The notes below the pieces were generated by a model. It worked only from the letters and a program-made list of their open reading frames with translations, did no database searches and was not told where the DNA came from. From positions 177,692,001 to 177,756,000 of the forward strand of contig OX597815.1 in assembly GCA_951406725.2 (NCBI GenBank): a stretch of 64,000 nucleotides of DNA, in the 5' to 3' direction. A program made the translations under genes and the position numbers. Source of the DNA: Octopus vulgaris. Its lineage: Eukaryota. This document shows, one piece after another, positions 1 to 64,000 of this stretch; within the stretch, counting starts at the first letter, position 1; every line of letters starts with the position of its first letter.

Positions 1-300
1 GTTTGATTAATTTCATATCACGTGTATTTCCTGTAGGTTTCGTCTTCAAATCATACGGCAACATCATTTTTCAGCATAATATAAATCTCATCCACAAAAT
101 TGTTGATAAACAAATATATATATATACACCATGACTAAAGAATGTAAATGGATGATTTGGTGCCGCATTTACAAATAGAAAAATAATATATGTGTGAAAT
201 CGTATTACACCACAAATGTTTGCATGGCATAATAAGTGGAATAATTTCGGTTCATTCTACAGCTGACGTTTGTAATATTATTATTTTTTGAGTACCACTG
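1..300 (+). mobile_element. Decayed 3' end of a Tc1-like DNA transposon
   Basis: ~57-98 translates GNIIFQHNINLIHK, resembling the Tc1 IFQQDNAPxH motif. The segment ends TTTTGAGTACCACTG, a Tc1-type CAGTG terminus in reverse. Confidence 0.45.
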
Positions 301-1335
301 TCTATAGAAAACTGAAAGTAGACACCCCTTGTAACTTTTGTACGCTCTAAGCTTTGACTTTTGTTACTATGGTTGCTACGAATTTTTGAACAAGTGAGCA
401 TATTTTGTTCCGTAGTGTCTCTTTAATTTAGTTGTGCTTGTGAAACTGAAATTTGACCACACAGAACATTGCGTTCCGTGATATGGTCAACTGTTTCGCA
501 TTGTGTTCCCCACATCTCTCCCTGTGACCTCACAATAAATCCAGTTAAGTAAACTCTCTCCTTTCCAAACTATGCATAAATTATTGGTGGGGGTTGGTGG
601 AGGGAGAGTGACAGCGTTTGAATTTGTGTATTCAATGTGTAAATTATTACATATTCTTTCACATTTTCCAAAAGTTCGAATTTTAAACGTCAAGCATCAA
701 TTAAATGAACGCTGTTATATTAATCATCGTTACAGATCGGCCACATTCAGGGAACTGCTTTCTCTGATCCGAAGGCCTGCCAGGTTGTGCAATCATTCCA
801 GGATTTTCAACACAGAGATTGAAACCTGTACTGATGCTACAAAAGCATATAGTTAAGTCGAACCTTTCGATAGGGTTTGCACAAGTTTCACATTTGAAGT
901 AAGACGGGGACAGACGAACGACAACCTGTGCTGATGACAGAATTAAATAAGTGACTGGCATGATTCTATGGAACTGTTAGTTGGCACTGATATGTCGTAT
1001 GCAATGTGCAGCTTAATGGTAATTCTGAATTCCAAGAAAATAACCACAAGGTTCATGAGTTAAATAGAAATTTATAAAATCTTTATTTAAATCGTGATTA
1101 GAAAAAGATGAGATATTCTTAGATAAAAATTGACAGTGTTGACCAACGCCAGTATCACACCACTATAAGCTAGTGACTAAACACTACAGTATAAGAATGA
1201 AGACATCTACTAACGTCCAATTTGAGGATATTAAATTGCAAAGCCATCAGCAGCGGTAATGAAACTGGCATATTTTTGAGTGGGGGCGAAACACCCACCT
1301 ACATACATATACAAGTTGATCTATATACATATATA

Positions 1336-2563
1336 CAGTGTCTTGCAGATAAATGGATACCAAATTTAAGCAGTCGACTTACTGGGTTTAACATTTCATT
1401 CTTTCACAAAACCTTGCTTGCTTGAAAATCTAATCCTACTCTTTATTTTCCAGGTAAATAGCGAACTGATTCGGCAACAGAAAACCATGGAATAACAGAA
1501 TCGTTCCGCAGTTATTGCTTTGGCCCGCACCTTGCAAAATGCCAATAACGTTATTAAGTTGACGAAATTTCCAAATGCAATCGTTTGTCGTGTGTACAGA
1601 CAATTTAAAGGAGAGGGAAATATTGACAGAAAAGAACACACGACCGGGAGTCATTCTAAGTGCAATCCAAAATCTTGTGCTGGCCTCATACGCTCGATTT
1701 AAGCCAACTCATCACGTGCATGACAAATCTTACAAACAAACGCAATGTGTCCCTTTCCACGGTGTCCAGGGTTGTGAACTGGAATCTTGGCATGAATCGC
1801 TATGTTCGATGACGCCGTTACCCACCTTACAACCTAGGCCAAAGCAATCAGAGCTGCGAAATGCTCAAAGCTTCTGTTATTCATCAAGCATCAAGGTGCA
1901 ATAAAAACTCTCGTGGTTGTGGACGAGACGAACTCCACTGTGGCTGTTGAGGTGAATCTCAGAAATGCTCGAGTGATTACATATAACCCTTCTGACGTTC
2001 ACCCCTGTGTTTGAGACTAAGAATCCTTCCTGCCTCTGTGATGGTATTTGGAGCCGTGTGTTATGGACCCACACTTCATTGAGTCTGGCTTCAAGATTGG
2101 CACAAAGGAGTATCTGAACATTCTGAAGTACTCCCTGTTACCTTGCATGCAGCAGAAGTTTAATCTTTAGAATGTGGTGCTTATCCAGGATTCTGCACCA
2201 TGCCGTGGGTCAAAAGCAACACAGGCCTTCGTTGGGGAGAAGGTGCCATTTTTTGTGAGGGCCAATACCTGACCCAGTAATAGACTAGATCTCAACATAC
2301 TCGATTACTTTCTTTGAGGGTACTTCAAGCAAGGACCAATGCTTCATCACACTCGAGTGTCAACAGTTTCGCGGAGGTTGTGCAAAAAAATTTCATTCTC
2401 ATGTGGAGGTAGTAATTGCCTAAAAGAGCGGCAATATTGAGTGATAAATATTTTTGTTGTAATAAATGTTACATTAAAACCATGTGTATACTACCATTCT
2501 TTTAGTATTTATAACCAGTTTTATGCATCGTAAAAAATGTCTCAATGTATCTGCAAGACCCTT
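1336..2563 (+). mobile_element. Near-full-length decayed DD37D (maT/Bmmar1-like) Tc1/mariner transposon
   Basis: TA|CAGTGTCTTGCAGATAAAT at 1336 and ATGTATCTGCAAGACCCTT|TA ending 2563 form imperfect TIRs with TA flanks. The broken transposase starts ~1487 (RSAVIALAR..VCRVYRQFK; ASVMVFGAV; IQDSAPC-x-DLNILDY), with 37 residues between the 2nd and 3rd Asp. Many stops and frameshifts. Confidence 0.9.
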
Positions 2564-3306
2564 TATATATGCACATACACATGAGCATGCGTATGAGTGT
2601 GTGTATATGTGTGCATGTATATGTGCGACCGTGCGGTTTTCATGGATGTAAAGTCTTCTATTTTCTGTGTGGGTGCTCTCGATTAGTGCATTTACGTGGG
2701 GGCATAAACGACCAATACTTGTATAGGTTAACAACAATGACAAGGAAACGGATGCATGTGAATATAAAGCTTGAAAAATAAAGTAGCCATTAACGTGAAG
2801 TTTTGTTGCCGAGATACATTCTCTTGATTATTATGTGATTGGTTTTGATTTTAACGCATCACCGAGTGGATTCACTTATGTTCTTAAAGATAAATTTAAG
2901 TCGGAAATGAATGGGAGTAGATTAATTATATTTCTAACTCCTGCAAATGGATTTAGCCGATGTCTGTATTTTGAAATATTAGTTTTTGAAATTTATCTTC
3001 ATTGAAGTAATTCGGCTGGAGATTGATATGCGTGGTAATGCTCAGCTTTTGCATTTCGTTGTTATTTTTTTTCCGAAGCCGTATAACTCTCACGCCTTTA
3101 TTTTCTCTTAACCTACATTTATGGAAACACGTTATTAAACATGAAAAAAAATGAGTTTGAATAGCGAAAATATTTAGCTCTCATTGCTTGAGTGTCTCTA
3201 TTCTGGGATCGATAAGATAACTACCTGTAATACGCCTGACATAAAACCAACAATTTTCTTTCGACTCTGAAGTAATGGTTTTCCAGAAGCATACACACAA
3301 CAAACA

Positions 3307-3312
<6 letters not shown>

Positions 3313-3398
<86 letters not shown>
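3313..3398. repeat. (CA)n microsatellite
   Basis: Pure CA run. Confidence 0.99.
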
Positions 3399-3399
<1 letters not shown>

Positions 3400-4419
3400 C
3401 CTTGGTTTTTTAGACTCTCTGAAAGATAATTCGTGTTTTACATAGAATTAGTCATGATTAGTAGAGGAATAAAAATGGTACCAATGATATAAAATGGAAG
3501 CCGATACTTGTGTAACGTGATAACGTATTTCTTTAAGATATTTCAATTGCATATGCAATAAATACAAAGGTTGTGCACACATTTGTCCTGCACATATAAA
3601 CGTAGCCTGATCTTGAACAGGCATGGCCGGATGAACAGAAAGAATTACATCATTACATAATAGGTCCAACCTAGCAGAAATGTAGTAATTGAGACCTGTT
3701 TGCAACATCGATAGAAACTCATATGTAATGTGAATGCAACACGTGTGAAACAAATTATTATAGGGTGCAGCACTGAGATTAATTAGATCAGCGCCTGCTT
3801 ATTGCGTAATAATATGCGATTTAGCTCCTACCATGTTCACATTATTTCTAATTTACCGCAATAAAAATGAACTTGAATAATGTATCTGCTGTCTTTTCTC
3901 GTAGTCGGAAGTTATGTTGAACGTTGCGTAAGAATCCGTTGAAAAGGACACAAAGGATTAGTTTAAGAAGGCAAATGTAAACTTACAGACAAATGTAGGC
4001 GACCATTGCAATATATTGAATGCTTTGCATCCCAAATATGAAATATTTCGCCAAATTTCCGAAATAGCAATCAATTACAATGAAATGTGAATGCAAATGT
4101 GCAAATTAGAGGTGCGTGGTTTGAAAATGAAATATCGTAAAGAGATTTGGTTGAAGGGCGGGAAAATCAGTGATAGAAATATTAATTATAGCTGCAATAA
4201 CAGTTTAATGCTAATTCTGCGTGTATATTATCTCTCACTAAATTTATTATATTAGCATTCTTTCTACATCTAACGCACTATATTCAGTTAGTGCCCTCAA
4301 AATACAAAACTAAATCCCCATTAAATGTCGACGGAATTATGCAACATACAGGTCTATATGTTATAATTTAAAATTGAACAAAAAAAATCTGCGTGAATAT
4401 TGATAACCATCCTTGAGTT

Positions 4420-4872
4420 GTCAGAGGATGTGCATATTAGTTACGGTTCGATTCATTATCACTGAAAATTTGTCTATGAGACACGTGTCTGCTAAGTTTG
4501 TGCCGAAACAGCTTTCAGCAGACCAAAGGGACTCTTGGTCTTCAGTTGCACAAGATCTCACTGATTGTGTCGAGAACGATGAAAACGTTTTCGAAAACTT
4601 TGTGTATGTCTTTGAACAGGTATTGCCAATTTTTTGGCAAAATTTGATGCCTATTCTCTGCTCGACTTTCTCTGTCATGGTCAATGCAATGAATACATGC
4701 TACCCACGTTACTTCCAAGCAGTGCTGTAAACAACTGAAGTGAGCTAGAATGTCAAAACGTTGTGCGCATGCATGACAGAGGTTAAGGTCAATGTGTGCT
4801 AAGCAGCTTCACTTTGCATGCTTTATCTGCGTTACTAAGGCACTAATCCAGATATTTAATGATCAGACCACG
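4420..4872 (-). mobile_element. Rearranged mariner 5' fragment with internal inversion
   Basis: Minus strand: TIR-like TA|CGTGGTCTGATCATTAAATATCTGGA from 4872 and N-terminus MTEKVEQRIGIKFCQKIG (4684 downward). Plus strand 4420-4595: ITENLSMRHVSAKFVPKQLSADQRD, the WVPHEL-equivalent linker region. Confidence 0.85.
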
Positions 4873-5908
4873 TATATATTGTCGTCCAGTGGCTTAACAT
4901 TGTTGACTTCAAATTTTTCGGACAATGCTGGTAACCTCTCCGGTGGTGGCGGTAAATCTTTTACAATGACTCTAGCTTTCAGCTGGTGCTTATTTTGTCA
5001 ACTTCGAAAAGAATAGAAGGCAAATTTAACCTCAGTGCCTCAGCAGAGGTTAATTAACCTATGATATCATAAATTAAACAAACAGACCTTTAAGAAAGCT
5101 GTTAATTGCAGTCCTATCCCTGTGTAAATACCAATTTTCAATTAATACAAAATGAATATATTTAAGTGTGGGGAGAAAACAAGGAACCCTTTTACCCTCG
5201 TCACTTTGATGTAAACGGCACTGAACACGAGAAATCAGATGATATTCAATAAAATAATATTCAAAACGCGTTGATACAATTAAATATTGTGAAGAATTTC
5301 AGCACTCATTATATCTGAAGCTTGATATACTTCGTAGCTTCTAACTCAAGATAATATAGCGCAGCCATCAAGTAAAATGTTCCGCAGAATTCAATGAAGG
5401 GAAGTTGCTACTGTGAGGCATAAGGCATGAATACATGCGCATTGAATACGTTAGAAAAATTCAATTATATCGACTAGCGACTAGCTTTATGCAAAACACA
5501 CAACAACCGATATAAAATACAAACCTATAACGAAATAAAAACTGGTTTTTATTCTTTATATCCCAAAGAAAAATTGTAATTCGATATGGAATGTATTTGT
5601 TTTCTTGTGTTTACACTCTTCTGTATATATTTTTGCCTGTGTATTATATATTGATTATGAATTTAGTTATTTCTCTATTTCTAATTGTAAAATGGGATGG
5701 CATTACGGGCAGCATATTAATTAATTATACATACTACAGTGAGTTGGTAATACACAGGGTGCTAGTAAAAATTGCGACCAATTCTTATATTCTCTAAGAA
5801 TGTTTTATCATATCTAGTCTACTGAAGGAATTTTTACTATTTCTGTTTGGCATCCGTAGTGGCAAATATTCAACTGAATATTGAGCTATAAACTCATAAA
5901 TATATATA

Positions 5909-6093
5909 TTTCTTTATTGGCCAAAAGGGGCTAAACATAGGGGGGGGGGGGGCAAACAAGGACACACAGAAGGAATAAAGCGGACTACATCGACCCCAGT
6001 GCGTAACTGGTACTTATTTAATCGACCCCGAAAGGATGAAAGGCAAAGTCGACCTCGGAGGAGTTTGAACTCAGAACATAACATCAGACGAAA
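5909..6093 (-). mobile_element. SINE family 1 (tRNA-derived, Deu/Nin-domain-like core), headless monomer, tail 1
   Basis: Reverse complement contains GAGTTCAAA (B box), GTCGACTTTGCCTTTCATCCTTTCGGGGTCGA..AAGTACCAG and a tail ending AATAAAGAAA. Many copies in the window. Confidence 0.9.
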
Positions 6094-6202
6094 CTTTTAG
6101 ATATATATATGTGTGTGTGTGTGTATGACTATATGTGAGTGTACGCGCAATGGAATCCACATGACAAAAATATTCTAATATAATACCTTTTATTTGTAAA
6201 TT

Positions 6203-6505
6203 GGAGGCGCAATGGCCTAGTGCTTAGGGAAGCGAACTCGCGGTCGTAGGATCGCGGTTTCGATTCCCAGACCGGGCGTTGTGTGTGTTTATTGAGCGAA
6301 AACACCTTAAAGCTCCACGAGGCTCCGGCAGGGGGTGGTGATCCCTGCTGTGCTCTTTCACCACTCTTTCTCTCACTTTTTCTTCTGTTGGCCTGCTCGC
6401 TTAGCTAGCGGGGTGGCGTCATTCGAAGGCTAAAACAATGCGAACGCATTGTGACCAGCGATGTGTAGCAACATCTGATGGCCTGGTCGGTCACGTGATT
6501 ACGTG
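6203..6505 (+). mobile_element. SINE family 2 (tRNA-derived), full length, tail A, 11-bp TSD
   Basis: A box TGGCCTAGTG, B-box-like GGTTTCGATTCCC, tail ending GGTCGGTCACGTGA. TSD ATTTGTAAATT at 6192-6202 and 6506-6516. Confidence 0.92.
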
Positions 6506-7245
6506 ATTTGTAAATTACATTTATAAATCATGTTACTGCGATCTTCAAAAACTAGCAGCATTTTCAGCAACAACCATTTATTCGAGTTCTGTCTTTTGAG
6601 TTCTTTGTGTTTTTATCTCTGTATCTTACCTTCAATTTTCCCACCCCGTCCCCAACATCTCTCTCTCTCCCTCTTTCTCTCTCTCTCTATCTCTCTCACT
6701 ATATCTTTATCTCTCTCTGTTGCCAAGGGTGATATCAGCGCATTGTGTTTGATAAGGCGCAAGGTGTGATGGTACAGTAGTTTGAAGTCACGATTTCGAA
6801 TCTCTAACACAGACGGTTATTTCAACTTTTTCATTTATGTCTGTTGCTTCTAATCCTTTTTAGTGAATGAATTGCGTTTTCTTACATTGGCGTTTTCACA
6901 TTGGGTATATAGTTGTCATAGGATATTGAGTTTGTACTTTTTAGTAAACATAAATTATTAAGAAATATAAGCAGGCGAAAATTGTCCATTCTTTGTTTTC
7001 TTCCTTTTCTGAAGAACACTCTAATAGAATTGAAATCAAGAACTAATACTAAATAAATTAATGTAATAAATAAAGTGTAATTGTATGTGGCAAGTTCAAC
7101 AATTATATAACGATGGTTAATTGAGTTGCATTTGCTCGAGATTAAACAATGAAATGAATCTATTAAATGCGCAACACTTCTTAATTTTCTAACTTTGCAT
7201 TTATCACTTACCTATATGCGTAGATTCCATAATAGATATAATCGT

Positions 7246-7630
7246 TTCTACTGTAGGCACAAGGCCCGAAATTCTAGGGGAGGGGGCAGTCGATTAGATC
7301 GACCCCATTAGGCAACTGATACAAAACTTATCGACTCTGAAATGTAAAGTCGACCTCGACGTAAATTGAACTCAGAACGTAACGGCAGACGAAATGCCTA
7401 TTTCATTACCACCCACAAGGGGCTAAACGCAGAGGGGACAAACAAGCTCAGACAAACGGATTAAGCGGATTACATCGATCCCAGTGCGTAACTGGTACAT
7501 ATTTAATCGACCCCGAAAGGATGAAAGGCAAAGTCGACCTCGGCGGAATTTGAACTCAGAACGTAACGGCAGACGAAATACGGCTACGCATTTCGCCCGG
7601 CGTGCTAATCATTCTGCCAGCTTGCCGCCT
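7246..7630 (-). mobile_element. SINE family 1 dimer (full monomer with tail 1, then headless monomer with tail 2)
   Basis: Two copies of the core joined at GAAATA|GGCATTTCGTCTG (~7390-7405). Confidence 0.9.
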
Positions 7631-7780
7631 TTGATAATAAATATAATGCGATATAATACTATAATAAATACAAGGCCATATCTAAGTAAATGGGGGGAAT
7701 TATTGCTTAATGAAAATGAACTAAATAACTAATGAGTGGTCTTTAAATTATTTATTTCACTAAAATATTTATAGGACTAA

Positions 7781-8220
7781 ATAGAAATATTAATATTTCT
7801 AAGTCTCTCTAATATGGCAGTCCAGAAATATAGGGCGAATGCTGCCGTTGATTAGCTCCAGAGGTCATCGCCTCTTCGCGATAATTATAAATATCCAGTA
7901 CCGCTACCGTAGTCTCCTTTAGAGAGACTTAGAAATAATAATATTTCTATTTTTGAAAACCAGTGGATGTATTTCACTGAATTTAGGTAAATAATCCCTC
8001 GAACAGACGCTTAGTAGCGACGCCTGCTGGGTTCGGCTGCTCTGCATTGATAAGGGGCAAATACCCTGAAACTAGTCTGCAGATGCCTGACCAGCAATGG
8101 GAAGCGGCTGACCTCCCCTGTTCGAAGTTTATAATGGACACAGGCTCTCTAAAGAGGCGATGGCGTCTTGGAGCTAATGAACGACAGCATTCGTCCTATA
8201 TTTCTGGACTACCATATTAG
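7781..8220 (+). mobile_element. Small non-coding hammerhead-bearing element (retrozyme-like or Penelope-derived) with inverted 5' copy
   Basis: 7781-7812 is inverted to 7919-7950, and 7809-7876 is inverted to 8152-8220. Hammerhead-like motif at 8041-8083. Homologous to 50534-51042. Confidence 0.75.
8041..8083 (+). ncRNA. Minimal type I hammerhead ribozyme-like motif (core mutated)
   Basis: TCTGCA-tTGATaA-GGGG caaata CCCT-GAAA-CTAG-TC-TGCAGA: 6-bp helix I, core two transitions from CUGAUGA, 4-bp helix II, palindromic ACTAGT helix III, GUC site. Confidence 0.7.
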
Positions 8221-9530
8221 CTTGGTGATAACTATTAATATTTACAGGACTCTTCGAATGATTGAATGATTAATAAATTTATTGAACATGCTTGTCGGGT
8301 TTTTGCAAAATGCATGTTGAGAGTTTCCTTTCTTCCACATAATAACAATGAAGTTGAAATCTTCGTTATAATCTTCAACTCTTATTGAGAAACTTACAGT
8401 TTTACAAGTCATTGAGGTTTGTACAAAATCCTCAGCAATTTGCAGGCAGGCATCACACCATAATTATAACTGTTTATTGCCACAATATCCATAAATAAAC
8501 ATCTAGCTTATAAAAAATAAATTTAAAATCTGTTATCTAGAAACATATCGATATTCGATGAAGCATTTCAACAGAAATTAACACAAGAACGGTATACGCT
8601 TTGTGATATCGTTATAGATTTGTTATAGAATAGCAGATATTGACAAGTAAGATTGCTTCCTCTCGAAATAATAAGCCAACAAGTATTCTGATTATAGGTA
8701 TAATTTTCTAAATCAATTTGTCGAAAATCGTAGATGTTATTACCATTTAAAATAATGTAGTATTGAGTTTGTATTTACGCAAACAGGTAACTGTGAACTC
8801 ACCTTCGTTGTAGCTAAAGTAAAATTTTTATATATTTTTATCAATATACTCCATAAGTATTTGATTTAGAACGATTAGTTCGTGTGTTACAAGGTTGTGA
8901 TATCAGTAAATGAACTGCAAGTGTAAAAATATGTTTCCTGCCTGACAAGTACATCAGATATATTATCTGCGTCATGATCTGTTTCAATTTTCAGCTGTCC
9001 TCTTGTTGTCGTTTACAAAACCTCATTTTGTTTTTATATCGGTTTGCGATTAAAAGTCAAAGGGATTGATGATATGGCTGCTGATATCCTGTGAGAAGTT
9101 TGTTTATATTTTATCTAAATTTATGAAAATATTTGTTGCTGATTGTCAGCACATCTTATCTTTTTTCTAACATCTTGATGAAATGCGTTGATATTTGTCT
9201 GAAATTGATAAGAGTTGACACAATGGAAACGATCCTCTTCACATGGTTATAAAAGCCATTTCAAAAACGTTTCCTTCATTTAAAAACTGAATTTTCTCGC
9301 CATTTTGAAATGCAACAGATTTTTGAAAAATGTAAATTTCCAACATAATCCTTTGAAGAATAGCTTTGGGTTTTTTGTCACAGACACTTAAGTTCGGTTG
9401 TATTCGACAGTCTAGGTCAACCATTCCATGAAACGGTGTTTTGTTGTAGAATCAGAATCTCATTTATGCTTATAAAATTAATATTCCATAAATGACAATA
9501 TATAATTGAATATGCAGGCATATACATATA

Positions 9531-9591
<61 letters not shown>

Positions 9592-9592
<1 letters not shown>

Positions 9593-9812
9593 AAGCAACA
9601 AGGATATCCATAGGTAATGCAGTAGGATCGTTTCATGCGATTCCATTTAAATGAAATCGCATGAAACGATTGTACTACACTACCTTGGATATCCTTGTTG
9701 CTTATTTTGATTATAGTCACCCTATTTTGAATTATATGGATAATGCCATACTAAATTCTGGTGCCTTTAACTTAAGTACCATAGTCATCTGAATCTAAAT
9801 TTTACTGAAATT
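9592..9812 (+). mobile_element. Fold-back element, Penelope-terminus-like, within (TA)n
   Basis: 113-bp near-perfect palindrome at 9592-9704 centred on CATTTAAATG, plus a ~110-bp tail. Second copy at 10897-11051. Confidence 0.65.
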
Positions 9813-9823
9813 ATATATATATA

Positions 9824-10665
9824 TCAAAAGATGTTGAATGGATTAAGATCTCCCTGTACAGAGTAAGGGAATTTCATCTTACAAATCGCAAATTTCATCT
9901 TCCCAGTTGTGAAAAGGATCTGGGAGAAAATGTGTAGCTGTTCTGCTAGTGCTCCTTTGTATTTCTTCAGCAGGACTACTAGGAATCCCACAAGGCCTGT
10001 GGCTGAATTTGGTCTAATTTCATCAATGGCTGCTATTACATGTTTCCTCTAATTTGATGTTATCCATAACTGCCATCTTTTGTGTAGAGCTGTGGTGCCG
10101 AAGAATTCATCAAGCATGTCGATGAACCGTCTTATTCGAGCAGTGACCCTATCCTTTACCGTACAGAAGGAAATTCATTTGCAAACCTATAGACGGCTTT
10201 ACGATTTATCTTTCTATTTTTGACAGCCCTGGCTTCTTTGTCCACCGTCTCCGTTTCATAGGAGTTTTGACTTCATTTTCGATCTCCGGCAATATTTGTT
10301 TGAGACAGGGTCCTTTGCTATCCTTTACTGGCCCATTAAGACTGTTTGAGATTTTTTTATCATCGTCTCATTAGAATCCCTGAGGATTATATTTTTCTTT
10401 TGGTTTCACGTTCTCTCTGAAGCAAATATACTGCATATGCCAAGCATGATTATCCTAAAGTGCTGTAGCTTTATGTCAATATCTTTCATAGAGAAATTGG
10501 TAGGCCTCATTCGCAATATCCTTCGATTCAGCTTTGTGAAAATTCAGGCTGGAGAGGTACTGGGTGCTTCTTGTAGCTTGCATGCTTGCAGTTTTATGCG
10601 GACCGTACATTTTTAGTTCTATTACTAAGTTCCAATCCGAGAGAATCATTAGTGTCACTTTAACA
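9824..10665 (-). mobile_element. CR1/Jockey-group LINE ORF2 fragment (EN-RT linker and RT domain 0)
   Basis: Minus translation LSSLNFHKA and VIAAIDEIRPNSATGLVGFLVVLLKKYKGALAEQLHIFSQILFTTGK, matching the KA.GPDG..LK...LA.PL..LF..SL.TG motif. Stops and frameshifts present. Confidence 0.8.
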
Positions 10666-10685
10666 TTATATATATATAATGTGAC

Positions 10686-10886
10686 CTTGTGTGTACCGTT
10701 GGCGATTTTTTTTCCCTCTGTCTTCCCTTCTGTGGATCTTTCCTTTTCCTGTGTTTCCGACGAAGAGCTCCGCTCGAAACATTAAATCCTCCTTCTTTCC
10801 TTCTTTCTTGAGCGTCCAATAATACTAAATTTGTTCCACGTCCTCGCGTTGTTGTGTTTTTTTGTGCTTTCTTGTTTTGAGTAACT
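10686..10886 (+). mobile_element. Penelope-terminus-like short repeat with hammerhead-like motif
   Basis: TTT-CcGACGA-A-GAGC tcc GCTC-GAAAC-aTT-AAA at 10754-10786, flanked by (TA)n. Related copies at ~44402-44517 and ~48133-48247 on the minus strand. Confidence 0.65.
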
Positions 10887-10896
10887 ATATATATAT

Positions 10897-11049
10897 AATC
10901 AACAATGATATCCAGAGGTAATGCAGATATGCTTGTTGCTTATTTTGCTTATAATCACTTTATTTTAAATTATATGGATATTACCAAACTAAATTCTGGT
11001 GCCTTCAACTTAAGTACCATATTCATCTGAATCTAAATTTTACTGAACT

Positions 11050-11051
<2 letters not shown>
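10897..11051 (+). mobile_element. Second, centre-deleted copy of the 9592-9812 element
   Basis: Shares CTTGTTGCTTATTTTG..CTAAATTCTGGTGCCTT..AACTTAAGTACCATA..CATCTGAATCTAAATTTTACTGAA. The palindrome centre is missing. Confidence 0.85.
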
Positions 11052-11090
<39 letters not shown>

Positions 11091-11095
<5 letters not shown>

Positions 11096-11389
11096 ATAAA
11101 GGATCGTGGGTAAGGCGAAAACAATGCGAAGTGAATGCAAGGTAAATCACAAGGAAACTAATATGTGAATAAATATAGTCTTACCTTGCATTCAATATTT
11201 CGGGGTTAACACACGCTCACACACACACACACACACATCGGCAACAATCGTCACTTTTTGAAAATGGGATCATAACCTCGAAATATTGAATACAGGGTAA
11301 GTCTACATTAATTCACATATTTTCTTCTTGTGATTTACCTTGCATTTACTTTGCATTGTTTTGGCCTTTCCCACGAACTTTTATACAAT
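11091..11389. repeat. ~117-bp inverted repeat (fold-back element)
   Basis: Arms 11091-11208 and 11273-11389; the spacer contains (CA)n. Confidence 0.9.
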
Positions 11390-11577
11390 GTATTCTACAC
11401 AATGCTTCATTGTAATTATTCGACACACACACACATACATATATATATATATGTATGTATGTACATATATATATATATATGTATATATATATGTATATAT
11501 ATGTACGTACATATATACATGTGAATATATATACATACATATACACATACACAAACACATACACACATACATATATA

Positions 11578-11733
<156 letters not shown>

Positions 11734-12419
11734 TGCAATCACCAAAATACTTGTATTCGTATTTTTAACTTTATTTCCTTTGTGCGAATACGCATTATAT
11801 AAATCTACTGTGTGATCTTCCAGGCAGATATATTCCTCCATTATGTTTTAAATTTTTAATCGATATTTCCATGTACCTGACGTCGGAAATCAAACAGGTG
11901 TGTAATTAGGATATATGTATGTGCACGGGCGCAAGGCGTTAATCTCTTTGATTGGTAAATCAATCTATTTGTATTCCTGAACAAATATTTCTCTTCTCAC
12001 ACGAAACATAAGCAGCATCGTATTGCAGATTGAAATTACTGTTCCTAAAAGATGAGATTAATCTAACATTGACGAAATTATTCCGAATTTTATATGGACT
12101 TGTTCGACAGAAAAAATCCAGATGGATATTGTCAACCCTAGGGAAGCGCTGCCATCCCATAATTTCATTGCGATGAACCGCTGATTGGCGCTACCAATCA
12201 TTGTGCGATGACTGGAATATCATAAGTGAGGCAATCTCTGTTATCAGCTTTCAGCACACCACTCCAGTTTCTGTAACTGAACAGGAGATAACCGCTGCGA
12301 AATGCTTGCCTCTCACAGTCTGGATATTTGATGTTGCGAACTGGTTTTGGTGTATTTTCACGATTTGTCTACATGAGAATTTTTTCCATGACAAAACACA
12401 GTAAATGACGTGGAATCAT

Positions 12420-13435
12420 AATGATCTTCAAAAATGGTGAATGAAAGGCCTGTGGAAAATACGCAGAAACATAGCTATTTTCCATCATTGGAAATGTCGT
12501 GCTAGGAACCTTCTAAGTTAGCTCCAGACGATCGTGGAAATGATTCTTCCGGAATCTCAATGTGTATTCCGTGACTCTAGCAGCACAGTTGAGATGAGTT
12601 TCTGTGCCAGGCAACTCTGCAAGAGAAAAGCATGAAACGACGAAGACGCATTTGCCTTTTTCTTTCTATGACTTAGATAAGGCCTTCGATAGCGTTCCAG
12701 GAGCTGCTATGTGGTATATCCTTCATCGTTCGGATATCCTTATCACTTTCTCTCTCTGGTTCAAGCAATGCATGACAAGACATCTTGACATGTATTCCAA
12801 CAGAACAAGCTGTCAGAAGATTTTCCACTCTCGTCCGGACTTAAACAAGGATATATGTATACTATTTTCCTTATATCTTGCTGTAATGCTTCACGAACTT
12901 CTTGCAATCAATCTAGGAGTTAACATCATATATTGATATGATGGAGGACTTTTCAATCTTGGTTGATTGCGATCTGAAAATACATACACAGCACAACTCA
13001 GAACTTCAGTTTGCTGGTGAGAATGCTGCCTTCTGTCATTCAAAAGAACTCTAACTGTCTCTGAAAAACTTTGCTATGGTCTACCATCGAGTTCATTTCA
13101 GAGAAAAGGCTACGGAGTTGCCTTCTTCAAAGATAAAACAACCAATTAAAAGCAACACTGAAGGTCACTGGCCTTGAGACTAAATATTTTGGAAAACAAT
13201 CCTTAGACCGTATCAAGTTGCAGAATTCCATCACCATCTGCGACAAAAATTTCGAAGTTACAAGAAGAGAAAATAAAAAAATCAAACGATAGGAGACAAA
13301 AGTCAACCTCATCCTCCACCAATATTTCCACTCTTCTACACAAGAATTGGTCTTTAGAATCATCAATGCCATCACCATAAATGAAGCGCTCCGCAAGGAC
13401 ACTAAATTCTTGAATACGAGGAAAACAACGATGAT
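12420..13435 (+). mobile_element. RTE (BovB-like) LINE RT remnant
   Basis: ILPESQCVFR..STVEMSFCARQL, FYDLDKAFDSVP, LFSLYLAVML, YDGGLFNL..LRS, ELQFA. Frameshifted and internally deleted. Confidence 0.85.
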
Positions 13436-13633
13436 ATATGCATAAATATATGTGTGTTTGCGCATGTGTGTTTATGTGTGTGTATGTGTCAGTGTGTGTG
13501 TGTGTGAGCGTGAGAGTGAGAATGTGTGTGCAGGTGTCAAACGTATGCGTCAAGTAAATACATAGTTTGATAGCTGTGTAACCGGAAGGAATTTTATATA
13601 GATAAACACATAGACAGGCAAACATAAAACTAT

Positions 13634-14101
<468 letters not shown>

Positions 14102-14609
14102 AACATTATAGTATTCTAATATATTATCTGCCGTTTTCCTCTCCGATTGATTTATTACAAGTGCTCTTTGTGTTTCATATTTATAACATGTTTCATGCAT
14201 TATGGTTCTTCTTTACACAGTCTACTCCCATGAATAAAATATTGATTGTATGTGTCTTTGATTTTTGAAACAAGCATTTTCTATTAGTCTGTAATGTCTG
14301 CGTTCTAAAACAACAGCTTTAACAAATCCGATGTTAATAAGCGAAAGCGTATATTGTCTGAGAAAATAGAAATAAGAAAAAAGGTTATTGCAAATTTGTT
14401 TTAAAATTTAAATATTACATAATATTTAACTGCTTTATATAACACATGATTGAATTCCTCAATAGATAAAGAAGGATAAATGAAAGGAATGCATTCATGC
14501 TCGTATTCAAATGTGACCGTTTTCTTTTTAACCTCTACGATAATAACGAACGTTGCTGTGATGATTCTTAAATGTACGCCAATGGAATTAAAACTGTCAG
14601 CAAGAGTGA

Positions 14610-14766
14610 ATGTGCGCGTGTGGGTGTGTGCGCGTGTGAGTGTGTACACGTGTGTGTGTGTGTGTGTGCGTGTTTGTGTGTGCATGTGTATATGTATTTA
14701 TATAGATATATAAATACATACGCATACAGGTGAGTATATACATGTCTATATTATTGCATATATATG

Positions 14767-14810
<44 letters not shown>

Positions 14811-14812
14811 AT

Positions 14813-14845
<33 letters not shown>

Positions 14846-14942
14846 GTACATATATACACACACATATTCATAGATGCATATATATGAATACAGATGTGCG
14901 TGTATACATATATATGTATGTATATATATATATGTATATATC

Positions 14943-15021
<79 letters not shown>

Positions 15022-15193
15022 GTATATATATATATGTACATATATACATGTAGGTATACACACATATTTATAAATGCATATATATGAATACAGATGTGTG
15101 TGTCTGTAGGGTTATTTATAGTTATGTGTGTGAGTTATGTAGAACGGCCGTGCCCCAGTATGGCCACATGTCTCGAGCTGAAACTAGTAAAGA

Positions 15194-15245
<52 letters not shown>

Positions 15246-15330
15246 TAAATATACATATGCCTTTGGATATATATATGGATATAAAAAGAGATACCTATGT
15301 ATGTATGTATGTATGTATGTACGTATGTAT
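14610..15330. repeat. Compound (GT)n/(CA)n/(TA)n/(TATG)n region with an isolated LINE/SINE tail at ~15146-15197
   Basis: Simple repeats. GGCCGTGCCCCAGTATGGCCACATGTCTCGAGCTGAAACTAGTAAAG matches SINE tail B. Confidence 0.9.
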
Positions 15331-16719
15331 GTTCTGTGTATATGTGTGGGTGTAGGTGTGCGCGTGCACTATCTCTTTCACATTGTACGGAGACCAATTT
15401 TTTTGCTACATACGGTATATTCTGCGATAACAAATTCTTCCAGTGTGTTTGCAAATGTATAATACTAACGTTTAAAATATTATGGGATGTATGTGTTTGT
15501 TTTTTTGTTTTTTTCTGAAAATCGTTATCAAATAAAACAAAGAGGAATTTATTTCCCTGTGAGCGACTATGAGACATTGTGTATATAGTTACAAAAAGCG
15601 ATTACGGAGTGTTTCGTTATGACTATAACACAACTACCAGACTAAAATAATGTATGTAAATAGAAAAACCGTATTTGTCTTAGCCTACCTATGAATACAG
15701 TTTATGGCAGAAAAGTCAAAGCGCATGCCCTTTTTCAAATGAGATAATGTAGTCGAAAGAAATATGACTAGATTATACGTCGTAACAGATATCAAATGTA
15801 ATATATTATATTTGATTTGTTCATCTGAAACCTCTCTTTTTAAGCCTATTCCCATCTCTCGTTCTCTCGTTCGTTATGTGTGCGCAAGAGCTTGTGAACA
15901 GACACACATACACACAGAGAGATAGACCTAAGTGCACAATACTGACAACATGAATAAACGAATACTAACTGACAAATATCTCATATTCAATTCCGTATAT
16001 ATCAAAAGGAAAATGTATATCTATATGTATATATTACACACACACACACCCCACATACAACCACACACATAAATGTATTGTGTGTGTGTGTGTGTGTGTG
16101 TGTATGCGTGTGTCTTTATGTGTGTGTGCGTGTGTACTGCGTGTAAATTTTTTTATCACTCTTGTAAATCGTGTTTTTCTTGTTTTCGCAAGTAATTTTC
16201 TTTACCATATCAGTGTGAAAATGTCAGTCTCAAAGCACTTTGGCTGGGAAATAATTACTTTAACACAAATTGTGTATGATATGAGGTATATACTTGTATA
16301 AGTCACAATAAATACTCGTATATTTCAAACCTCCTAGCAACGTTGCTTTGTATCTAGCTGTCTGTGTTTATTTCCATTTGAAGATAGTTTCAAAATATCT
16401 ATAATCTTCTTTCGTTACTAATAAATACCTTATCCAAATCGGTAATGTGGTGGAAAAAAAAACATCCCAAGAGCTATTTACTTACGTCACCTTAGCTAAT
16501 ACCTCCAAAACTTGTACAGGTTGTTTCTTCCCATTTCTTCAGGATCGATAAATAATAATAATTTCATTACTTTGTTATAATCGACTGTAATCTTGTATTA
16601 AACATAACATTTTAGTGGTGCAATACCAAACGTATTATTTTATTTAGTTTCAAGTCAATTCCCATCAAGTTCAAAAGCCGGTTGTCCAGAATCAACAGGA
16701 GAGAAATATAGTTTCTCTT

Positions 16720-17095
16720 TTATCTCTTTTACTAGTTTCTGTTCGAGAGTTAGGGGTCATGTTTTGCTTCACTTTCGTTACTTGAAAAATTCCTTTGATA
16801 TGTGGAAATTGGTAAATGAAGGATTCTGATGTTGCTGCCCCCATATGCATTTCGTGTTGCTTATTGGGTTCATCTGGAAGTCTTTTGAAAGGACAAGATA
16901 CAGATTTGATTCGAAGACACATGCATCCACCCCATGTAGGCCTCTCAAGTGTTTTCAGAAGATATGGAAGAGCTGTGGGCTCTTAAATCCCAAGGTGTTG
17001 CAATATCTGATCCCCTATATTGATGGCGATGTTGGGATCTTGGAATTATACCGAGACGCCCAGTCTTGTTTTTTGTGTAATTTCCAATGCTAAAG
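16720..17095 (-). mobile_element. CR1-like LINE 3' end (ORF2 C-terminus and 3' tail)
   Basis: Minus translation TLGFKSPQLFHIF*KHLRGLHGVDACVFESNL..RLPDEPNKQHEMHMGAATSESFIYQ, resembling LFN.LP..LR..FK..LD..L..VPD.P. Ends CATGACC..TCTCGAACAGAAACTAGTAAAA. Confidence 0.7.
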
Positions 17096-19069
17096 TTCAG
17101 TAAAAGCCCTTGCAGGACTTTCTAGATGTATATCACTGCATTACAGTTATCTTTCTAAATAACAAATATATCTTGACTAATCAACTGTTATTATATACTT
17201 AAAATATACTTGTCTCTGAATAAAAATTGAAACATGCAAAAAGACTGAATCAAGTGGAACAGGGTTTGATAGCTACATATCCGTATTCGTATCAAAATGA
17301 TTAATGTTTGTTTATATTTTCACTAGACTAAAATCAGACTGAGCAAATGTACAAAAAGAATTATTCATTGCGATCACTTCCTACTGTAAATTCCTGCGCA
17401 GGTTCCTCGATGGACTTATATAAATTTCTGATTATCACAATTTCCCCTATATTTCCTCTGTATGTCACAATAGTGACTCTACAAAGTATAGAAGTTGTTT
17501 GGCCACAGGAAACGGATTGGTCGATGAAAATGTGCGGGGAGCTCTGAACTAGCAGCCATACATCTATTTGTACAAACAAGATAAACTCCGTATATGTACA
17601 TATGAGCAGGCGTATTTATGAATACTATGCATGTTTGAATGGATGTACTTAGACATATACACTATCAAACATGTGTCTGGTTGTATGAGTGGTCATACAC
17701 TTCTGTCACTAACAGATACCATTAACTCCTCTACTTTATTTCAATTGACCTGTCTTTATACATCCATTGACGTTTATGTCGTATAAGGCATACTTACATG
17801 GATACTTACATACATGTATATATGCATGTATGTATTTATGTATGTATGCATATTGCACATAATTTATTATATATATATGTAAATGTGTATGTGTGTGAAT
17901 GCTTGTTCATATATGTAATTTGTTTTCATTTAAGTAGTTTGCCTTCTATATTTAAAGGAAGTACTGTTTTTGGAACATCACAATTTTTCTGTGGAATCTA
18001 CTGCAAAGCAGCCTAGCCCATTAAATCCATTTCCATGAGACATTATTTACCCTTCTTCTTAAAATATACTATTAGTATTATGAGTGTGTTAACTTCTAAT
18101 AATACATGTTTTGTAGAAATATTTCCTTGTGGCAATGGATATGTGTACCACTAATACGTTTGCCGCAGGGTAACACTTAATACCATTGCTTAGTGCTCGA
18201 GGTACAGCTGTGACAACTTTATATAAACACATTGATCATCAGCGAAGATACTAGTAAATTGAACTGCCTCCCAGTCTAGGTGTAAATAACATGTTTGAAA
18301 ACAAAATTAAATAACGTGAAAATCCTAGTTGAAAATCGGCTCTTGTAATTTTAAATAAAATACGCAGATATCTAATTAAGATCTTTCAATTTTCAACACG
18401 CATTTCCAGGACAAGGAGCACGTGGTTAAGTACCCATTAACGATACAGAAGAATGGCCTTCAGCAAGTTTATAACTTTTCACTACCAGGATCTTGTTAAT
18501 TATCAATTAGTGAAGCGTGAAATTGAAAATTTTCAAATCTAATTTTAATTGAAATATTATGTTAAATGAGTTTAAGACAAACAGGGCCTTAGAATGTGCG
18601 ATGGAAACTGCGAAGAATGGGAAATTCTAAAGAACAAGAGACTGAGATGTTTTAAAGAACAAACTTTGTGATATCTGGTAAAATGCTGGTAAAAACAATG
18701 ATTCAAAGTTAATCAAAACACGTAATGTAACAGGGGTCCGTTTATGAATCTTACATTTTCAATATAATTGATAAGTGCTTTATAAAAGAAAACTGCCGGG
18801 TGATTGCTTCTCGTGTTTAAACTTAGATAAACTGCGCTGGTGTTTTCTTTTGTTATGAATTTGTGTATAATAGCGTCTTAGGTGTAATTTACAGCGCTGC
18901 CGCGTAGACGTTTAAAGGTATATAAGTGTCTAGCTTTGTCTACACAGTCTCTTTTATGACAGATCTTTAAATACATTTTAAGTACCCATCCACATATTAG
19001 ACAGAGGGCACTATTTGGTGAATATTTTGAGGGGTTTTTTTTTGTTGCTCCCATGTCGACCACACACAA

Positions 19070-19149
19070 TGACGTATATTTGTCCTCACGTAGTGGTTAA
19101 GAGCGCGGGCTACTAACCCCAAGATTCCGAGTTCGATTCCAAGAAGTGA

Positions 19150-19229
<80 letters not shown>

Positions 19230-19390
19230 TTAATAATAATAATAATATCATTGAAAAATACCTTAGGAATGAAAAATCAAGATCGAAAATTCCCCAACAC
19301 ACCTGATGAAGGCTGGAGGGTATGTCAGCCGAAACGTTGTGTTAACAACAAACAAGATAAGGATAAATATCCGCCAAATGTAAATAATGA
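19070..19390 (+). mobile_element. tRNA-headed element with (AAT)n spacer and hammerhead-bearing Penelope-like tail
   Basis: tRNA-like TAGTGGTTAAGAGCGCGGGCTACTAACCCCAAGATTCCGAGTTCGATTCC (19091-19140), (AAT)n at 19154-19247, hammerhead-like motif at 19299-19342. 19070-19088 is an inverted copy (15/19) of 19358-19376. Confidence 0.75.
19299..19342 (+). ncRNA. Minimal hammerhead-like motif with intact core
   Basis: ACAC-CTGATGA-A-GGCTG(10 nt)CAGCC-GAAAC-GTT-GTGT, with a palindromic AACGTT at helix III and one extra A after the core. Confidence 0.7.
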
Positions 19391-19444
19391 AGATGTAAAT
19401 AGATAAAAGAAATATATACGATTATTCAACATTGATTACCTTAT

Positions 19445-19447
<3 letters not shown>

Positions 19448-19526
<79 letters not shown>

Positions 19527-19579
19527 GTGTGTATGTATGTATATGTATATATATATATAAATGTGTGTGTATATGTAGG

Positions 19580-19633
<54 letters not shown>

Positions 19634-19672
19634 TGTATGTATGTATGTATGTATGTTTGTGTGTATGTATAC
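19448..19672. repeat. Compound (CT)n(AT)n(TATG)n microsatellite
   Basis: Visible simple repeats. Confidence 0.97.
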
Positions 19673-19819
19673 ATGCACACACGTTTATGTATTTGTTTTG
19701 CTAGATTCCTGATGTAAAATACTTTGTTGAAACCTCGTTATTTTTAAGGACGGTCATTATTTTTGTTTTTGCGAAAAACACGCACTCACTATATATTCGT
19801 TCTTCACTTAATGAGCCTT

Positions 19820-20914
19820 CCGTTGGGGAAACACTAGGACTTTGACTTTACCGTAGAACCGGCTCACAGCAGGAAGGTCAAGTTAAAAAGATATCGGATG
19901 CTGCATTTGTTGAGGACATAGTTCTCGTGCCAAATGCAGTGAGGTATGCAGAGGAGTTGATGCAGGAAGTGGAGACTGGACAAGAAGTCGAAGAATGCGA
20001 GGCTGTAAAAATGAATGAGAATACGACAAAGTATCTCGTAGAGAATATTAAGAAGCCAGAGAAGGTTATGAATGTAAGTGGGAAGCCACTAGCGTTGGTT
20101 GTGGACTTCGTGGGAGCCAAATTTGTGAACACAGAATGTGATATATGTGAGAGGAAGAGCAAAGCCTGCTCGGTATACCACTGATTTAAGGCGGCGAGCT
20201 GGCAGGAACGTTAGCACGTCGGGCGAAATGCTTAACGGTATTTCGTCTGCCGCTACGTTCTGAGTTCAAATTCCGCCGAGGTCGACTTTGCCTTTCATCT
20301 TTACCAGGTCGATAAATTAAGTACCAGTTACGCACTGGGGTTGATGTAATCGACTTAATACCTATGTATGTCCTTGTTTGTTCCCTCTGTGTTTAGCCCC
20401 TTGTGGGTAATATAGAAATACGTATACCACTGCTTGAGACCTGTATGGAAGTTGGGCCTTCGTAAAGACTTGAAGATCCATCTGTTCGTTGATGCAATGG
20501 AGTCTGTGCTGTTGTATGCGTCTGAGATTTGGACACTGACCAAGGGACTCACTCGGATGGTGGTTGTGTGCTACAAGACAATGCTGAGGACAGCTCTGAA
20601 CATTAATCAGTATACATGGAGGATGAAGAACTCAAAGCTGTACGAGAGCCTCCCAAAAGTTAGCTCGAAATTAATACAGATGAGACTGAGCTTAGCTGGG
20701 CATGCTCACAATTATTCCGAGTTGATACTGTACTCAGTGCTCTTGTAAGAGACCCTACACGGACACACTATAAGAGGTAGACCGAGTATGACATATGAGG
20801 ATACCCTAAGGACAGACATTAGTCTCTGGGATATACAGGACATGGCAGCGATGATGACAGACAAAACTCGCTGGATAGAACTCCTTCATGGATCTCGGGG
20901 ATTTTACACGACCT
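19820..20914 (+). mobile_element. RTE-clade LINE 3' half, interrupted by a SINE
   Basis: ISDAAFVEDIVLV (FADD-like), KIHLFVDAMESVLLYASEIWTLTK, MRLSLAGH, RGRPSMTYEDTL, MMTDKTRW. The reading frame resumes across the SINE. Confidence 0.88.
20189..20420 (+). mobile_element. SINE family 1 monomer, tail 1, with TSD
   Basis: GGCGGCGAGCTGGCAG head. TSD GTATACCACTG at 20173-20183 and 20422-20432. Confidence 0.93.
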
Positions 20915-21771
20915 AGATATATATTTATTTATATATTTATTCATTCATTTATTAATATGTGTATGTTATGTGTATATATGTATTTGTATGTATGTGTATG
21001 TATTTGTGTGTATGTGTGTATTATTATGCGCATAGTATCATTGCTTCAAAATTTTGAGTTCCGTTTCCAACATTCAGTATATTATTTTTATGATATATTT
21101 TCCGTATATTTTACCATTAGTTCATACAAAATTATAAATATTAATAATATACACTTCAAAGAACATAGCGTCTTTAGAAATATAGAAATGACAGTTTTTA
21201 CTGTTAATACCTTTATATTAATTTAAATTCCTTTGGAGAAAATATTTATATATTTTCTGTAAGTAGTAAGACTTCTACACAGTTTCGTATTTTGTTTTTT
21301 CTTCTAAACACATTGAAATTCATGCAGAATATAATCAAAATCGAATTACTAACTCTGTTCTATTGGTTTTTCTTTTAATTTTTGTTTTATTATGAAAATT
21401 CTATATTTTTAAAATTTATTACGCGTTAATATCTTTTGCAAATTCAATATTGTCTAAAATTAGTTGCGCAAAATATCAAATGCCCGTGATATTGACATTT
21501 CTTTTGGAAACACTATAGATTTTTTTAAATAATTTTAATGCTGATAAGATAGTATCTAACTATTATATACCAATCAATTTCAATTCTTTATGTTATTACT
21601 GCTGATATTGTTTGATATTATATTATCATAATATAGCACTATGAAAATCTACTCGTGCAGTATCATATCGTTTTATTCTTTCAGTAATTATTATGTTTAT
21701 AGATTTATTACTGTGGAGTGTTAGAGAAAATAAACAGTTTCCACACAAACACACATATATATAATTCTTTC

Positions 21772-22644
21772 TTTCTTTTTGGCCCACAGAGCGCTAAACA
21801 TAAAGGGGAGGAACAAGGATAGATAAAGGGATTAAATCGATTACATCGAAATCAGTGCGTAATCGGTACTTAATTTACCGGCTCTGAAAGGATGAAAGGC
21901 AAAGTCGACCTCGGCCGAATTTGAACTCAGAACTTAGCGACAGACGAAATACCTATTTCTTTATTACCCACAAAAGGCTAAACATAGAGGGGACAAACAA
22001 GGACAGACAAACGGATTAAGTCGATTACATCGATACCAGTGCGTAACCGGTACTTTATTTATCGACCCTGAAAGGATGAAAGGCAAAGTCGACCTCGGCG
22101 GAATTTGAACTCACAACGTAACGTCAGACAAAATACCGCTAAGCATTTCGCCCAGCGCGCTAACGTTTCTGCCAGCTCGCCACCCTTAAATATAAATTTC
22201 GTTACTATCTACAAGGGGCTAAACACAGAGAGGACAAACAAGGACAGATAAAGGAATTAAGTCGATTACATCGCCCCCATTGCGTAACTCGTACTTAATT
22301 TATCGGCTCCGAAAGAATGACAGGCAAAGTCGACCTCGGCTGAATTTGAACTCAGAACTTAGCGACGGACGAAATACCTATTTCTTTATTACCCACAAGG
22401 GGCTAAACATAGAGGGGACAAACATAGGTATTAAGTCGATTACATCGACCCCAGTGCGTAACTGGTGCTTAAATTATCGACCCCGAAAGGATGAAAGGCA
22501 AAGTCGACCTCGGCGGAATTTGAACTCGCAACGTTACGGCAGCCGAAATACCACTAAGCATTTCGCCCGACGTGCTAACGAATCTGCCAGCTCGCCGCTA
22601 GGCGTTTCGCCCAGCGCGCTAACTATTCTGCGAGCCCGCTGCCT
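21772..22644 (-). mobile_element. Two tandem SINE family 1 dimers plus a partial extra head
   Basis: Four cores: dimers ~21772-22185 and ~22198-22598, and a head fragment ~22601-22644. Confidence 0.92.
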
Positions 22645-22879
22645 ATATGCATATATATAATGCTACGTCAAAATAGATTTGGAAATCCATCCAACAGAAA
22701 CACGTGTCGGCTTGCAATTTCATGTGAATGTAATGGGAACTGTATGCAGTAATAATCAAACTTCTTTATGATGGCACGATTATAAATGTTCTATGTTGTA
22801 TGAAATCTAGTGAAGCGAATACAAATTATCTATCGACTGAAACAAATAAAAGACTATATATATGTTCTTGCATGTATGC

Positions 22880-23072
22880 GGTCGTAGGATCGCGGTTTCG
22901 ATTCCCGACGGCGTTGTGTGTGTTTATTGAGCGAAAACACCTAAAAAAAGCTCCATGACGCTCTGGCAGGGGATGGTGATCCCTGCTGTACTCTTTCACC
23001 ACTCTTTCTCAAATGGCGGTGCCCCAGCATGGCCACAGCTCGTGAGCTGAAACTAGAATCAATCAATCAATC
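22880..23072 (+). mobile_element. 5'-truncated SINE family 2 with tail B, (AATC)n end and 20-bp TSD
   Basis: Perfect TSD ATATGTTCTTGCATGTATGC at 22860-22879 and 23073-23092. Tail GGCGGTGCCCCAGCATGGCCACAGCTCGTGAGCTGAAACTAG. Confidence 0.93.
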
Positions 23073-23312
23073 ATATGTTCTTGCATGTATGCATGTGTGT
23101 ATAATTGTGTGTGTGTGTGTGTGTGTGTATGTCTAAAATTTGTAATGCATCCGGGATTTGGAGTAAAGTGGTGTAAACAAATATCATATGATTTTCTAGG
23201 ACAACAAACTTAGGAATTAGCTAAAATAAAGATCAATTCTTGATTATATCACAAGTGATATTGATGAGCGAATCTGCTTGATTGTTTCTCCTAATAAATA
23301 ATTTTCTCAATT

Positions 23313-23511
23313 AGCGGTGAGCTGCCAGAATCGTTTAGGACGCCGGGCGAAATGCTGATCGATATTTCGTCTGTCTTTACGTTCTGAGTTCAAATTCCGC
23401 CGAGATCGACTTTGCCTTTCATCTTTTTGTGGTCGATAAATTTTTGTGGTCGATCTAATCGACTGGCCCCCTACTCCTAAATTTTGGGCCTTATGCCTAC
23501 AATAGAAAAGA
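23313..23511 (+). mobile_element. SINE family 1 monomer, tail 2
   Basis: Head and core followed by CTGGCCCCCT..AATTTTGGGCCTTATGCCTACAATAGAAAAG. Confidence 0.88.
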
Positions 23512-25486
23512 ATGAGTTTCTATAATTTCGTTAGCAGCATATCCATCTGTTTATAATTAAATTTTAGCCCAACCTTATAGCAAGGTAATGCTTCAAGTGA
23601 AAATCGCTTTTATTCTCTCACAGAACCGATAAACCTTGCTTTCAGTGACGGAATAGTTTTGCTTTGATTTTTAAAAGAGCGATTATTTAATAATATTTTC
23701 TTTTTTTTTTTTTCTTTATTGAATACCAAACTGATTCCTTATTGCTGAATTGGCTTTGATAATATCCTTTCCCATAAAATCTATTCACATGGCTCTGTAC
23801 TGGGTACTGCTTTTTAATTGCTTACTCTTTACTTTGAAATATTTATTAAGAAAACAGAATATATATAGTAGGTAACTTTTATTTCCAATAAGTTATTTAA
23901 CGATAATACTTCAACATCATTTCCTATAGACTTTAAACTTGCTATTCCTACGCATATTTTAAAAATTGTCACATGGTCAACTCTATGAAATCATTAAGTC
24001 AATGTTATTCTAATGGTGACTATACTTTTTTAGCGTAGGAACGGTAGATCTGGAATCACGCCATGGAATAGTAAATCCCTCCCATAAGATGTTAGAATGT
24101 GATTTTTGAGGTTGTCTTATTTCTTTGAAAAACAATCACTTCTTTTCACAAGCGCTTAATGCATTATATAAACGCATGTATATAAGGGTATATGCATATA
24201 TTTATTATTCAGAGTGTTTACCTTTCTTCATTTCGATTTGCCATTCATGTGTTCCTGCATTTCAATCAGCGATAAAGAAACTTGATACATTATGCAAACG
24301 TATGAAGAAGCTGAATAGTTTGAAGCATGGAAATCTGCTGAATTAACAATGCATGGAGCGGCAGAATACAAACTGTAAATATTTCAAATGCATTCAGTTA
24401 TTTGACCCTTATTCCTGTCATTTGAGACAATGACAGGAGGATTCTGTTGGTCTGATCGTTCACGTACCTGTAGAACTCTATAATTTCAAGAGAAATCAAC
24501 CCCGAGAGGTTTGATGGAAGGTAGAAGAACAGATGACAGGTATTCATTATAACTGAGACAATTGTAAATAACTGGTCGTATACATTTAGCTGAATTTGAT
24601 TTCGTTCTCCCTTCTCAAACTGGCAATTGTGACTTTCGTGACACGGAAATTAAAACCACTTCCAATTTTCAAATTCCGATTTAATTTAAAGATGTTTACT
24701 TGAATTAATTTCCTTCTAAGTGTCCCCTCTTATATCAAATTCTGAGAATGACCAGCGGGAAAATATAGAAAAACCATCTAAATAAAATATTAATTTTCTG
24801 GAGAACGAAGATAGAACCGATAGTAAATCATAGCCTTTTCACTGATTAAAGCGAAAGGTGCAAAATTATATAAAAATAGTTTCATTACAATACAAAGAAA
24901 CATACACTGAAGATATTTCGGTATTTTTCGCGATCTTCAATGGCGTGATACAAAACGAGTCATAAACAGGCAAAATTTGAAAGTAATGCAATCCAGAAGT
25001 AATTTGAATCACGTGCTTGCAGCTATTTTGTTCTTGTATAATCATGAAGATGATAGGGTTTTTATTTAAGAAGGATTCATTCGTTATAAATATTTGCAAG
25101 TTACTCCTTTGCTTTTTGTGGAAATGAAGGAAATCTCTTCGTTCCTTATAGACAGGAAAGGAGTTGTTTTTAGCTGATGCTGTTAGCCGTTTTCGCAGCT
25201 TCGATATTTCCTTCGGCATTTCCTTTATTTCTAAAAATAGCAACTCACTGGGCTTTTCAGTGTTTATAAAAATGTTCTCATACTCTTTGGGTAGATTTGT
25301 AATAGGTTTCGTTCATCCAATTCAGGGTTTTCTTTAGATTGTTATTGTAATAAGAATATTTTGTCTTCAGTTGCTCAGTGCTATCATCAATATAAGAATT
25401 AATTAAGAATAAAAATTCTGTCAGTGTGTATAACTACGCAAAAAAAAAAAAAATTCTGCAAAGGAATTAACTATCGGATATACATA

Positions 25487-25694
25487 ACACCGCCTTTAGT
25501 CGAACAAATCGAACCCAGGACTCATTCTTTGTAAGCCCGGTACTTATTCTAACGGACTATTCTGCCGAACCGCTAAGTTACGGGGACGTAAACACACCAA
25601 CATCGGTTGTCAAGCGACGGGTGGGGGCAGACAAATTCAGACACACAAACGCACAAACACACACGCGCGCGCGCGGAAACACACGAATACACAC

Positions 25695-25743
<49 letters not shown>

Positions 25744-25900
25744 GGCGGGCTTCTTTCAGTTTCCGTCTACTAAATCCAATCACAAGGCGTTGGTCGGTCC
25801 GAGGCTATAGTAGAAGACACTTGCGCAAAGTGCCACGCAGTGGGACTGAACCCGGAATCATATAGTTGGTAAGCAAGCTACTTACCACGCACCCACTTCT
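25487..25900 (-). mobile_element. SINE family 3 (tRNA head, CORE-like CCTTGGGCAAGT, internal microsatellite)
   Basis: Colinear with 26128-26542. Confidence 0.88.
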
Positions 25901-26127
25901 AAATTTTTGTATATTTAGATGATGACACTAACAAAGCAACCAAGTATTCTTTGGTTCCCTAATTCATTTGAGAAAGAATAAAATATTAGAGTGGCGAGTG
26001 ACGATCTCCGACTCGTCCACTATTTTTACTCAACGATATTGTAACATTGTTTACCTAAAATTGGGAGGATTTCAAGTATTTTAGCCAGTCATATCAACAG
26101 GAGAAACTATTACAGCATTAACTCTTT

Positions 26128-26336
26128 TACACTTTTACTTGTTTCAGTCATTTGACTGCGGCCATGCTGGAGCACCGCCTTTAGTCGAATCAACTCGACC
26201 CCAGGATTTAATCTTTGTAAGCCTAGTACTTATACTATCGGGCTCTTTTCCCGAACCGCTAAGTTACAGGGACGTAAACACACCAGCATCGGTTGTCAAG
26301 CGATGTTGGGGGGACAAACACAGATACACAATATAT

Positions 26337-26375
<39 letters not shown>

Positions 26376-26542
26376 TATATACGACGGGCTTCTTTCAGTT
26401 TCCATCTACCAAATCCACTCACAAGGCTTTGGTCGGCCCGAGGCTATAGGAGAAGTCACTTCCCCAAGTTGCCACGCAGTGGGACTGAACCCGGAACCAT
26501 GTGGTTCGTAAGCAAGCTACGTGCCACACAGCCACTCCTGCG
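26128..26542 (-). mobile_element. SINE family 3, full length, tail C
   Basis: Reverse complement: GCGCAGGAGTGGCTGTGTGG..GGGTTCAGTCCC..internal (TA)n..AAAGGCGGTGCTCCAGCATGGCCGCAGTCAAATGACTGAAACAAGTAAAA. Confidence 0.92.
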
Positions 26543-27323
26543 CATTGTGAATATTTTGCCAATATCTGTATTGAATGACTCCTCAAGTATTTAGCAGAGA
26601 AGTGAGGATGTGAACACACGTTTGTAATGCCATGTACAGAGACATGGCACGCAATTGCGCACATAAACACGCACGCATACACGCACATGTATACAAATAC
26701 GTACATAAGCGTTAGCGCGCATGAGTACGGGCGCACATATATACAATATGTGCGCGCGTGAGTGTGTGTGATGGGATTCGTCAATGAAATTACAAGAATT
26801 GGTGAATTAGGGGTAAATAAGGACGTCACGTACTCAATATAGCCCAGCCCAACTGCTATATCTCTCCTCTTTGAATATTTTTTAAAAACACCGAACGATA
26901 CAGAAGTATTATCGGATATAACATGTTTGAGTATTTAAAACCTTCTTTAATGCGAACCAAAGAGAAGGAACTTTAAACTAGTGGAAACAATTATTTTACA
27001 TTGAATCAACCCTACCAAATATTAAATATAAATCTCAGAATTCTCACCATGTGTAGGTATATCGATAAATACAGGTGACATGTACTAAACTTACCCCTGA
27101 AATTAAAACCGTCGTATTTACTGCGCGATATGTATAGCACGGCAGGTAAAGGGCAATAATGCAGTCAATTTTTTGAGGAATAATTATGACTGCGTGTGTG
27201 TATTTGATCCATATAAAATACGAATTCAATCTCACCGGTCATCAACAGTATATAACAGAGGTGCACATTGGAATTTTGATCTCATATATTGGTTTTTAAG
27301 AATAATATCTTGTTAAATATCCA

Positions 27324-27386
27324 TGTAATTTGTAATTTGTAATTTGTATTTGTAATTTGTAATTTGTAATTTGTAATTTGTAATTT
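27324..27386. repeat. (TGTAATT)n heptamer, ~9 copies
   Basis: Visible tandem repeat; possibly the 3' tail of a minus-strand retroposon. Confidence 0.9.
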
Positions 27387-27949
27387 AATCAAAGTCACGT
27401 CAGTTTTCTGAAGGTCACAACATTAGTAACCCCTATTGTGATCCCTATCTATAATTCTGTTACATGTTTAACAACGTAAGCCTACTTCGATATATATATA
27501 TACGCCTTCATTTTAATTTTCTTCCGATTGAATTCATGTACCATCAACTTTATTCGTAGCGTGCCAATGAGGGAGCCAGTAAGTGCCTGCACAGCATGTA
27601 AGAGACTGCAGTGAACTCATCCTCGAATGGCAGGCGCCGTTTTTAGATGTCACTTTTCCTGTTACAGCTCCATACATTTCATTCAAATATATTTTGCAAA
27701 ACATTTTCATATCTCTCTCTTATATATCTCTAAGGCATTTGCATTTTTATTTCTTATCTATTAAATTTTATCCCTTGTCTTGTTTTATAAACAGGATTAT
27801 GTCACTTGTGATGCTACAATATTAAAAATTAAAGATGAAAAGCCATTTAACATACAGCATTCATTGTATTTATTCCTCAAACTTCTTCTGTTTATGTAAT
27901 TTTAATACTTCATATATATTCCCGAATTTTCCTTCTCTACAATATTCTA

Positions 27950-28482
27950 AACCTTATCCTCATCCGTAGCATCCACTGGAGTGAATTCGTCACTGATGTC
28001 GAGGTCCTGGGTTACGCAAAGATTAACATCAAAGCTTAAGTCGCAGCTACGCACTGCAGGGCACTCTAACATGGCGGAGGATGATCGGCTTCCCACGCCG
28101 TATAGCAATCTTTACTCTGGTCACAATGATAGAGAAGCACCACAGAATAGGTAAAGACTCCTGAAAGTAATCCCTCAGCGCCTCCCCCATTGATCACCAC
28201 CGGTGACCTGTTCCTGCCGCTGACCCTAAAGCCCGGCGTCTCACTGCCCTCTACGCATCAGTCTCACTTGAAGACATCCGCCTCACTATCCTTGCAGGCA
28301 AGAGTATAAAGAGGAAAAACAAGGACCCTATAACAAACTCTGATCAGCCTTCCCAGCTTTCAACCCCATCCCACCCCACCTGTGATCTCTGTTATCCCGA
28401 ATTAGGCTCGGTGGCAACGACAGGCTTGCAGCAGACGGGCACAATCCTTTTCTGTTAATCGTTGTTCACAAAGCGAAGCCAA
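27950..28482 (+). mobile_element. RTE (BovB-like) LINE 3' end
   Basis: IHWSEFVTDVEVL, KSQLRTAGH, DDRLP, EAPQNR..KDS. Ends ..AAAGCGAAGCCAAG. Confidence 0.82.
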
Positions 28483-29467
28483 GCATTTGGAATAAAGCCC
28501 CTAGGAAAGCAGATATATCTGCTTGTAGGTAACGTAAGCTAAATGTGATTTGAACTGATACAAGAGGCTGAACAGAAGATTTTATACATCAAATCATTCC
28601 AGAATATTTGTTGGCATATATTTCATGCGATATCAGAATTATTGGCTTATTGTAATCAAATATTTTGTGGGGAAACCAACAAAATATATTTAATTTATTG
28701 ATTTTAGCAAGTAATTTTCATAATAATCAATCGTATTTTCTTAATGCTTGGACGTTAGCAATATTTACCTTCGTTTGTGAGATTATGATCAACATATCAA
28801 TTAATCTAAGATAAAGATAATAAACCAACAATAACAAGGAGAAAATTTAATTACTTTCTGAAATATCAAAGGGTTAATAAAACGATTTATTTCCAATTCC
28901 TGTTCTTCCCCTATCATGGCATTCATCACCATATTTAACAGCATTTCTAAATAGATAATTAAAAGTAATCTTCATGAACATAATTAAATATAATTATCGA
29001 TTTATATTGCTATGAACTACTAAATAGAAGCCGCAACCTAAGATGTTTCTTCTTTCCAATGCCATCAGAACTTGAAAATTATTAAAAATTTAGCTTTAGA
29101 CATATACAAGCAATATTTTCAAATTGAAAATATCCATCCTAATAACGCAAGTTCGAAGAAAGTTACTCGTCTAAAGGTTGAAACGACATCGAGCCGAAAT
29201 ATGAAGAGGTATCTATATTGCAATAAACGGCAAAATATATCTGAATATTAACAATTAATTGCTCAGCGATTAATTTTGCTGGTTTTGCTAATATTCTGAT
29301 GAAAGATGGTATTAAATTTAAATCCATGCATTCTATATGTGCAAGCATTTCAAAGCTGGTCTTACGCTTAATCTTACGAAATGTAGAAAACTAAAGCCTG
29401 GTACAATATTCCCCTCACACCTCGAAGATGGTAATCCAAATTAAAAATCGATATTGTTAAATATATG

Positions 29468-29775
29468 TTTCTTTATTAGCCACACAGGGCTGCACACAGA
29501 CGGGATAGATTACAAAGTAGAGCTTGGGGGGGAGTGGGGTATGCTTTCGATCAAGAGGTATCGTAAAAGGGAAAGAAAAAAAGGGAAAGAAAAAAGAAAA
29601 AAAGAGAAAAAATTATCAATAGGGATCGTGTATCACAGAACTGTCATAATGTAAAGTGTAAAGGGGAAAGCAGATAAGGTTTTTCCGTGGAAAGAAAAGC
29701 CTACGGAAAAGACCACAGTAACCTCGCTCAATAACGTTACATGTTACCACATTTGTTTGCAAGTAGGTAACCCTC
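29468..29775 (-). mobile_element. Retroposon 3' UTR fragment (possibly L1/Tx1) sharing its terminus with SINE-1 tail 1
   Basis: Reverse complement ends CCCGTCTGTGTGCAGCCCTGTGTGGCTAATAAAGAAA. The upstream sequence is not SINE core. Clade assignment is a guess. Confidence 0.55.
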
Positions 29776-30297
29776 TGTTTTAAATTTTTCCGGGTTCATA
29801 GGATTATGCTCAATGTGGCTTACAGTGATACAGATAAGCTTTTATACAATATCCTTGTTGCAATGTAATGTCATATTATCGGTTTTGGTTCCCAACCAAA
29901 GAACTGTCCCCTTTGCAATGAACTCTGCACAGTATAGACAAGAACAAAATGCATAGTTATAAATTCAGCAATGTGTACCACCGAAGTTAACTATGATCAA
30001 AGGACCGAAAAGTTCATACATAATTCTTATTGCATATCATTAATCGTCGGGAGGCTGACGAAGATATTTACACCTATCATTGCGATATCATATCAGGCAG
30101 GTTCTAATAAAATTCAAATTTATTGAATATCAGACCTGGAAGCATTTGAATGCAGGATCAATAACGCTGAAACGAAATGTATTGTTTAAAATTCCCTCTA
30201 ATTCTCTCTCTCACACTTTAGCACTTTCTCTCTTTTTCTCTTTCGCCCTCTCTCTATGTTACTGTCAATCTGTCAATAACTCACACACACATAGATA

Positions 30298-30299
<2 letters not shown>

Positions 30300-30335
<36 letters not shown>

Positions 30336-30399
30336 TATATATGTGTATATATATATATGCCATGTACATATATGTATATATATATATATATATATATAA

Positions 30400-30482
<83 letters not shown>

Positions 30483-30485
30483 ATG
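30300..30485. repeat. (TA)n/(GT)n microsatellite
   Basis: Visible simple repeats. Confidence 0.97.
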
Positions 30486-31166
30486 CCATATCTATAGGTT
30501 TTGTAAATGAATGAATCTGTAGTACGATCATATACACGCAAATCAAATGCTTTGATGGTAGGCCTCATCTGCGCAGAATCAAATCCGTAACGAGTAACCT
30601 AGATAGGTCGTTAATTATAAGAACTAAAAAGTATAACATAAATGGAGCAGAAAATTTTCGGAAATTAAATCGATAAATGTTTATACATTATTTATAGAGG
30701 AATTGATTCTTTAACCCAAATGCATGAACTATGCATAAATTAAATAAAAAATGATATAATGCTAGATATCTTAGCTCCAGATATATAACTCTTAATTCTT
30801 CTTAACTAACACATGAAATCATGCAAATGATAGGGTCATTTAACAAAATAAAACCACAAAACAGAAACGTATTGATATAATGTGTATTTAGTATAGGCCT
30901 GAAAACGGAGACACACATAAGGATGATATTCCGAGTAGATTACTTTCTGTCAGTAAATCTAAAATCCGCAACATTAAGAGAATAGAAAAAACTTCGAGGG
31001 CATTAACAAGCATGATGTTGTTATAATTGTAAAAATGAATATCTAGAAATTTACAGTTATAAATTTGCGTAGCAAGATTCTTGGTATAAAATTGTGTGTG
31101 GAAACCGATAATGTTGTATTTCGGGATACTCTTTTTTAAAAAAAATTTTGGTGGTGAGGAGCGAAT

Positions 31167-31488
31167 AAACACACGTACTATATAAATTTTTCCTTCACTC
31201 GTTTATTACTGTTCTTATTTTATTATTTTAATTGATGTCCCTTGTCCGAAAATTTTACGTCACACATCTTTGACCTCTTCAGCGGCACTTTTTTTTATTC
31301 TCGTGTATGTTCCTGCTCCAATTGTCCCATTCTGTTCTGGAGTAAATGGAGCAAGAACACAAACGAAAACAAAAAGTGTCGCTGAAGAGGTCACAGATGT
31401 GTGACAAAAGATTACCTGACAATGGACATCAATTAAAATAATAAAATAAGAACGAGTGAAGGAAAATATATATATAGTGCGTGTGTTT
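31167..31488. mobile_element. ~320-bp fold-back element with a hammerhead-like motif in each arm
   Basis: Arms ~31167-31320 and ~31347-31488. The right arm has TGTCG-CTGAAGA-GGTCACA gatg TGTGAC-aAAA..TGACA (31377-31421). Confidence 0.75.
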
Positions 31489-31599
31489 GTTTGGCCCCCA
31501 CCCAAACAAAAATGACCATCCGGAACTTGAGAAATGTCTTCCATGTTTTAACTGTTCCACTCAGAGATTTAACTAGTAACGTACGAATTAACCGGTCGT

Positions 31600-31653
31600 T
31601 GTATGTATGTATGTATATATGTACGTATATATGTATGTATGTATATATGTACG

Positions 31654-31687
<34 letters not shown>

Positions 31688-32020
31688 TGTATGTATGTAT
31701 GTATGTATGTATGTATGTATGTATGTATGTATGTATGTATGTACGCATGTGTGCTGAATTGGTGCCCATGTTATAGGACCTCGAAAGGATGAAAGGCAAT
31801 GTCGACTTCGGGTGAATTTGAACTCACAACATCGAGACGTAGGAAGTGCCGCTGAGCATTTTGCTTGGCTTGTTAATGATTGCTGCCTTCTTTATCAAAT
31901 TAATGTTATTATTTATATTTTTTCTACTCTAGACACAGGGCCCGGTGCCAGTCGATTAGATCGATCCCTGTATGCAGCTTGTACCTAATTTATTGCACCC
32001 GAAAAGATGACAGGCAAATT
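31600..32020 (-). mobile_element. (TATG)n followed by degenerate SINE family 1 pieces
   Basis: GAAAGGATGAAAGGCAATGTCGAC..GAATTTGAACTCAC at ~31783-31828; tail-2-like piece ~31922-32020. Confidence 0.75.
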
Positions 32021-32560
32021 GTTTATATAGACGATACCGTTTTTATTTACTTCATTTGAGAAGAACATGAAATTAATTATGATGTCTTAAGTTACGATTA
32101 TTTTGTGGCTTGTTTTCCTCTGCAAATATCAAATATTTATTTTTACAGGAAAACTTTATAGAATATGATCTTCTAGAAGACATCATGTAATGTGATTGGT
32201 AATTAGCAGGGATTGGGGCTCGTCAAGATATGAAAATAATTAGAAACTCACTAACGTTAATCTGCAAAAGTTTTCATAATTCGAAAACAGAAATATGCTA
32301 CAATTCTATGGTAGACAATATTGTTCTCCTCGTGAAACATTGGTTTTACGCAGCAATAACTGAAACAAACATAATTTTCTAAATATAGAAGTTAGTTATT
32401 CATAAATTATGATGTCCCAATTTTAAATGGATTATTTAGTGAGAGTGTTATGGTTCTGTGTTTCATAAGATGGCAAATTTCGTTTTTCCGGTTTATGTCA
32501 AAGGACAAAACACTTGCGTGTCTCATCGCAATTTCTTTCCTAAACTCTCTTGTAAGATAA

Positions 32561-32946
<386 letters not shown>

Positions 32947-35735
32947 CATCTTACATCATTCGTTCTCAAACTTAGTTAAATTTACTGACACTCTCAGAAA
33001 ATAACGATTTGCAAAATCCAGTTCTATATCACAATGGTCTTTTCACTTCCTTCTTATATTACATCTTCCATGATTATTCTCGTCAATTATCTAAATTCAT
33101 TAAATTAATTCATGCCTCCCTATTTTCGCATGATTTACACTTTTTCTCCTATTCTTCTTGGTTTTGCTTGTTATCATTACGGTGCTTCTTTTCAGCGCTT
33201 AATTCCGTTGCATATCTACTCCTAACCATAATAAGACTTGCTTCAGGATCTCAAATCTCTTCAATTTTCTCTATTAAATCAATAGCAACGATACAATAGA
33301 TATTACTTGCATGTCTAGGTTCTGTTTTAAAATTTCTTTCAAATTACTAATGGATTTCTATCATTATATATTCCAGAGATGCAATGATGAGGCCTGTAAA
33401 TGATGCCGCTCTTCTTTCGCGCCACAGCTGTTTTAAATAAGTTAGTTGCCAACAGGAACGAGACATGTTCATGAGTTTATAATATTTCAATTATAATATT
33501 TATAATTGTAATATTTAATTATAGTATTTAAATCTTTTCATGATGCTACATAATGCTCCTTGTCCACACCTACACAAACTTACTTAGGTTAAACATTTTT
33601 TAGACGCATGATGGCCTTTCAAGTATTTTTATCCTGAAGTTGCAAATCTGCTCAACACATTTTCTCCATTCACTTGATTTTGATCGAGTACGTGAAACTT
33701 GGCTTAAGTATTTAATTACAATAGTGAAAGACTTTGATTTCAGAATCGATAGATTTGAATCAAATACATATACTGTTTAACATGATGCACTATTGAAGTC
33801 TTATATTCCTAGGGGATTTTATAATGGATTAAACAGTATCCCTTTCATTTCGACACAAATCAAATGCTAGTGTGACATTGCGAAACATTTCACCAAATAT
33901 TTCAGTATTCGGAATATTATCGTTGCATTTTTGTTCGACTGATTCGCCTCATTCACTTTTTACTCGAATAAGACATATAGCTAAACAATACTTGAATATA
34001 AAACAAAACTTAAGTCATTGTCATTCAGTTTAGTGGTTCGATTCTTTCACAGTGCTATGCAGCAATAGAGTGTTCTGAGATATTTTCTTTTAGAGATACA
34101 AAGACTTTAATTTTTGAAAAATTTTCTGTTACATGATTGTTTAAATAATTTTGCATTTATAATATAAGTTATATGTAATTCTTTTGGCCTTGTTCTGGTT
34201 CATGATACATGATACACCATTTCTGAAGATGTTTTGTAAATATTCAACTCAGTTACTTAAAAATAAAATTATTGAGAGTATAGTTATAACTGTTTTCGTT
34301 TGATTAATACGATGCCTTATTTAATTTATTTAATAATATTTCGGGCATTTTAGTTAACGATTCTCTGGATAGATATTTTAAATAGTGTATGATTGCCTTT
34401 GTGCTGTTTTTTCTTTGATACATTTCTAATTTTTCAATTCTTTTATTCATCCCTTATATTTTGCTACCCTAATTTCCTTTAACATTGCCGCTGGTCAATC
34501 CATCCTGTACTATTTCCTATTTCGTTTCCATCTTCTGTTGTACATCACGTTTATGTTGTCGCTTTACCAAGAAAAATAGTTGCTGATATTTGTTAAGGTA
34601 GCTGTTACTTATTCATCTTCTGCATGTTAATGTGACAAGAAGTTTTCTAATCTTTCTGTTATGATAGAAGTTCTACAAATCCAATTCAGCTTCATATTTT
34701 CATCTTTAACATAGCTGCATGCTAACTGATAGGTGCTGACATTTTGTTATTATTTTCTAGAAAACCGACTGTCTGTTGCCTCGAACATTATTTGGTAATG
34801 TCTGTACATTCTGATGTGTCCGGTTGCTGTAGCGAAGGAAGAATCTCAAGGGCTCTTCACCCTCACTTTTTTAATTTAATATTTTACTTTAGATTCTCCT
34901 CCAGTTAATACTTTAAAAAATTCAACAAACTCACCTTTATTAGTATTCACTAAAAATAATAAAATTCCAAAACTAGATACCGTTTTCTATATGAAGCACA
35001 CACACTCTCACATTCACACACACACAGATTACATATGCACTTAAACACAGGCTCACACTAACATTTTAATATTTTCCAAACTGTTCATTTGTTATTGAGC
35101 ACAGCAAGTAATAATGGATTAGCACGGCCGTAACAATTTTCTGTATAATATAAGCTAAGCTAAGCTGTACACAGAATGGATATACCGTTCATTTATTTGA
35201 CTCCACTACTTCACGGTTCCTTATTTCACCAACAGCAACAAGAGGAGAGTCAAAGTCCACACAGTGAGGATTTAAAATAAAACACAAAGGAACGTAACAT
35301 AATAGCGCAAGGAATGTTGTCTTGTCCAAACACTGCATTGATTGTGCTGTCGGGCGTTATAAGAAGAGGAATTTTCACTAATTTACAAGTGCGATAATTT
35401 CATTAAGAATTGTCAAGAATTATCAGATACGACATCATGAATAATTATTGAATTTATAGTTATTCCTACAATCCCGTTCATGTAAATAAAATAAGTGTAA
35501 TTAATTAAGTCCAATTTGTGTTAGCTGTTGGAGTTGTCAACTTGAATTTATAATATTCAAATTATTCACAAAGTATCGACTTATTATTTACTTCTGCTAA
35601 TTCTGCTGATACTCTAGCGCGCGCATTAATCATATAATATTTTCGCACAGACACACACATACACACCTACATAACAACTAATATACGTGTTTGCACATAT
35701 ATTTATATATTTACACACACTTGAGCATGAGAATC

Positions 35736-36220
<485 letters not shown>

Positions 36221-36854
36221 CATTGTGTACGAATATTTGTGTGTGGGGGTTGTAAATAAGCGCATGATTTTTTCTGTGATTTGCGCTGATATGCACTGTT
36301 TGAAATAATTAATTTCTGTTATCTTTCACATTCCTAGTCATCTTATAATACTGTTGAAAAATGTTCTCCAAGCAATATTTACCAACTGTTCGTTTTTGTG
36401 TATGATGAATATCATATCTAATATTAATAATATACGCACCTTTATTTATATCGTTCTTGCTTCTGTTTGGAATTTTTTTGTGAGAAGTTTCTACGAATTT
36501 CCCACTGGTTTATTGCTGAAATGGTCACTTCAGTAGCACATACCGAACAAGAAATCATTTAATGATGTTCTCGTCATATGATTCTGTATGTATAATATAT
36601 AAACAAAATATAAAGTAGTATTTACATAACTGAATGTTTCCGATAAGCTAAACATGAAAATACAACGGAATGTAACATTGCTTGAAACTAAGCTTCAGCC
36701 ACATGGAGAAGGTTTGCGGACATAGTTGATTTAATATCTTAGAATTCTTTGCACGGATAACATGTTAGCACTTAACCAATAAGAAAATGCCTGATTGTTG
36801 CCTTGCTTCTTTAAGGCTTAAATGATTTTATGCTTGATTATATATATTGAGACA

Positions 36855-36878
36855 TATGTATGTATGTATGTATGTATT

Positions 36879-36916
<38 letters not shown>

Positions 36917-37001
36917 TATAAATATATATATATATGTGCACGTATATATTTGTGTATATATATATATGTATGTATATATGTATGTATATATATAAGTATA
37001 C

Positions 37002-37050
<49 letters not shown>

Positions 37051-37076
37051 TAAATATATATCTATATCTATATCTA

Positions 37077-37120
<44 letters not shown>
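36855..37120. repeat. Compound (TA)n microsatellite
   Basis: Visible. Confidence 0.97.
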
Positions 37121-37124
<4 letters not shown>

Positions 37125-37265
37125 ACAAACAGGTTTCAAAGAAAAAAAGATTACATGTTCTATAAATAGGGGAAAATTAAAAAGAAACAAAGATATATAC
37201 ATAGAAGTAAATTTTCTGACGTTGAAATAAGAATTATAAAAATCATTATTATGAGTCATTATAAA

Positions 37266-37305
37266 AAAGTCATACCGGTTTCGCCAATAGCTGCTCCCTG
37301 ACTTT
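37266..37305 (-). ncRNA. Degenerate hammerhead-shaped motif
   Basis: Reverse complement AAAGTCA-ggGAGcA-GCTattGGC-GAAA-CCGG-TA-TGACTTT: 7-bp helix I and ACCGGT palindrome, but three core mismatches. Confidence 0.45.
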
Positions 37306-38489
37306 GTATCAAAACCTATTCCAAATCGGTATTGGGTCTCCTCCATCCTTCTCTAATTTCCTTTTCTTCTTTTCACCGTTTTCTATTTCTCTCTCTCTGT
37401 CTCCCGCTTTCTCTTTTTGTCTCTCTCTCTCTCGTTACCATCGTCTATCTTTCTTTACCTCATGTGACCATCTTTCTTTTCCTGCACGACGTTCTAAGGG
37501 CTGGACGTTTTCTTTCTCTCTCCTCTATCTTTTCTCTTTTCAAAGAAAATATTTCTCCCAGCGTTCACTATTTTTCACTTGTTCTGGTCTAACGACCCTC
37601 CATCATGTTTTCACTCGGTTTCCTTGTATGTCTCCACAGCCCTGATTTTTTTCCCAACTTGGACCCTCCATAAATCCAAACTTTTGTTTTGGAATTTATT
37701 GGAGCAACTTTCTTGAAGACTCATATTGTCGTTGAATGCTCAAAATGTATAGATAGACAGCCGATAAATATAGAATTGGTTAACTATATCCAAGAAGCAG
37801 ATACCAAAATATGCAAGTATAATACACATCGAAGCTAATTCCTAATGCGTGGCAACTAGATCTAAATATCATTCCGGGAAATTCAATGTATTAAACAACA
37901 AATATACGTATAGATAAAATCACAACTTTAATTGAAGATTTCACCTCAGAAAGTCGAAGATGGTCTCCATAGTATTCACGTATTACGATATAGAACATAT
38001 CATTGGCATTAACATTTCCGAAAATACTTTGAGTTTAACTAATTTTGCATCGTCTTGGAAACGTTTGTGTTAGTATATATGTTCGGGAATATGAATTTCA
38101 ACGTCATTCGATACATCTAAATGTTAACACACTAGAAATAATTGTTCGCTTTGTAAGGTAAAATCTACAATTAAAGCTCTGATTTTCTGCATGCTTATTT
38201 TTGTTATATATATTTATATATGTATATTTGGAGAGAATAATTTTTTTCAAAGAGTTTAGATCGAGAAAATAAACTTTTTAGAAAGTAAAATATTTATTCA
38301 TATTGCAAATGGTGCTGATGGTTCCACTGTGTATGCAACAGGCAATTTCATAGGGAATTTATAAAATAGTCTCGTGTACCCCTAATGTATGTTCAGCCAT
38401 TGCGTAAATTTGTCCCTATAGATTGCCCTAATGGCTCTACCACCACAGTACCATTCATTTAGCAAGCATCTGTTACATATTATATGCTA

Positions 38490-38711
38490 CATACACACAC
38501 AAACACACAAATACACACACACAAAATTATATGTATATGTACGCATTTATATATATTTGTATATATATATATATATAAATGTGTGTATGTGTCTGTATAT
38601 ATGTGGATACAGATATACAGGGATATATATTCTTATATCCCTGCATGCACATACACACATACACATATTCTTACATACAGTGATATACATATATGTATAA
38701 ATATATATATG

Positions 38712-38761
<50 letters not shown>

Positions 38762-38852
38762 TATACATATACACAGATCCGTATATATATATGTGGATAC
38801 GATACATGCACACATATATTTTTGATTGTGTAAGTGCGTGTATGTATGTGTG

Positions 38853-38929
<77 letters not shown>

Positions 38930-38930
38930 A
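38490..38930. repeat. Compound (CA)/(TA)/(GT) microsatellite region
   Basis: Visible. Confidence 0.95.
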
Positions 38931-39524
38931 TGCAGGCGTGCACATACATGAACGAAAGCCTTAGTATTCCAATTACAGTGAAATAAAAAAGAAAAAAAAT
39001 TGTGAAGCAGATTCGCATGTTATTTCAGACTGAAATGGAGAGAGAGAAAACGGTGCTAATTCAAAGATCATATTGAAGTACCATATTAAAGGGAAGGAAT
39101 GATGATGAGAGTAAGGAGGACTAAAAAAAGTGACGAAGGAAAATTTGTATTTAAAACGGTCATAATTGAAATAAACACGTATAAAAAAATACCTCAAAAT
39201 AAGAAATGCAAATTTCAAAATATAGTTATAAAAAAAGTAGGCTTCATTTCTGAAAGCACTTACTTATTCAGAAATCAAAGACTTGCTCCTTCTTAAGATG
39301 TTTCTGAAAAGTTCTTGGCAAAACTTGTGAAGTTGGACGTTGTGGATTAGTTCCAATCATTAAGTGGCTATAAATGCTTTTCCACTAGTATCAAACTCAG
39401 ATGAGTACTTGAAGAGTCACGTGTCGATCGAACCTGTATGATAGTATATGTGACTAAATATATTTGTTTACATTTTCTTTTGCGTACAAATATGTGTGTG
39501 TGTATGTAAGTGTGTATGTATGTA

Positions 39525-39561
<37 letters not shown>

Positions 39562-39866
39562 TTATATTTCACGTCGCAGCTGAGATACTAAGAGAAAGAA
39601 TTCTATTTTATAGAGAAACAAATTTCAGTTTCTACAAAAAATTTTAAAAAAGTGACATAGAAAGTTTGTAGGTTAAAAATATATTAAATTTGTACATTTT
39701 AGGAATTTCCCCTACCAGCTATTAAGGCCGCTATGAATTTAATATCAGTTTCTTTGTTTTGCTATTAGACCCAAAAACATTCTCTGTAGATGATGCAAAT
39801 TGTATCATATGTCGGTGGAAACTGCCTCCATTTCCTTTCAGCAAGCTGTGATAAATTTACAGCATG

Positions 39867-39913
<47 letters not shown>

Positions 39914-39914
<1 letters not shown>

Positions 39915-40214
39915 CACCGTGACCGACCAGGCTATCAGATGTTGCTACACATCGCTGGTCACAATGCGCTTCGCATTGTTTTAGCCATCAAATGATGCCA
40001 CCAAGCTGGCTAAGCGAGCAGGCCAACAGAAGAAAGAGTGACAGAAAGTTGTAGCGAAAGGGTACAGTAGGGATCGCCACCACCCACTGCCGGAGCCTCG
40101 GGGAGCTTTCAGTGTTTTTGCTCAATAAACACTCACAACCTCCGGTCTGGGAATGGAAACCACGACCCTACGACCGCGAGTCCGCTGCCCTAATCATTGG
40201 GCCATTGCGCCTCC
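39914..40214 (-). mobile_element. SINE family 2, full length, tail A
   Basis: Reverse complement is colinear with 6203-6505. Confidence 0.92.
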
Positions 40215-40242
40215 ATACACACACACACACACACAAACACAC

Positions 40243-40361
<119 letters not shown>

Positions 40362-40364
40362 TTA

Positions 40365-40680
40365 CGTTCTTCAGTTCGATGTACTGAGAAACGGTGCGAA
40401 AGCATGACAACTACCTAAATTGGTGAGACTGCCCGCAGAATAGGAGAACGTATAGGTGACAATGGCGAGAGCTCAATGAAGGGAAAAGCGCGTCAGTGCT
40501 GTACCAACATACTCAGGCAGCATATGGAGGCTCGATTAATAGCAGAGAGGTTAATGTTCAATCGATACACAGAAATGGTACCACACTTAAACAGATTGCA
40601 GAGGCTACACACATAACAGACCGAGCTTCAAAGTAAACACGAATGGAACAGTAATATCCAACATCACACCACACCACATG
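40365..40680 (+). mobile_element. Penelope-like GIY-YIG endonuclease C-terminal remnant
   Basis: CTEKRCESMTTT*IGETARRIGERIGD, then SVLYQHTQAAYGG, TLKQIAEATHI, EWNS. Fits YIGET.R...R..EH and RQ..EA..I..EW. Confidence 0.75.
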
Positions 40681-40737
40681 ACTAAAGACAATAGGAATGA
40701 GAAGAGAAAGGGGAAATGAGAAAACAAAAACGCAAAA

Positions 40738-40840
40738 GTGGCTTACTAATCAACCACATTGTTCCGAGATCAGTCCCACTGCGTGGCACCTTGGGCAAGT
40801 TTATTCTACTCTAGCCTCGGGCCGACCAAAGCCGTGTGGA
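40738..40840 (+). mobile_element. SINE family 3 5' fragment
   Basis: CAGTCCCACTGCGTGGCACCTTGGGCAAGT..AGCCTCGGGCCGACCAAAGCC. Confidence 0.85.
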
Positions 40841-40907
40841 CTTGGTGGTACATGTTTGTGTCTCTGTTTGTTCCCCACCATTACTACCAGTCACCATAGC
40901 TTCCCAT

Positions 40908-40908
<1 letters not shown>

Positions 40909-40973
<65 letters not shown>
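40909..40973. repeat. (AAT)n microsatellite
   Basis: Visible. Confidence 0.99.
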
Positions 40974-40974
<1 letters not shown>

Positions 40975-42937
40975 CAATAGTGACACAACAAGGACAACAA
41001 CAACAGCAACAACAATATTCATGCTGACTTTGTCGTGAAATTAGAATAATAATTGACCATAATGTCTCAGGATGCTCTCTGCTTGCTTCAAATGAACATA
41101 ATAATCGTCACGATGGAGTTGGCCAATATTTGCACTCGATCTTACTCCGTAAGCCTGGACTCTCGTGTGAGAGGTGGCGAAAGCACGCGTATACATGTTA
41201 GTGTTAGTATTGTTATTGTTTTTTCTGCTCATTTGACATTTTTTTTATAAGGTTTTGTATAACGGCACACGTTCCTGTGAACGGTTATTCCGTTTTCAAT
41301 AACTATACATGCTGTTTTTGTTTTTCCGTTTAGCTGTGACAGCACAAAGGTTCTATTGAATCATTTTGATTGGACACTTTTGAGGGATTGAAATTACAAT
41401 AAACAATATATTACAGAAAAAAAAAAAAAATAAACACGGCTAAGTTCAACGTTCAAAATGAAGCTCCGCTGTACGTCACTCAATGCGACAGCTACTGTTA
41501 TACACCATTTGATTTGTAAATAGAAATTCAAAACATTGGGGAAATCAACATCTCTCTCGCGCTTTCAGTGGCACATTTTACTGTAATGTGTTCATAGAGT
41601 GACCACATATAGAAATTTCTTTCATTCAAAAATATATCATATCTATGTCAGAAAGGAAAAGGATAAAATTTGCGTTATTCTCCTAGAAGTAGTCTCGTTT
41701 ACTTGACCGTTTAACTCATTCATTTTCGCACACTGTTCAGAAAAAGCGAACATTTAATAAATATTGTGTTCATATATTAATTGTCTTGACAACTTAAGTG
41801 AAGAAATTACCACTGGTTTATTGAAGACTTGTTTTAGGTCATTGATGTAAACCACTGCCTTCTTTTCCACAAGAATGAATCCATGAGGATAATCATGTAT
41901 GAAGTACGCAAGTTGCAGAACATACCAATATCACTATAACTGCTTATGGTGTAAAATCGATTTAACTGCCATTCGTCAGTATATATTATTTCTCATTAAT
42001 TTAAAGTGACTGATATTTATCCAGATAGTTGGACACTGTCATTTATATCATACATTTACATAATGATATCGAGTTGTACAATGGATATATATTTTCCATG
42101 TCCAATGCAAATTTCTAATCCTTTATTCACTTTGTAGATATTCACGGATTACTGTTGCTGCCAATATTAACGGAAAGTACCATTTAAATATTTGTCGGCT
42201 TATTTTAGTCATCAATAAAATTGACATGATTTATAGTATCGACGGCAATTTTGGATTTGCTAATGTACACACGCCATGGTAGAATCCTGTTTCTTATACA
42301 AACTGTATATAAAAAAATGTCTCATGTGTTAGTCAGAATATATTTCATTGTGAACAATATATGAACAATACTTGTTCATATTCCCTGGCTTTAAACTAAT
42401 GCATTCGATATAAACTGATAAAAATTGGAAGCTATATTTTATAACTAGACTTGTTTGTAATATATTTTGATCATTATTGTTAGTTTAACATATCATTAAT
42501 ATCATAGAATGTTAATAACTATTGAGTTGATTGTCGATAAGATACATAAATTATTCTTCATTTGAACATCGTTATATTCTTGAAAGGTGGATATGTGTAT
42601 GAATGGTAGGAACGGATGAAGTCGGCAAAATATTATACCTTTTTTCAGTATAACTCTTATTTCTGCAATCAAATAATGCGATTCTTGAATTTTACATTCC
42701 CTTGTGTTCGTATTACTTCACCAACCAATGCTCTGCTATACAAATACTATTCCAAAGGCAGATTCCATACATTAATCAGGTGCCGTATATGTCTTAAAAC
42801 AACGGTTGTCCTACCTGTTGAACAAACTCAAAACATGAAGCATATCGCTTGAATCTGTTCTTTCATTCATTCTTCCAACAAAATATCGAAAATTAATGGA
42901 GGATAATGTTTCTTAACTTTTAAAATTTTCAGGGCAT

Positions 42938-43465
42938 GTGATGCTGCTGCTGCTGCTGATGATGATGATGAAAGTGGGGGTGGTGTTTATGGTGGCGATG
43001 TTGCATATGTTTGTAGTGGGGGTAATGGCGATGATGATGGTGGTGATAGTGATGGTGATGGTGGTGGTAGTGAAGATGGTGATAATGATAAAGATGACGA
43101 TGATGATGATGATGGTGATGGTGATGGTTGTCATGGTGTTTGTGGTGGAGGTGATAGCAGAAGTGGTGATGATGATGATGCTGATGATGATGATGGTGAC
43201 AGTGGTAGTGATGATGATGATTATGGTGAGAATGGTGATGACGTGGGCGTCCTGGATAATTATCGGATGATAGTGATGAAGAAGAAAACCCATAATGATC
43301 CTCATATTTATAATCAGATTGAAGATGAAGGAGATAATTGTTTGTTTGATTATCATCAGCACCACCACCACCACCACCACCTCCACCATCAAAGACACCA
43401 CCTGTTAACATCATCATCATCATCATCATCATCATCCTCAACATCATCATCCTCACCATCTTCAT
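42938..43465. repeat. Degenerate (ATG/GTG)n trinucleotide tract switching to (CAC/CAT)n
   Basis: GAT/GGT repeats ~42938-43240; CAC/CAT repeats ~43350-43465. Confidence 0.93.
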
Positions 43466-43669
43466 CCCCATGTACTTCGTTACCAAAATCATCAAACGTC
43501 CTCAAAAAGTGATAACAAACATGGTGGTGCCAAAAACTAGGCATGGCACTGATTACAGTGAAAATTGGGTATAAAATTACGCACACTGCACATTTGTGTA
43601 TATGTGTGGGTTGTGGGTGCGTTTCTGTGTGTGAGTGTGTGAGTATGTGTGCGTGTGTGCATGTGTATA

Positions 43670-43937
<268 letters not shown>

Positions 43938-44074
43938 GTGTGTGTGTAGCTGAGAATATATATGTGCGTGTATATGTTAATTCGTCTGAAATTCTGGCGT
44001 GATTAAAACTACGAAACATATATAGAAGTAGCCAGACACTTTCTGTTACCAGGATATGAATATTGATATTACAT

Positions 44075-44255
44075 TTTGATATAAGGCCAGAAATACCGAG
44101 AGAGGGGTTACATAGATTATACCCACCCCAGTGTTGAAAATGTACTTGCTTTATCGACTCCGAAGTGATGAAAGGTAAAGCCAAGTAAGGAGGAATTTGA
44201 ACCCAGGACATTAAAGAATGACGATTTGTCGCTACCCATTTTGCCCCGCTGGTCA
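44075..44255 (-). mobile_element. Old SINE family 1 copy
   Basis: GTACTTGCTTTATCGACTCCGAAGTGATGAAAGGTAAAG..GGAATTTGAACCCAG. Confidence 0.75.
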
Positions 44256-44350
44256 TTTATAGATTTATACGGATTTATCTTAGAACCAATTCCAAAACAC
44301 AATTATTCCACGTTCTCCGTTGAATATTTTAAAATTCTTATGACGAGCAT

Positions 44351-44401
<51 letters not shown>

Positions 44402-44407
<6 letters not shown>

Positions 44408-44517
44408 CATCCAAAAATTGAACAAAGATAAAACACAACATGAGGACGTGGAACAAGTATAGTGTTATTGGAAGCTCAGGAAAGGAAAGGTCCAAGGAGG
44501 GGAAGACGGAGAAAAAA
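44402..44517 (-). mobile_element. Internally deleted copy of the 10686-10886 family, within (TA)n
   Basis: GAGGACGTGGAACAA..GTGTTATTGGAAGCTCAGGAAAG is the reverse complement of ~10803-10845. Confidence 0.75.
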
Positions 44518-44523
44518 TATATA

Positions 44524-44561
<38 letters not shown>

Positions 44562-44612
44562 TATATATGCATATATATATATATATATATATGCATTTAT
44601 ATATATATATAC

Positions 44613-44680
<68 letters not shown>

Positions 44681-45478
44681 TATATAATATATATATATAA
44701 ATACACCCGTCCTTTCGATGGTTTAAGTTGCTTTGGTGGTATTGTTTTCACCAAATAATGGAACTACCGTGAAGGTTTATGAGTAGGACGTCAATCTCTG
44801 TTCGCGATTAACGAAGGAACGGAAAATCAAATTAAAGACTGGTTATTGCGGAAGTCGTTGCAATTTAATGATCATAGAACATATAAGTTGGTAAGCAATG
44901 CAAAGTAGAGCTACTGAAGAGTTGTGGGAGCAGATTACGGATAATGACTACAAAATATAGTTGTTTTACGTGAAAGCCAAATTTTTTTTCATAAACAGCC
45001 ACATAAATGCAGTATGAAATTGAAGGAAAACGTTGAAATTTCTCCTGTGTGATTTTTTTTTGTATTTTCAACAGCAAAGGAAGCTACTTTTTCGATGAGA
45101 TAACCTAACAAAAATTCCTTTATTCTCTATTCCCACATACCCTGCACATACACTAACAGCGAATGCCGCATAAAGTTAAATTTGTACAGAGCTTTATGAA
45201 AGATACCTATAGCTTCCGCTAGTAGAAGCAGAACTCTTCTTTAAAGGTTGATTCTTTGGGACGTATCATATGTGATTGTTTAAAAAAAGCAAGAATGACA
45301 ATGTTAAAACGTAACTCAAAAAAATTGACAACAGTCGAAATATGATAATGGAGAGTAAATATCATCCTTAAAGTGAACCAACGCATTGGTAGATAAACAA
45401 AGGTGTCAACAAATAGAAGAAGAGGAAGGGAACATCACACATACCAGTATTTGTGTGTATAATGAGTAACCCATACAT

Positions 45479-45706
45479 ATTTCTTTACTACCCATACGGG
45501 GCTAAACACAGAGGGGACAAACAAGGACAGACAAACGGATTAAGTTGCTTATATCGACCCCAGTGCGTAACTGGTACTTAATTTATCGACCCCGAAAGGA
45601 TGAAAGGCAAAGTCAACCTCGTGAGAATTTGAGCTCAGAACGTAGCGGCAGACGAAATACCGATAAGCATTTTGCCTGGCGTGCTATCGATTCTGCCAGC
45701 TCGCCC
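45479..45706 (-). mobile_element. SINE family 1 monomer, tail 1
   Basis: Colinear with the other copies. Confidence 0.92.
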
Positions 45707-45709
45707 AAA

Positions 45710-46987
45710 ATAAGCATTGGTTACTTGCTGTTTTATATTTAAATACGTTTTAGTTAGTTGCTGTTCTGTCGCAGAGACGCTGCTCGAATAGAAAGCGAAC
45801 TGAATACACTTGCAAGACTGGACCCTACAATTTTCTATAAGTTGACTCATTATATTTTTACTTGTATATGATTCTTGAATCTGTTGATATTTTGCTGTCA
45901 TTCTTTTCCAGTGTGTCTTGCCTGTATACCCACTATATTGCACGTAAAATTCTTTACATACATATTAAATTATATACTGTTCAAATTGTTTCAATCTTGA
46001 ATGGTGATCACACTCTGAAATGTATATCACGACCTTATAAATAGCTACATACTTTACTCTGTAGTCGGATGAACTTACTAAATTTTGCATTTGTCACTCT
46101 GTGTGTGTGTTTGTGTGTGTGTGTGCGTGCGATTTTGCTTCTCATCTAATTTTCATGGTTGTTTTATTTTCAAAATATTTCGCTTTATTATTATTATTAT
46201 CATTATTATTATTTATCAGTAGTTTTATTTTTATAGCGTGCTTTCACTTCACTACCGAGCGCAGCTCTGTGTGCCTTGGGTATGTGCTGTGATTTGTTGT
46301 GATGCTCTGATGGTTATTGTATGGAAAGTGTTCTGCGTAGGATGTGTGCAGTGCCTAGTAGTGCAATTTTCTGTATGTTATATGTGTTTGTAAGTCCTGG
46401 TGTTTTTGTTATGTATTTGTCTGAATATTTTTTTATCATGCCTAATGCACCTATTATGATAGGAATTGTTTCTGTTTTCAGGTTCCACATTCTAGTTATC
46501 TCTATTTCCAGGTCTTTGTATTTTGAGAGTTTCTCCATTTCTTTTAGAGACACGTTGTCATCTGCCGGTATTGATACATCAATTAGAAAGCATTTTTTTC
46601 TTCATGATCTCTGACAACTATATCTGGTCTGTTGGCCTTAATTTCTCTATCTGTGTGTATCGGCATATCCCAGAGTATGGTTGCTTTCTCGTTTTCTGTG
46701 ACCTTTTCTGGTGTGTGCCTATACCATCTTTCTTCTGTTGTTATTCCATAATGTTGGCATAGCTTCCAATGTATGTAGGTTCCAACTCTGTCATGTCTGT
46801 GAATATATTCCTTCTTAGCCAGGACTGGGCAGCTAGAGATAATATGATTTATTGTTTCTTGTCCATCTCCACATATTCTGCAGTTACTTGTAATATTTCT
46901 TTTCATTACATGTTTTTGGTAATTTCTGGTGGGGAGGCTTTGGTCTTGTGCTGCAATTAAAAATCCCTCTGTTTCTGCTTTGAGTCC

Positions 46988-47051
<64 letters not shown>

Positions 47052-48025
47052 TTGTAATTGTATTCCTTTAACTTTGTAAGGATGTTGGTGAACATGTCGG
47101 GATTATCTCGAACGAAAGCTACTGCTTTAATTTATTCACTATTTGCGTGTGTTTGCCTGTGTTGGGCGTGGGGTATGTGCATGCGCACGTGTGTGTGTTT
47201 TTGTGGGCGGTGTTTGTGGGGAGTGCGTGTTTGCGTGTGTGCGTGTATATGTCTGTGTGTGTGCGTGTGTGTATTCTGTTACTCGTATCTAATGGTTGTA
47301 TATCTATTTTAGTTTCTGAATTCCAAATTCATGAGATTTCTAGTGCACTTATTTCTCACAATTATCTTATAATGTCTCTAGTCTTTTCTTCTCTTGTTTC
47401 GGATTTGACTCAATAAGATAGGTTCGTTCAGCAAAGTTATATCGAAAGTAGCTGCTGATGTTTTTCGAGAGACCGAATGTAAAAATAAGGTAGAATCGTA
47501 AGTGGGTTGGTTCAACATATATGTCTCTTACCTGGTGTTTTCTTTTCTTTTGTTGTTATCAACATATCTAAGGATGGTTGTTAACCCCAGGGAATAGAAT
47601 GCGAGGTTTATATTCGTGAAGAGATTTTGTTATACGTTGAATCGAAGAATGTTTTTTATTATGTGACATGAAATAGTTGGATTTCTCTGCAATTTCCGAT
47701 TCAAATAACATCTGAATTCATTTAGAGTGTTTTTGCAGGATAGTTCATACACCACCAGTTCAAGCTGCCTTGTGATTAAGTACTTGTAGGTTAGAGCAAC
47801 CTACATGGCAGTGTTTCTACTTTCGTTAGAAAGTCGTACCAACAAACATAGGTTAGTTGCTTTCAAAATATTATTAAAGCCATGCACAAGAGACTTTCCT
47901 ACAAATACTTTCTAGTATCACATAATAATCCATTATATTATTGCATTGAATAGTTCTATATAGATTTACTACATCAAATGTTGAAATTGAGCTATTTTTG
48001 CTTAGTGAATTAGGAAGACGTCTAC
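45710..48025 (-). mobile_element. Decayed Penelope-like element (RT plus GIY-YIG, Neptune-like), split by a Dong insertion and CA repeats
   Basis: In order on the minus strand: [23 protein letters not shown] (RT motif A), NTAM*VALTYKYL..LE (GTAMG..APTYA), PSLDMLI (LPFLD), RYNFAERTYLIES..RLETL (thumb), DNPDMF, then after the insert QYSGYTGK..KRMTAKYQQI..SQLIENC..FAFY (GIY-YIG). Confidence 0.75.
46185..47051 (-). mobile_element. 5'-truncated R4/Dong-clade non-LTR retrotransposon within (TAA)n
   Basis: ETEGFLIAAQDQ, CRICGDGQETINHIISSC (CCHC), RHD, ILWD, NRPDIV, LIDVSIP, EKLSKYKDL, IIIGALG, QKIALLGTAHILRRTL (restriction-like endonuclease). One frameshift in an A run near 46595. (TAA)n at both ends; body ~46217-46987. 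Confidence 0.95.
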
Positions 48026-48078
48026 TTGCATAGGTACGTATATATAATCATACATATATATAGATGTGTATGTGTACA

Positions 48079-48132
<54 letters not shown>

Positions 48133-48135
<3 letters not shown>

Positions 48136-48247
48136 GAGAATTCACAAAAGAAAATACCAAACAAAAGACGTAGACAGGTGGTGTACACAACAAACAGATG
48201 TCTTAGTTTAACACTCGGAAAGTGAAAAAGTCTTTAACCTTTCGAAC
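48133..48247 (-). mobile_element. Penelope-terminus-like fragment related to 10686-10886
   Basis: Reverse complement begins GTTCGAAAGGTTAAA (compare GCTCGAAACATTAAA), continues with similar T-rich sequence and ends at (TA)n. Confidence 0.55.
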
Positions 48248-48363
48248 AAGTATCCTGTACATTAAAACACATTAAGAGGCTTTCAAATAGGAAATCCTTG
48301 TGCTAGAAAGAGCAGTAGAAATCTCAAACCACTAATTAGGGATACATTCTCGAAATAAACGTA

Positions 48364-48467
48364 AATTAAAAACATTTACCATCTAATTTAATTCCTAAAT
48401 TTGGTTTACTGAAATTAGTCAGAAAACATGGTCTAGGAACGAAATTAGATGGTAAATGTTTTTAATT
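48364..48467. repeat. ~104-bp imperfect palindrome (MITE-like)
   Basis: AATTAAAAACATTTACCATCTAATTT..TTCCTA pairs with TAGGAA..AAATTAGATGGTAAATGTTTTTAATT. Confidence 0.85.
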
Positions 48468-49957
48468 GGAAAACATATTGATGACATGGGCTAGTCCGTG
48501 AGCTCACTATTTCAAGGACATGAAAGTCCTTGAAAAAGATGTTAGGCTATTTGGGTGAATATTCATCTGTACTTACTTATAATATGAAGTTCAGAGATGC
48601 GTGAGTTTAAGTGAAATATTTGAATGTTTACAGAAGAAGTGAATGTAAATCGAACAACAAATACTGAACAAGTGCAAAAGTATATCTAAGTAATGTTCTA
48701 CAGACAACCTGATATAATCAATATACTAACTGGGTTCCATATTTAATTCACTTTCTTGTACAAGCGGTAGTAGCAGGCTATGATATACTGTCTACAATAC
48801 GAGGGTACTAACAAGTATACAGGAGTGCAGAACTTTAAAAATTTTAAATATCAATTATCTGGCCACGATTACATTTCATATGTTTAATGGATTTCCTTCA
48901 CAGTCTTCTTACACAGAATAAAGGAAGTTTCACTAATAATATACTGAATCAAAAGAGGCTAAATTCCTTTTATCTGTATTTAATTCGCAGATCATGGAAT
49001 TCAAAATCTCTTCGGTCTACATTATTTGTTCATAATATCATAAAGAAAGCACTTAAAGCCAAAAAATGCATTTTATATTCTATATTTACGAACAATTGTG
49101 CTCTCTTTTATTTCGTTTTACGTCACCACTACCATAAAATAACTTTTACAATATAAAAGACAGATGCAAAAAAAGTTAAATTCATAAAGAGATCACAGTA
49201 ATTTGGGCCAAAGTACCAATTATCTGCTGCAATTCATTTAATAATTGTATAATAATTTAATAATCTTTAGGAACCGTTTTACAAATCAACTGATAAAGAA
49301 CACAAAATTGAAGCAAGATATATGCCAGCAACAGGAAGAATAATACGAAAATATTACAAAACGAGTCTAGGAATATAAATACTAAACAGTAAAAGCTGTG
49401 GGTAATGTGAATGCGAGAGATATTCGTAATCAGGCTAAAACGAAAACGACTACAAAAAACAGCTCAACTGCCCTGTATTGAGAGAAGAGAGACGAAATCT
49501 TTTGCCAACAAAATGCCATAAGGTTAAGTGAGGTGCAACAGGACTTGCACATCATTTTAGAGATAGAATTTGCGAATACGTACCTCCATGAAATGTAAAT
49601 CTGCTGGAACATATTTCACTTTAACACGATTATTCGGTAAGCAGTAATGTATATTTATGTGACACGGAAACATTAACCCAAAACGAAAGAAGCAAATAAA
49701 TACAGATTACAGTAGCAATATTCTCAATTTCTAGCTCAAATAATGCTTTAAAGTTATTGAAGGGTAACATATATTACAATAATATAAACATATATTTATC
49801 GATGGCAGTTGATAAATTTGTTTATATCTATTTATCAGCTGGAGAGTTCAAGAGAACACTAGAACACTACGCACCACAAATATTGTTAGAGGAATGCAAT
49901 TTCAGCTACAGGAATCCTTCAATAACATATAGAAGATGGGAAGTGATAAATCGTAAT

Positions 49958-50017
<60 letters not shown>

Positions 50018-50140
50018 GTGTGTGTGTGTTACGATTTATCAACTTCACATCTTCGATGTAATATACGTGTGTATTTATATCTATCTCTCTCTATATATAT
50101 ATGAAAGAAGGTTTGAAAAGGCAATTTTAAAAGGTGTATA

Positions 50141-50188
50141 TTCACTTGACCGGTTTCACTTTTTTAGAAAGATATTGTCAAAAGTAAA
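50141..50188 (-). ncRNA. Degenerate hammerhead-like motif
   Basis: Reverse complement TTTACTT-tTGACaA-(weak helix II)-GAAA-CCGG-TC-AAGTGAA. ACCGGT palindrome; 7-bp helix I with one G-U pair. Confidence 0.5.
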
Positions 50189-50418
50189 ATGTAAAAGCTT
50201 TGTAAAAACTTTGTTGTGTTAAGTACTGGTTGTCACAAAATATTACAATGCATATACACATTCTTTGATAATAATAAGAAAAATGTTAAAACAGTTTACA
50301 AGGAAAAATCTTGAGAAAATATTAAAAAGTTCATTGAAAATATTAGGATTTCATTAAAAATCATGTTTGTTTGGAAGCATCTATATATATACACAGAAAA
50401 ATATAAGTTCAAAAAGGT

Positions 50419-50463
<45 letters not shown>

Positions 50464-50480
50464 ATATATATATATAATAC

Positions 50481-50533
<53 letters not shown>

Positions 50534-50536
<3 letters not shown>

Positions 50537-51041
50537 CCATCTAGAAATAGCAGTAACACTCTTCCCATTCTTTGGACGGCCACATTAAGTTGGCAACAAA
50601 CCATCACTGTATCCTCCTTCTACTGCATAGCTCTCTCTCTCTCTCCCTCTCTCTCTGAGAGATATAGAAATGCAATATTTCTAATTTTGTAGATCAGTGA
50701 ACTTATTTCATTTAAAATTCTGTAAGTTTTCAGCAGTGATTTAGCACCGACAGCTAGCAATGCCAAGCTACTCCATAGTGATGAAGAGCAATTACCCTGA
50801 AACTAGTCTCTAGGAACTAGGTTTGTTGGGTGGAGATGTTTATCTCCCTTGTTTGAAAGCTTAAGAACACAGAACGCTTGTGTCACGTAGCCAACTAGAA
50901 CCGGTGTTTCCTGGGGTTAAATAGCAGTGCAATTCTTCCCTTTCATGAGATTGTCACATTAAGTTGGCAACAAGCCATCACTTTAACGTGCTGATACTGC
51001 ATAACTCTCTCTGAGAGATTTAGAAATGCAATATTTCTAAT

Positions 51042-51042
<1 letters not shown>
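50534..51042 (+). mobile_element. Retrozyme-like ~1.4-mer tandem unit (period ~355 nt) with hammerhead-like motif
   Basis: Direct repeats at 50534-50686 and 50888-51042. gTGATGA-AGAG caatta CCCT-GAAA-CTAG-TC at 50778-50808. (TA)n on both flanks. Confidence 0.75.
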
Positions 51043-51110
<68 letters not shown>

Positions 51111-52519
51111 ATGTATATATATATATTTATGTATATATATAAAAACACGTATGCTATTGTTTACGTACGGTAATAAGTAGCGGTGCTACAACCGATGTTT
51201 TGCCGAAATATTTTCATTTACAAATCGATGGAAGTGGATATCTGAGCGCAGTTGCAAATAGATAGAGTAATAGATTAATAGATATATATCCGAGCACATG
51301 CCCACGACGCTTTTACGCCCACTTAGATGTATTTACTTACATACATATGTAGCCATTTAAACACTGCTGCGTACATACATTGAAACACTTTTTTTCACTG
51401 AGGAAAAAAAAACATTTCTGCAGATTCAGAAATGTTTAAAATGATCGAAAACACTAACACGTACTTATTTTCTCGCTTTCTTTCTTTATTTATTTTATTT
51501 ATTTATTAATTATTATTATTATTATTTTTTTTTGCTTTTGGCATGTAACTGATCAGGTACAAGATATAGACTTAAGATACAAATACTTGATACTAGTAGC
51601 ATTCTGGTCAGAGATGCTCTACAATCTTCAAAGAGGAGGGTGTCACTGATAGATGATTATTTAATAAGCTACGAATTATAGTTAATTTACAGTTTCATCA
51701 ACTCTACACTACGACAAAATTTAAGGGTAAGTATTATAAAATGTAGCCGTAGACTTAGCGGCAGGGTGACGCCATGATTACAGCTTGGAATAGATCAACC
51801 ACTCGGTCAGCAACAGAAAAACCGAGTTGATAGCTGAGATCAAAGAGATGTTTGAAGGAACTCAGTGAGGAACGAACTCCCCAGGTTACGGAGCTATCTA
51901 GAGCTCGTGATAGAAGCTGAGGGCAGCGATAATCTAGTTGCTATTTTATTTTTTTACTTTTAAAAGTTTTCTCACGATCCCAGCTTCAGTAAAGTTTAAC
52001 AAAGTTCCACAATAAGAAGAGATGATGGATACAAAAGCAAATTATGCTATTTCATTGAATTCGGAAGTTTTGAATATGAACATAGCCTTGATGTTTTTTA
52101 TGCTCTTAAACACCGATTCAATGCTAAAAGATAACATGCTACCGACGTATCCGACGAAAAAATTCCGCGTCTCAATGCCTTCGGCTTCAGCAGTTTAATC
52201 TTACACATGTTTTGATAAAAAGTATTTTTGTTTTGCATATTTTATTGCATTAGTATTCGCACCGGTTTCGGTACAACGTGTTATCGTATCAAACAATCGC
52301 CATTTCTTATCTTCACCAAATCTAGTTATGCTTACATTTATAATATAAATTGTAGAAATGATGTAATACCGTATATACGAACAAGAGCACCTTTTGTGTC
52401 TGTACAAAAGTTGTGTGAGTGTTTCTGTGTTTGTGGTGTGTGCACCGTAATGATATAGGGAAGTGCGCACACACACACACAAATATATATATATATATAT
52501 ATATATAATGGGACGAGAA

Positions 52520-52783
52520 AGTACCAGGCTAGTGAAATTAATGTGTAAGTGGCTGAGACACTCCACAGATACGCATACCATTAACACAAGAGATGCAGCG
52601 TGACACAGAACTTGACAAGGCTGGGCCTTTCAAATATAGTTACAACACTTTTTTGCCAGCAGCTTACACTGGGGAAACGAGAAATAGAGCGTCTTTCCCA
52701 AGGACACAACGAGTTGCGAAGAACCGAAATCACGAGCTTATGGTTGTGAGCCAAATACCGTAACCATGAAGCCATGCGCATTC
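52520..52783 (-). mobile_element. SINE family 4 (tRNA head, GTGTCCTTGGGAAAGAC core), old copy
   Basis: Reverse complement: GCGCATGGCTTCATGGTTACGG..GATTTCGGTTC..GTTGTGTCCTTGGGAAAGACGCTCTATTTC. Confidence 0.75.
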
Positions 52784-55700
52784 GCTGAAAAATGTTTTTT
52801 TTTCTTTATCGGCAGCGTGGTTTTATTAAATTACCAAACATGTCGTAATATAACACTGGGAATGTCTACATTTGCACAAAGTTATGCATACAAATTCACG
52901 AATCCACCCACACACACACACACAGAGAGAAGGTTATAAGAAGGAGATAGAATGAAGTGCACACTTCAATGCATACCTGAGGTATACATTTAAGAACATC
53001 CAGGTGACTCTGCTGTTCGTTACTGGTTATGTGAAAGCTAGGCATATAATTATATCTTCAACTATTATTTTTCGGAGCATGATGCTCTTCTTGTGCCAAA
53101 AGATTCTAAAAAACAATAATTATGTTATAGAGTTACCGCTGTAGATAACCGGTATTTTTATTGAATGTTGATTGAAAAAGAGTGAAACTGTTTTACGTAT
53201 AGCGAATGTGTAGTCGATTCTACCGGTTCTTCCTTTTATCTTGGAGATTGCTTCAGGTGCGCCAGGAAAAAGTTTCTTTATTAAATTATTGTATTCTGTA
53301 AAATGGATGCGCGAAGATCTTTTTGTTGATATTACAATTCCGTTGATCAATAATTACTTACTTTTCATATTATGAATTAGGGACATAAAAATATTTGATG
53401 ATATGTTTAATCGAATTGAAACTTATCAGGATATGATGAAAACGATAAGTTAAAATAGAGAAAGAATGAGCGATAGTGAATGCAACGAAATGTGACAAAT
53501 AAATTAAGGAATATCAGATAACTTAGAGAATTAAGGACAGCACATTTTCAGATATTCACTAGGTCTTAGGCTCGATATATTTGACATTTCAATACATTAT
53601 GTGAGAAGAGGTTAAAGTATTGAAATTCTCTGCATTATGCGATTAATGTTCATGTGACAAATTTTTTCTAGAAAAGGACCACAGAAACTATTTTCACTCA
53701 ATTTAATATAATCTAAGGCAATTTCAAAATGAAATGATCACAGTTTCAATATACATCATGAAAACTATAGAACATTTTTTTTTACTATACAGAGCTCTTG
53801 AATTTGTATCGTTCCTGTCTCAAATTTTCTCCTGTCCTTTCACTGTCAAAAAAGTTCAAGTCCCAAATATGTGAAAGACGTATATGAAATCTAAGTATTT
53901 TATCTATATCATTAATTTGAATGACACAACTACAGGGACGACGTTTTCGGATTAAAAGAATTAATCCATGTATCCACAATTTGATCGTTGACGGATCAGG
54001 AGAAGCGTATGCTACTCGATTCCAAGCAGTTGTGTGCGACTTTTGAGTGGCACTTCGCATTGGGTCGGACGGACGGTAGACTGGGGACCTTGTGCGCTTT
54101 ACCGGCCATTTTGATAGCCTGCCACAATTAAAAGGGGGTTAACAGTTACGGTATGTACATTAGTAGCCCCGATTTTCTGTAGCGACTGCAGTTGAGTATA
54201 TAAACGGATTAGCTGCTTCTTCATCTGAAATTGGTGAAATTGACGAAGACGCCTTTAATAATGTGAACCCAATAAGGTTTGATAATTGATTAAAGTTGTT
54301 AATCATTTTTACAATCAACAGAGAAACAGCTAAATTAACTCTGTTCGTAAATCTACTCTATAGGTTACATACGTTAGATAACGTTATTTATGGAGATCTT
54401 TTTAAAGATATTCACGTTTAATAGTATCATCGATTAAGTCACGTATGTTCGAGTGTATGGGTATGGCTAGTTTTCTTAATGACCGTCGTCAGTCATGTAA
54501 ACATGCTTCTATAAAATCAATACATTCTTCTATGTTTATTGTACTTAAAATAAATATGGAAAATTTTATATCGCTTTCACGTTTTATGAATAATAATGAA
54601 CCGATCGATATTTCCCCCAATATATACCAATTATAGCATACATTTTAACAACAGCGATTACATCCCGTTGTATTTGTTGTAATAATTCAAACTTCATTTT
54701 ATAATATTATAGCTACTAACTTCTATCAATATGTGTATGGTAACATACGCATCGTAACCTAAATATACGTTATGATATGTTACTTTTTAAAAGTTTTTTT
54801 ACGATATTAAATATTTTGAGATATCTTCGTTTTCTAATTGCTTCTCAGAGGACTCTTAAACATATTCAATCTACATGACGGCCAGATTATTAGGGAAACC
54901 TAAACAGCTATACACGTATCATTTTAGACTTCTTTGCGCGTTAGTAATTCTGTCTGCACTCGCTTCAACCAGATTGACCACTCATGTTATTTGCCAGCTT
55001 TCTCATATTTTATATATTTGAAAGTTCTTTTGGATATACAAAAAAAATCAGCGTCTTTTCTATGATGAATTAACCGGTCTTCTTTGAATTGTTATCTTTC
55101 TGTTTTTCAGAAATCATTTTGCATTAAATCGAACGATGCATGTGACCTCGCACGGAACACCCTTTAGAATTTACATTTCTAATAATTTCACTACATTCTA
55201 TATTGGTTGTACATTTATTTTGGATCTAAAATAGTTATTTTCCCGATTTACAATCTTTAATCCTAATTCATGCATTTATAATAAATCACATTTAATTTTA
55301 TACTGGTCACACATCGTTCAGCCTGTATTCTGCTATTCGCAGTGTTTGACAAAACGTCTTGAATATAAAAAAGTGTTTTGAAATGCCTTTCAATTCGTTC
55401 ACTAAAATGTTATAAATGACAACGGCATAGCTGTTTTTGTGGCTACACATATACCATGTATTATATTCAGAGGTACACGGATTTCTATTTCACATCACTC
55501 ATTTTGTGGTGTCTCGCAGGAGAAGATTTTAAAATGGTTTTAGAAAAGTATGTTGGGCATATATATGAATTGTGTGGCAACAAAACTCAATTAACTCTGA
55601 GAAATAACAGATCACGTGGTTTTTACTGTTGCTGGTGCTTCTAAATATTATTTACTATTTAACATTGCTGGAGCTTGCAGCCATTTCTATTTCTGCAGTC

Positions 55701-55959
55701 ATCAAACAACAGCAGTTTAAATACAGCACTGACTGTAATAAACAAATGCGAAAATTGATGTCACTTACATTTGTTAAGTAGAAATCGGTTATGGTTTGAT
55801 ATACAGATGTATACTCTTGTTTTTCAAGTTCCTCTTGAGAATATAACTGCCTGAATATAACAGCGATAAAACCGACCTAAATAGATTCTTTTTTCTGGAA
55901 ATTGAACGTAGTTTTGGAATAAATTCCCAAAAGACGGCGGTAGTTAGTCTATATTGATT

Positions 55960-56145
55960 TCAATATTTGGCACAAGAACAGCACTTTCGTGGGAAGTGGT
56001 AAGTCGATTACATCAACTCCGGTGCTCAATTGGGACTTATATAACTGACAACAAAAGGATGAAAGAAAAGCTCAACCTCAGCGGACGAAATAATACTAAG
56101 CATCTTTTCCCGGGGTGCCAACGATTGTGCCGTCTTGCCGTCTTC
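55960..56145 (-). mobile_element. Highly degenerate SINE family 1 copy
   Basis: AGTCGATTACATCAAC..AAAGGATGAAAG.AAAG.TCAACCTCAGCGGA..AATACTAAGCAT. Confidence 0.7.
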
Positions 56146-57170
56146 CTTGTTAACCTGTATTGACAATAAATTTTCTGCCGACGATTCTCTACTTAGAAAA
56201 AGATCATTTACGTAATAATCTCTTCGAATGGTGAGTTAAGATGGTTATTATCATGTATAAATATCTGTTCTGGTCACGCAGAGCGGTAACAAAGATCGCT
56301 TTCCATCATTCAGAATGTTTGATGAAATACGCGACTCGGAGTCATTGGCTGACTACGTGACGCTAATCCCCTTCTAACAACTGACGTTTATATATAATAC
56401 ATCGTAAGAAGAAGCGGTTACGATTTGATGAGGCGGGAAGTTGAAATCGATTTAGCTCACAATCGATTTAGCTGCTGATAGACATGTAATTAGTTTGTGT
56501 AACAGCACAGAAAAATAGAAACGCAACACGTAGATGTCTACAGGTGTGGTTTTCTGGTAACGTTTGACAATTAATCGAATAATATTTTCGCATTGAAAAT
56601 CAATGTGTTCCGGGATATTTGCATGTATGCGTTTATGCTTCGAAGATTCACGTATTCAGATGTAGCATTAACACTTTAATATGTTGAAATATGGTACAAT
56701 TCTATCACACGAGTGAAATCGAAATTTTGGAATAAGTGCGTTTGGACGTTATGCATACGTACTTGGCAAACGATTTACAGCTAATTATAATCTTTTGATA
56801 ATATATGTGTATATAAAAAGAAATATTTGGAATGAAAGGATGCATGTGTGAAATTATTTAAAAACCTTGTAAAAAAATTCTATTAAATCATAACTAAGAA
56901 GAGGAAATATATGATTTTCCCGAGGGATAATGGCAAAACTTCTACTAGTCTTGAACCCGACGACCAACAGATCAGATCTAAGCAAGATACTGCAGTCAGA
57001 CAGGTTTTTTGTACGTGCTTTTTCTTCCAATGAAAGTGAGTTTTTCATTGGAATATCACAAATAATTATAAAAGTTAATCCAAATATGTAAATCCTTCAG
57101 ATATTTATGCATCTTAAAGATTTTCAATTTGCCATTCAAACATATACTCATAGTGTTTCAAAACATTTGA

Positions 57171-57401
57171 AAGCGGTGAGCTTGCAGAAACGTTAGCACG
57201 CCGGGCGAAATGCGTAACCATATTTCGTCTGCTGTTACATTCTGAGGTCAAATTCAGCCGAGGTCGACTTTGCCTTTCATCATTTCGGTGTCGATAAATA
57301 AGGTACCAGTTTCGCACTGAGGTCGATGTAATCGACTTAATCCCTTTGTCTGTCCATGTTTGTCCCCTCTATGTTTAAACCCTTGAAGTAGTAAAGAAAT
57401 A
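57171..57401 (+). mobile_element. SINE family 1 monomer, tail 1
   Basis: Colinear with 20189-20420. Confidence 0.92.
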
Positions 57402-58021
57402 TATCTTGTATCTTCAGAATTGCGTCATCTTTTTGAATCATGCATATGCATTAAATATTCCTCATATGTTGTAGTATTTCATTACCTGGAACACTGCAAA
57501 TCCCAGTTTGTACAACAGTTTAACAAGAATAGTTTTATGCACGCATGTTGTATTCATTAAAGTCTAATAAATCCAGCGCTACATTGTAACTGAAATCCAT
57601 AATGATAAATATATGCGTTGCCATTGATACATTTAAAGGATTCCGGAAATCCCAGGAACGCACAACGGGAATGTCTTTGGCTGCGAATGAAACAAAGTTA
57701 GTTTTTATTGTATCAATAACAATTCGAAGGATCTCTTGTCTTTAATCTGAGGACAGATGCAGAGTAACTTTCAGATTAGCTTACAGCAGCTACAAAAAGG
57801 CGAAGAAATACACTGACAAAGACAAACTAGTGAGCATAAATAACAGCTGTAATGTATGTAAGTTGTTCAGTCAACCGACCATAAGAATACTCAAGAAAAG
57901 AGACCAATTCTTATGTATGTACAGGAAGTATTTCATAGAAATATAGTCTCCGTAGAAACTTAAATAGCTTCCAAATCACATACTTCCAGATTGCCAGAAT
58001 GAGATATATATCTATAAAAGC

Positions 58022-58180
58022 GAAGGCGTGGTTGTGTGGTAAGAAGATTGTTTTCCCGACCACATGGTTCCAGGTTCAGTACCTCTGCGTGGCACCCTCG
58101 GCTAGTGTCTTCTACTATAACCTCGGGCCGACCAAAGACAGGTGAGGGGATTTCGTAGCCCGAAACCGAAAGAAACCCAG
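58022..58180 (+). mobile_element. SINE family 3 5' half
   Basis: GTGGTTGTGTGGTAAGAAG..CCACATGGTTCCAGGTTCAGT..CCTCGGGCCGACCAAAG. Confidence 0.85.
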
Positions 58181-58386
58181 ACAGAGCAGATGATGCTCAT
58201 CATGAAATACTACTAAAAATATCACGCAGCAAACTCTATATTTTTATTCCTAATTACACTGATACCAGAGATACCTGTTTTAAGTGTCGAAAGTTGGAGA
58301 CACGTCGTATCGAGAAGCTGGAGACATGTATTAAACGCTTGCTGTTTAATCTGTTTGAATAAACGGATGTAAGCTGGGGAGTCCTA

Positions 58387-59665
58387 TACGGTTCAATGCA
58401 GAGATTTGGGGATATTTTCAGGGGAAACATTTATTAACTGCAAAGATGTACAAAATCTTGATCCCCTTCAAAGTAGGATCCTCTAAGTTCAATGCACTTG
58501 TTACAGCGTCCCGGTCACTTTGTCAAGCCCACATGAAATCCCTTCGAGTTAAAGGTGTCCAGAACCCTTGAAACAGCTTCCTTCGTCTTCAGATCGACTA
58601 CCCTTAACATTCTCGTTTATATCAGGGAACAACCAAATGTCACTAAGAGCAAGTCCTGGAGTGTAGGAGGTGGGTGCAGAGGACATTTTTATGTCCATCT
58701 CATTCAAGTTATTGGTAACCAGGATGGAACTGTGGACTGTCGCATTGTCCAGGACCCGAGTGCAAGGGTTATGGCACTTTGCGATGAAATATTTTCTTGA
58801 ACTCTCTCAAACCTCATCTAAGTGCCTTTTGTTGGTGGTCTACTCGCAAGGAATCCAAAGGAAGTTAATGATGCCCCTGTAGACTTGTTTTACCGGTCCT
58901 TCTTGGGCCTGGGGTAACAAGGATGCTTCCATGAGATACTCTGACTCTTGGTTTTCGGACCATTTTTAAGTGGAACCAGCTTTCATCGCAGGTGAGCAGA
59001 GATTCAAGTACTCTCAGATTGGAAGTAATGAACTCAACCACCTCCCTATTGTCACCAAGGTATCTTTCCTTCTGTTCATCACAGAGCAACCTGACAAGAA
59101 ACTCTCCACAATAATTCTGTGTACAATTACCATGCCAAATCCAAACTCTGTGGTGCCTTTTCTTTTTATACACAAACAATAACTTTTATCTGGAAGATTG
59201 TAAATTTTCGTAACCAGCTCTTACGTTCCTCCGTCTGTCTTCTTCCCACATGAGAAGGAGATAATGGAGAGGACGTTACAATGTCTCTCACCTTCACTCT
59301 ACTATCTTTGAAGCTGTTGTACCAGCGAAAATCATGTTCTGCTCATACAAGTTAGTCCATAATCTTTCGGGATCATTTCATAAGCTCCTCTAGCCTATTT
59401 GCCAAGTGTAACATTGTTGCTTGCAGCACTTCCAAATGGCCTTCATTTTCCCACTGCATTCTACAAAGCAATCAGATGTGGAAAACAATGTGTATTAGTT
59501 TGTGTTAAAAGTGCTGTTACATTCGTCTCCCTCAATACGAAGCAAAAACGTTGGTCAGTTCAGCTTATTAGACGTGAGGTAATAATATGCTTGAATATCA
59601 GTTATGTAGGACAGTTACAATTGTCTCTCCTCAAAAGCTCTCAAACCTTCTAAAATAATCCTAGG
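58387..59665 (-). mobile_element. Decayed mariner (DD34D-type) transposon
   Basis: Minus strand: LLTCDESWF, LDNATVH..YTPGLALSDIWLFP (YSPDLAPSD-like; 35-residue spacing in this indel-affected copy), RCNKCIELRGSYFEGD. TIRs are degenerate and ends approximate. Confidence 0.88.
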
Positions 59666-59779
59666 AACCATTGCTTTACCTCAGATAAAGTGTAAATGGG
59701 TGCCGTCCCCTGCAACGCACTCAGACAGTCTAAAACATGTCCTCATAATTATGTTCCTTGTCTATTACTGGGCATACCG

Positions 59780-60330
59780 AGGAAATCGCACTGCACTGTT
59801 GGCAGATACTCAGATATAAGGACGTCGGCAAAAGAGATTAAGTTCCTACAGCTTGTGTCCAGCAGTGATGCAGCGTAGTCTTGATTCAAGATGGAAGGAA
59901 GAGAATCGTTGAATGTGGACAACTTCAGGTATTTGTAGAGTGTTATCTTTCTGGAGTGGACACCTGAAAGTATAGCGAAGATCCAGAAACCTACTCAGGT
60001 ATTGTAAAAGTCCATATACACTATATTTCAGTTGAAGGACCATTAGTCCTCCAAAAAAATGAAAGTTCATAATACTGTTGAACCGTCATCGCTTTTGACT
60101 AAGTTGCGAACCGATGTGAACAAGAATGACAATGCTGCAGAGCACTGTTTGCATCCACTTCATCATTGAAAGATATAGAAAAAACAAAACTTCTATTACT
60201 GACTCCTCCCAAGAATACTGCTTCTTTCCGCACATGATGACGCACCTTCGCTAAGTTACAGCAAAATAGGCCATAAAATTCATGTAACCAGACCTTCTGC
60301 GAACAGATACAACACACGAGACACTTTCGC
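59780..60330 (+). mobile_element. Very old RTE-like LINE remnant
   Basis: LNVDNFRYL*SVI (V..FKYLGS.I) plus weak downstream motifs. Confidence 0.5.
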
Positions 60331-62166
60331 TACCAGATAACAACAATAGGCCAGAAATTCGAGAATTGGATATTCAGCTTACAACGCGATACCATAACAA
60401 GCTTCTCATGGAAACATCAGCAATTGCCCACCTGTTTGTAATATAGAGAGGATATAGTTGAACGCGGCTGAGCATAAAAAATTAAACAATGATATTTTCA
60501 TAGATATTTGCAGCGCTGTAATCACTTCACTGGATTAGAATTTTTCTGATAAAAAGAAAAAAGAAAAATTGACAGGTCAGTCAGTCACCCGCTGACACCT
60601 GCTGACACTCGTTGACGCTACATTGAAGAGGCCAGGGAACAGAAGAAGAAAGAAGACATGCACCCAACACCAGAGTTGAAGACACCTCCGAAAGTGGGGG
60701 CCCCTCCACGTCAAAACGGTAGAAGAGTAGGGGCTGAAACCGGACGTAGTTCCTCCTGATCATGTCTTGAGCGAACAGGATCCTATAAAGGAGCTGTTGT
60801 GGTAGCAGACCACGAAACACGGTTGAAATTCCTCCTTGTCCTTTTCCACCGGCCAAGATACCAGACCCGTATAAAAAACATTGTCTCTAACTCTCTTGCG
60901 TCTTCTTCACTGATATCATCGCATCATATCAAAATGTTAAATTATTTTGAAATTATAAATAAAATATTATTCACAAATGTTTTTCTATAAATTTTTGTTG
61001 CTGATTTTACTGATAAATCGAATTCCACTTGTAACGAGTCCCTCATCTTTATGTAAAGACGCATATTGAAGAATATTTGATTTCTTTAATACATCTATCA
61101 AATGTTTGTTTTTTAGGATATACTCTGCCGTGGATTTAATCATCTGTTTCTTAATTTATTGACTGTAATACGGGTTGATGAAAGGAAATGTCAAATTTGA
61201 TGGGCTTTGAACTTAAAGAAAATGCATTATGATCAATTATGAAGGCCTTCTCACCATTCATAAATCCATGAATGCTTGCTTTCTTTTTCACAATTTGTTA
61301 TTTGAACAACAATCATACATAAACGTAATAAAGAAACTGATATTCAGATGTGTATGTCATAACTCTACTAGCTTAACGCCTAAACTATATATTATGATTT
61401 GATATTATGCCTTACTGATTGTGGGTTCGCTAATATCAAGTATCACTGAAGTTCTCGACAGTATTTTTATTGTCTCACTCACTAACCTCCCTCATATATC
61501 TGACAGTAATGTATGCGGTGAAAAATATATCTATCTAAGTATGAAGGATGAAGTTGTCAAATATGAACATCCCTTCGCTTTATAAGCCTCACTATAAGCG
61601 CACATCTTAGAAAACCGAAAGGAGATTCTTGTTTCCAAGATTTTAGATAATTGCTAATGGTTTTTCTTTTCTTTCTTTGACAGAACTTAAAGAATTACAC
61701 GACATGCTACAGGGAGTTCAAAACTGATGGCAGGGAGAGAGAGAATTATTGCCAGTCTGGAATGTGGTCCGAATGCTTGGAACTAAGGGAACTTGCTCAA
61801 GTCCCCAAAGATTGCAGGTTGTGGCGTAAAACTGGGGAACAGGATATGTTCACCCTCAAGTTGACATAGAAGAAGAAATCAAAGACCAAACGCGACAAAG
61901 CGACCGCATTAACGTTTTTACAATACCGTCAAAATACCCGCTTGGATTGGTGCTTTTTCTCTCAACTGCTAACGTATGAGTGGAAAAGTTGACCAAGAAC
62001 GGATTTGAACTTAGAATAATAGTAACTAGAACAAACACCTCGAAAGCATTGTGTCAGACGCTCGAATTTCTCTAACATGATAATGAATGAATCTCTATGA
62101 GATTTCAACAAATTACTTCTGTAAACACCTAAAAGATGTAATTCTTAATATACATATAAAGGTTAA

Positions 62167-62695
62167 GGCAGCGAGCTGGCAGAAACGTTAGAACGCCGGG
62201 CGAAATGCTTAGCAGTATTTCGTCTGCCGTTACGTTCAGATTTCAAATTCGGCCGAGGTCGATTTTGCCTTTCATCATTTCGGGGACGATAAATTACGTA
62301 CCGGTTACGCACTGGTGTTGATATAATCGTCTTATCCGTTTTTCTGTCCTTGTTTATTCCCTCTGTATTTAGCCCCTTGTAGGTAGTAAAGAAATAGGTA
62401 TTTCATCTGTCTATACGTTCTGAGTTTCTGCCGAGGTCGACTTTGCCTTACATCCTTTCAGGGTCGATGAATTAAGTACCAGTTGCGTACCTGGGTCGAT
62501 CTAATCGACTGGCCCCCTTCCCCAAAATTCCGGACTCTGCGCCTAGAAAAGAAAATAATGTTTAGAACGGCCGACTTTAAGTTCTGAGTTCAAATTCAGC
62601 CGAGGTCGACTATTCCATTCATCTTTTCGGGATCAACAAAATAAGAACCAGTTAAGCCCTAGGGTCGATATATTCGACTTACCCCTCCCCACAAG
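62167..62695 (+). mobile_element. SINE family 1 trimer-like array
   Basis: Full monomer with tail 1, junction GAAATA|GGTATTTCATCTG near 62397, headless monomer with tail 2, third partial core from ~62575. Confidence 0.9.
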
Positions 62696-64000
62696 CTTCC
62701 TGCTGAATAATATTTTAATATATATTAAGGTTTCTATATGAGCATGAACGAAACATAATGATCTAGATAATTGAAAGTGTCAATATACCATTTTCTTGTT
62801 GATATCGCTCCAAGAGAATAAGATGAGTCTCAACCATAACATTGAAAGTTCTCATCAATCTTGCCAGGGCAAAAATTAATACCATTACTATATCGTCAAC
62901 ATACGTCACTGATAAATCATCTCTCTTTAATACGTGTACTTTTTTTTAATATTCCAATCAATATGTTCTGTTTTGAAATCATTGAAATTGCAGTGATGTA
63001 AATTAATATATTCTAATAATTTATCACGTAGATATATCGTTGTTGATATAAAAAATCGCTTAAGTTTTGTTTATAATAACGTTTGTTTTATTTAAAATAC
63101 ACTTTTTCCCCCTTTAGGAATACGTTTTCGGCAATTTTTTTCCTTCTGCTTTTTTTAAATGCTACCTTTTTTTGTTTGTGTCATTTGGCTAAAGCTAATA
63201 TTACTGAATCTGAATACGCCAGGGAAATTAAACTGCCAGCTGAATATTTAAAATAAAAATGAAAATAAAAAATGCTTTATTTCTGCTTTAATGACAATAT
63301 TGACATATTTATTGATGAGCTGAGTGAAGATTTTACATTATTCTACAGCAATATAAAATTCGTCAAGCAATATATTTTAAATTAGATGTTTGTCACTGAC
63401 TAAATTATATAAGCTGAGCGCAGTATCAGAAGTTTTAAGTTTCACTATATCATTTTAGAAAGCATGTCGGAGATAATGCTGGGTTAAATGACTACAGTCG
63501 TTTTATATATGTTTGTTATTTTACACCAATTTCATTATTTTTCAGGTATTTTATTTTTTTCGGTTTCTTTTAGAAAAGAGAAATATGATCAAGAGAAAAA
63601 GACGGTGAGGCTGTGCGAGCGATGCAGAGACCATAAGAAAAAAAGTAAATGAGTGAAATGAATAAAACATCTAATTGAGAAAGATGAAATAGTCATTAAG
63701 AGAGGAAGAAGAAAAGAGTTGGCAGCGAAGTCAACGGTGCTAGCGTGATACTGACGGTTACGATAGCTACAGAAAGATCATACACAATTATACTACTATA
63801 CAACGTATGTAATTTTAGACTGACAAAACTGCAAATTAGCCAACCTGATATCGTGTCTTCAAATCTGAACTACAAATGACCCTTGAACTTTAGAAAATAA
63901 TCCGCCCTAATAAGATGGACGTATGCTTTTATATATCATATATCAAAATGAATTCAGAAAAGATTAATAACATATTTGATGAATGATAATTCATTAAGGG

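Follow-up and report, generated by a model that had tools for sequence, protein, structure and literature searches.

The element described here occupies positions 50534-51042 of a 64-kb stretch of DNA, which was analyzed as a whole and is referred to as the window. It consists of a short unit, present as one partial and one full copy in direct orientation. A diverged sister of this unit is located at 7779-8220. The features of the two loci are listed below.

50500-50533, no strand: left flank, a (TA)n tract read from the sequence, likely part of the target site
50534-50686, plus strand: 5'-truncated partial unit (0.43 unit) ending in the tail, with a private 20-nt deletion and an 18-nt (CT)n gain, based on alignment and contigs
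50657-50686, plus strand: internal tail, made up of GAGAGA, a hairpin (arms 50665-50671 and 50677-50683), and 3 nt
50687-51042, plus strand: one full unit of 356 nt, GC 39%, no ORF
50758-50825, plus strand: decayed type I hammerhead in which stem I is extended and bulged; the core is 50778-50808 and the cut is predicted after 50808
51013-51042, plus strand: terminal tail, at which the insertion ends on the 3' side; the arms of its hairpin are 51021-51027 and 51033-51039; putative reverse-transcription start
51043-51107, no strand: right flank, (TA)n followed by a (TG)n tract, read from the sequence
7779-7876, minus strand: inverted, 5'-truncated sister copy with its tail (7779-7812, 30-34 nt) at the outer end
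7919-8220, plus strand: sister subfamily, a single unit of 298 nt with 4 nt of overlap, GC 44%
8028-8095, plus strand: sister type I hammerhead with 15 of 15 pairs and a U3-A8 core pair, predicted cut after 8077

A preliminary description of this DNA had reported that 50534-50686 is repeated at 50888-51042, and the repeat is recovered by BLASTN (50545-50686 against 50919-51042, E 2e-22). In a global alignment of 50530-50690 with 50884-51046, which includes a few flank columns, 117 of 143 aligned columns are identical. The offset between the copies shifts from 354 nt at the start to 374 nt in the middle and 356 nt at the end because 20 nt are missing from the first copy (50534-50686), which has also acquired 18 nt of (CT)n; those 20 nt are present in contigs of the family. 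The suggested ∼1.4-mer with a period of ∼355 nt agrees with a full unit of 356 nt and a total length of 509 bases, or 1.43 units. The (TA)n tracts said to lie on both flanks are found around 50534-51042 but not around the sister, which sits in AT-rich unique DNA.

The two loci are clearly homologous. The local alignment score of 50534-51042 against 7919-8220 is 99.6, as compared to a mean of 20.4 and a maximum of 30.6 for 300 dinucleotide shuffles and to 39.8 for the best unrelated segment of the window. An nhmmer comparison of the element with the sister gave E 4e-11 over 287 nt of the unit and found no further copies in the 64-kb window besides these two loci. The four shared motifs that had been named are present at both loci in the order given. 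Three of them occur nowhere else in the window, and the hairpin is found additionally at 7783 and 51022, inside the same two elements. The shared GCAA.TACCCT match is real but consists partly of minority letters, as other copies mostly carry G at 50793 and T at 50796 (64-85% of depth in three DNA runs). The division into two diverged subfamilies is supported.

The inverted copy at 7779-7876 was missing from the preliminary description. It is identical to 8152-8220 at 62 of 68 positions and may extend to about 7889. The forward sister copy (7919-8220) begins with the tail (7923-7952) and stops just before it. The sister is also head-to-tail because the inverted copy runs on through the hairpin beyond the match to 8152-8220; the head-to-tail continuity proposed for both subfamilies thus stands, with the inverted copy as the evidence for the sister. 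The inverted and forward copies are separated by ∼29 nt (7890-7918) that are not clearly derived from the unit. A possible target-site duplication of 20-21 nt surrounds the sister (7759-7778 and 8231-8251, 18 of 21 columns), with a score that was reached by 0.7% of 3,000 random 50-mers from the window. The right half of this putative duplication is displaced by 10 unexplained nt (8221-8230).

The repeat had also been said to enclose a hammerhead-like motif. This holds for the family, which keeps the fold, but the copy at 50534-51042 is itself decayed, with a G at core position 3 and 10 of 15 pairs intact. The type I hammerhead core CUGANGA...GAAA...UH with helices I-III, helix I being open, is found in the sister, as a U3-A8 variant, and in the most-read letters of the family; the element departs from it at G3. 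The C at 50778 accounts for 91-93% of depth in three DNA runs and restores C3-G8. With the most-read letters, all five broken pairs are mended, giving 15 of 15, as are all three broken pairs among the seven of distal stem I. Two details stand against this. In run X11, G reaches only 37% of depth at 50812 and 32% at 50816 (gap variants), two letters that restore pairs, and the loose-end consensus of run X2 reads A at 50813, a letter with which one pair of stem I would open.

In the sister hammerhead, helix II has 4 bp and a loop of 6 nt, the inner part of helix I has 6 bp, and helix III is a single pair around a palindromic loop. Beyond the inner 6 bp, helix I continues through a 3-nt bulge facing one U into another 3 bp. 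In context, the hammerhead constraint raises the folding energy of the sister by 1.3 kcal/mol, and a 71-nt stretch forms stems I and II without it (z -1.65), whereas the corresponding stretch of the element does not fold as a hammerhead (z +0.59). The one-pair helix III with its palindromic loop suggests that cutting may need a dimer. In a related ribozyme, the change C3G abolished cutting, as described in a passage of PMC11167929; given the G at core position 3, the hammerhead of the element is predicted to be dead. The element would therefore be a fossil copy that no longer cuts.

The covariation check proposed for helices I and II came out in favor of a conserved structure. Between the family majority and the sister, for which the letters are those of one copy and not of a family majority, six of the 15 pairs are changed on both sides, two on one side, and none is broken, a comparison that covers few independent lineages. 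The six double-changed pairs are core pair 3-8, four in helix I, and one in helix II. The claim that structure is conserved while the sequence changes is borne out by these double-sided changes. When four natural copies were compared (the element, the sister, and two from the metagenome match L001, described below), eight cells were double-changed; none of 500 shuffles scored as high, and slid controls gave 0-3. It should be noted that this four-row count is not a probability.

Across the whole window, Rfam gave no match at the gathering score. The Rfam hammerhead models matched neither copy even at E up to 10 and also missed both similar motifs of L001; at this threshold, only chance-level matches were obtained around both copies and in L001. 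Folding of the circular monomer (60 shuffles each), which had been suggested as a check, gave a modestly stable fold for the sister (z -2.4, 62% paired); the element (z -0.03 and +0.43) folds no better than its shuffles. A single hammerhead is present at each locus, and no dimers or longer arrays were seen, although the contigs are short. The two remaining shared motifs take part in pairing as well, as a small hairpin after the tail (50694-50712 and 7960-7980) and as a long-range stem that closes the hammerhead domain (50729-50736 with 50849-50857, and 7999-8006 with 8118-8125). Both form in the folds of the sister; in the element they were judged by eye.

A metagenome scan returned 0 matches with a first pattern and one match, L001, with a second. 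L001 resembles the unit at the hammerhead only (nhmmer E 0.002-0.35 over 39-60 nt). It contains a separate tandem unit of ∼620 nt (101-506 and 720-1109, with identity at 296 of 377 aligned letters). Each of these copies has a comparable type I hammerhead, the cores lying near 150-180 and 767-798. L001 is retrozyme-like while being unrelated outside the ribozyme.

Both tailed insertion ends, 51042 of the element and that of the inverted sister copy, stop 3 nt past the hairpin, a rule that covers two insertions with 1-2 nt of ambiguity in their AT-rich targets. The forward sister copy ends at 8220, immediately before the hairpin segment, and the 30-34-nt tail is found at one end only. The 5' ends of the element and sister copies differ in place. 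The terminal hairpin is far more stable than expected (z -6.6; none of 200 shuffles was equally stable). The suggestion that a hairpin at the insertion end could be a signal for reverse transcriptase gains support here, as the hairpin marks two of two tailed ends and fits the reverse-transcription start described for a Penelope-like element in a passage of PMC11167929. The hairpin stem is invariant and consequently shows no covariation; it could act at the DNA level or at the RNA level.

Penelope-like elements are described, in passages of Craig et al. 2021 (PMC8557442) and of PMC8969392, as being truncated at the 5' end, forming partial tandems, and carrying an inverted truncated copy as well as a tail of 30-40 bp at one end only; (TA)n targets are mentioned for some of their clades (PMC8557442). 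According to the sections of Frangieh et al. 2024 (PMC11167929) that concern insertion in vitro, the tail lies between two internal reverse-transcription starts at a stem-loop downstream of the hammerhead, reverse transcription follows a nick in AT-rich DNA, and hammerhead cutting was dispensable for insertion in the one Penelope-like element tested. The two loci studied here, and only these two, display a partial tandem (50534-51042) and an inverted 5'-truncated copy with a one-sided tail (7779-8220). The target is (TA)n on both sides of the element and AT-rich at the sister, a weak indication, as (TA)n is abundant in the window. Judged from the sequence, the ends of the element and the sister match the published Penelope-like signature in the partial tandem, the inverted copy, the one-sided tail, and the (TA)n target.

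Assembled contigs of four of 24 listed sequencing runs were aligned to 50520-51058; three of these were DNA runs, with organism labels A, B, and F. All three gave numerous contigs at 80% likeness or more (1,238, 977, and 1,298, respectively). Since the contigs are mostly less than 95% alike, they represent many diverged copies rather than a single locus, and the 356-nt unit belongs to a large multi-copy non-coding repeat family. Summed depth increases toward the 3' end, from 3,752-6,569 at 50702 to 9,217-13,091 at 50776, 12,747-26,574 at 50866, and 130,449-145,148 at 50948. This increase fits 5' truncation, though weakly, as depth is not copy number and is also affected by the mutations of this copy. 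Run X18, guessed to be RNA and possibly containing DNA, gave 105 aligned contigs, which are given no weight here, as contigs cannot reveal expression, strand, ends, or circles. Small shares of words were present under organism labels C, D, E, and G and are likewise given no weight.

The unit contains no ORF, the longest Met-started frames being 23 codons in the element and 45 in the sister. Beyond the tail, the two loci share homologous sequence, and the hammerhead follows after ∼120 nt. Three of the listed contigs extend from within the hairpin across the hammerhead; none of those listed spans the tail junction with 31 letters on each side, as 50624-50671 and 51030-51058 were left out of the alignment. 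Because the homologous post-tail sequence reaches the hammerhead and lacks an ORF, the unit is taken to be complete at 356 nt and non-autonomous. Among the 150 of 183 complex window ORFs that were scanned, none matched GIY-YIG or a Penelope RT, and no autonomous partner was found within the window. For the octopus O. vulgaris, a list of 31 recently active Penelope-like families is given in PMC13282606, in the part that deals with these families, which makes a partner plausible if the host is an octopus. The host is an animal whose genome is rich in microsatellites and, judging by its repeats, may be an octopus.

Two other readings of the unit were considered and rejected. A coding reading fails for want of a long Met-started frame and of any RT or GIY-YIG match, and an autonomous Penelope-like element would require an ORF with RT and GIY-YIG, which is found neither in the unit nor in the 150 of 183 window ORFs.

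Metazoan non-LTR retrozymes are described by Cervera and de la Pena 2020 (PMC7229834), in the passages drawn on here, as 150-450 bp in animals with GC below 50%, for example, 350-390 bp in mussel, 330/350 bp in axolotl, and 220-240 bp in coral. The present units fall within this range (356 and 298 nt, GC 39-44%, no ORF). Further likenesses to that account are a short ORF-less unit arranged head-to-tail with many genomic copies, a type I hammerhead with an extended stem I and a weak palindromic helix III, and two size classes, here 298 and 356 nt. Unlike the metazoan retrozymes, only copies of 1.0 and 1.43 units and no arrays were seen, and the family is known here from DNA alone. On the features that a sequence allows one to test, the unit classifies as a metazoan non-LTR retrozyme.

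Penelope-like elements are another close comparison. As in passages of PMC8557442 and PMC11167929, a hammerhead lies upstream of the tail, a stem-loop at the start site, and AT-rich or (TA)n DNA at the target; unlike in Penelope-like elements, the unit has no RT/GIY-YIG ORF. Their hammerheads are usually minimal according to a passage of PMC6155905, whereas the unit has an extended, bulged stem I. Among described elements, the non-autonomous Chlamys elements of algae, such as MRC1, offer the parallel without an ORF.

Taken together, we consider it probable that 50534-51042 is an old, decayed insertion of an ORF-less hammerhead unit, likely copied in trans by Penelope-like enzymes, which is to say a non-LTR retrozyme. 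The element is likely an animal retrozyme using borrowed enzymes, with cleavage, expression, circles, and the partner all being predictions. Where the preliminary description had thought of a replicating non-coding RNA, the evidence points to a non-autonomous retroelement that belongs to a described class and integrates as DNA, and not to RNA self-replication.

A possible course of events is as follows. Intact copies would be transcribed head-to-tail, and the hammerhead would cut once per unit. The monomers would then probably circularize; this is the least certain step, with about an even chance against an uncut multimeric RNA as the template, and that estimate leans on the circles reported for mussel, coral, and axolotl retrozymes in a passage of PMC7229834. 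A Penelope-like protein would nick AT-rich or (TA)n DNA, and reverse transcription would begin internally, on one side of the tail or the other, so that some ends include the tail and others lack it. Copying would pass the unit junction and stop at a variable point, leaving a 1.43-mer or, as in the sister, an inverted partial copy. The element would subsequently have decayed neutrally and lost the ability to cut.

The alternative that fares best, though unlikely, is that the repeat is no element in its own right but pseudo-LTR debris from an autonomous Penelope-like element, with two of its 3' ends, each 5'-truncated, lying next to each other. Autonomous elements do have the same end signature and a hammerhead, and depth is 22-39x higher at 50948 than at 50702, which could mean an abundant partner with a common 3' end, depth again not being copy number. 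However, random truncation would not give the same post-tail sequence at two diverged loci and in other contigs, and the tail is followed by the hammerhead after ∼120 nt with no ORF between them. The frequent loose ends among those listed, with 518 rows left out, are variants of the unit or AT-rich flank and not a common foreign body.

Slightly less probable still is a SINE-like hammerhead element moved by an ordinary LINE, such as a microsatellite-targeting RLE or an RTE. LINE remnants are present in the window (zf-RVT match at 46586-47131), and LINEs are left open as partners in a passage of PMC7229834. Against this, the unit lacks a poly(A) or repeat tail, and the optional 30-34-nt tail and the inverted truncated copy are described as Penelope-specific in passages of PMC8557442 and PMC11167929.

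That one old copy was duplicated locally in tandem, aided by the flanking microsatellites, is very improbable. Ten departures of the second repeat copy from the family are listed, read from 40 of 133 difference rows. At seven of these the first copy has the family letter, at one a third letter, and at two the letter of the second copy. Because the first copy keeps the family letter at seven of the ten, the two copies of the repeat each decayed on their own, which speaks against a local duplication at a late date. The two common departures and the unstable microsatellite flanks are what a duplication can draw on; however, the shared departure at 50973 is polymorphic in the family, and that at 50967 is a minority letter with 19-26% of depth. 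A repeat unique to this locus, the outcome that the preliminary description had set against its own reading, is further contradicted by the junction from tail to next unit, which recurs at the sister locus and among other contigs. That the repeat was duplicated soon after insertion keeps a small probability.

A host-functional ncRNA that had been co-opted, or a viroid-like RNA replicon that left a footprint in DNA, would account for the structure conserved between subfamilies but is equally improbable. Of the 40 listed places, the element has a letter other than the most-read one at more than 30, the catalytic core included, which indicates neutral decay. What is conserved is shared by the family majorities, as expected under selection on mobility, and nothing points to RNA-to-RNA replication.

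Returning to a retrozyme copied by Penelope-like enzymes, a more specific reading is that the family is an undescribed, probably cephalopod, retrozyme lineage with full Penelope-specific ends, and that these ends come from in-trans Penelope retrotransposition around a hammerhead-made circle and not from local amplification. We advance this reading tentatively, with the balance tilted slightly against it. If true, the anatomy of the ends would be direct evidence for in-trans retrotransposition and would map the start of reverse transcription to a hairpin that is invariant across subfamilies. The retrozyme class is already known, and its Penelope link is an existing proposal based on co-occurrence and on similarity of sequence. 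The present addition, on a hammerhead unit without an ORF, consists of fixed 3' ends at the hairpin, an optional tail, and an inverted truncated copy. Should these features hold genome-wide, a cis signal for mobilization would be named, and the retrozyme-Penelope partnership would be testable in an existing in vitro system.

The same partner is proposed by Li, Clavereau, and Pollet 2026 (bioRxiv 10.64898/2026.07.22.740005), and monomers are common in their families, which is a further likeness. Their evidence, as set out there, is co-occurrence and pLTR homology, mainly in vertebrates, whereas ours is insertion anatomy. Two consecutive complete hammerheads, by which an element is called active in that account, are not found at 50534-51042. 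In term searches, the words mollusc, tail, and hairpin gave no mention in the main text of that preprint, which is likewise silent on inverted copies, the terms tail, inverted, truncat, octopus, and squid were absent from the main text of PMC7229834, and hammerhead, ribozyme, and retrozyme were absent from the main text of the O. vulgaris repeat annotation (PMC13282606). Literature searches turned up neither a cephalopod retrozyme nor an account of this family, which may already be present in Repbase, Dfam, or the supplements of papers.

Other repeats are present in the window. The 3' part of a non-LTR retrotransposon lies at 46303-47131 on the minus strand (Pfam zf-RVT, E 4.6e-6) and adjoins an (ATT)n-type tract; we take it to resemble R4/Dong elements. 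The ORF list includes other repeat debris at 7427-7729 and 22223-22657, 19846-20745, 12598-12933, and 4407-4727. By eye, the remaining debris comprises a shared interspersed repeat and RTE-like and mariner-like remnants, with no Pfam match. Near the 3' end of the unit (50988-51023, run X11), organism F exceeds A and B in summed depth by ∼4-7x. The same run contains 35 contigs with a common diverged variant before 50995, which is possibly a third, more amplified subfamily.
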